Part shown: positions 1 through 64,000 of the stretch, piece by piece
Layout of the letters: each line of letters starts with the position of its first letter
Numbering within the stretch: the first letter of the stretch is position 1
NCBI GenBank assembly: GCA_963733095.1
Contig: CAVTBV010000006.1
Location: 32,001 to 96,000, forward strand
Source of the DNA: Candidatus Bathyarchaeota archaeon
GTDB lineage: Archaea > Thermoproteota > Bathyarchaeia > Bathyarchaeales > Bathycorpusculaceae
Direction: 5' to 3'
Length of the DNA stretch: 64,000 bases
Program-made: the position numbers and the translations under genes
The notes under the pieces: generated by a model
What the model was told of the DNA's origin: nothing
Databases searched by the model: none
The model's input: the letters and a program-made list of their open reading frames with translations, nothing else

Positions 1-843
1 AACGAAAAGGGCAAAGCAGTTAAAGTCAAGGAGTCGAAGGCGCCTTCCTGCATTATGGAAGTGGCTTTAGTCAAAGTTTACAAACCTCAAACAACCGTTG
101 CTAACGGCAAAATAATGCATGACTACAGCATGTACACATCGGTGCTGAAAAACTGTTTAATCCCTCTTGAAATCATATACCGTAATGGGTTGCCCGACGG
201 CTCATCGGTTTTCAAACGCCTCGCTCAGGGAAAAATTACCCTACAAGACCTCGGCTTAGACCACTATCCTGGGCCAGGCGAAAAACTTACCAAGCCAATC
301 TTTGATGTCAGCACAAAGCTCGAAGAAACCGACCGTTACGTGAAATGGGCTGAAGCACAGAATATCGCTGGCTTAACCGACCAAGAATTATCCGAAGTTA
401 AAGCGGTGTTGCTCAAAGCAGACGAAACCATAACTAAGGCTGCGTCAAATGCAGGGTTGAAGAATGAGGATGGCAAAATCGAGTTAGCCTTCGACGATGA
501 ACGAAAACTCATGGTCGTTGATGTTCTTGGAACTCTAGATGAATGCCGCTTCACTTACGACGGCGTACACGTAAGCAAGGAAGTCGCGAGGCAATTCTAC
601 AAAAACACCAGTTGGTACAGCGATTTGGAGCAGGCAAAGAAAGAAGCCGAAGCCAAAGGCATCCAAGAATGGAAAGCGCTCTGCAAGTCGCAGCCTCCAA
701 AACTTGACCCCAAACTTAAAACAATAATAAGCCAAATGTACATGGCGGCAGCAAACGAGATGACCAACATTAAACTGTTCGATACTCCAAACCTTGCCAA
801 GGTAATTGATGATTACAAAACGTACATGAGTGAGCGAGTATGA
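1..843 (+). CDS. purC: SAICAR synthetase, 5'-truncated by the window edge
   Basis: IPLEIIYRN, STKLE, DGKIE and VDVLGTLDECRF motifs; the frame is open from base 1; upstream of purP genes. Confidence 0.92.
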   Translation, partial: NEKGKAVKVKESKAPSCIMEVALVKVYKPQTTVANGKIMHDYSMYTSVLKNCLIPLEIIYRNGLPDGSSVFKRLAQGKITLQDLGLDHYPGPGEKLTKPIFDVSTKLEETDRYVKWAEAQNIAGLTDQELSEVKAVLLKADETITKAASNAGLKNEDGKIELAFDDERKLMVVDVLGTLDECRFTYDGVHVSKEVARQFYKNTSWYSDLEQAKKEAEAKGIQEWKALCKSQPPKLDPKLKTIISQMYMAAANEMTNIKLFDTPNLAKVIDDYKTYMSERV

Positions 844-1940
844 TGATGAACGAGAAAATTAAAGAAACAATATCAAGGTATGATCCAAAGAAGATTCGCA
901 TAGGCGTTTTAGGTTCACACTCTGCACTTGAGATTGCGTCAGGTGCCAAACAGGAAGGGTTTGAAACCGTAGTAGTTTGCCAAAAAGGCAGAGACAAAAC
1001 CTACACCAAATACTACAAAGGCGTCTTTGATTATGTTTTGATGCTTGACAAGTTCTCCCAGATAACCAGCCCTGAAAACGTAAAAAAACTCACCGATCTA
1101 AACACAGTTTTTGTTCCCAACCGCTCCTTCTCAGTCTACGCTGGCTACGAAGCAATCGAGAACCAGTTTGCCGTGCCAATGATGGGAAACCGCGCCATGC
1201 TCCGAAGTGAAGAACGCAACACCCCCAGGAACCAGCTCTACTTGCTCCAGCAAGCAGGAATCGCCACGCCAAAAACATTCAAGTCACCCCAAGATATCCA
1301 CCGCTTAGTCATCGTAAAAGTTGCCGAGAAAGAACGGGCAATCGAAAGAGCGTTCTTCTATCCTTCAAACCCAGTTGAATTCAGCAAAATGGCAAGCGAC
1401 CGCATCGCACAAGGCATCATAACACAGGAAGCACTCGACCACGCCTTGATTGAAGAGTACGTTATCGGCGCTAAATTTAACGCTAACCTATTCTGGTCAC
1501 CGTTAACCGACGAAATCGACCTTTTAGGCTTTGACAGACGCATCCAAACTGACCTCGACGGCGTTTTGGATTTGCCAGCGAAGGAGCAGCTTGAGCTAAA
1601 CATTCCAACTCAGAACATCGAAATTGGACACATGGGTGCCACGATGAGGGAGAGCCAAATCGAGAAAATTTTTGAGGCAGCCGAAAAATTCGTTGAAACC
1701 TGCAAACGGGAGTATCCTCCGGGTATGATTGGCTTGTTTGCGTTACAGGGCGCTGTATCTAAGGATTTGGAGTTCTACGTTTTCGACGTTAGCCCACGCG
1801 TGCCAGGATGCCCCTGCGTTGAACCCACCTCACCCTACATGAAGTACAAGTACGGCATCGAAGTTGGACCTGGCAGACGCGTAGCCATGGAAATCAAACG
1901 TGCCCTCAAGGAAGGAAGACTCAGCGAAGTGGTCACATGA
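840..1940 (+). CDS. purP: PurP-family ATP-grasp protein (FAICAR synthetase-like), paralog 1
   Basis: LGSHSAL, VPNRSF and FDVSPR motifs; overlaps the purC stop; lacks the GAKGGRG loop. Confidence 0.85.
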   Translation: MMMNEKIKETISRYDPKKIRIGVLGSHSALEIASGAKQEGFETVVVCQKGRDKTYTKYYKGVFDYVLMLDKFSQITSPENVKKLTDLNTVFVPNRSFSVYAGYEAIENQFAVPMMGNRAMLRSEERNTPRNQLYLLQQAGIATPKTFKSPQDIHRLVIVKVAEKERAIERAFFYPSNPVEFSKMASDRIAQGIITQEALDHALIEEYVIGAKFNANLFWSPLTDEIDLLGFDRRIQTDLDGVLDLPAKEQLELNIPTQNIEIGHMGATMRESQIEKIFEAAEKFVETCKREYPPGMIGLFALQGAVSKDLEFYVFDVSPRVPGCPCVEPTSPYMKYKYGIEVGPGRRVAMEIKRALKEGRLSEVVT

Positions 1941-3022
1941 TAACCAACACTGAGATCGGTGGAATCATTGAAAAGTACGACCAGACTAAGATCGCAATCG
2001 GCACTTTGGGCTCTCATAGTTCGCTGAACATCTTCAAGGGCGCCAAAGAAGAGGGTTTTCGCACCGTCTGTATCTGTAAAGAAAAAGATGCCATAATGTA
2101 CCAGAAGTATCCGCTGGTTGACGAATTAATCATAGTTAAAGACTTCTCGGAATTGCTCAGCGAGAAGCTTCAGCAGCGATTGCGGGAGCTCAATGTGGTT
2201 TTGATTCCCCACGGCTCTTTCACCGCATACCTGAGCACTGAACAATTAACTGATAGCCTCATGGTGCCGATGTTCGGTAACCGTCAACTCTTGCATTGGG
2301 AAGCTAACCGCAAATCCCAGGAAGAATGGCTCCGCCAAGCTGGACTTCGTCTGCCCGCAACTTTTAAAACCCCTGAAGACATCGACCGCTTAATCATAGC
2401 TAAACTGCAGGGCGCCAAAGGCGGCAGAGGATACTTCCTCGCGAATTCCCCAAAGAATTTTTACAAACAATTCAACGAGATGGTTAAACGAGGCATGCTA
2501 ACACAAGAGGATCTGCCAAACATTCACCTGCAAGAATACGCCTTAGGCGTAAACGTTTACCCCAGTTACTTCAGCTCCATCATAGATGATGATGTGGAAA
2601 TGCTCTGCGTTGACCGACGATACGAATCAGCAGTGGACTCAATAGGCAAAATACCTGCATGCCAGCAACTCGAAATCGACATAAACCCCACCTACACAGT
2701 AATCGGAAACTTCCCCATTGTCCTCCGAGAATCACTATTGCCCGAAATCATACGCATGGGAGAAAACGTACACAAAAAAGCCCGCGAACTCGCGCCACCA
2801 GGAATCATCGGACCCTTCTGCCTTGAAACGGTAATCACCGACGAAGCAAAAATCTACACCTTCGAAATCTCTGCACGCATCGTCGCAGGCACAAACGTTG
2901 GCATCGGCACTTCACCCTACGCCTACCTAAAGTACGGCGAAAACATGTACATGGGCAGACGCATCGCAATGGAATTCAAGGAAGCCATAAAACACAAAAG
3001 AATACAAGACATCGTAGCCTAA
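1937..3022 (+). CDS. purP: PurP (formate-dependent FAICAR synthetase), paralog 2
   Basis: LGSHSSL, IPHGSF, GAKGGRGYF and FEISARIVAGTN motifs; ATGA overlap with paralog 1. Confidence 0.9.
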   Translation: MITNTEIGGIIEKYDQTKIAIGTLGSHSSLNIFKGAKEEGFRTVCICKEKDAIMYQKYPLVDELIIVKDFSELLSEKLQQRLRELNVVLIPHGSFTAYLSTEQLTDSLMVPMFGNRQLLHWEANRKSQEEWLRQAGLRLPATFKTPEDIDRLIIAKLQGAKGGRGYFLANSPKNFYKQFNEMVKRGMLTQEDLPNIHLQEYALGVNVYPSYFSSIIDDDVEMLCVDRRYESAVDSIGKIPACQQLEIDINPTYTVIGNFPIVLRESLLPEIIRMGENVHKKARELAPPGIIGPFCLETVITDEAKIYTFEISARIVAGTNVGIGTSPYAYLKYGENMYMGRRIAMEFKEAIKHKRIQDIVA

Positions 3023-3786
3023 AACTTTGGAAGGCACATTTCGAGTAATCCTTCAAAGTTTTCCCTGTTTTCATTCTGCTTAAAATTTTTTAAAACTGAA
3101 ATCAACTCTGACTTCTGTTTTAAACCGAACACTTCGCCAAGCATCTTTGCTGCCCTGCTGTTTCCCATAAAGAGAAACTGGCAAACCGAAGTAACATTAA
3201 TCACTCTTCGAACGATGCTTGCAGTCTCAAAATCCACGATGAAGGGTCTGTTCTCTTTATCCACCAGAAGGTGTTTGGGTGCTTTACTTATTTCCCCATG
3301 GTCCAAACCTGCTTCGTCCAGCCGCCAACACTGCTCTAAAATGTCAACCAAAACCTTGCGAATAACCCCTTTTTCTTTGTGAGTTTCAAGCCAATCCTCA
3401 AGCAAATCGCCATCAACAAGTTGGGATAACATAAAATTGTTGCTGACCCCTATGAATTTGGGGCCAACACCGTTAGCGTTGGCTTTCTGAAGCATTTCGG
3501 CTTCGTGCCTGAAGTCTGGTCGGTCAGCATCTACTCGACGCATCTTCAACGCCGCTCTTTTTCCAACTAAATGCGCAACCACTACAACACCCACATAGCC
3601 TTTGCCCAAAACAGGAATGTTCGAAGCAAACGTTTTTCCACTGAACTCAAGCGCTTCAACGCCAAGCTGCCGAAGCTCCTCTATTCGTACCTGCATTTCT
3701 GCGTTGTTTGCTCTTGGGTAACACACTACAGATGCGTAAGGCTCAGCGCCGAGGTTTTCCACGGACACTAATGCTGGTAGCTTCAC
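3019..3786 (-). CDS. archaeal Ser/Thr protein kinase-like protein (RIO/Bud32-related)
   Basis: LGKGYVGVV glycine loop, ALK lysine, HGEIS and IVDFE motifs. Confidence 0.8.
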   Translation of the reverse strand: MKLPALVSVENLGAEPYASVVCYPRANNAEMQVRIEELRQLGVEALEFSGKTFASNIPVLGKGYVGVVVVAHLVGKRAALKMRRVDADRPDFRHEAEMLQKANANGVGPKFIGVSNNFMLSQLVDGDLLEDWLETHKEKGVIRKVLVDILEQCWRLDEAGLDHGEISKAPKHLLVDKENRPFIVDFETASIVRRVINVTSVCQFLFMGNSRAAKMLGEVFGLKQKSELISVLKNFKQNENRENFEGLLEMCLPKF

Positions 3787-3864
3787 TTCGAATCCTCTTA
3801 TGGCTATTGCATTGGAGTTAGTTAATTAAAGCTTAATTGGAGTTTTGTAAAGTAGTTTGGAGTC

Positions 3865-5484
3865 GTGGGCAAGGCGCAGGAGGCGAGCGAATTGAATTTA
3901 CCTGCTTGGGTTCGGTTTCGTTTGGGCAAGTGGCAACTGGTCATAGTTGCTTTTGCGTTAGTTTACGCTTTTCTTGTTACCTTAAACTTGGCTTATATTC
4001 CGTTGCAGTGGGATGAAGTGAACCATTTCAACGGGGCCCTCCTCTTAGTTCGGGGGCAGTTTTGGCAGTACGCAGCTATAAACTCGTTCTATCCGCCCTT
4101 GTACAACCTGGTGACCGCCGCCTACTTTGCCCTATCCGGTGCAAGCGTACTAGCTGGCAGGCTCGTGTCGGTAACGTTCTCGGTGCTGTCCATATTCTTC
4201 GTCTACAAAATTGCCAAAGAAATGTGCGGCGAAAAAACGGCGGTGCTCTCTGCTGTGTTGTTTGGGGTGATGCCTGGAATCGTTTGGCTTTCAGGATTGG
4301 CTCTAATTGAAATGATGTTGCTTTTTGTCTTCTGTGTTTCGACGCTGTTCTTTTTTAGGTGGCTGCAAACAGACCGAAAGTGGGATTTAACGTTAAGTCT
4401 TGTTGCGTTGGCAATTGGAGTAATGGTGAAGTACCAAATTATTGTCGTAGCACCCATGACAATGATTGTCAGTCTGCTTATTTTTGGGAAAAGCGAAAAC
4501 CTGAAAACCCAAGCAGCCGCGTTTATCCATTCAAAGCGTCTGTGGCTCGGTGTTTTGCTGGTTGCTCTGACTGCGGTTTTATTGTATGCTTTCTATGCGT
4601 CAGGGCTGTTGAATGTTTGGTTATACGCTATCCAAGTTGGCAACGCAGGTCAATCGTGGTACAGTAACCGTTTCTTTGCCCCAATTTTCTACCTACTGGA
4701 GATGGTGGTGCCGTACAACGATAAGCACCCGATTTCGCTGCTTCTTTACGGGTTAGGACTCGCAGGTTTAGCCTTCTTGGCATATAGGCGTAACCCGCAG
4801 GACAAGTTTTTGCTCGTCTGGTTTATAGTAATTTATGTTGTTTTCACTCTGATTCCTAATAGGCAGTGGCGGTATGTTACGCCCTTGTTTCCTGTGTTGG
4901 CGATTTCTGCCACAACGCTTGTAGCGTCAGTAATCGGCTATGCACATAAAACTTGGCAATCAGCAAAAAATAGTCTCACAAAAAAGCGCTTGGCAAAGTT
5001 TTCAGCGGCACTCTTGATAATTTTTGTAGCAGCAGGCGTTTTCTACAGTTCGTTGGATGCTTATAGTTGGGCGGCGCAGGGTCAACCTAAAATTCCCATC
5101 GCTCAAGCAACCGCATACGTTTCATCTGTAGCACAGACAAACCAATCGGTTTTAGTGCTTTGCGCGCATAATTTTTTCAACCGAGACATGGTTTGGTTTT
5201 ACCTAAACAGCAAAAGTGCAAGCCAAACGCAGGTTTACCAGTATCCAGCATTGGCTACTGATGCTTATGCGCCTGATTTTAACCTAACAGAACTGGTTAA
5301 CTTTTGCCAGTCGAATGGTACAGGCTATGTTATGCTCTACGAGTACGGCGGAACCATAACATACTTTGATAGCAGCTTGACTGAGCAAGTAGTCTATGGC
5401 ATGTTAAACAGCACTGGCAGATTCAGCTTGCAAGGAAGCTTTGGCGAAGCGCCTCAGCGAATCTTTGTAATGTCTTTCAAATAA
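3865..5484 (+). CDS. GT-C membrane glycosyltransferase (ArnT/PMT, GT39/83-like)
   Basis: WDE acidic motif, YPPLY, many TM helices, RYVTPLFP. Confidence 0.8.
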   Translation: MGKAQEASELNLPAWVRFRLGKWQLVIVAFALVYAFLVTLNLAYIPLQWDEVNHFNGALLLVRGQFWQYAAINSFYPPLYNLVTAAYFALSGASVLAGRLVSVTFSVLSIFFVYKIAKEMCGEKTAVLSAVLFGVMPGIVWLSGLALIEMMLLFVFCVSTLFFFRWLQTDRKWDLTLSLVALAIGVMVKYQIIVVAPMTMIVSLLIFGKSENLKTQAAAFIHSKRLWLGVLLVALTAVLLYAFYASGLLNVWLYAIQVGNAGQSWYSNRFFAPIFYLLEMVVPYNDKHPISLLLYGLGLAGLAFLAYRRNPQDKFLLVWFIVIYVVFTLIPNRQWRYVTPLFPVLAISATTLVASVIGYAHKTWQSAKNSLTKKRLAKFSAALLIIFVAAGVFYSSLDAYSWAAQGQPKIPIAQATAYVSSVAQTNQSVLVLCAHNFFNRDMVWFYLNSKSASQTQVYQYPALATDAYAPDFNLTELVNFCQSNGTGYVMLYEYGGTITYFDSSLTEQVVYGMLNSTGRFSLQGSFGEAPQRIFVMSFK

Positions 5485-5531
5485 CTAAAAAAGATAATAT
5501 GGACATAAGAGCATTCATAGCGGGTGAAGGT

Positions 5532-7652
5532 ATGCCGCGGTTCAAACAAATCGTTGAAATGCAACAGTTAATGGGCAGAAAAGAACTCATCAGAAATATA
5601 GGTATAATTGCGCACATTGACCACGGCAAAACCACGCTCGCCGATTCGCTTCTGGCTGGGGCCGGGTTGCTGTCGACGCGGATGGCTGGTACGGCAAGGG
5701 TGCTTGATTATTTGGAGGAAGAGCAGAAACGCAAAATCACCATAAAAACCGCCAACATCAGCCTTCTCTACAAAACCCCAAGCCACCCTTACATCATAAA
5801 CCTCGTTGACACTCCGGGACATGTGGATTTCACAGGCAAAGTCACAAGAGCCCTGCGCGTCATCGACGGCGCAGTTGTCGTGGTTGATGCTATCGAGGAA
5901 ATCATGGCGCAAACCGAAATCGTAACGCGACAAGCTCTCGAAGAACGAGTGCGCCCAGTACTATTCATCAACAAAGTTGACAAATTAATAGTCGAGCTGC
6001 AGCTAAACGAGGAACAAATCCAAAAAAAACTCGACCAAATAATCAACCGATTCAACGACCTCATCGAAACCTACGCGGAACCACAATTCAAAAGCCAATG
6101 GAAAATCAGCCCTTCAATGGGTAACGTTGCTTTTGGTTCAGCTCTGCACGGTTGGGGCTTCACCATGAACATGGCAAAGGAGCATGGAACAAAGTTTTCA
6201 GAAATAACCAAAGCATACGCCAGCCATCAGGAGGCGAAACTGCAGGCAACTTTGCCTGTGTATGAAGCTGTTTTTGAAATGGCAATTAATGTGGTTCCAA
6301 ACCCGCGGGAAGCACAAGCGTACCGCACCGAGAAGGTTTGGGATGGACAAATTAGCTCTAAAATTGGCAAGGCACTTGTTGAATGTAGCGATGTTGCACC
6401 ATTAATCATGTATGTAACAAATGTGCATTCTGCCCCAAACAACGACACGCTGGCAACTGGAAGAGTGTTCTCTGGCAAAGCCAAGAAAGGCGTCAAATTG
6501 CATTTGGTAGATGCCCTCTCTGAAACCGAAATTAAAGAAGTCTCCATCGACATGGGCGCATTGCGCGAAGAAGTCAGCGAAGTTTCTGCTGGCAGTTTAG
6601 CCTCTTTTACTTTGAGTGGGCACGTTCAGGCTGGCGAAACGTTGGTTGATTTAGCCCATAAGGAAGGCATGGTGCCCTTCGAGGGAATCTGCTATGTTTC
6701 CGAGCCAGTTGTAACCTTGGCAGTCGAACCCAAAAATCCTCAAGAAATTCCGCTCTTGCTTGGCGCGCTCGAAAGGATTGCTGGAGAAGATCCTAACCTC
6801 AAAGTAGCAACGGACAAGCAGACTGGAGAGTACCTGCTTAGCGGCATGGGAGAGTTGCACTTGGAAATAGCCACCAACCAGCTAAAGAGAATCGGCATAA
6901 ACATAACTGTTTCTTCGCCAAGAGTTGTCTACATCGAAAGCGTCCAGAAAAAAGGCGCCATTGCTCTAGCAAAAAGTTCTAACAAACAGAACAGTTTTTG
7001 GGTGCAGGTTATGCCAGAAACAGAAGAAAATGAACATCGGGCTGATGCGGATTCATGCAATATTATTTCGTTGGATGAGCATCGGAACGTGCTTTTGGAT
7101 TGCGGCGGAAAAACCGAAGCAGTCTCCGAAGAAGCCTTGGAAGCGATTATCGTCGGGTTTGAATATGCTTGTAGGGCAGGTCCATTATGCGGTGAACCCG
7201 TACGTCGTCTGAAGGTTAACATAGTGGATTTGCAAACCTCTGGCGGCGAAGGTGAAGGTTCAGAAATCATGCACGCAGTAGGCAAAGCAGTCTTCGGTAG
7301 CTTCCTAACCGCCGACCCCGTGCTGCTTGAACCCATCTACAAAATAATAATATCCGTTGCCTCCGAACTATCTGGCGAATGCTCAAGAATGCTTAGCATG
7401 AGACGCGGGAAAGTCACATTATTTGAGCACAAAGGTCTCCTCAACATAATCAGCGGCTACATCCCCGTATCCGAAACCTTCGATTTCTCAAGAGAAATTC
7501 GCTCAGCCACTTCTGGCAGGGCATTTTGGCAAACCTTCTTTGACCACTGGGAAAAAATGCCCCAAAAACTTGCTTTGCAAGTAGTCGCTGATTTGCGGCG
7601 GCGAAAGGGTCTTGCAGTGGAGATTCCTAAGCCCGAAAAATTCATGGAGTAA
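5532..7652 (+). CDS. divergent elongation factor 2 paralog (translational GTPase) lacking the diphthamide loop
   Basis: AHIDHGKTT, DTPGHVDF, NKVD, GMGELHLE and LLEPIY motifs; HEDxxHRG replaced by QTSGGEGEG; start at MPRFK after GGGTGA. Confidence 0.88.
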   Translation: MPRFKQIVEMQQLMGRKELIRNIGIIAHIDHGKTTLADSLLAGAGLLSTRMAGTARVLDYLEEEQKRKITIKTANISLLYKTPSHPYIINLVDTPGHVDFTGKVTRALRVIDGAVVVVDAIEEIMAQTEIVTRQALEERVRPVLFINKVDKLIVELQLNEEQIQKKLDQIINRFNDLIETYAEPQFKSQWKISPSMGNVAFGSALHGWGFTMNMAKEHGTKFSEITKAYASHQEAKLQATLPVYEAVFEMAINVVPNPREAQAYRTEKVWDGQISSKIGKALVECSDVAPLIMYVTNVHSAPNNDTLATGRVFSGKAKKGVKLHLVDALSETEIKEVSIDMGALREEVSEVSAGSLASFTLSGHVQAGETLVDLAHKEGMVPFEGICYVSEPVVTLAVEPKNPQEIPLLLGALERIAGEDPNLKVATDKQTGEYLLSGMGELHLEIATNQLKRIGINITVSSPRVVYIESVQKKGAIALAKSSNKQNSFWVQVMPETEENEHRADADSCNIISLDEHRNVLLDCGGKTEAVSEEALEAIIVGFEYACRAGPLCGEPVRRLKVNIVDLQTSGGEGEGSEIMHAVGKAVFGSFLTADPVLLEPIYKIIISVASELSGECSRMLSMRRGKVTLFEHKGLLNIISGYIPVSETFDFSREIRSATSGRAFWQTFFDHWEKMPQKLALQVVADLRRRKGLAVEIPKPEKFME

Positions 7653-8519
7653 TTGAAGATGTGGATGAATGTTGCGTTTGATTTGGATTCTTCGCTTTGC
7701 TGCGGGCAAGTGTTTAGGTGGCAGAAGCAGGATGGATGGTGGTATGGCGTTGTCGGAGAGCAGGCGTTTAAGATTCGACAGTGTGGTTGTGAATTGGAGT
7801 TTGAAAACGTCAGCGAAGACTTTGTACGCCACTATTTCGGATTAAACGATGATTTAGAACAAATCAGCAGGTGCATCGCCAAAGACGATTATATTCTTAA
7901 AGCCCTGCGCAGGTTTGAGGGGTTGCGGCTTGTTCGACAGGAACCTTGGTCATGCCTCATCGGCTTTATCTGTTCCACCTACAAGAACATAGCTGCCATC
8001 GAGTTAATGCTCAAAAAACTCTCTGAGAAATATGGAGAAAAAAGGGTTTTTGATGGCTACGATTTTTATCTGTTTCCTACTGTGGAGAGGTTAGCCAATG
8101 CAAGTGAAGGTGGGTTGCGGGAGTGTGGTTTAGGTTTTAGGGCTAATTATGTGAGTTCGACAGCCCAAAAAATCCTTGCTGAAAAAATTAACCTTGAAAA
8201 CCTAAAATCCATGCCTTATTTGAAAGCCAGAAAATTTTTGCTTGATTTCCCCGGTGTCGGGTTGAAGGTCGCGGATTGTGTGTCGCTGTTTTCGCTGGAG
8301 AAGATGGAGGCTTTCCCCGTGGATGTTTGGGTTAAGCGAGTCATCCTAAAACACTATGCCAACGAGTTGCCGCAGGATTTAGTTAAAAAAATGCAGAGCC
8401 ACAGCTCTTTAACCAACGGCGAATACATCAAAATCGGTGATTTCGCCCGAAACTACTTCGGAATCTACGCAGGATATGCCCAAGAATACCTCTACCATTA
8501 CGAGCGAACACAACATTAA
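7653..8519 (+). CDS. ogg: 8-oxoguanine DNA glycosylase (OGG1-type HhH-GPD)
   Basis: CGQVFRW N-domain, GLRLVRQEPW, GLGFRA, PGVGLKVADC HhH, FPVDVW, YAGYAQEYL. Confidence 0.9.
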   Translation: MKMWMNVAFDLDSSLCCGQVFRWQKQDGWWYGVVGEQAFKIRQCGCELEFENVSEDFVRHYFGLNDDLEQISRCIAKDDYILKALRRFEGLRLVRQEPWSCLIGFICSTYKNIAAIELMLKKLSEKYGEKRVFDGYDFYLFPTVERLANASEGGLRECGLGFRANYVSSTAQKILAEKINLENLKSMPYLKARKFLLDFPGVGLKVADCVSLFSLEKMEAFPVDVWVKRVILKHYANELPQDLVKKMQSHSSLTNGEYIKIGDFARNYFGIYAGYAQEYLYHYERTQH

Positions 8520-8520
8520 A

Positions 8521-8808
8521 ATGGCAAAAAACCGCATTTCCCTACTGGTGCGAACTTTGAGCGATGGTAAAATTGACCAGTTAATCAAGCAAAAACGAGT
8601 TTTCCTAAGACAAGCCATGAAAGATTACTCCTCAGGCGGCAACGACATGCTCGACGACATCGAAAACCTGCTAAAAGAGGCAAAAGCAGAAATCACCAAC
8701 AACTTGGAACTTGCCAGTTGCCTAAAAGAGGAAGATGAAGAATCTTGGCAAAAAGAATGTCTATCCATGTTTAACGCATGGCATGAAAAATGGTTCGGCA
8801 AGCCCTAA
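8521..8808 (+). CDS. small hypothetical protein ending in W-x-x-KWFG
   Basis: ATG 2 nt after the ogg stop; C-terminus resembles ORF 20101-20280. Confidence 0.6.
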   Translation: MAKNRISLLVRTLSDGKIDQLIKQKRVFLRQAMKDYSSGGNDMLDDIENLLKEAKAEITNNLELASCLKEEDEESWQKECLSMFNAWHEKWFGKP

Positions 8809-8892
8809 GCCTTTTCAACCGTTTAGTTATATCTCGATAGCGGAAAATGTTTAAATCTTAACTGGAACAGCAATATTAGAGAATAGCACTGT

Positions 8893-8967
8893 GGGCCCGT
8901 AGCTCAGCTCGGCTGGAGCGCCAGACTCATAATCTGTTGGTCGCTGGTTCAAATCCGGCCGGGCCCA
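8893..8967 (+). tRNA. tRNA with CAU anticodon, probably tRNA-Ile2 (agmatidine-modified) rather than Met
   Basis: GGGCCCG/CGGGCCC acceptor stem, GCTC/GAGC D-stem, CT-CAT-AA loop, GGTTCAAATCC T-arm, A73; a GGGCCC acceptor is typical of archaeal Ile tRNAs. Confidence 0.93.
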
Positions 8968-8987
8968 CATTACTTTTATTTTGTAAT

Positions 8988-9884
8988 CTAATGGATTAGC
9001 AAGTAAACAATCATTAATACATTGAAAGTGATGAGCGAACAAACGCTTATAATGCTTAATGTTTGAACGCTTTTTCTTTTTTGTACGCCAAACAAGCCTA
9101 AAACTCCCGCCGTCACTGGCACAGCAGCAAAAGCAGCTACAACCTCAAAGCTGATTGGAGAAGCATTAATTTGCAAAGCATAAAAAAGAAACATCGTAAA
9201 AGACGCAGTGGACAAGGCAAGGACTAATCCAAATACCGCCTGAACTCCGTATGCCATACCGAAGGTTTTCTTGTTTCCCAAGCGGTCGCCTTCTATGTCC
9301 GGGGCTTCTAGGCTTAGAGAAAGCATAAAGCCATAAAGCACGAAGGGCAAAAAGAAAAACCCATACCAACCGTCAAGTTGCCCCTTTATGGAAAGGTATC
9401 CTGCTGCTGGAATAGCAAAACCAACCGCCAACGCTATGGCAGCTTCCCCAAGACCCCTTGACACAAACCGTAAGGGTGGAGCGGAATAGAACCATCCTAA
9501 AAAATTTGCACCCATCATAACTAACAGTAATTCGATAGGTGCAACTTGGAAAATGACCGCCAAAGCTGCCAAGACCAAAGACACAGAAAGTAGAGTAATC
9601 GATAATTTTTTAGTCAAAGGCAACAGGTTTGGGTTAGACGTGAGTATTTTATCTTTAGAAAAAGACTTTTTTCTTTGAGCAAGCTTGTCTTCTTGGACAT
9701 CAAAGTAGTCGTTGCTGAAATGAGTCGATAAATCTCCGAAAAAAACCGTAGCATAAAACAAAATAAAATTTATCGGGTTAAAGTCTCCGCCGTTTGCAAC
9801 CCCCAAAAACGCGCCCACAGTGAACGCTAATAAGCCACCAAACACGATGTGGGGTCTTATCATTTTAAGGTACTGCTTAAACAT
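8988..9884 (-). CDS. UbiA-family prenyltransferase (MenA-like)
   Basis: NDYFDVQED, FYSAPPLR..RGLGE and PDIEGD..GNKKT motifs; multi-TM. Confidence 0.87.
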   Translation of the reverse strand: MFKQYLKMIRPHIVFGGLLAFTVGAFLGVANGGDFNPINFILFYATVFFGDLSTHFSNDYFDVQEDKLAQRKKSFSKDKILTSNPNLLPLTKKLSITLLSVSLVLAALAVIFQVAPIELLLVMMGANFLGWFYSAPPLRFVSRGLGEAAIALAVGFAIPAAGYLSIKGQLDGWYGFFFLPFVLYGFMLSLSLEAPDIEGDRLGNKKTFGMAYGVQAVFGLVLALSTASFTMFLFYALQINASPISFEVVAAFAAVPVTAGVLGLFGVQKRKSVQTLSIISVCSLITFNVLMIVYLLIH

Positions 9885-9941
9885 CAGCTCTTCGCCTCTG
9901 TCCTATCTATCGATTCTATAATGAAACTACTTATATCTTAA

Positions 9942-10886
9942 GTGGGCGAATTAAAAATCAGGGGACTATACTTGGCTCAAAGAATCAAGGCCTTCATGGA
10001 TCTGCTGCGGCTACATTTTTTCTTTGTATGGCCTACTCTTTTCTGTGCTGGACTTTTTTTGGGCTTTGGTTTTTACAGTGGTTTTTCGTTAGCTTTGGTT
10101 TTGCAGGCAGTTTTTATCGGCCTTTTCGGGTTTGAAGCTGGACTTGTCCTTAACGATATCGTGGACGCTCGCATAGACAGGAAAGAATTGGGTTCGGAGA
10201 ACGCTTTAACTAAGTATTGGCGGCCCTTCGGCGAAAGACCAATACCAACCGCTTTGATTCCTCGTCGGCAAGCAACCGCTGTGTTTGCTGTGCTCGTTAC
10301 CGTAACTACATCTGTCATTCTTACGCTTCCATTTCCCCATTCTTTGTATGTTTTCTTTATCATGCTGAGTTGTTACGGCTTAGAGGTTTTCTATCAATTT
10401 AAAAAGCGAAACGAAAAAACTCCAGTTGCCCAAATAATCGGACGGATAGATTTCGCTTTGTTTTTGGTGGCGGGTTATCTTTGTGTGGGCAACCCCGATT
10501 TGAATGTGCTTTTGTTGTTCCTTTTCTTTTATCCTTTAGCCCTTGGGCATTTGGGTGTAAATGACCTTATAGATGTCGCTAACGACAAAGCGAAGGACAT
10601 GAACACAATTCCCACCCTCTACGGCATCAACGCCACTGTGTATTGGGTGTTGCTGTTTAGCCTGTGGCATGGTGGAATGGCAATTATCTTATTGGCCACT
10701 TTGGGCACGTTTTTGGCATTTGGCGGAATTATAGTAAGCTTGTTACTCTTGTCGGTCGGTAACATCAAGATTTTTCGGGAAAGAAACCCTCAATCCACCA
10801 TCAAAGCATTGCCGTTTTTCCATGTGGCCATGTTAATCTATGCCATAACAATAATTGCTAACTACTCCATCGGTGCTTTCCTTTAG
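9942..10886 (+). CDS. UbiA-family prenyltransferase
   Basis: LNDIVDARID, RPIP and NDLIDVANDK..MNTIP aspartate-rich motifs; multi-TM. Confidence 0.85.
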   Translation: MGELKIRGLYLAQRIKAFMDLLRLHFFFVWPTLFCAGLFLGFGFYSGFSLALVLQAVFIGLFGFEAGLVLNDIVDARIDRKELGSENALTKYWRPFGERPIPTALIPRRQATAVFAVLVTVTTSVILTLPFPHSLYVFFIMLSCYGLEVFYQFKKRNEKTPVAQIIGRIDFALFLVAGYLCVGNPDLNVLLLFLFFYPLALGHLGVNDLIDVANDKAKDMNTIPTLYGINATVYWVLLFSLWHGGMAIILLATLGTFLAFGGIIVSLLLLSVGNIKIFRERNPQSTIKALPFFHVAMLIYAITIIANYSIGAFL

Positions 10887-10898
10887 AATGGGAAATTT

Positions 10899-11468
10899 TT
10901 ACTTTACAATTTCCCTGATTATATCATTTGCCAGCATTATTTTTGCGTTGTAGGCATATTCTAAGTATTTGAGTCCCTGCTCTTGGTCTTCGGCCGTGAA
11001 TGCTTCTACCCCGTCTTTGGCGATCATGATTTGGTAGCCTCGGAAAAAAGCGTCGGCGGCAGTGTGACGTACGCACATATGGGTGTGTAAGCCGCCGAGG
11101 ACAACCGTTTTTACTCCTTCACCTTTATAGAGGCTCCGCAAAAGTGGATCTAAGCCTGTCTCGTAGAAACCACTGTACGTTCGCTTCTCAACAATGTAAT
11201 CCTTGCCTTCCTTTGGCTTAAGTTCAGGAATGACTTCTGCACCCGCCGTGCCTTTTATGGCGTGGTTGCCCCATTTCCGCGTCACCTCAACATCTTGAGG
11301 GTAATGGGCATCGTTGCTGTAGATGACTGGCACATTGTTTTTGCGTGCAGCAGCAACAAGTCGTTGCAGGGGCTCGATGACGGTTTTGGCACGTTTGACC
11401 TCTAAAGCTCCCGTAACAAAATCATTCAACATATCTACGAGAATAATAGCTGGATTATTAATCAACAA
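10899..11468 (-). CDS. isochorismatase/nicotinamidase-family cysteine hydrolase
   Basis: LVDMLNDF, EKRTYSGFYET and THMCVRHTAADA (Asp-Lys-Cys triad). Confidence 0.9.
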   Translation of the reverse strand: MLINNPAIILVDMLNDFVTGALEVKRAKTVIEPLQRLVAAARKNNVPVIYSNDAHYPQDVEVTRKWGNHAIKGTAGAEVIPELKPKEGKDYIVEKRTYSGFYETGLDPLLRSLYKGEGVKTVVLGGLHTHMCVRHTAADAFFRGYQIMIAKDGVEAFTAEDQEQGLKYLEYAYNAKIMLANDIIREIVK

Positions 11469-11514
11469 GTCATCTCACTATATAAAATGGCTCTGGGATT
11501 AATTTAGTTTTACT

Positions 11515-12567
11515 CTAAGGCATGCAAGGTCCAACGGTCAGTATCTCGGCGCCGTTTTTGGTGACAAGGACTGTATCTTCTATTCGGACCCCGCCAAAAC
11601 CCGGAACGTAAACTCCCGGCTCATCCGTCACCACATTGCCCGCTGCTAAGATGTCTTTGCTGTCAGGGCTCAAGGTCGGTGCTTCGTGGATTTCTAAGCC
11701 CACGCCATGCCCAAGGTTGTGGACAAAATACTCGCCGAAACCCGCATGCTCAATCACGTGCCTTGCTGTTGCGTCAACTTCGATTGCGGAGACTCTAGGT
11801 TTTATGGCTTCAAACGCTTTCTCGTGTGCCAATTTTACGGCGTCGTAGATTCTTGCCTGTTTCTGTGTAGCTTTGCTGGCAATGAATGTTCGGCTGATGT
11901 CTGAGCGGTAGAACTTGTAGGTTGCGCCCAAATCAACCACTACAAAATCGTTTTCTTCAATCCTTTTTTTTTCCATGGATGTGCCGTGAGGGTAGGCGCA
12001 GCTGTAGCCTGAAGCAACTATGGTGTCAAAGGCTGTTCCGTCTGAACCTGCTTTGCGCATGGCGTACTCGATTTCTGCGGCTGCGTCCTTCTCTTTTAAG
12101 CCCACACCGATGATTTCCTTGGCTGTCTGCATACCAATAGTTGCTAACCTGCAGGCTTCACGGATAAGTTTGATTTCTTCGGCGTCTTTGACGCTGCGAA
12201 GCTCCCGAATCAGATTGTTGATGAGCTCAAGTTTTTCTTCTCCGCCGACGGCTTTGGATAGGATGCGCCAACTTTCAATCGGCAAAGTGTCAACGCCGAG
12301 TTTTTTTGGGGTTTGCTTAGCTATTTTTTCCATCACACTCTCACCCCTCCTTATCTGCTCTACAGCTATCCCTTTGACTTCAGCTTTTGCTTGTTCAAAG
12401 TTGACGGTTGATACGTATAGGGTGGAGTCGCCGTCTTCGGGGATGTATAGTGCGGTTGCTGCTGGGAAACCTGCGAAGTAGATTAGGTTGGTTTGGTTAA
12501 AGATTGCGAAGTTGGTTGGTTTGCCCTGTTTGATTGCTGTTTGTTTTAGCGCGCTGATGTGCTTCAT
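11515..12567 (-). CDS. pepQ: Xaa-Pro aminopeptidase/prolidase (M24B)
   Basis: DLGA..YRSDISRT, HNLGHGVGLEIHEAP, EPGVY and GVRIED motifs. Confidence 0.9.
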   Translation of the reverse strand: MKHISALKQTAIKQGKPTNFAIFNQTNLIYFAGFPAATALYIPEDGDSTLYVSTVNFEQAKAEVKGIAVEQIRRGESVMEKIAKQTPKKLGVDTLPIESWRILSKAVGGEEKLELINNLIRELRSVKDAEEIKLIREACRLATIGMQTAKEIIGVGLKEKDAAAEIEYAMRKAGSDGTAFDTIVASGYSCAYPHGTSMEKKRIEENDFVVVDLGATYKFYRSDISRTFIASKATQKQARIYDAVKLAHEKAFEAIKPRVSAIEVDATARHVIEHAGFGEYFVHNLGHGVGLEIHEAPTLSPDSKDILAAGNVVTDEPGVYVPGFGGVRIEDTVLVTKNGAEILTVGPCMP

Positions 12568-12699
12568 GTTTCTGCCTGTATGAGGAAGGGGTCGGGTTGG
12601 TTTAAGTATTCGCTTCCACGTGTGTTTAGGAAAGGCTGTTTATTGCGTTGTGTTGAGAAAAACATGTCGAAAATGACCGTGATTTTTTAAACGAAACTG

Positions 12700-12715
12700 C
12701 CATTAACTTAATATA
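12700..12715 (+). promoter_or_regulatory. promoter (TATA-containing) element of AOR operon 1
   Basis: CCATTAACTTAATATA, identical to 15724-15739 and at a similar distance from the start codon. Confidence 0.6.
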
Positions 12716-12760
12716 GTTTTTAACAGCCTTCTATCGTACAAGACATGAGGGGAAAAAAGC

Positions 12761-14674
12761 ATGTTTGCTTATGCAGGAAAAATTTTACATATTAACCTCA
12801 CAACAGGGGAAATTAAAACTGAGCCCTTAAGTGAACAGATGGCTAAAGACTATATCGGTGGAATAGGCTTAGGCATCCGCCTATTGTTCGATAATTCAAA
12901 ACCCGGCACTGACGCTTATGACCCTGAAAACCCAATAATCTACTTGACCGGTCCACTCAGCGGTACCATGGGACCAACAGGTGGAAATAGCTACGCCGTC
13001 GTATCCAAATCCCCCGCCACTGGCGGTATCGGCAACGCTGAAGCTCACGGCTTTTTCGGTCCAGATTTGAAACGTGCAGGTTATGATGCTGTAATAATCA
13101 AAGGAAAAGCACCCAAACTATCTTACCTCTGGATTGACGATGACAAAGTAGAAATCCGAGACGCTGAATACCTTAAGAACAAAACTGTCAACGAAACCGA
13201 CCATATGATTCGAGATGAACTCGGTGACTTCTATATTCGTGTTTCAGCAATCGGTGAGGCAGGCGAAAAACTCTGCCGTTTCGCAGCCATAATAAATGAT
13301 GAGTTCCGCGCTATTGGCCGCAGCGGCATGGGCGGAGTAATGGGTAGCAAGAACCTCAAAGCCGTTGCCGTTCGAGGAACACACGACGTCAACGTTGCAA
13401 ACCTGCCTGGCTTTATGGAGTTTGTTAAGCTTATCCATGAACGCATGAAGGGTCCAGCAACCAAAAAATACAAGACTTTGGGTACACCCGAAAACGTTTT
13501 AGTTCTCAACTCCCTCTCAGCGTTGGCAACGAGGAACTGGACAAACGCAACTTTTGAAGGTGCAGACAAAGTTAGTGGCGAATACCTAAACGAACATTAC
13601 GTTAAGAAAGTTGTAGGTTGCGCTACCTGTGGTATGCGTTGTGACCACATCGCAGTGGTTCCCGAGGGACCCTACAAAGGCGCGACTTCACGACTTGAGT
13701 TCGAGTGCCTCTGGAGCATGGGGCCACTCTGCGGCATTGACCGCTTAGATGCAGTTATCGAAGCCATGCGTATCGTAAACGAGTATGGCATGGACGGCAT
13801 CTCAATCGGGGTTGTTGTCGCATTTGCCATGGACCTCTATGAGCACGGCATAATTACGAAGGAACAAACCGATGGAATAGACCTTAAATTCGGCAACGCA
13901 GAAGCATTAATCGCCATAATCCACAAAATCGGCAAACGTGAAGGCTGGCTTGGCAACATACTCGCAGAAGGAGTAGCTAAAGCATCGGAACTCATCGGTG
14001 GAGACGCATACAAGTACGCTTGCCACATCAAAGGCTTAGAACTTCCAGGATACGACCTGCGAACCCTAAAGACCGCAGCGTTAGGATTTTCCGTCTCATT
14101 CCGGGGTGCCTGCCACCTAAGAAACGGCGCTTACTCACCCGACGTTAAAGGGAAAGTTAACCGCTTCAAAATCGAGAAAGGCAGAGGAAAAATGATTACA
14201 GACGAGAGCCTTATGTACAACATCATCGACTCACTGATTGTCTGCAAGTTTAGCAGAGGCACATACTATGACGGCTGGAAAGACCTTACTAACTATTACA
14301 CCTTAGCCACTGGCATTCCAATTACTCCTGAAGAAATGATGGCTGACGGCGACCGCATCGAAAACCTCGCACGACTCTTCAACATCCGTGAAGGCAAAGG
14401 CACACGCAAATACGATGATGTCCCCTACAAGATAAAGAATTATCCAGTACCAGATGAGGGGCCAGCTAAAGGTGTCTGCGTCAACGATGAGGAAATGGCA
14501 GTCGGCTTAGACGACTATTACGCTTCACGCGGATGGACAGTTGATGGTATCCCAACGGTTGAACGTCTTAACTCGTTGGGATTAGGCGATTTAGCCTACA
14601 TTGCGGAAGACGCGATGAAAGCTGCTAAAGAAGCTAAGCCTCAAGCAACCGTAGCGACAGCAGGAGGAAACTAA
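12761..14674 (+). CDS. aor: tungsten-dependent aldehyde:ferredoxin oxidoreductase family protein 1
   Basis: KSPATG, GRSGMGGVMGSKNLKA, CATCGMRC, EFE, GMD, RGACH and DSLIVC motifs. Confidence 0.92.
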   Translation: MFAYAGKILHINLTTGEIKTEPLSEQMAKDYIGGIGLGIRLLFDNSKPGTDAYDPENPIIYLTGPLSGTMGPTGGNSYAVVSKSPATGGIGNAEAHGFFGPDLKRAGYDAVIIKGKAPKLSYLWIDDDKVEIRDAEYLKNKTVNETDHMIRDELGDFYIRVSAIGEAGEKLCRFAAIINDEFRAIGRSGMGGVMGSKNLKAVAVRGTHDVNVANLPGFMEFVKLIHERMKGPATKKYKTLGTPENVLVLNSLSALATRNWTNATFEGADKVSGEYLNEHYVKKVVGCATCGMRCDHIAVVPEGPYKGATSRLEFECLWSMGPLCGIDRLDAVIEAMRIVNEYGMDGISIGVVVAFAMDLYEHGIITKEQTDGIDLKFGNAEALIAIIHKIGKREGWLGNILAEGVAKASELIGGDAYKYACHIKGLELPGYDLRTLKTAALGFSVSFRGACHLRNGAYSPDVKGKVNRFKIEKGRGKMITDESLMYNIIDSLIVCKFSRGTYYDGWKDLTNYYTLATGIPITPEEMMADGDRIENLARLFNIREGKGTRKYDDVPYKIKNYPVPDEGPAKGVCVNDEEMAVGLDDYYASRGWTVDGIPTVERLNSLGLGDLAYIAEDAMKAAKEAKPQATVATAGGN

Positions 14675-14675
14675 G

Positions 14676-15185
14676 ATGGTGCGACCCCAAGACCGAAAAT
14701 TCGTAACTTCAGACCCTGACAAATGCATCGGCTGCTGTGTTTGCGAATACGCGTGTAGCATGATTAACGAAAAAACCTTCAACCCTACCAAATCCCGCAT
14801 ACGCGCCATGCGCCTTGGACCCTTAGTGAACCTTGCAGTAACCTGCAGACACTGTGAAGACCCCGCATGCGTTGCTGCTTGCCCAAGAGACGCTCTAAAA
14901 CAGGAACAAGACTCCGGCATAATTCGTGTAGACGAAAACGCCTGCAACGGCTGCGGCTGGTGCATTAGCGCCTGCCAATTCGGCGCCATTAACATGCACC
15001 CAGACAAACATGTGGTATTTACCTGCAATAGCTGCACTGACAACGATACCAAAGAACCCCAATGCGTCAAATGGTGCCCCGAAGAAGCCCTAACATACGT
15101 TACAGCAGAAACCTTGGCACAGAAATACCGTCAAAAAGCAGTCAAGAACCTCTTCCAAACAGCAGAAGAAAACAAAGCAAAATAA
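14676..15185 (+). CDS. 4Fe-4S dicluster ferredoxin subunit (DmsB/HydN-like)
   Basis: CIGCCVCEYAC, CRHCEDPACVAACP, CNGCGWCISAC and PQCVKWCP clusters. Confidence 0.92.
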   Translation: MVRPQDRKFVTSDPDKCIGCCVCEYACSMINEKTFNPTKSRIRAMRLGPLVNLAVTCRHCEDPACVAACPRDALKQEQDSGIIRVDENACNGCGWCISACQFGAINMHPDKHVVFTCNSCTDNDTKEPQCVKWCPEEALTYVTAETLAQKYRQKAVKNLFQTAEENKAK

Positions 15186-15267
15186 ACCCGATTAGCGCTT
15201 TTTTAGCGCTCCGTGTTTTTATTTATTTAAATGCATTTTGAGTTTGCTTTTTAGGTAAAATGTTGGT

Positions 15268-15555
15268 TTAGCCGCCTGTCATCAGCGACATTAAAATTAC
15301 GTTGTCGCCGTCTTTGAGCGGGGTGTTTACGCCTTGAATTTGATCCATCAAAACGCCATTAATCATTGCTACAAATGTCGCTTTCATCTCTTTCTTTGCT
15401 GGGTCGTAAACTTCGGCTATGAATTGTTTGCCGTAGACGGCGGCGATTTTGTCAAGCAATTTCGACAGTAGGGTGTCGTTTGGAAAGGTGAATTCGTCCT
15501 GGCTTTTGTTGGTGTAGGATTTTACCAGGCTGATGTAGTGAACTTTTATTTGCAT
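15268..15555 (-). CDS. MoaD/ThiS/SAMP ubiquitin-like sulfur carrier
   Basis: beta-grasp pattern, INGV...LKDGDNV, C-terminal GG; start trimmed to MQIKVHY. Confidence 0.88.
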   Translation of the reverse strand: MQIKVHYISLVKSYTNKSQDEFTFPNDTLLSKLLDKIAAVYGKQFIAEVYDPAKKEMKATFVAMINGVLMDQIQGVNTPLKDGDNVILMSLMTGG

Positions 15556-15723
15556 TTCTTTTACCTTCTGCTCTATGTAATTGATTCTTGTTGGGTTCTG
15601 ATATTTCTTTTCTTTGCTTGCGGGTATTTTATCGTGAAAACTCTGCAGTCGTAGCGTTGTGTTCATTTGTTCATGACGCAAAGCGGAACGCTACACTACG
15701 CCATGAATTTTCCAACAAAGAAC

Positions 15724-15739
15724 CCATTAACTTAATATA
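15724..15739 (+). promoter_or_regulatory. promoter element of AOR operon 2
   Basis: exact 16-bp copy of 12700-12715. Confidence 0.6.
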
Positions 15740-15785
15740 TTGTTCAACAGCACTAAATACTTTAAAAATCTTGGAGGAACAAGGT

Positions 15786-17642
15786 TTGCTAGGTTACGCA
15801 GGAACAATCTTATACATTGATTTAATTACAGGCAAGACCCGAACCGAAAAGTTAGACGACGAAACCGCCAAAAAATACATCGGCGGAATAGGTCTTGGCA
15901 TGAAACTCTATCTATCCAACTCAAAAGCAGGTATAAACCCGCTTAGCGCAGAAAACCCGCTTGTACTTGCACTCGGACCGGTTTCAGGAACCATGTTTCC
16001 GACAGGAGGAAACGGTCACGCATTCATATCCAAATCACCAGAAACAAACGCTGTTGGAGAAGCAGTAAGCCACGGCACCTTCGGCGCAGAACTAAAAAGA
16101 GCAGGATACGACGCCATAGTTTTAACTGGCAAAGCAGAAAAGCCAGTTTACCTCTGGATTGACGATGAATCAGTCCAACTTCTTGACGCAACCCAAATCT
16201 GGGGCAAATCTCCTGGCGAAACCGAAGATGCCATCAAAAACGAAGTCGGCGACTACTATGTTCGCGTAGCCTCGATTGGATTAGCGGGAGAAAAGCTCTC
16301 TAAAATTGCAAACATTATAAACGAGAAAACCCGTGCCGCAGGAAGAACAGGCCTTGGCGCAGTTATGGGAGGCAAAAACCTCAAAGCAATAGCTGTCAGG
16401 GGAACCCACGACATAGTCGTTGCGAAACCTGACGAATTCATTGAAATGGTAAAAGAATTCCATGAGCGCATGAAAGGTCCAGCAGCACAGAAATACCGCA
16501 CGCTGGGAACATCAGAAAACATCATGGTTCAGAACTCATTATCCTGCATGCCAACCCGCAACTTCAACAACGCTCATTTTGAAAACGCAGAAAAAGTCAG
16601 CGCAGAAAACCTCAACCTGCACTACATCACAAAAATCATCGCGTGTAACTCATGTGCAATGCGATGTGAACATGAAGCAGTCATTCGCGAAGGACCATAT
16701 AAGGGCACGATGGCACGGATGGAATACGACAACATCTGGGCGTTAGGACCAAACTGCGGTGTAGACAAACTGGACGCCATAATAAAAGCTGCAGAACTCT
16801 GCAACTACTACGGCATAGACGCAACGAGCGCAGGTGTAACCGTTAGCTTCGTGATGGATTGTCATGAGAAAGGCATCCTAACACACGAAGACCTTGGCGG
16901 ATTAGATGCTCACTTCGGAAGCCCAGAGGCGCTGGTACAACTTATTGAAAAAATCGGCACACGCGAAGGAATCGGCGATATACTCGCAGACGGTGTGAAG
17001 GCAGCTGCAGAAAAAATTGGCAAAGGCTCCATTCAGCTGGCTCAACAGATTAAAGGTTTAGAAGTCACAGGGTACGACCTACGATGCCTGAAAACTGCCG
17101 CGTTAGCCTCTGCAGTTTCGTTCCGCGGAGCAGACCAAAACAGAAGCGGCGCCTACACCATCGATTTGAAAGGTAAAGTTGACCGATTAAAAGCTGAAAA
17201 AGGACGAGGAAAACTCGTTAAAGAAGCAGAGAACATCTATGCAATAATCGACTCACTTATAATCTGCAAGAATGCCAAAGGCACCCTCTACAAGGAACTC
17301 AATGACATGGCAAAACTCTACAGCTTAGTTACTGGCATTGGCATGACTCCTGAAGAGCTTGACACTGCAGGGGAAAGGATAAACACCCTCGCCAAGCTCA
17401 TCAACGTTAGAGAAGGCTTAAGCCGCAAAGACGACAATCTGCCTTGGAAAGTTATGAACCTGCCAATCCCGGATGAAGGACCGGCAAAAGGCGCAATTGT
17501 AACCCAAGACGAACTTGACATGCTCCTCGACGATTACTACCAAGCTCGCGGCTGGAACGTCGAAGGCATCCCTACAAAAGCTAAGCTCCAAGAATTAGGC
17601 TTGCAAGATTACCTAAGTATAATTGAAGGAAAAGAGGCATAA
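15786..17642 (+). CDS. aldehyde:ferredoxin oxidoreductase family protein 2 with altered active-site motifs
   Basis: colinear paralog of 12761-14674; TTG start after GGAGG; CNSCAMRC kept, EYD and RGADQN replace EFE and RGACH. Confidence 0.88.
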   Translation: MLGYAGTILYIDLITGKTRTEKLDDETAKKYIGGIGLGMKLYLSNSKAGINPLSAENPLVLALGPVSGTMFPTGGNGHAFISKSPETNAVGEAVSHGTFGAELKRAGYDAIVLTGKAEKPVYLWIDDESVQLLDATQIWGKSPGETEDAIKNEVGDYYVRVASIGLAGEKLSKIANIINEKTRAAGRTGLGAVMGGKNLKAIAVRGTHDIVVAKPDEFIEMVKEFHERMKGPAAQKYRTLGTSENIMVQNSLSCMPTRNFNNAHFENAEKVSAENLNLHYITKIIACNSCAMRCEHEAVIREGPYKGTMARMEYDNIWALGPNCGVDKLDAIIKAAELCNYYGIDATSAGVTVSFVMDCHEKGILTHEDLGGLDAHFGSPEALVQLIEKIGTREGIGDILADGVKAAAEKIGKGSIQLAQQIKGLEVTGYDLRCLKTAALASAVSFRGADQNRSGAYTIDLKGKVDRLKAEKGRGKLVKEAENIYAIIDSLIICKNAKGTLYKELNDMAKLYSLVTGIGMTPEELDTAGERINTLAKLINVREGLSRKDDNLPWKVMNLPIPDEGPAKGAIVTQDELDMLLDDYYQARGWNVEGIPTKAKLQELGLQDYLSIIEGKEA

Positions 17643-17646
17643 AGAA

Positions 17647-18141
17647 ATGGTAAAGATGCATGAGAGAAAATTTGTTTCCACTGACCCAGAGAAATGTGTC
17701 GGCTGCCAAATATGCGAGTATGCTTGCTCATTCACCAAGGAAAAAGTTTTCAACCCGCTTAAATCACGTATACGTGTGGTTAGGGTTAACCAGTTAGCTA
17801 ATATGGCTGTTACCTGTAGACTCTGCGAAGAACCAGCCTGTGTAGCTGCTTGTCCAAGAGATGCTCTCACGCAGTCAAAAGAAACAGGCAACATTGTACT
17901 GGATAAGGACAAATGTAACGGCTGCGGCTGGTGCATCGAAGCATGCGACTACGGCGCCATAATGTTGCACCCCGAAACTAAAGTCGTCTACGTTTGCGAC
18001 ATGTGCAAAGACAAGTCTGAAGGACCTCAATGCGTCAAATGGTGCCCCGAAGAAGCCATAACAGTCGTAACAAGCGACGTGCTGGCACAGAAAGCAAGAA
18101 TCGGTGCAATTAAAAAACTCTTCCAAGAAAAAGAAGAGTAA
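17647..18141 (+). CDS. 4Fe-4S dicluster ferredoxin subunit, paralog 2
   Basis: same Cys pattern as 14676-15185. Confidence 0.92.
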   Translation: MVKMHERKFVSTDPEKCVGCQICEYACSFTKEKVFNPLKSRIRVVRVNQLANMAVTCRLCEEPACVAACPRDALTQSKETGNIVLDKDKCNGCGWCIEACDYGAIMLHPETKVVYVCDMCKDKSEGPQCVKWCPEEAITVVTSDVLAQKARIGAIKKLFQEKEE

Positions 18142-18465
18142 ACGAGCATTTCTTTGCTCATCTCCTAATTTTAAAGTCAAAATTTTACCCAAATCGTCCT
18201 ATTACACTCCACCTGGATGCTCTTCCATGCAATGTGCCTCATAATCCTCTCTGGCATCTTGCTCTTGATTGTCCACTTTGCATTTGTACTTGCCTTTGAA
18301 GTCATTTCGGACTCAGGAACAGTGGATTCTTTATTCTCTAAGACTTCACCTCCATTGGCACTGGTTAAAAATCCATGTTTCCTATTCAATGGACGGTCCT
18401 TAACCTATGTGACTTTACCAAACCAACAATTACAAAAGCTTCTAAAATTTATTGAAGCGAAAAGT

Positions 18466-18801
18466 TTAGATTCGCAAGTTAAACTGTATTGAGTTTAGTT
18501 CTTTGATGGTGCTTTGAAGGTTTTTGTTTATGTCGCCAACGTAGACGGTTCGGTTCTGTATTCCCTTTTGTACTGCTCCAGCCACCAAAAAACCTGCACC
18601 TATGATTTCGCCAACCGGTGAAGGGTCAGGAAACATGATGCATGCCATGCCGATTTTTATAAGGTTGGATTTGTTGCCTTCGCGCCAGAGTTTCTTTGTT
18701 TTTGCGGTTTCTTTCGCGCTAGTCTTTAGTGCTCGGTGAACCTCTGTATAGGTTTCGATTAGCTCATGCACTGCCTGCGTTGTTTGTCTGGCTCTTTCCA
18801 A
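18466..18801 (-). CDS. hypothetical protein with a central hydrophobic segment
   Basis: 111-aa ORF containing FPDPSPVGEIIGAGFLVAG. Confidence 0.55.
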   Translation of the reverse strand: MERARQTTQAVHELIETYTEVHRALKTSAKETAKTKKLWREGNKSNLIKIGMACIMFPDPSPVGEIIGAGFLVAGAVQKGIQNRTVYVGDINKNLQSTIKELNSIQFNLRI

Positions 18802-19038
18802 CTTACTTCACAACTCTATAGTGATTCGGTCAAAGAAAAACTTTAGAATCAAATAGAGGCTCGCTTAGTCAGCATTTCTAAATGATATCTGTGGATGTTT
18901 ATGTTAAGCCTGTAAATTTTAGGTGCCATTACACTCGCAATTATATATTGGCGTGCCTAAAAGTGATAATGGTTTTTGCTCGGTGGGGAAAATATTTATA
19001 AATTTTCACTTTTATCTTGGTTGCCAAAGTGATTTTGA

Positions 19039-19207
19039 ATGAACAACCAAAGCGGAAAAAATTAGAATCCTATCATTGTGCGGCGTTTTGGCACCCGTAA
19101 TCTATGCTGTTGCTTCGGTTGTCGGCAACATTTTGGGCCCCTCTTACTCGCAGGTTGGAAAAACCGTAACCGAACTCATCCAGCGTGGCGCACTAAACCG
19201 CTTCTAA
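19039..19207 (+). pseudogene. DUF998-like membrane protein remnant
   Basis: after a frameshift reads LCGVLAPVIYAVASVVGNILGPSYSQVGKTVTELIQRGA, then stops. Confidence 0.5.
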
Positions 19208-19291
19208 ACAGAAAACAAGTTAATTCAAGTGGGTCCATTCTGTAAAACCTATTAATAACAACTTCCAACAACGTTTGCAGGTGCCTAAGGT

Positions 19292-20123
19292 TTGCTTGAC
19301 CAACTGCTCACCACGATAATCCTTGGTTTGATTCAGGGCTTCGAAGAGTGGTTGCCCATCTCAAGCACGGCGCATCTGAGGATCACGGAGCATTTTTTGG
19401 GTTTTCAGGCAACCTCTCTCTTCAATGTGTTTTTGCGCATCGGCACCCTGGGCGTTGTGGGTTTTATTTTAGGCATGACATCAAAATTATACTCACTGCC
19501 TTGGTGCATAAGGATTTTCACTCGAAATATGGCAGATTTATTCCCCTGATCATCGTTGCAACAATCCCCACTGGAATAATTGGGCTGCTCTACAACAAAT
19601 TCATAGCCGACACTTACCAAACCATGCCTAATAATCGGCATAACCTTTCTCTTTGGCGCCGCCCTACTGTTTTCCTCCAAATTCGGCAAAGAAAACCGAA
19701 CCCAAATATCCTATCGCCAAGCACTTATCATGGGTGCAGCGCAAGGAGCGGCCAATTTTCCCGGACTTTCCCGAAGCGGCTCAACCATTTCCACTCGGCT
19801 TTTGCAAGGCGTTAAGCGGGAGATGGTTTTCAAATTCTCTTTTTCTGCTTTCTATCCCGGCTATATTAGGTGACTTAGGCGTTGAGGCATATCTACAGCT
19901 GGGAAGCTTTTCTGAAGGTGTTGGAATCAGCCCTCTTAATTTGGAGATTGGTTTAGTGTTTATGGTTGTTGCAGGTTACTTGGCTATTGTGTGGGTGAAG
20001 AAGCTGGTTTTAAGTAAACGTTTCCTTTACTTTGCAGCCTACGCCTTTGTCCTCGGCGAAATCTTGATTACTTTGGCTCTCTCAGGCTTACAAGGAAGAG
20101 ATGACTATGTCAGGCGAATTTGA
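19292..20123 (+). pseudogene. uppP: undecaprenyl-diphosphate phosphatase (BacA/UppP), frameshifted
   Basis: LGLIQGFEEWLPISSTAHL, ATIPTGIIG, GAAQG..FPGLSRSGSTI and LLSIPAILG motifs lie in different frames. Confidence 0.85.
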
Positions 20124-20280
20124 AAACCAAATACGAAAAATAACCAACCCGCAAGTGGCTGAAAAAATAGTTAAAGTCATCAATTCAGCTGGAGAGGAAT
20201 TTCCTTGCTTAACCTGCCCCTCAAACGCTGAATGCGGCAGTTTTAAATGGTTTACCAAGTGGTTTGGAAACTTCCGCTAA
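20101..20280 (+). CDS. 59-aa protein with CxxCxxxxxC and WFxKWFG (below the ORF-track cutoff)
   Basis: MTMSGEFENQIRKITNPQVAEKIVKVINSAGEEFPCLTCPSNAECGSFKWFTKWFGNFR*. Confidence 0.6.
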   Translation: MTMSGEFENQIRKITNPQVAEKIVKVINSAGEEFPCLTCPSNAECGSFKWFTKWFGNFR

Positions 20281-20326
20281 ACTATAAAGATTGGAAAGAA
20301 AAAGTTTAACGAGAAAAAAAATGCGT

Positions 20327-22108
20327 TTAAATGATTTTTTCTAAGTCGCTGATGAAGCGTTCAAACACCTTCAAGCCCCCCTTCCAGAAGTCGGGTGCAG
20401 CCACGTTTAAGCCGACGATTCCTCCGATTTCCAGTGGCGACAAGCTGCCTCCTGCAGACAACGCCTTCACCAGTTCAGATACAAATGCTTTGCCTTCTTC
20501 AAGGTAGCGTTTGTAGAGAGCGTAGACGAACATTTGAGCGTAGACGTAGGGGTAGTTGTAGAAGCGGTAGTTTGCCATGTAGTAGTGAGGTTTTATAGTC
20601 CATTCTGCGTCCATTTCGGGGAACCATGTGACGGCGTCTCCGAAGATGCGGTCGCGGCTCCTTGTCCACTGACTGCAGATGGTCTTGTAATCTAAGTATT
20701 CGCCTTGTTCGATGGATTCGTAGAGTGCCTGCTCAAACCACACTCGCGCAGTAACCTGGAACGCAGTCATCCCTGCCTCATCCAACACCAAGCAAAGTAG
20801 CGCTTTTCGTTCCGCCTCAGATTTAGTAGCATCCAGCAACTGGTCTGTAAGGAGCAGTTCACCAAAAATTGATGCTGTCTCAGCAACAGCAGAGGGAACG
20901 TTTATGTTTAGAAGAGTTTGACTCCTTGACATATACCAGTCATGGGTCGCATGCCCGAGTTCATGGGCCAACGTAAAAACATCGGACAATGTGCCGTTGA
21001 AGCTTTGCAAAATGAAGGCTGATTTGCCGTTGTAGTAGCCTGCACAAAAGGCGCCGTTGCGTTTGCCAAAACGTGGCGTGGCGTCTATGTGACCTTTTTG
21101 AAACATTTCTTTGACTGCGGATGCGTAGGTTGGGTCGAAGCGGCTGTAGGCTTTGGTGATTAGGTCTTCGGCTTGTTGGAAGGTAAATTTGAGTTCTGCA
21201 GATTCGGGCAAAGGAGCCACAATGTCATGGTTCCCCAGAACAGGTACCCCCATCAACTTGGCTTTCAGCTTAAGGTAACGACGATACGTTCCAGCGCCTT
21301 CCTCGATGGTTTTAAGGAGATAGCCAATGATGCTTTGTTGGGTGTCGTTGCTGATTAAGCTGGATTCCATGGGTGAGGCGTATTTTCTGCGTTTAGACAC
21401 AGTTACCCAATCGTTGCAGATGCTGCGAAGCGCTGCCGAGAAGACTTCACCATCCCTGCCAAGCAGCCCATAGATTGAGCGGTTCGCGGATTCTCGGGTG
21501 GCTCGGTCAGGGTGAGGCAGCAAACCATTGGCGTCTCCATAGCTTAGTGTCTTCTTTTGACCCAAAACGTTTACGTCAAAGAGGCGGGTGTTGAGCCATT
21601 TGCTCTGCAGTTCTTCCCAGGCGTTGACGCCGAACTGGTCTTTTTCGATTATGATTTGCTCTTCCACCTCAGAGAGTTGGTGTTCTACGCGGCGGCAGAC
21701 ACGTTCCAGCAAATGCCTGTAGATAGCTAAGGTTGGCGCTTCTATTAGTTCAGGGTTGCTTTTCACAAGTTTCCCTAGTTCAAGCGAATAAAACGCCAAC
21801 TGCTTTCCTACGTTGGCTGACAGTTTGTCTACTCTGTCGTTTAGCGCCTGTGCTTTGAGTTGAGTCATGTCTGCAGAAAACGTGAGGCTTGAGTACAGGG
21901 TTAGGTCGCTGAATTTTGCTTCAAACTCCTCAATATCGCGGAGGCACCGCAGTAAACCGTCGGCTGAGATGTTCGATATTTTTCCTCGGTAAGTTTTCTC
22001 GAATTCGTCCGCTTCACTCTTAACTTGTTCAATGGCACGGTTGATTTCAGGGTCATCTATGCCCAAAAAAAGTTCAGTTAAGTCCCATGTAACCTGTCGT
22101 CCGATCAC
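20327..22108 (-). CDS. pepF: M3B oligoendopeptidase F
   Basis: WDLTELF, GKRNGAFC, TLAHELGHATH zinc motif, AETAS, HYY..FYNYPY. Confidence 0.92.
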   Translation of the reverse strand: MIGRQVTWDLTELFLGIDDPEINRAIEQVKSEADEFEKTYRGKISNISADGLLRCLRDIEEFEAKFSDLTLYSSLTFSADMTQLKAQALNDRVDKLSANVGKQLAFYSLELGKLVKSNPELIEAPTLAIYRHLLERVCRRVEHQLSEVEEQIIIEKDQFGVNAWEELQSKWLNTRLFDVNVLGQKKTLSYGDANGLLPHPDRATRESANRSIYGLLGRDGEVFSAALRSICNDWVTVSKRRKYASPMESSLISNDTQQSIIGYLLKTIEEGAGTYRRYLKLKAKLMGVPVLGNHDIVAPLPESAELKFTFQQAEDLITKAYSRFDPTYASAVKEMFQKGHIDATPRFGKRNGAFCAGYYNGKSAFILQSFNGTLSDVFTLAHELGHATHDWYMSRSQTLLNINVPSAVAETASIFGELLLTDQLLDATKSEAERKALLCLVLDEAGMTAFQVTARVWFEQALYESIEQGEYLDYKTICSQWTRSRDRIFGDAVTWFPEMDAEWTIKPHYYMANYRFYNYPYVYAQMFVYALYKRYLEEGKAFVSELVKALSAGGSLSPLEIGGIVGLNVAAPDFWKGGLKVFERFISDLEKII

Positions 22109-22410
22109 ATTATGTACCTCTCATAAGTAGTCTCAGCTGTGTTATTTTGGGTTTTGTAGACAAAAGCAGAGAAGAATTGAAAAACCGTTTATTCCATTGT
22201 TTTTTGGAATGCAGCAGTATCAAAATAAACGGCTAAAGATTCAAGTTTGCCATCTTTTAGTTTCCAGATTTCTGCAACCTCTCTTGAGAAGGTGTCTCCT
22301 TTTGGTAATTACTTAAAAATGAGGGAAATTAAAAAAATTGTGGGAAAAGACATCTTATTTATGAAAAGTTTTGCTTTCACAGTTCGAAGTCCATGCCTAT
22401 TAGTTTTGGT

Positions 22411-22608
22411 TTAAGCCAAGATTGGTGCTTCACACATTTGGTCTGAGTCAAAGTTTTCGAGAATTATCTTGTTGCCTTTTTTGATGGTGAAGTATTCGGT
22501 TCCGCAGACTGGGCAGGGAACGAATTCGTTTGCTCCCACGGAGTCGAACTCGAATCTCACGTGGCATCCCGGACAAGTAAACATTATCGATGGGGTCTGT
22601 TTTATCAT
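22411..22608 (-). CDS. small zinc-ribbon protein
   Basis: CPGC...CPVCG in 65 aa, with GGAGG upstream. Confidence 0.7.
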   Translation of the reverse strand: MIKQTPSIMFTCPGCHVRFEFDSVGANEFVPCPVCGTEYFTIKKGNKIILENFDSDQMCEAPILA

Positions 22609-22761
22609 TTTCTATCCTCCTAAAAACTTGGTTTTCGTATTCAATTAACTATATTAACTTATTTTGTGGTAATTGTATAGAAACAGCTTATTTGTCTCTT
22701 AAAATTATACGAGAGCTGACTAGGTATTAACTTTTTCCGTAAAAAAACAAATAAAAGTATG

Positions 22762-22980
22762 TTACTTTAACGTTTTGAGTTGTCCAATCAGTTCTTGTTT
22801 CATTTTTTCGTCAGCAACAATTGCCTTGCGCGCTTTTTTCCAGTCTGCAGAGCAATGTCCATAACTCGACTTCTCGCCAATGTACTTGTGTATAACCGCA
22901 TCAACCTTCTCTTTGTTGCTTTCGTTTAGTTCTACTCCAGCCTCTTTCAAAAAGGTTCCAAACCATTTCCAACAAGTCAT
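22762..22980 (-). CDS. small hypothetical protein
   Basis: 72-aa ORF with C..IH..C pattern and EAGVELNESNKEKVD. Confidence 0.65.
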   Translation of the reverse strand: MTCWKWFGTFLKEAGVELNESNKEKVDAVIHKYIGEKSSYGHCSADWKKARKAIVADEKMKQELIGQLKTLK

Positions 22981-23061
22981 ATAATCAAAACACCATTACA
23001 ATAAAAAAGCTTAACGAAACCTATTTGCTTTTCGCATCTCTTTTAAATTCAGGAAATTTAC

Positions 23062-23295
23062 TTAAAATTCTTTTTCAGCTCTATCTAACTGTTCTTGCAG
23101 TTTTTCTCTGCATCTATCCACTTCGTTTTCTTTAAGGTCAATTTGGCTTGCATCAAAACTCTTAATCAATTCTTTGTCGCTCAGGTTAACCAATTTTTCA
23201 GCAAGTTCTTCGATGAGCTTGCGGATTTCCTTGAGTTCCAAAGCTATGCCCCTGAGGTTTCTTCTTTCCTCATCTGTGAGAACTATTTTAACCAA
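23062..23295 (-). CDS. small coiled-coil hypothetical protein
   Basis: 77-aa E/K/L-rich ORF with GGTGA upstream. Confidence 0.5.
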   Translation of the reverse strand: MVKIVLTDEERRNLRGIALELKEIRKLIEELAEKLVNLSDKELIKSFDASQIDLKENEVDRCREKLQEQLDRAEKEF

Positions 23296-23370
23296 CGCAA
23301 GTCACCAAGGTAAGCTCTTATTTTACAAACGTTGGAAGTATTAAAATTTCCCTAAAATCGAAGTGAGCAT

Positions 23371-23391
23371 TGGTGCTAAGGGCAGGATTTG
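23371..23391 (-). repeat. att-like direct repeat of the tRNA-Leu 3' end
   Basis: TGGTGCTAAGGGCAGGATTTG versus TGGTGCTACGGGCAGGATTTG at 33254-33274 (20/21 identical). Confidence 0.85.
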
Positions 23392-24068
23392 CCCCTCCAG
23401 ACAAGTATTTTTACTATACTTTCCCCTTTTTTCTCTTCCATCTGCCATGACTATTAAGGAGGTTTTCTTTTTTGAATGCTGACCGTGTAAAGCGTAAGCT
23501 TCCAAGCTTACTCGTCAATTGCAGCACAACAGAAAAGAAAAGTTGGAATACCCTCATGCGTTACCGTTATCGGTTTACTCAGTTAAAGAAGCGACAACCT
23601 GAGAAATTTAACTCTATCACTAACCGTATTCTTTTAGACCTGACTGATTTAGAAAAAGCGGTTAATGAATCATAGATCGCTGTCTTTTGGCAACAATAAG
23701 CTTAATGAAAGATTCTTTACAAAGCGATTCTTAATTAGACTCCACAGAAAACGGCGGTTTCTTATACGGAATTTTGGCGCCGGGAGAGGGATCCCAGAAA
23801 CAATTTACAAGCAAAAGTACTTGCCCCAAAACTGGGGATGGACATCTGACTTGAAATATGAAGTCCTACCATGTTTAGGCTTTAGTGGAGTTGTTTGCAT
23901 AGATTATTACCAATCCACCAGTAGGTAACCGGCATATAAGATTAAGCCTAAGTGACAACGAGTCGAGCGTCAACCGACACCTTTTTTCGTTTATTAGAGA
24001 AAGGAAATCATTAGCAAGATAATTTTTAATTAGTATAGAAAATTTTGGGATAATTATTGACCTATAAC

Positions 24069-25322
24069 TCATCTTGTCTTAGTGGTTTTTCGATGCCTTC
24101 TAAAAAGCAGTAGAGATAAGATAACAATAGCCACTATGATGCTTGCAGGTATAAAGTAATATATCGGGTCTAAATGCGGTGCATTTCTATCTGTTGGTGA
24201 AGAGGGCGTCGCAGTTGGGCTAAGAGATGATGATGCAGTCGGCATTGGGGAGATTGTTGGCGTTGGAATTGGTGTTGGTGTGGGTAAAGCAGTTGGAGTT
24301 GGCGTTGGTAGAGGTGTAGATGATGGAACACTCGAAAGGGAGTCAATAGTTAATTTGGAAATATCAACTGGAGAGGAAAGTGGATGATTATCAACGTTAC
24401 TCTGGTCAATCACATAATTTCCTTGTCCATTATAGCTACTCCAATAGTTACCATCTTTACCGTCATCCCAAAAGTTTACTGAAACCGCGGAGGTCACGAT
24501 GGCTTCATTGTACACATTTTGACCACTCCCTACAAAATTATTCTCGTAGATTAAATTGCCTTCTGCACCACCCTGAGAAATCGCATATGACGTATGAACG
24601 CCTACTTGGTTGTGGTCAATTTGGTTTCCAGCAATTACATTATTTGGTCGAGTGGTTACACGTAGTAAATCTATCGCATACCCCTGAGTCCCCACAATCA
24701 TATTTCCAAAAATTTTATTGTTTGAGCCATATAGTGAAATTCCATAAGGTACAGGATTTTTCCATTGGTCGCATCCTTGAAGATTGTTTCCTGATATAAT
24801 GTTGCCGTTGCCTGCAACGCTAATCCCTCTGCCTTTATTTATCGTGTTATTTGCAACTAAATTTCCATTACCACTGCAATCCAAACCTGTTCCATTATTC
24901 ACAGTGTTGTTAGCTATCACTAAGTTAATTGATTTGAGATAGCCGTAAAAAATTATTCCGCCACTCTCAACAACCGTATTTATGACTGTTGTACCTGTTA
25001 CCCCATCCAATTCTGAATTACCTTGAACTGGTATTGGACCGTAAACTCCCCTTACTGCATGTCCTTGTCCGTCAAAAATGATGTTGCTCTGATCTATTAC
25101 GATGTAGCCGTCCAAATCAGATGAAAGTAGGTATGTGTTACCGTTCCTTGTAATATTTGCCGATTCAGGAGTAATAGTTCCGTTTGACTGTATTGTTGCA
25201 CGTAGCAAGTCAGGTTGAGGGATGTAAGAACCTGTCGATTGTGCTGTTGTCATCACCGTTAGATTTGTAATTGCCATTAGCAGAATTATGATAAGCGGTG
25301 CTACAATGGCGGTAAATCTCAT
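24069..25322 (-). CDS. secreted right-handed beta-helix (NosD/CASH, pectin-lyase fold) surface protein
   Basis: signal peptide, N/G/I-rich repeats, GNYWSSY..DNHPL, Pro/Thr linker, C-terminal TM plus basic tail. Confidence 0.85.
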   Translation of the reverse strand: MRFTAIVAPLIIILLMAITNLTVMTTAQSTGSYIPQPDLLRATIQSNGTITPESANITRNGNTYLLSSDLDGYIVIDQSNIIFDGQGHAVRGVYGPIPVQGNSELDGVTGTTVINTVVESGGIIFYGYLKSINLVIANNTVNNGTGLDCSGNGNLVANNTINKGRGISVAGNGNIISGNNLQGCDQWKNPVPYGISLYGSNNKIFGNMIVGTQGYAIDLLRVTTRPNNVIAGNQIDHNQVGVHTSYAISQGGAEGNLIYENNFVGSGQNVYNEAIVTSAVSVNFWDDGKDGNYWSSYNGQGNYVIDQSNVDNHPLSSPVDISKLTIDSLSSVPSSTPLPTPTPTALPTPTPIPTPTISPMPTASSSLSPTATPSSPTDRNAPHLDPIYYFIPASIIVAIVILSLLLFRRHRKTTKTR

Positions 25323-25522
25323 GAAGTTGAATTAGTTGCAAGAGATAAAAAGCATTTTTGTACAAGGGGCTAATACCTATTTTGTGTTTAAACCCAAATT
25401 TTAAATCGTTAAAATAACTCTCAGGTTAAGCGGTTTTTAACCACTTAAGGCGATTGCAGGCAATTCGTACAGGAGGTTAAAATAATTGAGAAATATTTCC
25501 TTAAGAAAGAAAAAGTGTTAGT

Positions 25523-26212
25523 ATGAACAAAGTCAAACTCAGCATCTCACAACAAGCAGTTTTAGGATTAATTTTTTTAGCAACAGTAGTTTGGCTTGCG
25601 CTTTTCCTTCCTGCAGGAAAATTAACCTATTGGCAAGGATGGCTCTATTGGATAGTCTTTTTTTCCATTGTAACATCGATTAGTCTTTATTTCATAAAAA
25701 AAGACCCTCACCTTATATCAAGTAGAGTCAAGGTGGGTCCAACAGCTGAAGAGAAAAGCAGTCAAAAAATATCACAGGCATTTGCTGCAGTTTTCTTTAT
25801 TTTGCTGCTTCTAATACCCCCATTTGACTTCCGATTTGGGTGGTCTAATGTTCCGATATACTTAGTGGTGATATCTGATGTTTTTGTTACGTTTGGTTTT
25901 GTGGTTATTTTCTTGGTTTTTAGACAGAATACGTTTGCTTCAGCAATAATCGAGGTTAAAGCTGAGCAGAAAGTTGTTTCTACAGGTGTGTACAGTGTTG
26001 TTCGCCATCCGATGTATTCTGGAGCTTTGTTGCTCTTGTTATTTACACCGTTAGCTTTAGGCTCATTTTGGGGTATGCTTGCTTTCTTTCCTTTATTTGT
26101 AGTAATCTGCTTCAGGCTTATCGATGAAGAAAAAACTCTGTCAAAAAACCTGAAGGACTATGATGAATACCGGAAAAAAACTCGGTATCGTCTTATCCCT
26201 TACATTTGGTAA
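25523..26212 (+). CDS. isoprenylcysteine carboxyl methyltransferase / PEMT-family membrane protein
   Basis: VVSTGVYSVVRHPMYSG and EEK.L....Y.EY...TRYRLIP motifs. Confidence 0.88.
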   Translation: MNKVKLSISQQAVLGLIFLATVVWLALFLPAGKLTYWQGWLYWIVFFSIVTSISLYFIKKDPHLISSRVKVGPTAEEKSSQKISQAFAAVFFILLLLIPPFDFRFGWSNVPIYLVVISDVFVTFGFVVIFLVFRQNTFASAIIEVKAEQKVVSTGVYSVVRHPMYSGALLLLLFTPLALGSFWGMLAFFPLFVVICFRLIDEEKTLSKNLKDYDEYRKKTRYRLIPYIW

Positions 26213-26341
26213 ACTGCAATATACACGTTTTAATTAGCCTGGCGCACGCGCTATTTGTATTTCGTATTAGCACTAAACTTGCTGGAAACTGTTATTAAGA
26301 TAAAATATTTATTTGAATAATTACAATTAACAAAAAAATAG

Positions 26342-26929
26342 GTGATTGTTATCAATCCAATCCTTTTAGAGGGCAAGAAAGTTATTGGGACCGAAGGCTA
26401 CATCTTAGGGGAAGTAGATGGCGTGGAAATTAACCCGAGAACTTGGCAAGCCGATACTTTCTGTGTTAATTTGAGCGCTGACGCAACTGCAGAACTTGGA
26501 TTCAAAAAACCTTTCTTACGCAAAATCACAGTATGTTTACCAACCCACCTTGTCGAAGCTATCGGTGAGGTAATTACTCTTAAAGAACCAGTGAGGAATC
26601 TCAAAGATATTGAAGAAAGACAAGTTTCAGTTAGTTATGTTAAACTTAGAGGGAAGAAAGTGGTTGGTGCGCAGGGTCGTATTGTAGGTGAAGTAGAAGG
26701 ATTCGACTTAAACGTTGACAACTGGCAAGTTACAGGTTTGCAGGTTGGTTTAACTGATGATGCTGCAACAGAACTTGGGTTTAAGAGCCCTTTTCTGAGC
26801 AGGGTGGTAGTAGTGATTCCTTCAAAGATAGTGGGCGTGGTAGGTAATTTCATAAATTTAAGTGAAACCATAGAAGACCTTGAATCACTTGTTGAGTGCA
26901 TTCGTTCCTGCAAGAAAATAGAGTCATAA
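26342..26929 (+). CDS. tandem PRC-barrel domain protein
   Basis: two internal repeats L.GKKV.G..G..(L/V)GEV.G......WQ...AATELGFK.PFL. Confidence 0.82.
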   Translation: MIVINPILLEGKKVIGTEGYILGEVDGVEINPRTWQADTFCVNLSADATAELGFKKPFLRKITVCLPTHLVEAIGEVITLKEPVRNLKDIEERQVSVSYVKLRGKKVVGAQGRIVGEVEGFDLNVDNWQVTGLQVGLTDDAATELGFKSPFLSRVVVVIPSKIVGVVGNFINLSETIEDLESLVECIRSCKKIES

Positions 26930-27136
26930 CTGTTGCTTCAAGATGGTCGTATTTCCCAATTAAGCTCGCGGGCGTCCTAGGAGATTTGAACCTTGTCACT
27001 CAGAGATTTCACCCTCATTTCCCTTTTTTCTCTTCAAGGAAGGGCTTCTAAGTTATTCATTTGATTTTAGAAGTAAATATCCCGAGCAGATTGAGCTGTA
27101 AACAATCAAAAGGTTACCTGCAAAAAAGGGATGAGT

Positions 27137-28009
27137 TTAAACCGACTTAATACCTTGTTTCTTTTCTACTTTCTTTGCGTTTCTTAGAAAAACCAAAGCT
27201 GCAAAGGCAACCGCAACAATCACCACTACACTTACACCAACATAAACTAACCATGACGAATCTGAAGATACCGTGGAAGGTGTGGTGGACACGGATGAGG
27301 GTAAGTTAAATTGCTGTGTTGAAGTTTGAACTAAAAGAGAGTAGCTTGAAATTTTTACCACCAATTTAGGTGACGCATCAAACTCACTGACCGTGAAGTT
27401 CGCAGAGTTATTTGGACTTAAAGGTCCCTTTAAGATAACAAATCCCACTGCAACTACAATACCCGCATTGTTATAGTAAGTCCCAACTACCTTGATGTCG
27501 TTCGCCGTTTGACTACCACTATTAGTTATTGACCCCGAAACCACGTAACCATCGTTAACAATACCATTGGAGGTAACAATCGAGGAAAGACCGGGATACT
27601 GAATATAATTTGCTGGAGGATGATTAGAAACATTGAAGCCAAAAGTGAGAGCGTTTGGAATAGTGTTAAAATCGATTTTGCCAAAATCAAGATAAAAAGG
27701 CGCTTTTTGCTCTGGGAGAAAATCATTTACATAAGCAATCGTGGTGCCACTTAAAAATTGTGACCCATTAACCGCAGAAACTACAACATCCAAAGACGCA
27801 TTCCCCAAAACATGATTGCCAGTGTTCTGCACTTCACCAACTACAATAAAATGACCACCTGAACTAATATAACTACTATGACTCAAAACAGTAACGCCAG
27901 TATATGCTGCTTGAACAAAAACGTTTGAACTCGACACTAAGCTAAAAACAAAAACAGTGCAAACTATTACTGCGACAATGGGCGTCTTATCCATGCGAAG
28001 AAGCACCAT
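27137..28009 (-). CDS. FxLYD-type double Ig-like membrane-anchored surface protein
   Basis: VVGEVQNTG and VSGSITNSG..KVVGTYYN repeats; signal peptide and C-terminal TM. Confidence 0.75.
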   Translation of the reverse strand: MVLLRMDKTPIVAVIVCTVFVFSLVSSSNVFVQAAYTGVTVLSHSSYISSGGHFIVVGEVQNTGNHVLGNASLDVVVSAVNGSQFLSGTTIAYVNDFLPEQKAPFYLDFGKIDFNTIPNALTFGFNVSNHPPANYIQYPGLSSIVTSNGIVNDGYVVSGSITNSGSQTANDIKVVGTYYNNAGIVVAVGFVILKGPLSPNNSANFTVSEFDASPKLVVKISSYSLLVQTSTQQFNLPSSVSTTPSTVSSDSSWLVYVGVSVVVIVAVAFAALVFLRNAKKVEKKQGIKSV

Positions 28010-28339
28010 TCAATCCATTAGCATTTAAGAACTATTAAAGGTCTTTTGCTTTTATTGTTCCACAAAAGATGAAATTTACATTTAATAGCATGAGTTGATC
28101 GTCTTGGCCATGCCATTCGTTAATTTAAGCAAGACCAGAGTTTCACCAAGATTATGAATTGATGTTACAATGCTGTATTAATTTAAGCCTTTCATCAGAC
28201 TTACAGTTTTGAAATTATGTTAAGCTTTTCATTTTTGTTTTGGGGTAAATTTGAGGGCAGACTGGCTAAAAATACTGTATATTTGAGGAAGCATCAACCT
28301 CGAATTGAAAAATTACTTCAAATTAAGGGGGTAAGTCAT

Positions 28340-28553
28340 TTCGGAAAATGTTTCTAGACGCTTAGAATTGTTAAAGCTCGAAGGATTGGGCTTCTCGCAA
28401 GCAGAGATTGTGAAGGAATTGAGCCAAAAAGTGTCATGTACTGAGCGCACAATTTACTATGATTGTGCCTTAGCCCTTTATTCCGTCAACATATTTTCTT
28501 CTTATCTTCAAAAAACTAAAGGAATCTGCATACTAACTGGACTAAAAACATAA
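28340..28553 (+). pseudogene. HTH protein remnant inside the island
   Basis: RRLELLKLEGLGFSQAEIVKELS..CTERTIYYD helix-turn-helix pattern, then low-quality sequence. Confidence 0.5.
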
Positions 28554-28653
28554 ATTGAACTATAGTATAATACGGACCCATAGTTTTCTGGAGACATATC
28601 CCGCAAACCCCTTTTTTTAATGATATAAAACAATGCACGCTGGACTAATGCGC

Positions 28654-29463
28654 TTAAGCTGAATCCCAACTTCTTTGAAATGAGTTCAGTGCAAAACCAA
28701 CTAGGCACGGATGATTTGTTAGTATTAATGGCGATTCTACAATACTTCTATCGGGGTAGTAGCTGAAGCTTAAGTTTTTTTGGTCAAAAATCACTGAGTT
28801 TACTCGAAAACGTCCGACAACTTTTTTTACTATAGTGTTTTCATTTTTATGCGCTTCTTTTATTTCGCGGGGTAGGTCTTGCGAGGCGTTAGGTATTCCA
28901 AGGAGTATTCTGTATTTTACACCTCTTTCTATGGCTTTCTTATAATTTTCCATACATTCACTAGCAATGTAAAGAAATCTTGGTAAAAATGATATAATAT
29001 CGATAGATAAATTAGCTGAGTCATGCTGCTGCTTGATTTTTGCTATAATTCTTCTCCTCCCTTCGATTGAAGTTATATTGTATTCCGTTTCTGGGTCTGG
29101 CTCCTGGTTGCTTTCAAACTTCAGAGAAAATTTTTCTAGGGTTTTTTGCATTTGTTTAATGTCATGGAGTTTGTGGTCGATAAAGGCTTTTAATCCCAGG
29201 GAGGGAGGAACCGCGATGAATTTTAATGGGCAACTTAATTCTCTATCGACCAAACCGTTTTCCTGAAGTTCATTCAATGCTCTATAGACTTCTGTTCTTG
29301 GGGAATTTGACCAGTGGGCGATAATGCGAGCTTCAGCTTTGCCATAAAGCAAAAGAGTAAAGTATATGTTGGCCTGCATCCGGGTTAGACCAAGCTGGAT
29401 TAAGTACTGTAAGCCTTCGTTTTTCGATGTTTTTGCATCCATTGCATTCTCCAAATTTTGCAA
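28654..29463 (-). CDS. TrmB-family transcriptional regulator
   Basis: LGLTRMQANIY..LL..G..EA..IA....PRTEVYRAL..L...GLV wHTH plus C-terminal effector domain. Confidence 0.87.
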   Translation of the reverse strand: MQNLENAMDAKTSKNEGLQYLIQLGLTRMQANIYFTLLLYGKAEARIIAHWSNSPRTEVYRALNELQENGLVDRELSCPLKFIAVPPSLGLKAFIDHKLHDIKQMQKTLEKFSLKFESNQEPDPETEYNITSIEGRRRIIAKIKQQHDSANLSIDIISFLPRFLYIASECMENYKKAIERGVKYRILLGIPNASQDLPREIKEAHKNENTIVKKVVGRFRVNSVIFDQKNLSFSYYPDRSIVESPLILTNHPCLVGFALNSFQRSWDSA

Positions 29464-29714
29464 GAAATCTCCAAGACTCTTATCGTTAATTTCGGTATAT
29501 TAAATTAACTAATGATAGCTCGCTATGAGATCCTAAACTAGGCAAGTGTAGAAACCTAACATCCGTGTCTTTAAGCAAAATGTCACCTCTCAGTATAACT
29601 ATCAAGTTTACAGTTTTCTGTATTATTAAAGTGTTAAGACAAAATTATATTAGCCTATCTTGGGAAATAGAAAATCGTCTATATTCTTATAGACCTAAAA
29701 AGAAGGAGAAAAAA

Positions 29715-32270
29715 ATGTCGTTAATAAAGAAAAAAACGCAACTTTCTACGATTGCTTTGATTCTACTGTTGACATTGTCTGCTACAACTCTTGTAACTGA
29801 ATTTAAAGTGCACGCACAAGTAATTGATATTCCAACATTCTTATTTGTAACCGCTTCACCTGACCCTGTAGGCGTTGGCCAAAACGTTTATGTCGGCATC
29901 ACTTTCAGCAAACCCACACCAACAGGCGCGGGTTACACAGGCGATCTCTATGAAGACATAACCCTCGAAATAACAGACCCTTCCGGAGATAAAACCACTT
30001 ACGGACCATACCTCGCAAGCCCGGTCGCAGGCGTAGTGTTTAGCTTTACACCCGATAAAGTCGGCAATTACACTTTGCAAGCCTTTTATCCTGGACAAGT
30101 ATTAACAGGCAATAATCCAAATAATCCCACCCTCAGTAGCAGTAGCCGAAATCTGATTGGCAGTAAAATGTTGCCGTCTGAAAGCAACATAAAGACCCTG
30201 ATAGTAAGGACAGAGCCAATAGAACCAATATATCAGACTCCTCCTCTTCCAACTGAATTCTGGACGCGTCCAATATATGCAACTAACTGGCAATGGGGAA
30301 CAATAGGGTCTAACTGGTTTGGAGTAGGCGGTCAAGGGGCATACGATGCTAGCGGAAACGTCTTGCCATCTGGTCCAGCACCAAACTCTGCCCATATCAT
30401 GTGGACGAAACCAACCCAATTCGGAGGCCAACCAGGATCACCCATCGCCAGCGATTCATCCACTGCTTACAGTTCGGTCTCGCTAATTCAATCGTACTTT
30501 CACCCAATATGTATCCTCAACGGAATACTCTATTACAATGTATATGACGGTAGTCCAAATTCTAACGTGTTAGGCTGGAGAGCCGTAGACGTTCACACAG
30601 GAGAAGTACTGTGGGACAAACCTGCGGGTAAATCAGGCATCGAGACAATTGCATGGGGTCAAATAGTGAACTACAATAACTATCAGGAGTTCGGATCAAA
30701 TGCATTCCTATATAGTTCGCCGGGAGCCGGCGGGGCCTTCTCCTTTGCAGCGAACTGGATGGGAATATACGATGCATATACTGGAAACTTTTTGGCAAAC
30801 GTTACTAACACTAGAACTGTATCTCGTCTACTTGATGATGAGTCAGACATACAAGGAACAATAATCGGCTACTACGTTTCTCAAGGCAACCTTTGCCTAT
30901 ACAACTACACAAGGCTACTAGCCCCATCTGGTGCTTTTGTTCGCGCAACAGGTACAATTAACGGTTCCATGCCATCGGCTACAGAGTGGCAATCGCCACT
31001 TCCAACTACATTCAACGGTGACAACATCAGCCTTAGCATTGCTGCAGTAACCCCTGAAGTAATACTTATGCGTCAAGTGCCCGGGGCGGTTTCGTATCAA
31101 GGAATGACTTTGGGCTATCAATACGTCGCAGGCTACGATGCAAAGACAGGCGCTAAACTGTGGGGACCAATAAACCAAACTCTACCCGCATATGAAGATA
31201 CAAGTGTACTTTGCGCGCGAGAGGGCTACTATGTGATGCATAACAAGGATAGGGATTTGGCTTGGGGCTATAGTCTGACAAACGGTCAATTGTTATGGGG
31301 TCCAGTTCAACTACCCGGAGGCGGTGATAGTGCTGTTTGGCGTGATGGTGAAATCGCTTATGGCAAAGTCTACATCTTCGACCTCGGAGGCTACATAAAC
31401 GCCATCGACCTTGAGACAGGAAAGATCGCATGGACATATTATGCTGGAGACGCAGGCTATGACACTCCTTTCGAAAGCTATCCAATTTTCGGCTACAATC
31501 GACATAGTATTGCAGATGGAAAACTATTCCTCTCAGAAGGCATCATGTACACTCCGCCATTACATCCGAGCTATCGACTTGCCATAAACTGCACTGATGG
31601 AAGTCTAGTATGGAAAATACTAATGTACAGCAGTACAACTAGTGGTCCTGTAGGCGACGGCTACTTGATTTCATGGAATAGCTTTGATAACCAGATATAC
31701 AGCTTCGGCATGGGACCAAGTGTCACCACAGTTACAGCGTCTCCGAAGGTTTCGGTACATGGCAGCAGCGTACTCATTGAGGGTATGGTCATGGACACAT
31801 CTGGTGGCACGACGCAGGACATAATCACAACACGGTTTGCAGATGGTCTTCCATGTGTATCTGATGATAGCATGGAAGCGTGGATGGAATACGCATACCA
31901 GCAGCAGATTAAACCGACAAACGCAACAGGCGTCCCAATCAGCATCGCGGTTATCGATTCAAACGGTAACTACCGCAGTATTGGAAACACAGTCAGCGAC
32001 GCAACCGGAGCCTACAGCCTACAATGGACACCTGATATCACCGGCAAATACACTGTCATAGCAACCTTCGCAGGCTCAAACTCATATTATGGATCATCAG
32101 CAGAAACATCGTTTGCAGTAGACGCAGCAGCAGCAACCCCAGCGCCAACTCAAGAACAAACACAATCAATGACTGATACATACTTGTTACCTAGCGTGGC
32201 AGCAATTATTGTTGCAATCGCAGTAGTCGGTATAGTGCTTGCATTGTTGATGCTAAAGAAGCGGTCATAA
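29715..32270 (+). CDS. large secreted PQQ-like beta-propeller surface protein
   Basis: signal peptide, repeated (D/T)G..LW motifs, Ig-like domains, C-terminal TM + KKRS; ATG after AAGGAG. Confidence 0.85.
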   Translation: MSLIKKKTQLSTIALILLLTLSATTLVTEFKVHAQVIDIPTFLFVTASPDPVGVGQNVYVGITFSKPTPTGAGYTGDLYEDITLEITDPSGDKTTYGPYLASPVAGVVFSFTPDKVGNYTLQAFYPGQVLTGNNPNNPTLSSSSRNLIGSKMLPSESNIKTLIVRTEPIEPIYQTPPLPTEFWTRPIYATNWQWGTIGSNWFGVGGQGAYDASGNVLPSGPAPNSAHIMWTKPTQFGGQPGSPIASDSSTAYSSVSLIQSYFHPICILNGILYYNVYDGSPNSNVLGWRAVDVHTGEVLWDKPAGKSGIETIAWGQIVNYNNYQEFGSNAFLYSSPGAGGAFSFAANWMGIYDAYTGNFLANVTNTRTVSRLLDDESDIQGTIIGYYVSQGNLCLYNYTRLLAPSGAFVRATGTINGSMPSATEWQSPLPTTFNGDNISLSIAAVTPEVILMRQVPGAVSYQGMTLGYQYVAGYDAKTGAKLWGPINQTLPAYEDTSVLCAREGYYVMHNKDRDLAWGYSLTNGQLLWGPVQLPGGGDSAVWRDGEIAYGKVYIFDLGGYINAIDLETGKIAWTYYAGDAGYDTPFESYPIFGYNRHSIADGKLFLSEGIMYTPPLHPSYRLAINCTDGSLVWKILMYSSTTSGPVGDGYLISWNSFDNQIYSFGMGPSVTTVTASPKVSVHGSSVLIEGMVMDTSGGTTQDIITTRFADGLPCVSDDSMEAWMEYAYQQQIKPTNATGVPISIAVIDSNGNYRSIGNTVSDATGAYSLQWTPDITGKYTVIATFAGSNSYYGSSAETSFAVDAAAATPAPTQEQTQSMTDTYLLPSVAAIIVAIAVVGIVLALLMLKKRS

Positions 32271-32322
32271 AGACAAACAAAAATAGTTTCCTCTTTTCCC
32301 CTTTTTTAGTTCGTCTAGAATA

Positions 32323-32637
32323 TTGGAAAAAAAACATAGGTTGAGAGAAACATTGGAAAAACTGAAAACGACATTGCCGTTTAAAGTAGATAATCAAGTG
32401 CCTTCTGCTTTGGAGGTTCATGGTTCTAAACGAATTAAGCCTAGAGCTCTCGTGTTCAAAGCGCATGATGATGATCTTCATAAAATTAAAGAATTGATAG
32501 AAACGCAGTTTCCCGATGTTGAGCTCCTCTACGTTACGACTGGTCCTGCTAAGGGTTTTCTTCACGTTACTAAATCGATGCCTTTTGAATTGCAAGATTC
32601 TTCTGGGAATCCATTTTATAGTGTTGAGGGGTTGTAG
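32323..32637 (+). CDS. hypothetical protein
   Basis: 104-aa ORF next to the integrase remnant. Confidence 0.5.
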   Translation: MEKKHRLRETLEKLKTTLPFKVDNQVPSALEVHGSKRIKPRALVFKAHDDDLHKIKELIETQFPDVELLYVTTGPAKGFLHVTKSMPFELQDSSGNPFYSVEGL

Positions 32638-32781
32638 ATTTCTTTCAGTTTCTTGCCTGAACAAAAACCGTTTTTGCTTCTCTTTTTAGTTAGGAAAATG
32701 CGTTGTTGAAGAGTTGGGGTTGGGTAGGCTCGGGTTAATTTAACGAAGTCAATCAGAAAAGAGTTTAGCATTTCTGATAAA

Positions 32782-33237
32782 ATGCCGCCTGAAACCATAA
32801 CTGACGACTCCCCACTAATCCGAGATGAAACCCGCAGAAAACCCAAAGGTATCAGCACAAAACAACTAAGAAAAACCGTCCACGACCTTTGCGTCAAGGC
32901 AGGCTTCATTAAACCTAACAAAACTGTAACCATGTATAATCTCAGAGTCCACAGTATTCGCAAATACTTTAAAACTCAAATGCTTGCTTTAGGTGTACAA
33001 CCCGATTACGTTGACTACTTTATGGGACACACTGTTGATACTTATCACGATATTCAAAGCTTAGGCATCGACAGAATGCGATCCATTTATGCCGCTGCCG
33101 GATTCGCAATAGGAAAGAAAACCCAAATCAGCAAACTTGTGGGCAACATATCAGCAGTTGGAGAAATTGAGAATCATCAGTTATCGGTTCTCACGGTGCA
33201 ACTTAGGGATATACTTCGCAAAGCCGCGGAGACGTAA
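32782..33237 (+). pseudogene. tyrosine recombinase/integrase C-terminal remnant
   Basis: HSIRK (HxxR) and FMGH...TY catalytic motifs; N-terminal part absent; ends 16 bp from the tRNA 3' end. Confidence 0.85.
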
Positions 33238-33253
33238 AAATGCTTATCTGGAA

Positions 33254-33377
33254 TGGTGCTACGGGCAGGATTTGAACCTGCGAACCCCTGAGGGAAAGGA
33301 TTTCCCATCATAGGGCCTTGCTGGCCAAATGTTTGATCTTGAGTCCTTCACCTTTGACCTAGCTTGGTTACCGTAGC
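33254..33377 (-). tRNA. tRNA-Leu(CAA) with a 36-nt BHB intron (33302-33337) and encoded CCA
   Basis: GCTACGG/CCGTAGC acceptor stem, AAGGA-CTCAAG^A-TCCTT anticodon arm, long variable arm, GGTTCAAATCC; CUCA:UGGG central helix flanked by 3-nt bulges. Confidence 0.95.
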
Positions 33378-33474
33378 ACACGTTTCGGATAGAAAACTGT
33401 CTGCTTCTATCTTATTAATCATTTCCCGTCTACCGCAAAAGTAAAACACTCATCCAACGATACATTACGCAAGC

Positions 33475-34383
33475 ATGCAAACCCACCACAAGGTAATCCT
33501 TGGAAATAGCCAACAAATGACTGAAATCTCCAGCGGTAGCGTCGAGTTGATGGTGACTTCGCCACCATACCCCATGATTGCGATGTGGGATGAGCTTTTC
33601 TTTAAGGCTGACCCAAATATTGCAAGTTTGTTTCAAAAACTTGATGCAGATAGTGGCGACGGAATTGCGAGACAAATCTACACTGCAATGCATAACTATT
33701 TAGCTAAAGTTTGGGCTGAAACCTACCGTGTCCTCCTCGACGGCGGTATAGCATGCATAAACATCGGTGACGCAACCCGAACAGTAAACGGCAGATTCCA
33801 ACTCTTCCCAAACCACAGCCGAATCATCGAAGTCTGCGAAAAAATTGGCTTCACAACGCTACCCTATGTTCTATGGAAGAAACCCACCAACAAACCTTCT
33901 TACAAGGGCAAGGGTGCTTTTTTGGGTTCAGGTTTCCTTCCCCCGAACGCTTATGTTACGCTGGATTGTGAGTTTATTCTGGTTTTTAGAAAAGGGAAGC
34001 TGCGAAAATTTGAACCCAAAGATGTGTTGAGGTATGAGAGTGCTTTCACTAAGGAGCAAAGGGATGAATGGTTTAGCCAAATCTGGTCAGTAAAAGGAAC
34101 GCGGCAAACTGCCAGCGAACTGGAACGCAGAACCGCCGCTTACCCTCAAGAAATCGCTGAGCGCCTAATCCGAATGTTCAGTGTCAAAGGCGAAACCGTA
34201 CTCGACCCGTTTTTGGGCTCAGGAACAACCACAAAAATCGCCATGCAAAATGAACGCAACAGCATCGGATACGAAACAGACCCAAATTTGTTACCTTTAA
34301 TAAACAAAAAAACAGACAACAGTACGGTACAAGGGGCATGGCTAGAAATAATCAAACGCCTAGAAAACTTTGAAAAATTTTAA
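33475..34383 (+). CDS. beta-class N4-C/N6-A DNA methyltransferase
   Basis: VTSPPY motif IV precedes VLDPFLGSGTT motif I; SPPY suggests m4C. Confidence 0.9.
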   Translation: MQTHHKVILGNSQQMTEISSGSVELMVTSPPYPMIAMWDELFFKADPNIASLFQKLDADSGDGIARQIYTAMHNYLAKVWAETYRVLLDGGIACINIGDATRTVNGRFQLFPNHSRIIEVCEKIGFTTLPYVLWKKPTNKPSYKGKGAFLGSGFLPPNAYVTLDCEFILVFRKGKLRKFEPKDVLRYESAFTKEQRDEWFSQIWSVKGTRQTASELERRTAAYPQEIAERLIRMFSVKGETVLDPFLGSGTTTKIAMQNERNSIGYETDPNLLPLINKKTDNSTVQGAWLEIIKRLENFEKF

Positions 34384-34427
34384 TATATGCTTTAACTATT
34401 TTCAGACGAAAAAAGGTATAAGCTTAA

Positions 34428-34745
34428 TTGGTTAAAAAAGACTCAGACAACAGAAAACCCCTGGGATTTGGTAACACTTCAAGGAGATTTGCTCATTCAA
34501 ACAGGCACCAGAAGGGTGAGATTGCTCGTGATCGTTTTGCATTTGATCAGGCTATGCAGGGGCATGATTGCCAAAAAATTCGGCGCGACGGCGATTTCGT
34601 GGTTCAGAAGCGTGATTTTTTTGGGAACAAAATTGGTGAGCCCACGACTTTTGAGGTTAAGATGGGGGATTCGAAGTTGACGGAGGCGCAGTTAGAGAGG
34701 CAGCGTCGGTTGGGGCGGAATCGTTACAGGGTTGTTCGGTACTAG
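34428..34745 (+). CDS. small putative PD-(D/E)xK nuclease
   Basis: GDFVV...FEVKMGDSKLTEAQ resembles the D..ExK..LxxxQ core. Confidence 0.55.
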   Translation: MVKKDSDNRKPLGFGNTSRRFAHSNRHQKGEIARDRFAFDQAMQGHDCQKIRRDGDFVVQKRDFFGNKIGEPTTFEVKMGDSKLTEAQLERQRRLGRNRYRVVRY

Positions 34746-34834
34746 TTTTCTGGTTTGCTTTTGGCAAGTTCCACAATCAACCTGAGCGTGTACTGGGCTT
34801 AGAACATTAAAATCAGCGAGGTACGTTCTTTGTC

Positions 34835-34878
34835 AGAGGTAGTTGTGCCTAAGAAGCTTCTTCACTACAACTACCTCT
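34835..34878. repeat. 44-bp nested inverted repeat
   Basis: AGAGGTAGTTGT / ACAACTACCTCT perfect 12-bp arms around the palindrome AAGAAGCTTCTT. Confidence 0.8.
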
Positions 34879-35247
34879 AAAAACTACAATCTGTAAAAAA
34901 CTGCTGATTTCGCTTCGACGGGAACAAAGAATCTGAATCTTCTGTTTTTGCAGGTTTCTGAGGTTTCTTCTGCCGCAATTCAGCTTTGGCTTCACACAGC
35001 TCCGAGCCGAAAAGTTTTTTTCAATCAGATGCACTATGAATGTTTATTAGCGATTCAGTTTAGACTCATAATGAATAAAAATGTTTATATGCAAGGTATG
35101 CGGCTTGTGTTTGTGCTCTTAGAAAAGTTAGTTGACCCTTTTTCGAGTTGGACCTATCCAGCATCGGAGGAAATGAAAAATTGAAAACACGCTTAACAAA
35201 AATTCACAGGCAGCATTACATGTTAAATTTATGGGAGATTTGAAAAC

Positions 35248-38200
35248 TTGACTAATGTACAAAAAGAAGATATCCATTATCTTTTGAAAACTTTCTTCAA
35301 CGAGAAAGGATTAGTTCGCCAGCACCTTGACAGCTACAACGAATTTATCGACCATGGACTCCAAGAAGTCGTAGATGAAGTAGCTGAAATTCCCATTGAA
35401 GTTCCCGAAAGCCCCTACAAGGTGAAACTTGGTCAAATCTGGGTAATTGACCCGCAATCACGCATTACAGGTCCATACGCAACTGAGGTGGATGGAACAA
35501 AACATGAAATTTACCCCATGGAAGCAAGACTACGCAACTTGGCGTATTCTGCTCCAATTGCTTTAGAAATGACTCCCGTCGTAGATGGAAGAGAACAGGA
35601 CACTGAACTTGTTTATATAGGAAATATCCCGGTTATGCTGAAAAGCAAACTTTGCTTCCTCAGCCAACTCAGCAAAGAAGAACTCATCGCGGCAGGAGAA
35701 GATCCTGATGATGCAGGCGGATACTTTGTTGTTAACGGCAGTGAACGCGTCATCGTAGCCATGGAAGACTTGGCTCCAAACCGCGTAATAGTCGACATAG
35801 ATGAAAAAGGCACCTCACCGGTTTATCAAGCAAAAATTTTCTCAACAACCGTCGGCTTCAGAGCTAGAATCGAACTTAAACTCAAATCAGACGACGCAAT
35901 CTACGTCACCATGCCGGGAGTTCCCACAGAAATCCCCTTCGTCGTCATCATGCGCGCTTTAACCATGGAAAAAGACAAAGATATCGCCGAAGCGGTTTCA
36001 CTGGACCCGGACACCCAAACTCAACTATCCGCATCATTCGAAAAAGCCATCGGCGTAGACACACCATCTGACGCCATCCTCTTTATCGGCAACCGCGTTG
36101 CCCATGGACAAGTCGAAGAATACAGGCTTCAAAAAGCAGAAACCGCCCTAGACAAAAACTTCCTCCCACACCTTGGCAGAAGCGACAAAAACCGCAAGGA
36201 AAAAGCCATATTCCTAGGTGAAATGGCATACCGCGTTATCCAACTAAAAACAGGAAGACGCCAACCAGACGATAAAGACCACTTCAAGAACAAACGACTA
36301 AGACTTGGTGGTCCATTGCTAGCTGATTTATTCCGCGTTTCATTCCGCAACTTAACACGGGACATTAAATACCAGCTTGAACGCATCGGCGTTAAAGGCC
36401 CAATCATAACCGTCTCCGCAGCTGTGCGACCGGGAATTATCACTGAACGTTTCCAGCATGCACTGGCCACAGGTAACTGGGGAAGAGGCCGAGTCGGTAT
36501 CACACAACTTTTGGACCGAACAAACTATATATCAACTTTAAGCCACCTGCGCAGGCTCCAATCACCCCTCAGTAGAAGCCAACCAAACTTCGAAGCCAGA
36601 GACTTACACCCAACCCACTGGGGACGCTTATGCCCCAACGAAACTCCTGAAGGCTCAAACTGTGGTCTTGTCAAAAACCTCGCACTATCAGCCTCAATCG
36701 CTGTAGGAGTAAACCCGGACAAAATTAAGCAGCTTCTCTTTGAAATGGGCACGGTGCCAGCATACGAATCCTCCACCGACTTGCGCATTTCAGGCGCCAA
36801 AGTCTTCGTTGACGGCAACATAATAGGCTACTGCAACAACCCGCAAGAGATGGTGCAGTCTTTCCGCCAGAAACGCAGATCAGGAGAAATATCAACCGAA
36901 GTTAACGTAACTTACTTCTCTAAAGCCCAAACTGAGACCGAAGAAGTCCACGCAAACTGCGACGAAGGCAGAGTCAGACGCCCACTCATCATAGTTGAAA
37001 ACGGGGTTGCAAAACTCGGCTCCAAACATTTTGAGAAAATCGGACTTGGCGAATGGACTTGGGAAGACCTTGTTAAGAACGGTTTAGTTGAGTATTTGGA
37101 TGCTGAAGAAGAAGAAAACGCTTACATCGCACTCTGCTACGACGCCATTGAACCTAAATCTACACATGTAGAGATTGCAACATTCACAATTCTTGGAATT
37201 TGCGCCTCAACCATTCCCTATCCAGAACACAACCAGTCACCACGCAACTCATACCAAGCCGCAATGGCTAAACAGGCACTGGGAGTCTACGGAACAAACT
37301 TCCACCACCGTGTCGACTCACGCTCACACATCCTACACTACCCACAAGTCCCAATGGTTCAAACCGAAAACATGGATGTCATGGGTTACAAACAACGTCC
37401 CACAGGACAAAACTGTGTCGTTGCCGTGCTCAGCTTCGAAGGCTACAACATGGAAGACGCCATCATCTTCAACAAAGCATCCATCGAACGAGGCTTAGCC
37501 AGATCAACTTTCTACCGAATCTACGAAGCAGAATGCCGCCAGTACCTCGGAGGCTTAAAAGACAAATTCACTGTTCCAGAACCAGGTACAAGAGGCTACC
37601 GTGGTGAACAATACTATCGTTTACTTGAACCCGACGGCATAATCGGCTTAGAATCCCAAGTTGTCGGTGGCGACGTCTTAATCGGCAGAATCAGCCCTCC
37701 AAGATTCCTTGAAGAATACAAAGAATTCGAAGTTAAAGGCCCCTCAATGCGTGACACATCAGTAGACATGCGCCCCTCCGAAACAGGCATCGTTGACGGA
37801 ATATTCGTAACGATGTCGGGCGAAGGAAGCCAACTTGTCAAAGTCCGCGTCAGAGACCAAAGAGTCCCAGAACTCGGCGACAAATTCGCTTCACGCCACG
37901 GACAGAAAGGAGTCATCGGATTAATCGTTCCCCAAGAAGACCTACCCTTTACAGAAGACGGCATAGTCCCAGACCTAATAATCAACCCACACGCAATCCC
38001 CTCAAGAATGACCATCGGACAATTCATCGAATCACTCTCAGGGAAAGCCGCATGCGCAAGAGGCAAACCAGGCGATGGCACACCGTTCTCAAACGAAGGC
38101 CCCGACGAAGTACGCAAAAACCTAGTCAAACTCGGTTTCAGCCAAACCGGCAGCGAAGTCTTCTACAACGGCGCAACAGGCGAAAAATTCGTTGCAGACG

Positions 38201-38613
38201 TATTCGTTGGAATCGTCTACTACCAAAAACTCCACCACATGGTTGCTGATAAAATCCATGCCAGAGCCCGCGGTCAAGTACAAATGCTCACACGCCAGCC
38301 AACTGAAGGACGCGCTCGGGGTGGAGGTCTACGTTTCGGAGAAATGGAACGCGACTGCCTCATCGGACACGGAGCCGCCATGCTATTACGAGACAGACTA
38401 CTGGAAGAATCTGACAAATACACTCTCTATATCTGCGAAAACTGCGGACAAATCGCTTACTTCGACATGAAGCAAAGGCGTTATGTCTGCAAGATATGCG
38501 ACGAGAAAGCAAAGATTGCACCAGTCATCGTATCTTACGCTTTCAAGCTTCTGCTGCAAGAACTGCAGAGCTTATGCATCACACCAAAATTAAGGCTAAA
38601 GGAGAAGGCATAA
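35248..38613 (+). CDS. rpoB: DNA-directed RNA polymerase subunit B (undivided Rpo2)
   Basis: GYFVVNGSERV, CPNETPEG, GYNMEDA, GDKFASRHGQKG and GLRFGEMERD motifs; C-terminal zinc ribbon. Confidence 0.98.
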   Translation: MTNVQKEDIHYLLKTFFNEKGLVRQHLDSYNEFIDHGLQEVVDEVAEIPIEVPESPYKVKLGQIWVIDPQSRITGPYATEVDGTKHEIYPMEARLRNLAYSAPIALEMTPVVDGREQDTELVYIGNIPVMLKSKLCFLSQLSKEELIAAGEDPDDAGGYFVVNGSERVIVAMEDLAPNRVIVDIDEKGTSPVYQAKIFSTTVGFRARIELKLKSDDAIYVTMPGVPTEIPFVVIMRALTMEKDKDIAEAVSLDPDTQTQLSASFEKAIGVDTPSDAILFIGNRVAHGQVEEYRLQKAETALDKNFLPHLGRSDKNRKEKAIFLGEMAYRVIQLKTGRRQPDDKDHFKNKRLRLGGPLLADLFRVSFRNLTRDIKYQLERIGVKGPIITVSAAVRPGIITERFQHALATGNWGRGRVGITQLLDRTNYISTLSHLRRLQSPLSRSQPNFEARDLHPTHWGRLCPNETPEGSNCGLVKNLALSASIAVGVNPDKIKQLLFEMGTVPAYESSTDLRISGAKVFVDGNIIGYCNNPQEMVQSFRQKRRSGEISTEVNVTYFSKAQTETEEVHANCDEGRVRRPLIIVENGVAKLGSKHFEKIGLGEWTWEDLVKNGLVEYLDAEEEENAYIALCYDAIEPKSTHVEIATFTILGICASTIPYPEHNQSPRNSYQAAMAKQALGVYGTNFHHRVDSRSHILHYPQVPMVQTENMDVMGYKQRPTGQNCVVAVLSFEGYNMEDAIIFNKASIERGLARSTFYRIYEAECRQYLGGLKDKFTVPEPGTRGYRGEQYYRLLEPDGIIGLESQVVGGDVLIGRISPPRFLEEYKEFEVKGPSMRDTSVDMRPSETGIVDGIFVTMSGEGSQLVKVRVRDQRVPELGDKFASRHGQKGVIGLIVPQEDLPFTEDGIVPDLIINPHAIPSRMTIGQFIESLSGKAACARGKPGDGTPFSNEGPDEVRKNLVKLGFSQTGSEVFYNGATGEKFVADVFVGIVYYQKLHHMVADKIHARARGQVQMLTRQPTEGRARGGGLRFGEMERDCLIGHGAAMLLRDRLLEESDKYTLYICENCGQIAYFDMKQRRYVCKICDEKAKIAPVIVSYAFKLLLQELQSLCITPKLRLKEKA

Positions 38614-38614
38614 C

Positions 38615-41600
38615 ATGTCACAGGAAGAATTAATACATAAAATAGTAGACGAAATCTCATTCGGTTTAATCTCACCTAAAGACCTCCGTAAACAATCAGT
38701 CGTAGAAATCCAAACACCAGACACCTATGACGAAGACGGTGCACCAATCACAGCAGGGTTAATGGATGGCAGACTAGGCACTCTTGAACCAAGGCAAAGA
38801 TGCAAAACTTGCGGCAACACAGCAATCCGCTGCCCAGGACACTTCGGACACATCGAACTTGCGGTACCAATCGTACACATAGAATTTACAAAGATTATTT
38901 TTGACCTCTTAAAAGCAACATGCCGCACATGCGGTCGCATTCTCCTCTCAGAAGACGCATCCAAAAAGGCACGCCAAAGACTCGAACGCTTCAACGACCT
39001 TTTGGGAACAATCCCCGATGAAATCTACAAAGAAGTCCTAACTGAGATCAAAGCAAAACAATGCCCCTACTGTGCAGCAGCCCAATTCAAAATTACCTTT
39101 GAAAAACCAACAAAGTTTATTGAGCAAACTGAAGCAGGCTCAGAACCTCTAACTCCCAGCATGATACGGGAAAGGCTGGAACGCATCTCAGATGAAGACC
39201 TTGAAATTTTAGGTTTTAACCCCAAAGTTGCACGTCCAGAATGGATGGTTCTTCAGGTTCTCCCGGTTCCACCAGTCTATGTGCGTCCATCAATCACTCT
39301 TGAATCAGGTATCCGCTCAGAAGACGACTTAACCCATAAACTCGTCGACATCATACGTATCAACCAGCGTTTGAAAGAAAACATGGAAGCAGGTGCACCA
39401 ACCCTAATTATCCAGGACCTATCCGAACTTCTACAATACCACGTTACCACGTACTTCAACAACGAGGCATCAGGTATTCCTCCAGCACGTCACCGTAGTG
39501 GTAGAGCCCTAAAGACCCTCTCTCAACGCTTGAAAGGTAAAGAAGGACGTTTCAGAAGCAACCTCTCAGGAAAACGTGTCGACTTCTCAGCTCGTACCGT
39601 CATATCGCCCGATCCTAACCTTGACATAAACGAAGTCGGTGTTCCACAAGATGTAGCCATGCGACTTTCAGTTCCAGAGAAGGTTACCGCTTGGAACATC
39701 GAAGAAATGAAGAAATTCGTAGTTAATGGTCCAGAAAACTATCCAGGTGCACTCTACATAATCCGCCCAGACGGCAAACGTATCCGGCTTGAATTCGTTG
39801 TTGACCGCACAAAAATCGCAGAAGCAGTAGAATTAGGCTTCATAGTCGAACGTCACCTCAAGAACGGTGACATAGCCATCTTTAATCGACAGCCTTCACT
39901 TCACCGCATGTCCATCATGGCCCACTACGTTCGTGTTTTACCCTACAAGACTTTCCGTATGCATTTATGTGTCTGTCCACCTTACAACGCAGACTTTGAC
40001 GGCGACGAAATGAACCTCCACGTTCCACAAAGTGAAGAAGCCCGAACTGAAAGCTTGCTGCTCATGCAGGTTCAAGACCAAATTCTCTCGCCAAGGTTCG
40101 GCGGACCAATCATCGGTGCCATCAGAGATTTTATCACAAGCGCCTACTACTTCACCAGAAAAGGAAACTACCTGACTCGAAGTCAAGTAAACAGACTACT
40201 AACTTCCACCGGCTATGTAGGCGAAGTACCCACACCCGAAATCAAGGACCCTCAACCCATGTGGTCAGGAAAACAAATCTTCAGCCTATACCTGCCAAAA
40301 ACACTAAACTACGTCTTGAAAGCCAACATTTGCCAAGGCTGCACGAAATGTGAAGAAGAGGCATGCAAACATGATGCATATGTAGTTGTCCGAAACGGCC
40401 AACTCGTCTCCGGCATTATTGATAGACGTTCAATCGGTTCTGAACAATCCGAAAGTCTGCTTCACAGAATCATCAAAGACTACGGTACACAAGCAGGAAG
40501 AGAATTCCTAAACAAAGTAACACATTTACTCAAACAATTCATCTCTATGCGTGGCTTCAGCTACACCTATGACCAACTGGTCCTCTCACCAAAAGCCCGC
40601 AACCGAATGACAAAGACCATGGACCGTATCCAAAAGAAAATCGACGAACACATCGAAAACTTCCGAAACGGAACCCTCCCACGCTTGCCAGGACAAACCC
40701 TTGAAGAATCCTTCGAAATCTACGTCATGCACGAATTAGCCGTAGCCCGAGATGAATCAGGCAAAATAGCAGACGACGACTTCACATTGGAAAACGCAGG
40801 CATCGTCATGACAAGAGCAGGAGCAAGAGGCTCAAGCTTAAACATCGGTCAAATGGCCGCTTGCGTTGGGCAACAATCAGTTCGAGGCAAACGTATCTTA
40901 AGAGGTTACGCAGGTCGAGCATTGCCACACTTCGTCGACGGTGACCCAAGCCCAAGAGCCAGAGGCTTCGTATACAACTCCTATCAGACTGGACTCGATG
41001 CGATTGAGTTCTTCTTCCACGCTATGGGTGGCAGAGAAGGTCTAGTTGACACAGCCGTTCGCACACAACAAAGCGGTTACATGCAGAGACGATTAATCAA
41101 CGCACTTGAGCACATTCGTTTAGAGTACGACAGCACTGTCCGTGACTCAGCAGGCGATATTATCCAATTCCGCTATGGAGAAGACGGCGTTGACCCAGCA
41201 AAAAGTGATCATGGTAAAGCAGTCAACGTTAACCGACTGATCGAACAGATAAAGCTTGGTGAAGAAAAAGGCGAAGTAGCATCCACGGAACACATTAAAA
41301 AACAACTAAAGAACGTAGAAAACCAGTTAACCCCCATCTTGCTAAACCAGCTTAAGCAAAACTTTGCAAAGAACAAGCTTACAGCAAAAGCAGTAACGAA
41401 AGCTGCAACTCAGACAGCTGAACAGTACAAACGAGCCTTGATGGAGCCGGGCGAAGCAGTCGGTATTGTTGCAGCCCAATCAATCGGTGAACCAGGCACT
41501 CAGATGACCCTTAGAACCTTCCACTACGCTGGTGTCAAAGAACAAAACGTCACCTTAGGCTTACCACGTCTAATCGAAATCGTAGACGCACGCAGAATCC

Positions 41601-42448
41601 CTTCAACCCCAATCATGACCATCTACCTGCAAGGCGACCACGCAAAGAGCAAAGAAGGCGCCGTTGAAGTTGCACGAAACATCATCTACACTTCAGTTGA
41701 AAACTTGGCTTCAGCAATCTACGAAGACCCCGTTCGCGAAGCAATAATCATTGAATTAAACAAGCAGATGATGGATGACCGAGCTATAACGATGGATGAG
41801 CTAAAAGAACGCATGGAACTGCAAAATGCAACCGTGACAGTCACAGACACAACCGTCGAGATTAAACCAAAGAAAGCTGAACAACTCAAACGCATGTTGG
41901 CTAAGGTTCCAGGATACCAGGTTAAAGGTGTTCCAGACATAAAACGTGTCCTAGTTACCGAAGAGAACGGTGAATGGGTAATACGCACTGACGGCTCAAA
42001 CCTGTCCAAAGTCCTCGAAGTCATAGGCGTAGATACATCACGAACAACCACCAACAACATCCACGAAATCGCTAAAACCCTCGGAGTAGAAGCTTCAAGA
42101 AACGCATTAGTCAACGAAGCCAAAGGTGTCTTAGAAGACCAAGGCTTAGACGTAGACGTACGCCACGTAATGCTCGTAGCAGACATGATGACTACCACAG
42201 GCGATGTACAGCAAATCGGCAGACACGGAATCAGCGGCAAAAAAGCCAGTGTCCTCGCGCGCGCCGCATTCGAAATCACGGTCCCCAACATTGTTGAGGC
42301 AGCCGTGAAGGGTGAAAGTGATCCTTTGGCTGGCGTAACAGAAAACGTTATAGTTGGGCAATCAATACCAATCGGCACAGGCTTAGTTGAACTGTACATG
42401 TCAACATTTGAAACGCAAGAAAAAGATGGAGGAAAAACAGAAGCATGA
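38615..42448 (+). CDS. rpoA1: DNA-directed RNA polymerase subunit A, fused A'+A'' (Rpo1)
   Basis: CPGHFGHIEL and YNADFDGDEMN, continuing in frame into the A'' motifs AAQSIGEPGTQMT and GVTENVIVGQ. Confidence 0.98.
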   Translation: MSQEELIHKIVDEISFGLISPKDLRKQSVVEIQTPDTYDEDGAPITAGLMDGRLGTLEPRQRCKTCGNTAIRCPGHFGHIELAVPIVHIEFTKIIFDLLKATCRTCGRILLSEDASKKARQRLERFNDLLGTIPDEIYKEVLTEIKAKQCPYCAAAQFKITFEKPTKFIEQTEAGSEPLTPSMIRERLERISDEDLEILGFNPKVARPEWMVLQVLPVPPVYVRPSITLESGIRSEDDLTHKLVDIIRINQRLKENMEAGAPTLIIQDLSELLQYHVTTYFNNEASGIPPARHRSGRALKTLSQRLKGKEGRFRSNLSGKRVDFSARTVISPDPNLDINEVGVPQDVAMRLSVPEKVTAWNIEEMKKFVVNGPENYPGALYIIRPDGKRIRLEFVVDRTKIAEAVELGFIVERHLKNGDIAIFNRQPSLHRMSIMAHYVRVLPYKTFRMHLCVCPPYNADFDGDEMNLHVPQSEEARTESLLLMQVQDQILSPRFGGPIIGAIRDFITSAYYFTRKGNYLTRSQVNRLLTSTGYVGEVPTPEIKDPQPMWSGKQIFSLYLPKTLNYVLKANICQGCTKCEEEACKHDAYVVVRNGQLVSGIIDRRSIGSEQSESLLHRIIKDYGTQAGREFLNKVTHLLKQFISMRGFSYTYDQLVLSPKARNRMTKTMDRIQKKIDEHIENFRNGTLPRLPGQTLEESFEIYVMHELAVARDESGKIADDDFTLENAGIVMTRAGARGSSLNIGQMAACVGQQSVRGKRILRGYAGRALPHFVDGDPSPRARGFVYNSYQTGLDAIEFFFHAMGGREGLVDTAVRTQQSGYMQRRLINALEHIRLEYDSTVRDSAGDIIQFRYGEDGVDPAKSDHGKAVNVNRLIEQIKLGEEKGEVASTEHIKKQLKNVENQLTPILLNQLKQNFAKNKLTAKAVTKAATQTAEQYKRALMEPGEAVGIVAAQSIGEPGTQMTLRTFHYAGVKEQNVTLGLPRLIEIVDARRIPSTPIMTIYLQGDHAKSKEGAVEVARNIIYTSVENLASAIYEDPVREAIIIELNKQMMDDRAITMDELKERMELQNATVTVTDTTVEIKPKKAEQLKRMLAKVPGYQVKGVPDIKRVLVTEENGEWVIRTDGSNLSKVLEVIGVDTSRTTTNNIHEIAKTLGVEASRNALVNEAKGVLEDQGLDVDVRHVMLVADMMTTTGDVQQIGRHGISGKKASVLARAAFEITVPNIVEAAVKGESDPLAGVTENVIVGQSIPIGTGLVELYMSTFETQEKDGGKTEA

Positions 42449-42762
42449 TAGACATAGATAAAGCATTAGCGTCTGCAGTGAAAACAGGAAAGGTATCCTT
42501 TGGAACCAACGTTGCATTGCAAAACGCCAAAACTGGCAAAGCTAAGATGATAGTTTTAGCCACAAACTGTCCAAAAGACATAAAAGAACAAATAGAATAC
42601 TATGGAGAAATCTCTAAAGTCCCCGTCATAACCTACAAAGGTGGATCAATGGATTTAGCGGAAGTCTGTAAGAAACTCTTCATTATATCTGCCTTAAGCA
42701 TCCGCGAAACAGGGGATTCAGATATTCTCAAAGTAACCGAGGAAACTCAGGTACAAGAATAA
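42445..42762 (+). CDS. rpl30e: ribosomal protein L30e
   Basis: AVKTGKVSFG, KAKMIVLATNCP and GDSDIL motifs; conserved position after rpoA. Confidence 0.96.
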   Translation: MIDIDKALASAVKTGKVSFGTNVALQNAKTGKAKMIVLATNCPKDIKEQIEYYGEISKVPVITYKGGSMDLAEVCKKLFIISALSIRETGDSDILKVTEETQVQE

Positions 42763-42780
42763 AAACGGAGGAAAAAAAGA

Positions 42781-43215
42781 ACGAGTGGCATAAAAATTAC
42801 CTGCGACGAAATGCGATACATTGCTTTATTTGAAAGCATCAGCGGCGCAAGCGTAAAAGACTGTATAGTCGACGAAGTAGAACAGCGAGCTATATTCATC
42901 GTCAACCAAGGTCAAGTAGGCGTTGCCATCGGCAAGGGCGGACGAAACATCCACACCCTTGAACGAATGACCGGCAAAAAACATGAAATCATTGAGTACA
43001 GCGAAGACCCAGCAACATTCATTAAAAACGCCTTAAAACCCGCAGCAGTTAGAGAAATCCGCGTCACCGAACGCACTGATGGCAAAAAAATGGCAGTCAT
43101 AACCGTCAACCCGAAAGATAAGGGCGTCGCGATAGGTAAGAACGGCAAGAACGCCGAACGTTTGCGCTTTTTGGCAAAACGGTATTTCGACATTCAGAAC
43201 GTCAGCATCTCCTAA
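42781..43215 (+). CDS. nusA: archaeal NusA (KH domains); probable ACG start, first ATG at 42811
   Basis: IKIT.DEMRYIALFE, AIGKGGRNI and AIGKNGKN motifs; GGAGG about 9 nt before ACG. Confidence 0.93.
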   Translation, partial: TSGIKITCDEMRYIALFESISGASVKDCIVDEVEQRAIFIVNQGQVGVAIGKGGRNIHTLERMTGKKHEIIEYSEDPATFIKNALKPAAVREIRVTERTDGKKMAVITVNPKDKGVAIGKNGKNAERLRFLAKRYFDIQNVSIS

Positions 43216-43424
43216 GAGTCCGTAACTGGCTATTAGGCGATGAACACGTCGGTGATTCTCATCGTGTATTGTTAAACCTAGACTGTATAAGGCTCCAATT
43301 TTGGTTTTCCAATCACTTTAATTGGTTTATCGTCGATTTTAGCTGTCAGTCAAGAAACCTTTACTGGGTGTAGTCAACAAACCTTGACGAGAACCCTTTA
43401 ATTTTAAACTAGATTCAGAGATTA

Positions 43425-44978
43425 GTGGTGAAACGGATGAAACATCAAAATTCCATCATCACTTTCGCTTTTTTAACCCTACTGATATGCATCGTTTTAA
43501 CCGCTGAAATTACCCTGCAAAACGTTGTAGCGCAAACCCAGGCAACCACCCCATCATTAAACGATGACTGGTCGATGTTTCATCATGACCTAAACCGCAC
43601 AGGAACATCCAAATCCAATTCATCCAACGGCAATCTGCTTTGGCGATTCTTTACAGGACCCTCCATAACCCCCTCAGTGGCTGACCGGTTACGGGCATCC
43701 CCAACAGTTGTCAACGGCGTTGTGTACATTGGCTCAGACAACAGCATTTTTTATGCTTTGAACGCGACAACTGGTTCCCCAATTTGGCAAGTTAATGTGG
43801 GCAGTGTTGTGGAGTCATCGGCTGCGGTTGTTGATAATGTGGTTTACGTTGGGCTTTTGTGGGATGGGCATAACGGTTATGTCGAGGCTTTGAATGCTAC
43901 CTCTGGCTCAGTAATCTGGCGGTTTGCAACCAACAGTGGCATCGAGTCCTCTCCTGCAGTCGTCAACGGAGTAGTCTATATCGGCTCATTTTCCGGTTAT
44001 GTTTATGCATTAAACGCTACAGACGGCACGGTGATTTGGTCATACCTTACTGGCGGCACAACATTTTCTTCTCCAGCTATAGTTGACGGGATTCTCTACA
44101 TTGGCTCAGGCGATGGAAACGTCTATGCCCTAAACATCGACAACGGCTCGTTATTCTGGAAGTCGCACGTCGGCAACCAAGTGTATGCTTCTCCCGCAGT
44201 CATTAATGCCACAGTATATGTCGGCTCTGATGATGGTCATGTTTGTGCTTTGAGGGCAACTGAGGGTTCAATGGTTTGGCAAGCCAACATCGGCGTCGGA
44301 GATAACTCTGACGACTCTCCCGCCGTAGCTAATGGCATCGTGTACTTTGGTTCCCGCAACGGCTACTATGCATTCAACGCTACTGATGGCTCACAAATCT
44401 GGTTCTTTGCATCCCCATACTCTTCCCGACAGTTTACAGGATATGTGTACTCGTCTCCTGCGGTTGCTGGTGATGTTGTTTACTTTGGGTCATGTGACGG
44501 CTACGTGTTCGCTTTGAATGCCTATGACGGGTCCATTGTCTGGTCGTACCGTGCTGGCATCTTTGTGTTTTCATCGCCTGCCATCGTCAACGGCGTCGTC
44601 TATGTGGGGTCCTATGACGGTTATGTTTACGCTTTAGGCACAACAGGTTCAACTCCAACTCAAACCCCAACTCCAACTATTCAACCGACCGTGTCTCCCT
44701 CACCAACTCCGACTGCCCTCCCAACTGTTACCCCCACCACTATCCCAACCCCACAGCCAACAGAACATCCAACATCCAAAACACACCCAACCCCAACTCC
44801 AACACAAACTCAATCACCACCCCAACTATACATAAATCAACCAACAACGGGACCAGTTGTCGCCATCGACCCGAACACTTCTGCAAACTGGCTAATACTC
44901 GGTGCTAGCATCATTGCAGCATTGGTAGCGGTAATATTCTTCGTGCAAATCTACAGAACCCCGCAGGAAACTCACTAA
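43425..44978 (+). CDS. PQQ-like (BamB-type) beta-propeller membrane-anchored protein
   Basis: WSMFHHD..RTG followed by about 8 SSPAVVNGVVYIGS..G.VYALNA.DG...W repeats; Pro/Thr linker; C-terminal TM. Confidence 0.9.
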   Translation: MVKRMKHQNSIITFAFLTLLICIVLTAEITLQNVVAQTQATTPSLNDDWSMFHHDLNRTGTSKSNSSNGNLLWRFFTGPSITPSVADRLRASPTVVNGVVYIGSDNSIFYALNATTGSPIWQVNVGSVVESSAAVVDNVVYVGLLWDGHNGYVEALNATSGSVIWRFATNSGIESSPAVVNGVVYIGSFSGYVYALNATDGTVIWSYLTGGTTFSSPAIVDGILYIGSGDGNVYALNIDNGSLFWKSHVGNQVYASPAVINATVYVGSDDGHVCALRATEGSMVWQANIGVGDNSDDSPAVANGIVYFGSRNGYYAFNATDGSQIWFFASPYSSRQFTGYVYSSPAVAGDVVYFGSCDGYVFALNAYDGSIVWSYRAGIFVFSSPAIVNGVVYVGSYDGYVYALGTTGSTPTQTPTPTIQPTVSPSPTPTALPTVTPTTIPTPQPTEHPTSKTHPTPTPTQTQSPPQLYINQPTTGPVVAIDPNTSANWLILGASIIAALVAVIFFVQIYRTPQETH

Positions 44979-45134
44979 ACCCGCTGACCACTTTCACCAA
45001 AACAAGCTATCCCAAGTGAGGTGACCCAAAAAAAGAATTCTGCACCGAATAGGAATAAATCTGCTCGAAGAAAAAACAATCCTCTTTTTTCTATTTTTGT
45101 GTAAATTTTATAGCTTGCTTATGCATATGTACTT

Positions 45135-46436
45135 GTGATTCGAATGGCTGACTCCCACGAAGATGAAATTTACTCAACGATGTTTAGTTCACTTAAGCAT
45201 CCGGTCAGGCGCAAGATTCTTCGAATGCTAGGAATCAAACCCATGACTTTTATGGAGATGGTTGAGGAACTTGGAGTTTCAACGCCACATTTAACCTATC
45301 ACCTTGAAAACCTCGGTGAACTGGTCTCTAAAATGGATGATGGCAAGTACAAGTTGTCTGCTTTTGGATTAGCCACTGTAGGTGCAATGAAGGGTGTCGA
45401 AGATGTTCGGGAATGTGAGCCGAAACGCGGTGTGGTGACTTCAAGGTGGAAACTCTTTTCGGTAGTGATGCTGATTTCGGTTTTGGCTTTATCGGGTGTG
45501 GCTGGTTTAGAGTATTATTCTATTAACCAGCTTTCTGGGGCTCAGAACTCGATTTCCGTTGAGAATCAGCAGTTATTGTCTTGGGGTATAGGCGCGGATA
45601 AAGTGGCTAATTTTCTTTCAAATCTGACGCAGATTGAAACAAAAAACTATACGATTTCCCTGATGAGTGATACAATGCAGTGGCGAGCTGATTTTGGCGG
45701 TGTCGCTGAAGAAGTCACGCAGTACTCACTAAAGAGCAGCATAAGCGATTTGAACGTGTACTTGCGTTACAGGAATAATCACTTCTCAAGATACGAGCTT
45801 AACATGATTGAAAGCTCACCCATATACTCGCAGGTCCAGCCAAACGATGTCCTGCAGAACGCAAAATATGTACTCTCTCGCTACAGAACCTACTCCGGCG
45901 ATTCATACTTAAACAACATGACTAATATTTTAGCCGCAGTCAGCACCATAAGTAACATGAATGTTACTCAGGGCAACATAAAATTGCAGATTACCGTTTC
46001 AGGAGATACCGTGACATTTCTCTGGATGTACACCGAAAACGGCATAGACTACCAAGCCAAGGGTTTACAGATGACCTTCCAAAACAACGTGTTAACCGTG
46101 TTGTCCGATGGCTATTTCCTATTTAATGTCGGAAGCACCAACATGGCTATTAGTCAAGAACAGGCCATAAACACTGCTAAAAATTACGTCAAAACATTAA
46201 CCTACAACATCGAGAACAAACCAACTTCTGGCTTTAGCGTCATAGACCCACCTGTGTCTGTTCAACTCATCCCACATCCAAGAGGCAACTCAGTCAACCT
46301 GATTCCTTACTGGTACATTGAAATGAGCCTTACCCAGACTTATGCAGGAGGTTACAACGAAGTTGCTGTCGGAATTTACGCTGACACAGGAGAAGTATCA
46401 GATGTACAATTGCTAAGCAGTAGCACAGAAATATAG
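45135..46436 (+). CDS. ArsR-type wHTH protein with a TM helix and large extracytoplasmic domain
   Basis: SLKHPVRRKILRML...LTYHLENL HTH, a hydrophobic helix near residues 107-126, then an N/S/T-rich domain. Confidence 0.8.
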   Translation: MIRMADSHEDEIYSTMFSSLKHPVRRKILRMLGIKPMTFMEMVEELGVSTPHLTYHLENLGELVSKMDDGKYKLSAFGLATVGAMKGVEDVRECEPKRGVVTSRWKLFSVVMLISVLALSGVAGLEYYSINQLSGAQNSISVENQQLLSWGIGADKVANFLSNLTQIETKNYTISLMSDTMQWRADFGGVAEEVTQYSLKSSISDLNVYLRYRNNHFSRYELNMIESSPIYSQVQPNDVLQNAKYVLSRYRTYSGDSYLNNMTNILAAVSTISNMNVTQGNIKLQITVSGDTVTFLWMYTENGIDYQAKGLQMTFQNNVLTVLSDGYFLFNVGSTNMAISQEQAINTAKNYVKTLTYNIENKPTSGFSVIDPPVSVQLIPHPRGNSVNLIPYWYIEMSLTQTYAGGYNEVAVGIYADTGEVSDVQLLSSSTEI

Positions 46437-46466
46437 ACTTTGCAGCTTACGTTTCCGGGAAAAAAC

Positions 46467-46715
46467 TTAGGTTGATCTAGTTTCATACACAATAACTGCA
46501 TCAGTCTTAATCTGCATGACTAAGTCGTGTCCTTCAACAATTTTCCGTAGATTACCCATGCTTTCCTTTGAAAGGTTTGCCTTGATGTTGATGTGGTAAC
46601 CGTTATATAGTGGATACATGGCTTTCTGGGGTATCAAGGTGATGGTTGCTCCATCTAACCCTGGACACCTGTCCACAATTTCTCTCAGTAGGATTGCGAT
46701 TTCCGCGAACTTCAT
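46467..46715 (-). CDS. small hypothetical protein
   Basis: 82-aa ORF with ATG start and AT-rich upstream promoter. Confidence 0.55.
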   Translation of the reverse strand: MKFAEIAILLREIVDRCPGLDGATITLIPQKAMYPLYNGYHINIKANLSKESMGNLRKIVEGHDLVMQIKTDAVIVYETRST

Positions 46716-46914
46716 GAATTTAACCTATTAAATATTTGTAGTATAAACATAAAAAGTCTTCACATAAAAACCTGTTGATGCATATTAAATTCTGCTATTT
46801 TTGTGTGGATTTGGCTGTCAAACCTCTTTTTAAAATTCATTCTTTTTATTAGTCTTTGAGCTTTCAGATGAATGAAACATAAATCTAAGTTCGCTAATAA
46901 AATTAACGAAACTA

Positions 46915-47217
46915 TTATTGCCACCACTTCTTTTTCGGTTTAATGAATAAAATTTCCTTATTTTGCGTTAGTTCAAAAATCTTGCCTAAAGAGTATTCGG
47001 GCGCTTTGGCTTCGCAGATGCCCCCCGTAAGCTCAACTTTTACAGTCCCTTTTTTATCGATATCTTTTGAAAGTATAAACCTTTTAAATGGGGCTCTATT
47101 TCTGAGATTTTCAACCCACTGTTGAGGCGATATCGGTTCTTTTTCTAACCTAATAATTTTTGCAATGACATTTTCAATAGGTTTATTTTCAAAATCGACA
47201 ACTTTTGCAATAAGCAT
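46915..47217 (-). CDS. hypothetical protein, possibly truncated
   Basis: 100-aa ORF; beta-rich VVD...KPIENV pattern. Confidence 0.45.
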   Translation of the reverse strand: MLIAKVVDFENKPIENVIAKIIRLEKEPISPQQWVENLRNRAPFKRFILSKDIDKKGTVKVELTGGICEAKAPEYSLGKIFELTQNKEILFIKPKKKWWQ

Positions 47218-47390
47218 GAAAGGCTTGCTGCTGGAGCCTTTTGAGTTTCTTGGATGTCCAATTGTAAATCGCTAATTTTTTAATCTGTTGATAGTACATT
47301 TAGCTTTTGAGCATAAACCACTTTAGCCATTTCGAAAAATTTTTGAAAAACAAAATCAAGTTTCGTATTACTGTTACTTGTCAGGGGTAT

Positions 47391-48161
47391 TCAGGCAACA
47401 GTCATTCCTGATTCTACCCCAATTAAAACAGGATTAAATTCTCCATCAAGAATAACTATTTGCTCGATATTTGAGAAGAAAGCAGCAGTTGGAGAATAGA
47501 CTTCAGAATATTCCAGTTTCATCTCTATAACGTGGCAGTCAGAGAAGTTGAAGTCATACGCCCATTCTGTCATTTGGTAGCCCGATTGGTTTCTGTAAAA
47601 GAACTGCATGTGAACTGATTCCTTACGCATGAGTGAACCGTCAGGGGTTGTAGTAACGATCGTAGTATTGTGCCAAGTTGCACCTTCAGGAGCTGGACTG
47701 TTAAAGATACGAAACTCAGAACGCCTAGTGACGTTTGCTTCATAAGATAGTTCTATCTGCTTAGGGTCTCCTCTTCCCTGCATGTTATCATACCTTGTTT
47801 CATAGTAGTTTATGACCGCTGAGTCGATGAAGTTCGCTGACGTATTTGTTAAGTAAGTGTCTGGATGAAGGTAAGCCTCTGGGTCTGATGAACCAGTGAA
47901 GGGTTCTTTTAAAAGAATGGCTGAATAGTTGATAGACTCTGCTGTGTTGAGTGCTGTTTCTTCTTGGTTATCTAAGTTTCTATAGATGCTTTTCTGGTAT
48001 TTTAGAGGGATTTGAGTGCTATCCCAGATGAGCAAAGATATAACAATTATGCTCATCATGCAGACAACAAATATTACACGTTTCTTATTACGCACCCTGC
48101 TGAACCTCAGTCTTGTATTTGTATGCTGCTGACTTTTAAAACTGGTCCTATAACTATTCAA
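47391..48161 (-). CDS. membrane-anchored hypothetical protein
   Basis: basic N-terminus plus a TM helix, then a soluble domain. Confidence 0.6.
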   Translation of the reverse strand: MNSYRTSFKSQQHTNTRLRFSRVRNKKRVIFVVCMMSIIVISLLIWDSTQIPLKYQKSIYRNLDNQEETALNTAESINYSAILLKEPFTGSSDPEAYLHPDTYLTNTSANFIDSAVINYYETRYDNMQGRGDPKQIELSYEANVTRRSEFRIFNSPAPEGATWHNTTIVTTTPDGSLMRKESVHMQFFYRNQSGYQMTEWAYDFNFSDCHVIEMKLEYSEVYSPTAAFFSNIEQIVILDGEFNPVLIGVESGMTVA

Positions 48162-48556
48162 GTTAATGAGCTATCAATCAGGTTATTGAAAATAAAATCT
48201 GAAATTTCGTATTAATGTTAACAACTATGGGCGCAGTCGGCTTCTCTCTCGCTTTCAGGTATCTGGCGGTTTTCACGTTTTCTTTGTTATATCAGCCAGT
48301 GTATCTTTGTCGACACCATGCAACTTGACCGAGTAATAAATTTTGTCATTTTCATTAGCGTTCTAACCGACATTCAATACGCTTGTTTATCGGCTTAGAT
48401 TAATTGAAGTCTCATCAGAGAAAGGCGTAAAGAGCCCTAAATTGCCATATTAAGAAAAAGGGGAACATTTGCGGGAGATATCGGCATTTTAGTCAAAATT
48501 GTTTTAATAAGACGCCTTTCAATAGTGTGAACGCTTCAAAATAGAGGCAAACAATC

Positions 48557-50473
48557 TTGTTAATCAAAGAAGTCATCCTTGAAAATTTCATGAGTTACGA
48601 ATACGCCAGAGTCCCCTTTAAACAAGGCGTAAATATAATTGGAGGGCCAAACGGCGCAGGGAAATCCTCCCTTCTGCTGGCTATCTCAGTTGGTTTGGGG
48701 CAAACCTACACTGAACGCTCCCGAAAACTAAGCGATTTAATCCGTTGGGGACAAGACCAAGCCCGAGTCACACTCATCCTCGACAACAGCAAACAAGGCA
48801 ACAAACGTCCAGTCTCAAAATATAGCAAAGACCAACTCTTCCTAACCCGCGTACTGCGACGAGATGGAAAATACTTTTTTGAACTCGAAAACCGAGTTGC
48901 CAGCAAACAAGACATTGAACGGTTGCTCGGCAAATTCGGAGTTGACCCCGACAACATGCTAATCATCATGCATCAGAACATGGTGGAGCAATTCAGCGTT
49001 TTAAGTAATGTAGAAAAACTGTATATGGTTGAAGCAGCCGTGGGTTTGGAACCTTTCAGAGAAAATGTCGTGCAAGCCAAAACCAAACTGATGCGTATAC
49101 TGAGCCAAGAAGAATCAGTCAGCAAACTCCTTGAGCAAGCCCAACAAACCTTGGCTTACTGGCATGAACAATACGAGAAGTACCAAGAGAAAAAGCAGTT
49201 ACAGCTAAAACGCCGGTTTTTGGACCGTGAACTAATCTGGGCCGAAGTTGAAAAACGCGAAGCCGCAATCAAGGATTTACAGACCAAGTTTAACAAGAAC
49301 CAACAGTTTTTGGGCAAGATTGAAGATGACCGACAAGCAATAATCGGCGAACTCGATGGCTTACAGACAAAGCAGCAAACCTTGAAGGACAAAGCCAGTA
49401 CTGTTTTTGAACAGCGAGTAAGCTTAGAACGTGAGGTTGCACAAAACGAATCGACCTTATCGTTTATTGAACAGTTGCTCACCGAAGCCCAAGCTATAGA
49501 AGCCCTTGCCAATAAGAGCCAGTTTAAGCTTCTTCGAAGCAAGAACCTTGAAAAAATGCTGGAAACCTCCAGACAAAAAATCGAAAAAGCAAACGAGGAA
49601 ATTAAAGAAACCAAACAAATGAATCTTAAACTCGATGACTCTTCTGAGAAAATTTCCTCCGAGACTCTGGAAAAACGTGTAACTCTTGGTTTGCTGGAGT
49701 TTAAGCGGGCAAATGCAATCGCTGACATGAAAAACATCGAGAAATCGATTAAGGAAGCCGAAGAAAACCTCAGTGTTGCAATCCAAAAAGCTCAACCTTC
49801 TGGCGAGCGCATAGCAGTCCTTAAAAGTAACGCAGAAATCCAAGACGAAATCGCCTTAACCAATGGGCACTTAGCTGCGTTGGCTGACGTTTCAGAGGAC
49901 ATTGAACGTCAGTATGAATCGTACTCAAAGCTTTATTTAGAACTAAAAGAGAAGGCGCAGTTGGTTGCCGAGAACCGCGAGAAAACTCTTGAAGAAGTCA
50001 AAACCCGCATGCAATCTTGGCGGACCGTTATGGAGAATCTGATTGAACGGGTAAATGTTGAATACCAGAAAATTATGAGTCAAACCCGTGCAACTGGAGA
50101 AGTGAAGCTTTCAAGCGTTCAGGATGTTGAGACTGCTGGGCTTGAGATTTATGTTGGGTTTAAAGGAAGCAAACCCGTAGCGTTGGACGCTTACACGCAA
50201 AGCGGTGGCGAACGAACCACAGCGACTATGGGTTTTCTTTTGGCTTTGCAGCAGCATGTGCGCTCCCCCTTCCGTGCAGTCGACGAATACGACATTCACA
50301 TGGACCCCAAAAACCGAGAAATGATAGCTAAAGTCCTTGTTGCAATGATTAAAGATGCCAGCGCACAATACGTTGTGATTACTCCCAGCCAAATTACTTT
50401 TGCACAACAGGACGCTAACGTCATCACTGTGCAGAACCTTGAAGGAAAATCAATCGTGCGTGAGGTTGCCTAA
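48557..50473 (+). CDS. short SMC-family ATPase with SMC5/6-like head (ClsN/ASRP/arcadin-4-related)
   Basis: LENFMSY, GPNGAGKSS Walker A, IIMHQN Q-loop, coiled coil, QSGGER signature, PFRAVDEYDIHMD Walker B/D-loop, VITP; 638 aa with no hinge or zinc hook visible. Confidence 0.9.
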   Translation: MLIKEVILENFMSYEYARVPFKQGVNIIGGPNGAGKSSLLLAISVGLGQTYTERSRKLSDLIRWGQDQARVTLILDNSKQGNKRPVSKYSKDQLFLTRVLRRDGKYFFELENRVASKQDIERLLGKFGVDPDNMLIIMHQNMVEQFSVLSNVEKLYMVEAAVGLEPFRENVVQAKTKLMRILSQEESVSKLLEQAQQTLAYWHEQYEKYQEKKQLQLKRRFLDRELIWAEVEKREAAIKDLQTKFNKNQQFLGKIEDDRQAIIGELDGLQTKQQTLKDKASTVFEQRVSLEREVAQNESTLSFIEQLLTEAQAIEALANKSQFKLLRSKNLEKMLETSRQKIEKANEEIKETKQMNLKLDDSSEKISSETLEKRVTLGLLEFKRANAIADMKNIEKSIKEAEENLSVAIQKAQPSGERIAVLKSNAEIQDEIALTNGHLAALADVSEDIERQYESYSKLYLELKEKAQLVAENREKTLEEVKTRMQSWRTVMENLIERVNVEYQKIMSQTRATGEVKLSSVQDVETAGLEIYVGFKGSKPVALDAYTQSGGERTTATMGFLLALQQHVRSPFRAVDEYDIHMDPKNREMIAKVLVAMIKDASAQYVVITPSQITFAQQDANVITVQNLEGKSIVREVA

Positions 50474-51300
50474 TGCAGACCGTGAAACATAACAAGAAGC
50501 TGGGCAAAGAAAAACTGGAACGCATAATTGAAATGTGCCTTGCCATAGAAAACCACACTGTCGAACCCTTCACACTCAACATTGACGAAATAATCAAAGT
50601 CGTAAAGGAATATTTCCCCAATTGGGCAGACACCGAAGAACTAAAACTCGACGCCGAAACCCTTCACCACTTAGCCACCGTAATTAAAATTCAAAGCGAA
50701 TGGGTAAAACAGCGATCAAACTCGCTCTACGCGGACCCGTTCTTGTTGGAAGAAAAAATCCGCCAAACCAGCAAGCAGGGCATAGTTGATGTGTTTTTGG
50801 CGGCTTGGAGTCCGCTGGTTGAGTTTGAGCAGCTTAGTCTCCACCGTCTGGCACAGGGGTTGCTGTATTGGGGTGCGTTGGCTCCTATGGGTGATCGCTG
50901 GAAAGACATAGATGTTTCCCAAGTTGCCATGGGTTCAGTTAGCCGCGACGAGCTGGTTAAGCAGCGGGTTTTAAGTGACCGCGAATTTTCTGAGGAGCTG
51001 GAGTGTTACTGGCATGAACTCAAAGTTAAAGTCCAAGAAAAAGGGGCAGCTGGTAAGGTTGCCTACTGGGATTTCATCGGTGCCGACACGTACGAGGAAA
51101 CGGTGCAGCGGGCTTTCTTGACGAGTTTTCTGGTAACTTATGGTTATGCCACATTAGAGATTGATAGGTTAGAAGAGTCAGTCTTCATTTTGCCCTTCGA
51201 TAAGCCCCGCAAAGAAACACTTACGGAGCAGTCGACGTCGGTTCCAATCGCTGTGTCGTGTCAAGATTGGCAAAAATGGAAACGAGGCGAAAAAATTTGA
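50473..51300 (+). CDS. putative kleisin (ScpA-like N-terminus, Nse4-like C-terminal winged helix)
   Basis: VEPFTLNIDEII...LATVIKIQS and YWDFI..DTYEETVQRAFLTSFLVTYGYATLEID; TAATG coupling to the SMC gene. Confidence 0.68.
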   Translation: MQTVKHNKKLGKEKLERIIEMCLAIENHTVEPFTLNIDEIIKVVKEYFPNWADTEELKLDAETLHHLATVIKIQSEWVKQRSNSLYADPFLLEEKIRQTSKQGIVDVFLAAWSPLVEFEQLSLHRLAQGLLYWGALAPMGDRWKDIDVSQVAMGSVSRDELVKQRVLSDREFSEELECYWHELKVKVQEKGAAGKVAYWDFIGADTYEETVQRAFLTSFLVTYGYATLEIDRLEESVFILPFDKPRKETLTEQSTSVPIAVSCQDWQKWKRGEKI

Positions 51301-51941
51301 GCAGCAAGAAAAAAGGTGTCTACGCAGGCAAAGTCAAGAAAGCAACCCAGATGCTCTTCTACAAACGCCACCAGAAACCTGGCGTAAAAGGGTGGGAACT
51401 GCACAAAGCCTTGGGTTCCGATTATCCTAAAGTGCTGGATTTGTTGGAGGATTATCTAAAGCCGCTTGATTTGCAGGTTAAAGTGGTTTTTGAAGAGGAA
51501 AAAGCCCCTGAAAAACCAACCCTCGAGGAGCTGGATAAAGCCCGATTCTTCGTTGCGCTCGCAAACGGCTCAGTAATAAAAGATAAGCTCATGGGTTGGC
51601 GAGTCGACGATTTAGCAGGTCTAGCCATAACAATAAGCTACATAATCAGCAAAAAAGGACAAGCTGCACGAAAAGACATCGAAAAAATGTTAGCTGAAAA
51701 AATGCCAAACTGGAAAATCGGTTTAAACCTTGACAGATACATCCGCTACGGCTACCTTATGCAGGACGAGAAGGGGCAGCTTTTCTTGGATTGGCGTACA
51801 CGCGCGGAAGTTGACCAGAAAGCGCTCATCAACATGCTGCTTAACGCGGAGAAACAAGCTGAAGAAGCCGCCGAACCCGCATCCCAAGAGCAGGAAACCG
51901 GAGACTCAGAAGAAGCTAACACAGAAGAAGAAACCAAGTAA
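51297..51941 (+). CDS. putative KITE subunit (tandem winged helix, Nse1/Nse3-MAGE/ScpB-like)
   Basis: LDRYIRYGYL..DEKGQLFLDWRTRAEV WH2 ending; acidic tail; TTGA overlap with the preceding stop. Confidence 0.62.
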   Translation: MSSKKKGVYAGKVKKATQMLFYKRHQKPGVKGWELHKALGSDYPKVLDLLEDYLKPLDLQVKVVFEEEKAPEKPTLEELDKARFFVALANGSVIKDKLMGWRVDDLAGLAITISYIISKKGQAARKDIEKMLAEKMPNWKIGLNLDRYIRYGYLMQDEKGQLFLDWRTRAEVDQKALINMLLNAEKQAEEAAEPASQEQETGDSEEANTEEETK

Positions 51942-51942
51942 G

Positions 51943-52509
51943 CTAAACCGCTAAAACAGCAATATAACAGTTCACGGCTTCTTCATCCACAAACGTATTA
52001 ACCTCCATCCCTGAACCGTCAAGGATATCCATGAATTTTTCTAGCGGAAATGCCTTCTTGAGCCCCGTAACAATAATCCTGCCACCGGTCCCAGCAACGC
52101 GCTTTAGCTCTTGCAGGGTTTCGGAGGGTTTGGGCATGTTCTGCAATATGGTAAAGGCGAATATGGCGCCAAAATAGCCGTCTTTGAAGGGCAGGTGGTC
52201 GGCGTCAGCTTGAAGGATATGGGTGTTTTGGAAGGGGTAAACGTGGGATTTGGCTTTTTGAAGGAGTATGCGCGAGAAGTCAACGCCTATGGCTATTTCA
52301 ACTTTATCGGCAACTTCACGGAAAAATAGTCCCGAGCCGCATCCAACATCCAAAACCTTTTTTCCCTCTAAATGAACGTTTTCCAGCGCCTTATCGTATT
52401 TCCTCTGCTGCTCCTCGCCGTACTGCTCATCGTAACTCGCCGCTGTCACATCATACCGCCCCATCACCTTGCGCTTCTCTTTCCAAGCCTTCAACGCGTA
52501 ATCCTTCAA
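51943..52509 (-). CDS. class I SAM-dependent methyltransferase
   Basis: VLDVGCGSG, GVDFS, ADADHLPFKDG and ELKRV motifs. Confidence 0.9.
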   Translation of the reverse strand: MKDYALKAWKEKRKVMGRYDVTAASYDEQYGEEQQRKYDKALENVHLEGKKVLDVGCGSGLFFREVADKVEIAIGVDFSRILLQKAKSHVYPFQNTHILQADADHLPFKDGYFGAIFAFTILQNMPKPSETLQELKRVAGTGGRIIVTGLKKAFPLEKFMDILDGSGMEVNTFVDEEAVNCYIAVLAV

Positions 52510-52555
52510 GAAATCTTATGTACCCAAACCCACCCTAAATAGTTGGCTGAAACCT

Positions 52556-53350
52556 ATGCTGCAAAACAACAAACTCACAGTCCTAAAAGAGCCCTCTATC
52601 GCGGAAGCCGCTGTTCTCATCGAAAAAGCCTTCGCCCAACGAAGAACTCTTGTCGTCGCAGGTACCTGCCATGTCCACTACGTCGGCAGAGCACGCAGCA
52701 CCCTCGAAGAGGGCGAACGCCTCCTCATAATCAAATCCGACGGCAGCCTCCTCGTTCACCGCCCAGTCGGTTACGAACCCGTCAACTGGCAACCCGCAGG
52801 CAGCATCTTCCACGTCGAAATCAAGCAGGAAGGACTCGAAATCCACGGCGTGCGCCAAAAACCCCGCGAAAGCGTCCGCGTAACCTTCAAAAACATCTAC
52901 ATGCTCAGCGCCCTCCAACTTACCGATGCAGGAGATTTCCTTTTGCATGCCAGCGAAGACGACATGCACCGCGCCATTCTCCTCAAACCCGAACTCCTCG
53001 AAGAAGGGTTTAAGCCGATTAGCTGGGAGAAAAAAGTGGAACCCGGCTTCGTAGATATCTACGGGGAAGACAAAGATGGCAAACTCGTCATCGTGGAAGT
53101 GAAACGCAAAATAGCGTCCAAAGAAGCTGCGCTCCAGTTGGCTAAGTACATTGAACCCATAAAAGCCAAGGTGAACCGTGAAGTCCGCGCGGTTTTGGCT
53201 GCTCCGAGTTTGGGGAAGGATGTGCAGAGGTTGATGGTTACGCTTGGATTAGAATACAAAGCTCTGGATCCGAAGGTCTGTGCTGAAGTGCTCAAGAAGA
53301 CGGAGAACTCTAAACTCGAGAGTTTCTTTAACCAAAAAGAGGTTGTCTAA
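52556..53350 (+). CDS. nucS: mismatch-specific endonuclease NucS/EndoMS
   Basis: C.VHYVGRARSTL..GER, KSDGSLLVH..PVNWQP, VDIYGED...VEVKR and QLAKY motifs. Confidence 0.95.
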   Translation: MLQNNKLTVLKEPSIAEAAVLIEKAFAQRRTLVVAGTCHVHYVGRARSTLEEGERLLIIKSDGSLLVHRPVGYEPVNWQPAGSIFHVEIKQEGLEIHGVRQKPRESVRVTFKNIYMLSALQLTDAGDFLLHASEDDMHRAILLKPELLEEGFKPISWEKKVEPGFVDIYGEDKDGKLVIVEVKRKIASKEAALQLAKYIEPIKAKVNREVRAVLAAPSLGKDVQRLMVTLGLEYKALDPKVCAEVLKKTENSKLESFFNQKEVV

Positions 53351-53720
53351 ATGAACAGGAAAGTGGTAGCCGTTGCCTTAGTAGCGGTTCTCGCAGTCTC
53401 AATCAGCCTATTATCCTTTACTCTCAAAACCAACCAGAACCCAACCAAACCAACGTATACACCCCAACAGGCACCTTAAACTACGCACCAGGACACGCAA
53501 TCTACCCTGGCACCTCAACAACCACCGTAACTCCATCCCTTTCGCCCAGCCCATGCGCAATAATGTTCTCGGAACAAGACGGACACGGTGGCACAACTAA
53601 CCGTACAGTCGACGCCTTCATCTATGTCAACTTCATCGGTCAATTTACGTTTCCACCAAACTCCTCCTCTGGCATAGGCTTTCCCACAGTCAGTCTGACG
53701 TAAAACAGCTCGCCTTAAGA
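53351..53720 (+). pseudogene. disrupted secreted/membrane protein remnant
   Basis: MNRKVVAVALVAVLAVSISLL signal/TM followed by an early stop at 53479; 3' end approximate. Confidence 0.4.
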
Positions 53721-53763
53721 TGCAAAAAAATATGCCTAAAACAAAAGAAAGAGAAGAAAAAAA

Positions 53764-54948
53764 TTATTCTTCTTCTGAGGGGAGACCGATTTTGCGTAAG
53801 TAATCTTTGGCGTATTTGGGGTTGTAGGCTAAGAGTTCTTTGCTGCGAAGTAAGCGGCGGTCGAGGCGGTCGAGGGCGACGCGGAAGGTGGGTTCGATGC
53901 CCCAACCTTCGGATGCGCTGTAGAATGTGCCGCGGGCGGTTCGGAATTGGAGGCGGCAGTGGACTAGGGGGGTGTCGCGGACGCCGTTGTTGCCGTGGCT
54001 TTTCATGTAGACGAAGAGGGTTCCGAGTTGGAAGGCTTCTTGGTAGCGGTGGGAGAATGAGTCAAATTCGTCCATCATGTATGCTTGTTGGTCGGCGGAC
54101 ATTTCGACGCCTTTGGTGCCGAATTGGATGGTTAATTTGCGTTGCGCTTCGCCTCCAAGCTGTGAGATGGGTTCCAGAAAATCGAGTTTGGTTACGACGC
54201 CGACGAGGCGCTCGTTTGCGACGACGGCGACGCAGGAAATGTTGTGTTCATGCATCTTTTTCTCCGCCGCCTGTAGGCTCGTCTTAGGGTCTACCGTGAT
54301 GGCGGGGCTCGACATGATGCCTTTAACCGCGACGCCCAACGTCTCGATTTTTTCGCCCACCATGTCGCCTTGGGTCTGGTGGCGTTGAGGCCAATAGATG
54401 TTCTGCAGGATGTCTTCCATGCTGACCATGCCGACGAGTTTGCCGGCCTCCAAAATCGGAACGTGGCTGATGCCGTATTCCCGCATCAAACCCAAAACTG
54501 CGCCGACACTTCGGTTAGACTCCAAGGTGTGGGGGGCGCGGCTCATGACTTTTTCAACGTCGGTTTTGCCCCAACCGTTTGTTACCGCGCCGTGGATAAC
54601 GTTCTCGTCAGTTACAAACCCCAGCAACTTACCTTTCTCGAAGAGAGCCAGTTGGCGCATGCCGCTGCCGATCATAAGCTTCGCCACTTCACTCAAAGAA
54701 ACATCCCCGCTGACCTGGGGTGCAACCTGCATGAGTGAACGTACCTTGGCGACGGTGGGGTCAAGGCGCGAACGTAGAATTGCCCGTCGAGTAATCATGC
54801 CGATGTACTTGCCTTTTTCATCTAAAACGGCGAGCACCGGAGGCATGCCCTTCTTGAAGGCTTCTAGGCACCTGGAGAGTGTGTCGTTGTCTTGAACTGA
54901 GTTAAATCCTGTGGAAAAAATATCCTTTGCAGAAACAGATATGGGCAT
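53764..54948 (-). CDS. four-CBS-domain protein fused to a C-terminal HPF/RaiA-like domain (putative ribosome hibernation factor)
   Basis: two CBS pairs, then LTIQFGTKGVEMS...FYSASEGWGIEPTFRVALDRLDRRLLRSKE. Confidence 0.8.
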   Translation of the reverse strand: MPISVSAKDIFSTGFNSVQDNDTLSRCLEAFKKGMPPVLAVLDEKGKYIGMITRRAILRSRLDPTVAKVRSLMQVAPQVSGDVSLSEVAKLMIGSGMRQLALFEKGKLLGFVTDENVIHGAVTNGWGKTDVEKVMSRAPHTLESNRSVGAVLGLMREYGISHVPILEAGKLVGMVSMEDILQNIYWPQRHQTQGDMVGEKIETLGVAVKGIMSSPAITVDPKTSLQAAEKKMHEHNISCVAVVANERLVGVVTKLDFLEPISQLGGEAQRKLTIQFGTKGVEMSADQQAYMMDEFDSFSHRYQEAFQLGTLFVYMKSHGNNGVRDTPLVHCRLQFRTARGTFYSASEGWGIEPTFRVALDRLDRRLLRSKELLAYNPKYAKDYLRKIGLPSEEE

Positions 54949-55283
54949 AAGATTTCACTGGAAAGCTATAGTGAGAAGGAGAATTTAAACGTTAATAAGC
55001 CCAAATTTGCCATGGCGCAGAGGGTGAAATCTTGTTAAACACCTTAACCCCAACATGCTTCATCCTCCATCGGAGGACCCATAACCACATAACCTAGACT
55101 TGGTTTAGTGGCTTGCAGGTCACCAATTAAAGATTGCTGCTTTCTCAGGTTTTTTCCGTGAGAACCCAAGTTTTTTCAAGCAATATTTATATCAAAAGCA
55201 CTTTATTCACATTTTAATCTATAATTTAGAGGGCGTTGGACTAATCTTTGCCTGGCGCCAATTAAAATCTTTGGTGGTAAAAT

Positions 55284-56231
55284 ATGCCGTTAAAAACCAT
55301 AAAGAAAGATGCGGCAGACGCTTTAACATTAGAATGGGTTTTGCAAGTTAAGGATTACAAGTTAATCCTTGACAAGAACCGCTGTGTCGGTTGCCAAGTG
55401 TGTACAGTGGCTTGTCCAAAAGAAGCCATAAAAACCGAGAAACAGCCTAAACTCAAGGGAGAAAAGGCAAAGAAAGCCAAAGTTGACGTTGACTTGACAA
55501 AATGCAACTTCTGCGGAATCTGCGACGTCACCTGTCCATATGGGGCAATCAAAGTAACCCTAAACGATACACACAACCTACCTATCCTCGAAAAAGACAG
55601 TTACCCCCAAATGGTCCGAGACTTCGCCGTAGATACAAGCAAATGCGAAAAAGAATGCGTTGAATGCGAAAACGCATGCCCACTCAAACTCATAAAACTC
55701 TCAAAAGTTGGCTTCGACGGCATCCCAGTCCAAAACGTCCTGGCTCTCACACCAAACGAGAAAAAACGTGTCCAAATCAGTCTTGACGTCCAAAAAGATT
55801 ACTGCCCAACTTGCAAAATATGTGAGCTCAAATGTAAGCAGGGCGCTTTAAAAGTCAAAAAAGCTTTCGAAGGAAAAACAGAAATAATCCAAGCAAAGTG
55901 CCCTGAAGGTTGCACTGATTGCTTAGATGTTTGCCCTATCCCTGGAGCACTAGTGCTGGGTGAAGACAAGAAAGTACACGTTAACGATTCATTATGTACC
56001 TTCTGCGGCGCATGCAAGAATGTTTGTCCAGTGGAAGATGCTTTGCGTGTAAAACGCACAAAAGTCCTGCATACACCCATCCATTCGGGCACATGGAACA
56101 AAGCCTTAGAACGAATAACCAGCTCCGCTGACGCAGCTAAGGAATTAAAAGCCCAAGCCGCCGTGAACAGACGCAAAGTCGTCGAGAAACGATTCGTGTC
56201 TGAGGCGCTCAAAACGGAGGAACTCAAATGA
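55284..56231 (+). CDS. polyferredoxin (FwdF/MvhB-like)
   Basis: about six CxxCxxCxxxC(P) clusters. Confidence 0.88.
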   Translation: MPLKTIKKDAADALTLEWVLQVKDYKLILDKNRCVGCQVCTVACPKEAIKTEKQPKLKGEKAKKAKVDVDLTKCNFCGICDVTCPYGAIKVTLNDTHNLPILEKDSYPQMVRDFAVDTSKCEKECVECENACPLKLIKLSKVGFDGIPVQNVLALTPNEKKRVQISLDVQKDYCPTCKICELKCKQGALKVKKAFEGKTEIIQAKCPEGCTDCLDVCPIPGALVLGEDKKVHVNDSLCTFCGACKNVCPVEDALRVKRTKVLHTPIHSGTWNKALERITSSADAAKELKAQAAVNRRKVVEKRFVSEALKTEELK

Positions 56232-58684
56232 GTAATTCACAAACACAAACTACACAACCAGAAACATGCGTCGCTTACAAACCAGAAGAGTTGCGAGTTG
56301 GCGTTTTCGTCTGCCACTGCGGACTCAACATTGCAGGAACCGTGGACGTTAAAGCAGTAGCTGAATACGCAAGAACTATTCCAGACGTAGTTTTCGTCAA
56401 AGAAAATCGCTATACTTGCGCGGATCCCGGTCAAGCAGAAATCCGAAAAGCCATAAAAGAACAAAACCTAAACCGCGTAGTCATCGCTGCATGCTCACCC
56501 AGAATGCACGAACCCACTTTCCGACGAACAGTCTCAGAGGCAGGCTTAAACCCGTTCCTCTACGAGATGGCGAACATTCGCGAATTCGCCTCATGGTGTC
56601 ACCAAAGCGACCCCAAAGCCGCAACGGAACGCGCCAAAGACTCCGTGCGTATGGCGGTGGCAAAAGTACGTTTAATGCAGCCTCTCCAAACCATCGAAGT
56701 CCCAGTCACCAACAAAGCACTCATAATCGGCGGCGGAATCGCAGGCATGAACGCAGCCTTAGACCTCGCCGAAATGGGCTACAAAGTCTACATGCTCGAA
56801 AATACCCAGAGCATCGGTGGCCACATGGCAGCGCTCGACAAAACCTTCCCAACCCTTGACTGCAGTATTTGCATCGAAGGACCAAAAATGGTAGATTGCG
56901 CACGCCACCCAAACATCACAATATTCGCTAAATCGGAACTCGTTAAAGTTGACGGTTACATCGGCAACTTTAAAGTAAAGATCCGCAAAAACCCTCGCTA
57001 CGTCCTCACCGACAAATGCACGGGCTGCGGTGAATGCAAGGATGCTTGCCCAATCGAGTACCCAAACGAATGGGATATGAACCTTGGAACCCGCAAAGCC
57101 ATCTCCGTGCCCTTCGACCAGACGGTGCCCCTGATTTACTCCATCAACAGGGATTACTGTATTGAATGCTTCAAATGTACTGAAGCTTGTGGTGAGCGCC
57201 AAGCCATTGACTTTAACCAGCAGCCTGAAGAGGTCGATTTCGATGTTGGCGCAATCATCGTTTCAACCGGCTTTGATATTTACCTTCCATACGACATGCC
57301 CTTGATTGGCTACGGAAAATACCCCAACGTCATCACCAGCATGGAATTCGAACGACTAATCCTCGCAGCTGGTCCCACAGGCGGCAAAGTCATCCGCCAA
57401 TCCGATGGGCAAAAACCCCACAAAATTGCGTTCATCCAATGTGTGGGCAGTAGAGATAAGACACACTACCCGTACTGCTGCAACTTCGGTTGCATGTACA
57501 CGCTCAAGCATGTTGTTCAACTTAAAGAGAAGTACAAGGAAGACATTGAAGTCTACGTTTTCTACATGGACATACGCAGTCCAGGCAAAGGCTACGAAGA
57601 ATTCTACGATCGCGCAAGGGAACGAGGCGTAAACTTTATCCGCGGACGAGTAAGCCGCATCGACGAAGACCCCAAAACCCACAACCTAACTGTTCACTCC
57701 GAAGATTCACTGCTCGGAACCCCAATTGAAGTAGACGCCGACATGGTTGTCCTTGTAACTGCAGCTATACCCAAGAAAGGCTCCGAAGATATAGCACGCA
57801 TCCTAAACCTCTCACGCGGCTCAGACGGGTTCTTCATGGAAGCCCACCCCAAACTCAAACCCATGGATGCACCGACCGACGGAGTTTTCTACGCCGGTGC
57901 ATGCGTAGGCTTAAAAGATATTCCAGCCAGTGTTTCCCAAGGCAGCGGCGCCGCATCCCGGGCAGCAACAGTTATCAGCAAACCCAAATGGAAGATTGAA
58001 CCAATAATCAGCATTGTTGACGAAGCGAAATGCAAGAAATGCGGCGTCTGCGTCGACAAATGCCCTTATGGCGCAATAAGACAGGAAAAAGGCCAACCCG
58101 CCAGCATAATCACTGCAAGCTGCCACGGCTGCGGAACATGCGTTGCAGAATGTCCACAACACGCAATCACACAAATGCACTTCACCGACGCCCAAATTAT
58201 GGCGCAGGTTCGAGCTGCACTTCAAGAAAATCCAGAAGAAAAAATCTTGGCTATACTCTGCAACTGGTGCAGCTACGCAGGTGCAGACCTTGCAGGCATA
58301 AGCCGATGTGACTACCCCGCAAGCGTAAGAGCCATCCGAGTCATGTGCAGCGGCAGAGTCGCCAGAGAATTCGTCCTCGAAGCACTAAGACTTGGTGCAG
58401 GGATGGTTCTTCTTGGTGCATGCCACTTACCCTACGACTGTCACTACATCAGCGGAAACTACAAGATGAAAGCCCGAACCGACGCCCTCAAAGGCATGCT
58501 GACCAAACTGGGCATGAGTCCAGAGCGGTTCCGAGTAGAATACGTTTCAGCCGCCGAAGGCATCCACTACGCTGAAGTCATCAGAGAAATCGACGCCGAC
58601 ATGAAAGCATTGGGCAAAGAGAAAATAAAAGCAGAAAACGCCAAACTCAAGCCAATCCTTGAGAACATGCTAAAGCGCAAATAA
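56228..58684 (+). CDS. hdrA: heterodisulfide reductase subunit A fused to an MvhD domain
   Basis: GVFVCHCGLNI, IIGGGIAG, DKTFPTLDCSIC, FIQCVGSRD, then CNWCSYAGAD..RVMCSGRV..DCHY (MvhD). Confidence 0.93.
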   Translation: MSNSQTQTTQPETCVAYKPEELRVGVFVCHCGLNIAGTVDVKAVAEYARTIPDVVFVKENRYTCADPGQAEIRKAIKEQNLNRVVIAACSPRMHEPTFRRTVSEAGLNPFLYEMANIREFASWCHQSDPKAATERAKDSVRMAVAKVRLMQPLQTIEVPVTNKALIIGGGIAGMNAALDLAEMGYKVYMLENTQSIGGHMAALDKTFPTLDCSICIEGPKMVDCARHPNITIFAKSELVKVDGYIGNFKVKIRKNPRYVLTDKCTGCGECKDACPIEYPNEWDMNLGTRKAISVPFDQTVPLIYSINRDYCIECFKCTEACGERQAIDFNQQPEEVDFDVGAIIVSTGFDIYLPYDMPLIGYGKYPNVITSMEFERLILAAGPTGGKVIRQSDGQKPHKIAFIQCVGSRDKTHYPYCCNFGCMYTLKHVVQLKEKYKEDIEVYVFYMDIRSPGKGYEEFYDRARERGVNFIRGRVSRIDEDPKTHNLTVHSEDSLLGTPIEVDADMVVLVTAAIPKKGSEDIARILNLSRGSDGFFMEAHPKLKPMDAPTDGVFYAGACVGLKDIPASVSQGSGAASRAATVISKPKWKIEPIISIVDEAKCKKCGVCVDKCPYGAIRQEKGQPASIITASCHGCGTCVAECPQHAITQMHFTDAQIMAQVRAALQENPEEKILAILCNWCSYAGADLAGISRCDYPASVRAIRVMCSGRVAREFVLEALRLGAGMVLLGACHLPYDCHYISGNYKMKARTDALKGMLTKLGMSPERFRVEYVSAAEGIHYAEVIREIDADMKALGKEKIKAENAKLKPILENMLKRK

Positions 58685-58843
58685 AAGCCCTCCTTATACT
58701 TTATCTATAACTACCTTTTTCCACATGCTAATGCTGGCTGTTTTCAGCCAACTGACTTACCCTTTTAGATATAGACCCCTCTATCGTTTCTGCGATGAAC
58801 CAAATTAGGATTCTAATAGGGCTCCAAATAAGCTGAATCTTAG

Positions 58844-59053
58844 CTAGCTGCTCGTTTTCTTGAACCATGCGATGCCTATAACTGCTACAGTTATGGCTGT
58901 TAGGGCTGCTATCGGGTTGAAGGCTTGCAGTGCAGAATAAGACTCAATCAAAAATGCCATCAAAGCTACAATCGAAACCAAATATACCGCTGTTCCCACC
59001 GCTAAACGTTTATGGCTCAATTTCCAACTCACAACCCGTGCTTTCAGATACAT
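58844..59053 (-). CDS. small two-TM membrane protein
   Basis: 69 aa with two hydrophobic helices. Confidence 0.5.
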   Translation of the reverse strand: MYLKARVVSWKLSHKRLAVGTAVYLVSIVALMAFLIESYSALQAFNPIAALTAITVAVIGIAWFKKTSS

Positions 59054-59161
59054 TTAAGGGTTGTTTTGATATAATGCTAAGCAGACGAACAGGCTGTTCA
59101 GATATTAGGACAGCATGCTAAAGCGTAAAAAATAAAAATAAATTAAGATCTAAAGAAAAAT

Positions 59162-59440
59162 TTAATCTTCTTCGTAGAGTTTTCTTTCCTTAATTTTCAG
59201 TGTTTCTTCGTCGCCGATAACTCTGAAAGTTTCAGATAGCTCATGCTTGTGCAGGAACTTTTTAACGATTATGCGCACGTACTTCTTTGCTAGCGCTTCA
59301 CCTTCACCTTTTACTGTTACGGTTTTTCCTTCTGTGGTCACATCTCCACCTGTCTTGTCCTTGAGGAAATCAGCCAGTTTCTCGAATAGTTTGCTTTCTT
59401 CGCCTTTAAGTTCTGAAGCTTCAACCTTCATTTCAATCAT
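59162..59440 (-). CDS. rpl22e: ribosomal protein eL22-like
   Basis: LADFLKDK..VTV...AKKYVRIIVKKFLHKHELSETFRVI matches the eL22 pattern SKRYLKYLTKKYLKK..LRD.LRVV; acidic C-terminus; GAGGTGA RBS. Confidence 0.78.
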   Translation of the reverse strand: MIEMKVEASELKGEESKLFEKLADFLKDKTGGDVTTEGKTVTVKGEGEALAKKYVRIIVKKFLHKHELSETFRVIGDEETLKIKERKLYEED

Positions 59441-59531
59441 TTTTCTTGTTCACCTCGATTCCTGTTGCGCCAATTAACTTTGATTTAGCTACTTTCTCAC
59501 GGTTTCTCTATTGATAAGTTTTATGCCGCCC

Positions 59532-59596
59532 CTTGTCAGTTCGCCCGTCGAGTCCTTCTCACTGCATAGCTCAGACTCTAGTGCTCATCATCCAAA
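59532..59596 (-). ncRNA. C/D-box sRNA, predicted guide for 16S rRNA Cm1402 (E. coli numbering)
   Basis: TTTG-G-ATGATGA(C)-GCACTAGAGT-CTGA(D')-GCTATGCA-GTGAGAA(C')-GGACTCGACGGGCGAA-CTGA(D)-CAAG; terminal stem; guide complementary to CGCCCGUCG. Confidence 0.8.
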
Positions 59597-59693
59597 CAGG
59601 TATTTAGCAACAGAACATAAGACTGTTACGCTGCTGTTGTGGAGAAACATTTTTTTTGCGCAATTTTGTCTTTAATTAAGTAGTTAAGATAGT

Positions 59694-60205
59694 ATGGATT
59701 TGTCAGATGCCCTTTTGAAGAGGAGAAGCATAAGAAACTACAAGAAACAGGAATTTCCGCAGGGCACTGTTGAGTAGCTGATTGAAGCAACAAGGCAAGC
59801 TCCGTCCGCAGGCAACATTTAGCCAAGGGAATTCAATGCAACAAGTAATCAAAAAACCAAATGCGGCATTTCATATGCTGCCTTTGGGCAAAAAGACCTT
59901 GAAGATGCGCTGTATTAATCGTTGTCTGCGCTGATGAGAAACGCGCAGCTGAGAGCTATGATGTGCGGGGTGAGAACCTTTATTCTGTTCAGGATACAGC
60001 CTCAGCTATCCAAAACATCCTGTTAACCGCTTGAGTTTAGGTTCATGTTGGATTGGCGCTTTCAAGGAGGATGAGGTTAAAAGGTCATTAATGCACCAAA
60101 AGATACGTCCTGTTGTGTTGATTCCAGTTGTATGCCCTGAGGAGTCTCCAACCGCGCGGCAAAGATGACCTCTAAACGAAAGTAATACACAAAGAGATCT
60201 TTTAA
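59694..60205 (+). pseudogene. nitroreductase-family pseudogene
   Basis: MDLSDALLKRRSIRNY...APSAGN with in-frame stops; [14 protein letters not shown] and LGSCWIGAF in shifted frames. Confidence 0.85.
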
Positions 60206-60401
60206 ATTGCAGGGTTCTGCTGAAATCGTTTAGTCAAAATCTATATTTCAATATTCATAAAGTTTAAAAGCGCCTTTCCTATCTATGGTTGAACTTCAAT
60301 GGATGAATGTCCATGTGTGAATCGGTAGAACGCTGGTTCAACAAACATGTGACAATTCGACACTGAAAGAATCATAATCACAAGGAGGAAAAGAAAAAGA
60401 A

Positions 60402-60527
60402 ATGTTATCGCGAGATTGCGATGGATGCTCCCAAATGCGCTCCTGCAGTAAACGATTCGGTATTGCCAATAAGGGCGAAAAAGTTTACTGTCCAGATGGA
60501 ACAGCCCATTTAGTTGACGGCAACTAA
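60402..60527 (+). CDS. 41-aa Cys-rich microprotein
   Basis: MLSRDCDGCSQMRSCSKRFGIANKGEKVYCPDGTAHLVDGN*; AGGAGG upstream and T-rich tract downstream. Confidence 0.6.
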   Translation: MLSRDCDGCSQMRSCSKRFGIANKGEKVYCPDGTAHLVDGN

Positions 60528-60611
60528 ACCGGCAAAAACTGTAGTTTAGGAAATAAAATTTTTTCTATTTTCTTTGTTTTAACTTTTCAGTATTCAGTAT
60601 TTTAGATGACG

Positions 60612-61020
60612 TTAGCGCTTTTCTAATTTTTTCTTAATTTCGCTTAGTATTTCTGAGAAATCAGCTTCTTGGTCCGGTTTCATTCCATTCTTGGAAACAC
60701 TTAGTATTGTAGTGTAATCTTTGGAATATAGGGCTTTATTCATCTCTTTCATGGTTCGGTTGTTGCCGAATATGCGGTAAGTGCAGAATAGGATGGCTTT
60801 TTTGCCTTCCATGTTAGACATGCCTTCCATGAATGCTTCGGTTTCTTTGGCAGGGCTTAAACCTTCTACGTGTGTGCTATGGATTACGAGGTCGTAGGAA
60901 TCAGTAGTTGATGGTAGCGTCCCGCTATGTCAAAGATTAGAACTTTTGCTGCTTCAGCTATGGCTTGGGCTAAACGTTTTGTGTTGCATGTTCTGAAAAA
61001 TAAACTACACATGTATTCAT
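60612..61020 (-). pseudogene. flavodoxin-like pseudogene
   Basis: MNTCVVYF(S)/RTCNTKRLAQAIAE split by a 1-nt deletion; later frame gives YDLVI and EGKKAILFCTY. Confidence 0.75.
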
Positions 61021-61117
61021 AGTTCAAATTAGATTGACTTCAGACAAAAAATCCTATTCTATTACAGGTAGTAAGTTTAAAAGTTCAACCAAATAGTATT
61101 TGTGTGAGCGAAAAACC

Positions 61118-62890
61118 ATGGATTACGCCATAATCGCCGATGCCTACGAAAAAATCGAAGCAACCCCCAAACGCCTAGAAATGACTGATTTGCTTGTTGA
61201 ATTGCTTAAAAAAACCCCAAAAGGAATCATTTCCAGAGTCGTTTATTTAACGCAGGGAAAACTGTACCCCGACTTCATGGGAGTTGAGATGGGTGTTGCT
61301 GAAAAGCTCGCCATAAAAGCCTTGACTCGTGCTTCTGGGCATAGAGAAAGTGAAATTCAATCTGAACTGCAAAAAAGTGGCGACATAGGCGAAACCTCGG
61401 AAAAACTACTCGCTAAACGCAAACAATCCACATTCTTTACAAGAAAGCTTACAGCTGAGCGGGTTTACGAGACTCTTGATAAATTGGCGAAAACTTCAGG
61501 TAGCGGCGCGGTAGATACAAAGATGACGCTTCTCTCGGGACTGCTTACTGACTCGTCATCTAAAGAGGCAAAATGGATAATTCGAACCGTGACGGGTAAC
61601 TTGCGGTTGGGCATTGCAGATATGACGGTGCTTGACGCCTTAGCGATAGCTTACGGCGGCGGAAAAGAATCTCGTGAACTCATCGAACGCGCCTACAACA
61701 TCTCGTCCGACTTGGGCAGGGTCGCAAACGTCGTTGCCGAAAAAGGCATGGAAGGAATCAGGCAGTTTCAAGTTATGGTTTTTGAACCAATAAGGCCAAT
61801 GCTTGCTGAGCGACTGGGTGCTCCAGAAGAAATTTTGGAAAAGTTCAGCGGCAAATGCGTAGCCGAATACAAGTACGACGGCGAAAGAATCCAGGCACAC
61901 AAAAAAGACGATAAAGTCATCCTGTATTCTAGGCGCCTCGAGAACATCTCTAACCAATATCCCGACGCGGTCGAATTAATAAAGGAAAAAATCGCGGCTA
62001 AAGAAGCCATATTAGAAGCTGAATGTGTTGCGATGGATTTAGAAACAGGAGATATGCTTCCCTTTCAGGAATTGATGCATCGTCGCCGCAAATACGGGAT
62101 AGAAACCGCCATACAAGACTACCCAATCTCGCTTTTCGCCTTCGACGCCCTCTACGTCGACGGCAAAGACCTAACCCTCGACCCCTTCCTACAAAGACGC
62201 AAAGCCCTCGAAAAAATCATCAAACAAAGCGACAGAATAAAACCAGCCACACAAAAACCTGTCAGTAGCCCCAAGGAACTCGAAGACTTCTTTGAGGAAG
62301 CCATATCGGAAGGCTGCGAAGGTTTAATGTGCAAATCAGTTGCCAAAGACTCGGTCTATCAAGCGGGTAGTCGCGGTTGGCTTTGGATAAAACTGAAGCG
62401 TGACTACCGCAGCGAAATGACCGATACCGTGGATTTAGTTGTGGTAGGCGCCTTTCACGGCAGAGGCAAACGTGTGGGTGCTTATGGCGCTTTGCTCTTA
62501 GCCACCTACAACGATGAAACAGACACGTTTGAAACCGTAACTAAATGCGGCACAGGTTTTACAGATAAAGACTTGGCGCAACTTCATCAGATGTTACAGA
62601 AACATGTAATTCCACGCAAAAACACCCGTGTCCAATCTACTATGGAGGCAGATGTTTGGTTTGAGCCCGCGTTGGTCTTGGAGATTTTAGGTGCCGAAGT
62701 TACCTTGAGCCCGATTCACATGACTGCAATGCACTCCATACGCAAAGGTGCAGGCTTTGCCATTCGGTTTCCACGCTTTACAGGCAAATACCGCACCGAC
62801 AAAGCCCCTGAAGACGCAACAACCTCCAAGGAAATTGAGGAGATGTACCGTGGGCAACTAAAGAAAATCGGTGAAGCCCCAAAAAGCTAA
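61118..62890 (+). CDS. lig: ATP-dependent DNA ligase
   Basis: EYKYDGER adenylation motif, EGLMCK, WIKLKRDY, DLVVVGA and IRFPRF. Confidence 0.97.
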   Translation: MDYAIIADAYEKIEATPKRLEMTDLLVELLKKTPKGIISRVVYLTQGKLYPDFMGVEMGVAEKLAIKALTRASGHRESEIQSELQKSGDIGETSEKLLAKRKQSTFFTRKLTAERVYETLDKLAKTSGSGAVDTKMTLLSGLLTDSSSKEAKWIIRTVTGNLRLGIADMTVLDALAIAYGGGKESRELIERAYNISSDLGRVANVVAEKGMEGIRQFQVMVFEPIRPMLAERLGAPEEILEKFSGKCVAEYKYDGERIQAHKKDDKVILYSRRLENISNQYPDAVELIKEKIAAKEAILEAECVAMDLETGDMLPFQELMHRRRKYGIETAIQDYPISLFAFDALYVDGKDLTLDPFLQRRKALEKIIKQSDRIKPATQKPVSSPKELEDFFEEAISEGCEGLMCKSVAKDSVYQAGSRGWLWIKLKRDYRSEMTDTVDLVVVGAFHGRGKRVGAYGALLLATYNDETDTFETVTKCGTGFTDKDLAQLHQMLQKHVIPRKNTRVQSTMEADVWFEPALVLEILGAEVTLSPIHMTAMHSIRKGAGFAIRFPRFTGKYRTDKAPEDATTSKEIEEMYRGQLKKIGEAPKS

Positions 62891-62934
62891 AACTGATAAG
62901 TCTCTTTGCTTAAGTAGTTGCGAGTGCTGAAGCT

Positions 62935-63555
62935 TTGTCGATTGACCCAGAAAAAATGAAAACTATGATTGCCTTCAAAAAACGTCTTGAAGACCGGCTG
63001 GAAAAATTAAGCGCTGAAACTGCAGAGGTCCAAGCAACCCTTGATACCGTTAACCAGATTCTGCTCGAAAAAGGCTTCAAACGCGGCGACATAAAAGAAG
63101 TGTCAGTTTCTCCGATACCTGTTCCCAAAGAAGTGGTCTTGCCCAAACACGAACCCGAACCACCCACACCTGTACCTACTCAGCAACACACGGAACCTGA
63201 AAGCGTCATACCCCTAAAAACCATGGCGGAAGAACCCTTGGCACTCATGTACTTTGACAAACAAACCATACATGTAATGCCTGATGAAAGCAAAAACTTC
63301 AGCGTAAACACGCCGCCATTCACAAATTTCCTTGTTGAGAAGGTTTTCTCTAAGATGCAGGAAAAAGACAAAGAACTGGTTAGACTGGGGCAGATTGGGA
63401 CTGATAAAATGTTCTCTTACAACATCGTTCGCGAAGGTGATTTGATACGCGAAATAATCATCAAGAATGTCGATGATGAGCGACTCAAGGAGCTTAAATC
63501 GAGCATCCGCTGGACTTTCGAGAAAATGTATGAAAAAATGAAAATTAGCAGCTAA
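62935..63555 (+). CDS. hypothetical protein (coiled coil, Pro-rich linker, globular C-domain)
   Basis: 206-aa ORF with normal codon usage, downstream of lig. Confidence 0.7.
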   Translation: MSIDPEKMKTMIAFKKRLEDRLEKLSAETAEVQATLDTVNQILLEKGFKRGDIKEVSVSPIPVPKEVVLPKHEPEPPTPVPTQQHTEPESVIPLKTMAEEPLALMYFDKQTIHVMPDESKNFSVNTPPFTNFLVEKVFSKMQEKDKELVRLGQIGTDKMFSYNIVREGDLIREIIIKNVDDERLKELKSSIRWTFEKMYEKMKISS

Positions 63556-63556
63556 G

Positions 63557-63883
63557 CTACATTGAATGTTTTTGCAGGCTATCAGTTATTCTGTTTTTCG
63601 GGCATAAACCTACGAGTCTTTCTGCTTCTTTGCCGTCCTTGAAAATTATCATAGTTGGGATGCTGAAGACTTGGAATTTTTCTGCTGTAGCAGGGTTCTC
63701 GTCAACGTCGAGTTTGCCGATTAAAACTTTGCCGCTGTATTCTTTGGCTAATTCCACGATTGTTGGAGCTAAGGCTCTACAGGGACCACACCAGTTCGCC
63801 CAGAAATCCACAAAAACCAACTTGTTATTCTTGATTGTTTCTTCAAAATTTGTGTCGGTTACATGAAAAGGTTCAGTGCTCAT
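63557..63883 (-). CDS. trxA: thioredoxin
   Basis: VDFWANWCGPC and SIPT motifs. Confidence 0.96.
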   Translation of the reverse strand: MSTEPFHVTDTNFEETIKNNKLVFVDFWANWCGPCRALAPTIVELAKEYSGKVLIGKLDVDENPATAEKFQVFSIPTMIIFKDGKEAERLVGLCPKNRITDSLQKHSM

Positions 63884-64000
63884 TTGTTACATTCTCCATT
63901 TATTGACTATACTATTTTTAGGCTTGTTTGATATAAACCGTTCGCGACGACCGAAAAGTCATTGACAAAGCTCAATTGTCAAAACAAAGTCTCGAACTCA

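Follow-up and report, generated by a model that had tools for sequence, protein, structure and literature searches.

Three overlapping genes of a Bathyarchaeia genome very probably encode the local copy of a published archaeal SMC5/6-related SMC-kleisin-kite complex, carried on the core chromosome as one operon with translational coupling. An SMC5/6-related aSMC of archaea was described by Yoshinaga & Inagaki 2021 (PMC8665677), with Bathyarchaeota sequences in its SMC5/6-related clade, and the preprint of van Hooff, Raas, Tromer & Eme (bioRxiv 10.1101/2024.01.07.573240) describes operons of Nse4-like kleisins and Nse1/3-like kites in TACK and Asgard archaea. Like the present one, the published complexes unite these three components in a single operon, occur in TACK archaea beside a canonical SMC-ScpAB operon and are presumed homodimeric. 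The locus is a member of this class, with SMC5/6-nearest heads, an Nse4-related kleisin, an Nse1/3-like kite and co-location of the three beside a separate canonical SMC operon, and nothing in it differs in kind. The interpretation as an SMC5/6-like operon, first made in a sequence-only reading, was therefore right, but the operon type is already published and adds little by itself. That reading knew of no characterised kleisin-KITE partners for short archaeal SMC-like proteins and so overrated the novelty, since van Hooff et al. had already predicted such partners; the idea that eukaryotic SMC5/6 derives from an archaeal SMC-kleisin-kite operon is likewise in print. The under-described point is the architecture, an SMC with kleisin and kite partners but without a hinge. 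Word searches of the main texts of both studies returned no mention of a half-length, hinge-less build; according to the text of the 2021 study, the coiled coil was removed before tree building and lengths of 500-1500 aa were accepted.

Operon structure and distribution

Within the window (the whole 64,000-nucleotide stretch analysed), the trio occupies positions 48557-51941 of the forward strand. ORF1 (48557..50473, +; TTG start, 638 aa) is an SMC5/6-related SMC ATPase, ORF2 (50473..51300, +; ATG start, 275 aa) a kleisin whose C-terminal winged-helix domain is of the Nse4 type, and ORF3 (51297..51941, +; TTG start, 214 aa, or 227 aa from an upstream GTG at 51258) a predicted Nse1/Nse3(MAGE)-type tandem winged-helix kite. 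The TAATG and TTGA couplings proposed for the genes were both found in the letters: one base is common to the ORF1 stop and the ORF2 start (...gccTAATGcag...), and the TGA of ORF2 is overlapped by the TTG of ORF3 (...aatTTGAgc...). All motifs previously quoted for the three proteins are likewise present in their translations. Upstream, TTTAATAA lies ~47 nt and GAGG 9 nt 5' of the ORF1 TTG start, and together they may form the promoter and ribosome-binding region of the operon (48503..48556, +). The nucS gene (52556..53350; Pfam NucS_N 9e-28, NucS_C 1.3e-26) begins 615 bp after ORF3, in agreement with the 0.6 kb noted before; it lies outside the operon because a methyltransferase gene on the opposite strand (51943..52509) intervenes, and its adjacency did not recur among 20 distant loci.

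Of 401 Thermoproteota genomes sampled, 198 (about half) contain the kleisin, among them nearly every member of many families, mostly with one match per genome; several of the genomes bearing it are assembled as a single contig. At 25 of 30 distant loci (19/20 and 6/10) the order SMC-kleisin-kite was retained, so that the trio is syntenic elsewhere. At the five non-syntenic loci (four unlinked, one at a contig end), a short SMC was located elsewhere in the genome in frames of 567-607 aa. Given the kleisin's presence in these genomes and the gene order at these loci, the operon reflects more than chance. A further recurrent feature was an Lhr helicase gene, the convergent neighbour of the kite at 12 of 20 distant loci; it is absent from the window, the Lhr genes of this genome being on other contigs.

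The same genome carries a canonical smc-scpA-scpB operon on contig C12 (SMC of 1183 aa, ScpB at 6e-35 and a weak ScpA at E 0.005) and a separate Rad50-like gene. As a side observation, one Bathyarchaeia family has a paralogue of ~1020-1070 aa with a central CxxCGS hook-like motif.

SMC5/6-type heads, kleisin and kite

Judged by its sequence, ORF1 is an SMC-type ABC ATPase in which the catalytic motifs are all conserved and whose heads are closest to those of eukaryotic SMC5 and SMC6. It comprises an N-terminal head (residues ~1-164), a helical hairpin arm and a C-terminal head (~510-638), with ENFMSY at residue 9, GPNGAGKS at 30, QSGGER at 548, PFRAVDEYDIHMDP at 571 and ITP at 608, and it matched Pfam SMC_N at 2.9e-29. 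Among 37 family sequences, no variation occurs in Walker A, the Q-loop, the signature SGGER, the Walker B DE or ITP. Against the PDB, the best single-sequence phmmer matches were Smc5 (4.1e-32) and Smc6 (2.5e-27), and the first 10 sequences retrieved with the family profile were all SMC5/SMC6 (1.3e-79 to 8.2e-67), with Pyrococcus Smc next (2.3e-62). In a 1.84-billion-protein representative library, the next-best proteins after the archaeal family itself were ~1020-1130 aa long (one was 1328 aa) with 23-28% identity, and both of the two representatives tested against human SMC5 were SMC5 orthologues (9e-176, 3e-139). A quick head tree separated canonical SMCs from all others (SH-aLRT 100) and nested the eukaryotic rows in the archaeal-relative clade (support 97). 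The PDB ranking, the library orthologues and the head tree thus agree with the SMC5/SMC6-type head that had been proposed. On segment ORFs, the family profile scored the canonical SMC at 229 bits and six adjacent short SMCs at 630-732.

The length of ORF1 raises another reading, that it is a Rad50/ASRP (ClsN/Sph)-type protein or a truncated SMC remnant lying beside ORF2 and ORF3 by coincidence, to which we give next to no credence. Its 638 aa do resemble ASRP (model length 593), and the NCBIfam models ASRP (1.2e-16, nearly end to end) and Rad50 (2.7e-17) both matched. These matches, however, reached 60.4 bits against a cut-off of 300 and 62.1 against 700, respectively, with SMC_prok_A higher at 158 bits, and the family profile scored Rad50 at 1.9e-16 as against 1e-79 for SMC5/6, so that the ATPase does not group firmly with Rad50/SbcC. 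Rad50 and ASRP (ClsN, Sph) share with ORF1 a short coiled coil and the lack of a globular hinge; they differ, as described in the cited articles, in dimerising through a CxxC zinc hook and in having no kleisin or kite partner (PMC10586767, PMC9389158), whereas ORF1 contains no cysteine. Throughout the phylum the protein keeps its length and catalytic motifs, the gene order is maintained at distant loci, and the Rad50-like gene of the genome is another one; all three argue against this reading.

By its sequence, ORF2 bears an Nse4-type C-terminal winged-helix domain (residues ~195-270), including the motif YWDFI...YGYATLEID from residue 198. Pfam Nse4_C matched at 3.5e-5, with 24.4 bits against a cut-off of 26, and rose above the cut-off in a six-frame search (26.7 bits); 15 of 27 relatives matched it at E<=0.01 (best 3.5e-7). 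The family profile against the PDB favoured EID3 (1e-4) and yeast Nse4 (1.2e-4) over ScpA (0.77-1.1), and the Atlas gave a eukaryotic Nse4_C cluster for ORF2 (0.92). The Nse4-like C-terminus recognised earlier is therefore well founded, while the ScpA-like N-terminal motif claimed alongside it was confirmed by no tool: nothing matched the N-terminal part, and both the PDB profile and an hhalign comparison of the kleisin family with the ScpA of this genome (E 7.5e-4, probability 25%) aligned the C-terminal domain only. This conserved N-terminal helical part presumably binds the SMC neck.

ORF3, with LFLDWRTRAEV from residue 162, is predicted to fold as an Nse1/Nse3-type tandem winged-helix kite. 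Its AlphaFold2 model (pLDDT 84.7, pTM 0.67) comprises a tandem winged helix, a C-terminal helix and an acidic tail. The four best Foldseek matches in the PDB were NSE1, MAGE-G1 and Nse1-Nse3-Nse4 chains (5hvq_D 3.7e-5, 7dg2_A 7.2e-5, 5hvq_C 7.6e-5, 7dg2_C 1.4e-4), in line with the suggested KITE identity, and weaker matches followed in the order MAGE-A4, JetB, ScpB and MukE. A sequence search of the kite against the PDB returned nothing significant (best E 0.073), and the Pfam matches of its relatives were weak (SMC_Nse1 in 6/27, MAGE in 3/27).

The comparison with eukaryotic Smc5/6 extends to all three proteins. In alignments the eukaryotic SMCs share with ORF1 the head motifs SGGER (QSGGER in yeast Smc5, LSGGER in human SMC6) and PFR..DE (yeast Smc5, human SMC6), with (I/L)TP replacing the H-loop; the kleisin belongs to the Nse4 family by its C-terminal domain, and the kite fold is nearest Nse1 and Nse3/MAGE. 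The eukaryotic holo-complex, to which Nse2 and Nse5/6 also belong, nevertheless has an SMC5/SMC6 pair where the operon has one SMC gene, Nse1 plus Nse3 where it has a single kite gene that lacks a RING (ORF3 contains no cysteine), and arms of ~350 residues per strand with a hinge where ORF1 has ~150 and none. The Smc-ScpAB of the same genome shares the general SMC-kleisin-kite architecture and the operon layout, but its SMC is only distantly related to ORF1, and no similarity was detectable between its ScpB and the ORF3 kite family.

The short arm of ORF1

In the AlphaFold2 model of ORF1 (pLDDT 88.0), the arm is a ~153-residue antiparallel helical hairpin of ~23 nm: a helix at 165-317 and return helices at 326-415, 425-441 and 449-509, the two long helices being joined by an 8-residue loop (318-325) with pLDDT <50. 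Pfam SMC_hinge (PF06470) did not match ORF1, the protein's lack of cysteine leaves it without a hook, and none of 37 family members has a CxxC in the middle third. Model and sequence hence confirm the proposed absence of a hinge and hook, and the arm is predicted to be closed by a short, poorly conserved loop. Conservation is lowest at the apex (0.16-0.18), compared with 0.65-0.84 in the core head blocks (1-80, 521-580); the remaining head blocks have values of 0.49-0.67. The short form (567-657 aa) was present in 30 of 30 genomes checked across the phylum. An SMC is defined in one review (PMC10586767) by a head, a long coiled coil and a hinge; ORF1 has the heads and partners of an SMC but not this textbook hinge. 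Since a hinge is retained in eukaryotic SMC5/6 and in some near relatives among the archaea, the hinge-less form is probably derived and less likely to be the root of SMC5/6 that was suggested earlier; the head tree did not resolve the order of events.

Because ORF1 has no hinge, we propose a side-by-side contact between two arms. ESMFold2 runs of a homodimer of residues 165-509 gave 0.46, 0.45 and 0.43 (median 0.45), the best of three controls giving 0.00, and passed a mark reached by 20 of 30 proteins solved as homodimers and by 1 of 23 solved as single chains; the ORF1 run used a custom alignment, so this calibration is only rough, and the tool's own note allows for up to 19 in 100 single chains passing. 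The runs agreed in >=86% of contacts with partner pLDDT >=78, and the contacts were symmetric, i with i; in the model the arms therefore run parallel. In post hoc analyses, family-wide hydrophobicity was 0.52 at interface positions and 0.37 at other arm positions, and the conserved hydrophobic doublets 283/284, 287/288, 370/371 and 379/380 were more than a two-helix coil would require. Conservation along the interface stretch is only moderate (0.30-0.32). These results support side-by-side pairing rather than show it, as the score is the model's own confidence and may partly be a memory of juxtaposed SMC arms in solved structures.

The same complex might instead have unpaired arms, the SMCs being joined solely by ATP-engaged heads and a bridging kleisin, with the kleisin compartment as the only one and the short hairpins as free levers or docking sites. 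We regard this as less likely than pairing. Conservation is poorest at the apex and in the distal arm, ORF1 has no hinge, hook or cysteine, and the pairing is a model score that a share of single chains may also pass. The blank controls, the reproducible symmetric contacts and, post hoc, the surplus of hydrophobic doublets speak for paired arms instead.

Proposed complex and its meaning

If the complex is built like Smc-ScpAB and Smc5/6-Nse1/3/4, the heads of two ORF1 molecules would enclose two ATP, one kleisin would link one SMC at its neck to the other at its cap, and two kites would sit on the kleisin middle, giving an expected stoichiometry of 2:1:2, with DNA clamped atop the engaged heads within the kleisin compartment. 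The distal thirds of the two arms (~284-303 and ~367-382) would hold them together side by side, so that the complex would be a short rod or clamp and not a large hinge-closed ring. It is likely to act in maintaining or repairing the genome and not in the bulk folding of the chromosome, a task open to the canonical SMC of the same genome; the recurrent Lhr gene beside the kite and, here, the nearby nucS provide the repair context.

An SMC-based defence against plasmids or viruses (Wadjet- or Lamassu-like), in place of chromosome maintenance, is in our view highly improbable. ORF1 gave generic PADLOC matches (mad3 3.4e-22, LmuB 5.3e-17, JetC 4.3e-8), and eukaryotic SMC5/6 also restricts episomal DNA according to the above review (PMC10586767). 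Yet neither ORF2 nor ORF3 had a PADLOC match, and the Pfam-scanned neighbours, namely RNA polymerase (B/A'), regulators, the methyltransferase, NucS, a CBS protein, Fe-S proteins and DNA ligase, included no JetD/MksG/LmuA-type effector, consistent with the absence of an adjacent JetD/MksG nuclease reported initially. RNA polymerase B/A', DNA ligase and NucS are core-gene neighbours, and the kleisin's distribution in the phylum fits a housekeeping gene, in contrast to the patchiness of a defence island. Wadjet JetABC(D) and MukBEF also combine SMC, kleisin and kite, and JetB and MukE are among the weaker fold matches of ORF3; they differ in their hinged SMCs, and Wadjet has the JetD nuclease, whereas no nuclease accompanies the present operon and its sequence affinity is to SMC5/6.

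In current definitions, as given in that review (PMC10586767), kleisin and kite partners are tied to a hinge-bearing SMC. The hinge also has a part in present-day models of how loops are extruded and DNA is entrapped. A widespread, conserved hinge-less complex is a natural 'mini-SMC' that could reveal which SMC activities require just heads, neck, kleisin and kite. It is experimentally convenient, being small (638 + 275 + 214 aa), and since ORF1 and ORF3 lack cysteine it is suited to site-specific cross-linking. More speculatively, this Thermoproteota branch may have a natural hinge-less SMC-kleisin-kite machine with paired short arms, acting as an ATP-gated DNA clamp and not as a hinge-dependent loop extruder, in which the apex is interchangeable in evolution, near relatives having either a bare hairpin, a hinge or, in one Bathyarchaeia family, arms that have lengthened again and end in a Rad50-like CxxC hook. 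The hook-bearing paralogue, if real, would independently link SMC-type heads to a Rad50-type apex. Should this tentative picture be true, the hinge would be dispensable for core SMC5/6-type activity, and the rule that the hinge goes with kleisin and kite and the hook with Mre11 would be broken twice in one clade.

Gene order and surroundings of the SMC operon

The sequence-only reading had proposed a translationally coupled trio on the forward strand (window 48557-51941), and we found all three ORFs where it had placed them, with every motif it had quoted present; the locus is real, was correctly interpreted, and belongs to a published family. ORF1, the SMC ATPase (48557..50473, +; TTG start, 638 aa), runs through a TAATG junction into ORF2, the kleisin (50473..51300, +; 275 aa), which meets ORF3, the kite (51297..51941, +; TTG start, 214 aa), at TTGA, both junctions being read directly from the sequence. 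A GTG at 51258 would extend ORF3 to 227 aa, and 214 aa is the database's own gene call for an identical protein (P0241). Upstream of the ORF1 start lie GAGG, 9 nt before it, and TTTAATAA, ~47 nt before it. Both ORF1 (638 aa) and ORF3 (214 aa) are cysteine-free.

The region around the operon is ordinary chromosome, with genes for RNA polymerase B and A' (window 35248-42448) and DNA ligase (window 61100-62890) and an unremarkable GC content (0.42-0.47 around the operon). The NucS gene (window 52556-53350) is a neighbour outside the operon, because an opposite-strand methyltransferase gene lies between ORF3 and nucS. A 156-aa Arg/Pro-rich ORF (window 52543-53013) overlaps nucS in a different frame and seems to be no real gene but a frame that is open by chance where the DNA is richer in GC. 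Elsewhere in the window we noted a stand-alone N6/N4 DNA methylase gene (33475-34383; Pfam N6_N4_Mtase, 8.9e-39) and a stretch at 22000-30000 where GC falls to 0.36-0.39 (vs 0.42-0.49 in the flanks), and which encodes a NosD-like protein, a PEMT/ICMT-like methyltransferase, a PRC-barrel protein and a TrmB regulator; a Pfam scan of this stretch revealed nothing mobile and nothing related to the operon.

SMC5/6-type heads and their kleisin and kite partners

ORF1 matched Pfam SMC_N (2.9e-29), and when it was searched as a single sequence against PDB, yeast Smc5 (4.1e-32) and Smc6 (2.5e-27) came out on top, followed at lower ranks by Pyrococcus Smc head constructs (1e-22) and Rad50 (~6e-9). We then used a family profile built from 37 members (alignment A3), for which the best ten distinct PDB sequences were all SMC5 or SMC6 (1.3e-79 to 8.2e-67), ahead of Pyrococcus Smc (2.3e-62), SMC2 (4.2e-58) and Rad50 (1.9e-16), a ranking that is not a phylogeny and in which coiled coil can raise the scores of full-length chains. 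The profile alignments revealed that ORF1 shares with SMC5/6 the SGGER signature (QSGGER in yeast Smc5, LSGGER in human SMC6) and PFR..DE, and that the H-loop is replaced by ITP in both the ORF1 family and SMC5/6 (LTP in human SMC6). Since Walker A, the Q-loop glutamine, SGGER, the Walker B residues D576/E577 and I608-T609-P610 are invariant in 37/37 sequences, the ORF1 ATPase looks functional. Among 1.84 billion representative proteins, the best matches to ORF1 formed a family of mostly 550-690 aa; from E ~1e-36 on, the hits in the same library were mostly of 1020-1130 aa, at 23-28% identity, and both of the two that were checked are SMC5 orthologues.

A quick head-domain tree (64 rows, 325 columns, LG+G4, SH-aLRT only) was built on an alignment fitted to the ORF1 family's own profile, with three canonical Thermoproteota SMCs to place the root; the tree lacks rows for SMC1-4, bacterial SMC and Rad50, a Rad50-like protein having been left out for want of a profile match in its C-head. 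Canonical SMCs were split from all other rows with support 100, and the 18 eukaryotic rows formed one clade (support 93) nested in a larger one of 58 rows (support 97), to which most of the short, half-length hinge-less forms belong as well. The short, hinge-bearing and eukaryotic groups form a polytomy. This tree agrees with published trees, but it is far less complete.

The assignment of ORF2 as an Nse4-like kleisin was borne out by its C-terminal part, where residues 204-270 matched Pfam Nse4_C (3.5e-5; score 24.4 bits where the cut-off is 26). A six-frame Nse4_C search of the genome gave the ORF2 locus as its sole match (26.7 bits), and 15/27 diverse ORF2 relatives matched this domain at E<=0.01. 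The kleisin family profile (A1) preferred Nse4-type proteins over ScpA in PDB, the E-values being 1e-4 for human EID3, an NSE4 paralogue, 1.2e-4 for yeast Nse4, and 0.77-1.1 for ScpA C-terminal domains. An ESM Atlas feature search with ORF2 likewise returned a eukaryotic Nse4_C cluster (0.92) after ORF2's own archaeal clusters. The N-terminal half is well conserved (e.g., P32, D60, Q74), and its domain found no match with any tool, including profile searches against PDB and hhalign against the genome's own ScpA; by analogy with kleisins in general, this half would bind the SMC neck.

Sequence searches alone did not settle the kite identity of ORF3. It had no sequence match in Pfam or PDB (best PDB E for the ORF3-family profile, 0.073), hhalign detected no similarity of the family to the genome's own ScpB, and among 27 relatives 6/27 touched SMC_Nse1 (best 0.0016) and 3/27 touched MAGE (best 2.8e-4). 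Its AlphaFold2 model (pLDDT 84.7, pTM 0.67) consists of a pair of winged-helix domains and, after them, a long helix, and Foldseek against PDB ranked MAGE-G1/NSE1 (5hvq chains D, C) and Nse1-Nse3-Nse4 (7dg2 chains A, C) first (3.7e-5 to 1.4e-4), then MAGE-A4, Wadjet JetB, ScpB and MukE. On the strength of this ranking, the predicted fold of ORF3 is that of a kite closest to the Nse1/Nse3 type, in keeping with the Nse1/3-like identity first proposed for it. Nse1 has a RING, whereas ORF3 has none (0 Cys).

The hinge-less arm of ORF1 and its longer relatives

ORF1 had been described as having no hinge or CxxC hook, and both points stand: a Pfam scan found no hinge domain in the protein, its model is a bare hairpin, and it contains 0 cysteines, with CxxC in the middle third of 0/37 family members. 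In the AlphaFold2 model (pLDDT 88.0), one helix (residues 165-317) leads to a loop (318-325, pLDDT <50), from which helices at 326-415, 425-441 and 449-509 run back to the head, giving a modelled helical hairpin of ~153 residues (~23 nm). The break near the conserved G416 may correspond to an SMC joint, which it resembles in the model. Conservation in ORF1 is lowest at the apex (mean column identity 0.16-0.18 at residues 301-340).

A truncation at this locus does not account for the short build, as judged from the lengths of close relatives and of kleisin-linked SMCs in distant loci. Close ORF1 relatives measured 627-662 aa among the 120 matches listed in a large protein collection, and the SMC adjoining the kleisin measured 573-657 aa in 19/20 distant loci and 572-619 aa in 6/10 further, more divergent loci. 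Frames of 567-607 aa were found elsewhere in the genome in five genomes where the SMC was unlinked or the contig ended. At four loci (L048, L089, L091, L092), kleisin and kite lie together and the short SMC lies 9-10 kb off or on another contig; at L048, two unrelated ORFs separate kleisin and kite.

Heads, kleisin and kite would form the usual core here, in a 2:1:2 SMC:kleisin:kite complex, and DNA would be clamped on the ATP-engaged heads. Asking what replaces the hinge, we submitted two copies of the ORF1 arms (residues 165-509) with alignment A3 to a complex predictor (ESMFold2 homodimer run), whose calibration mark was reached by 20/30 proteins solved as homo-pairs and 1/23 solved as single chains. 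Scores of the arm homodimer were 0.46, 0.45 and 0.43, against 0.00 for the highest of three controls; at least 86% of contacts agreed between runs, and partner pLDDT was at least 78. Predicted contacts were symmetric (288-288, 292-292, 295-295 and 374-374, within regions 284-303 and 367-382), and the modelled arms therefore run parallel, pairing ~20-35 residues below the loop. Post hoc, hydrophobicity over the whole family was higher at the interface positions (0.52) than in the rest of the arm (0.37), and the interface included conserved hydrophobic doublets. The homodimer model thus supports, but does not show, arm-arm binding by ORF1, and solved rod-shaped SMC dimers may feed the pairing prediction through predictor memory.

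Near ORF1 in sequence we also observed long forms (P0376, 1047 aa; P0377, 1028 aa; P0385, 1016 aa), whose heads are 41-45% identical to that of ORF1. These long paralogues of the short SMC range over ~1016-1076 aa (P0376, P0377, P0385, P0428 and P0429; loci L062-L064 and L071-L076, in other Bathyarchaeia genomes) and carry, relative to ORF1, ~425 extra coiled-coil residues located exactly at the apex. A CxxCGS motif is conserved in mid-protein (relative position 0.51-0.52), being present in 5/5 long representatives and in all 6 of the distinct genome loci whose sequence covers the centre; it resembles the Rad50/ASRP zinc hook, but sits on SMC5/6-type heads, which NCBIfam models identify as SMC-type and not as ASRP or Rad50. 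Across 301 sampled Bathyarchaeia genomes, long frames occurred only in one family (f73), where three genomes with the long form have kept a short 651-aa copy; the source genome has no long form. At the one locus checked (L063), neither kleisin nor kite lies beside the long gene. In the head tree, hook forms fall inside or beside the main short clade (support 99), and a tree separating the 28 main-clade short forms from the hook forms stays acceptable in the AU test (p-AU 0.219), so derivation of the hook form from the short form is not established.

Other relatives retain a hinge, such as P0452 (835 aa; Pfam SMC_hinge, 4.6e-11). P0419 (982 aa) has a G/P-rich globular middle at about residues 391-560 that was not matched by the Pfam hinge domain. 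These two proteins and P0443 (928 aa) share 27-34% identity with the short family and have a globular, hinge-like middle.

Distribution of the family and its published framework

In a phylum-wide sample of 401 genomes, we detected an ORF2-type kleisin in 198, with near-universal presence in many families and none found in others (e.g., 0/56 in f15). The source genome also carries a canonical operon (contig C12:183500-191000, L095) encoding an SMC of 1183 aa, a ScpA-like ORF (240 aa, with Pfam SMC_ScpA at E 0.005 only) and ScpB (6e-35), and judging by their sequences its two SMC sets are deeply diverged. A Rad50-like gene is present as well (C2:89166-91256, L096:2166-4256; 696 aa, NCBIfam Rad50, 2e-49); it lies ~9 kb from one Lhr gene (C2:79491-79955).

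Among 20 distant loci (L039-L058), the gene next to the kite, transcribed towards it, encodes an Lhr helicase in 12/20 (e.g., L039:2567-5467, with domains DEAD, Helicase_C, WH_Lhr and DEAD_assoc), and neither nucS nor the methyltransferase recurred as a neighbour. The source genome's two Lhr genes, on C2 and C14, are unlinked to the operon. A reading of the locus as a defence system was rejected, as no effector was found among the scanned neighbours and the distribution is housekeeping-like.

A set of 80 archaeal SMCs has previously been defined as 'SMC5/6-related' (Yoshinaga & Inagaki 2021, PMC8665677); most come from TACK, with Bathyarchaeota among the sources, and the paper's supplement gives accession numbers without protein lengths. 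The operons of such SMCs have further been shown to encode a kleisin related to Nse4 and a kite resembling Nse1/3, and to accompany a second, canonical operon; the same authors propose that the whole complex was duplicated in the TACK-Asgard ancestor (van Hooff et al., 10.1101/2024.01.07.573240, version 2025-05-28). The SMC5/6-origin hypothesis of the sequence-only reading is already in print. A word search of the main texts of both papers (PMC8665677 and 10.1101/2024.01.07.573240) found no mention of a short or hinge-less form, and no description of a hinge-less archaeal SMC5/6-like protein was found in the literature searched, which takes in few subscription journals. According to one review, what defines an SMC protein is a hinge together with kleisin and KITE/HAWK partners, and what defines Rad50 is a zinc hook and the lack of those partners (PMC10586767); a hook is likewise found in ASRP proteins, ClsN among them (PMC9389158). 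The remaining interest of this locus lies in its hinge-less build and variable apex.
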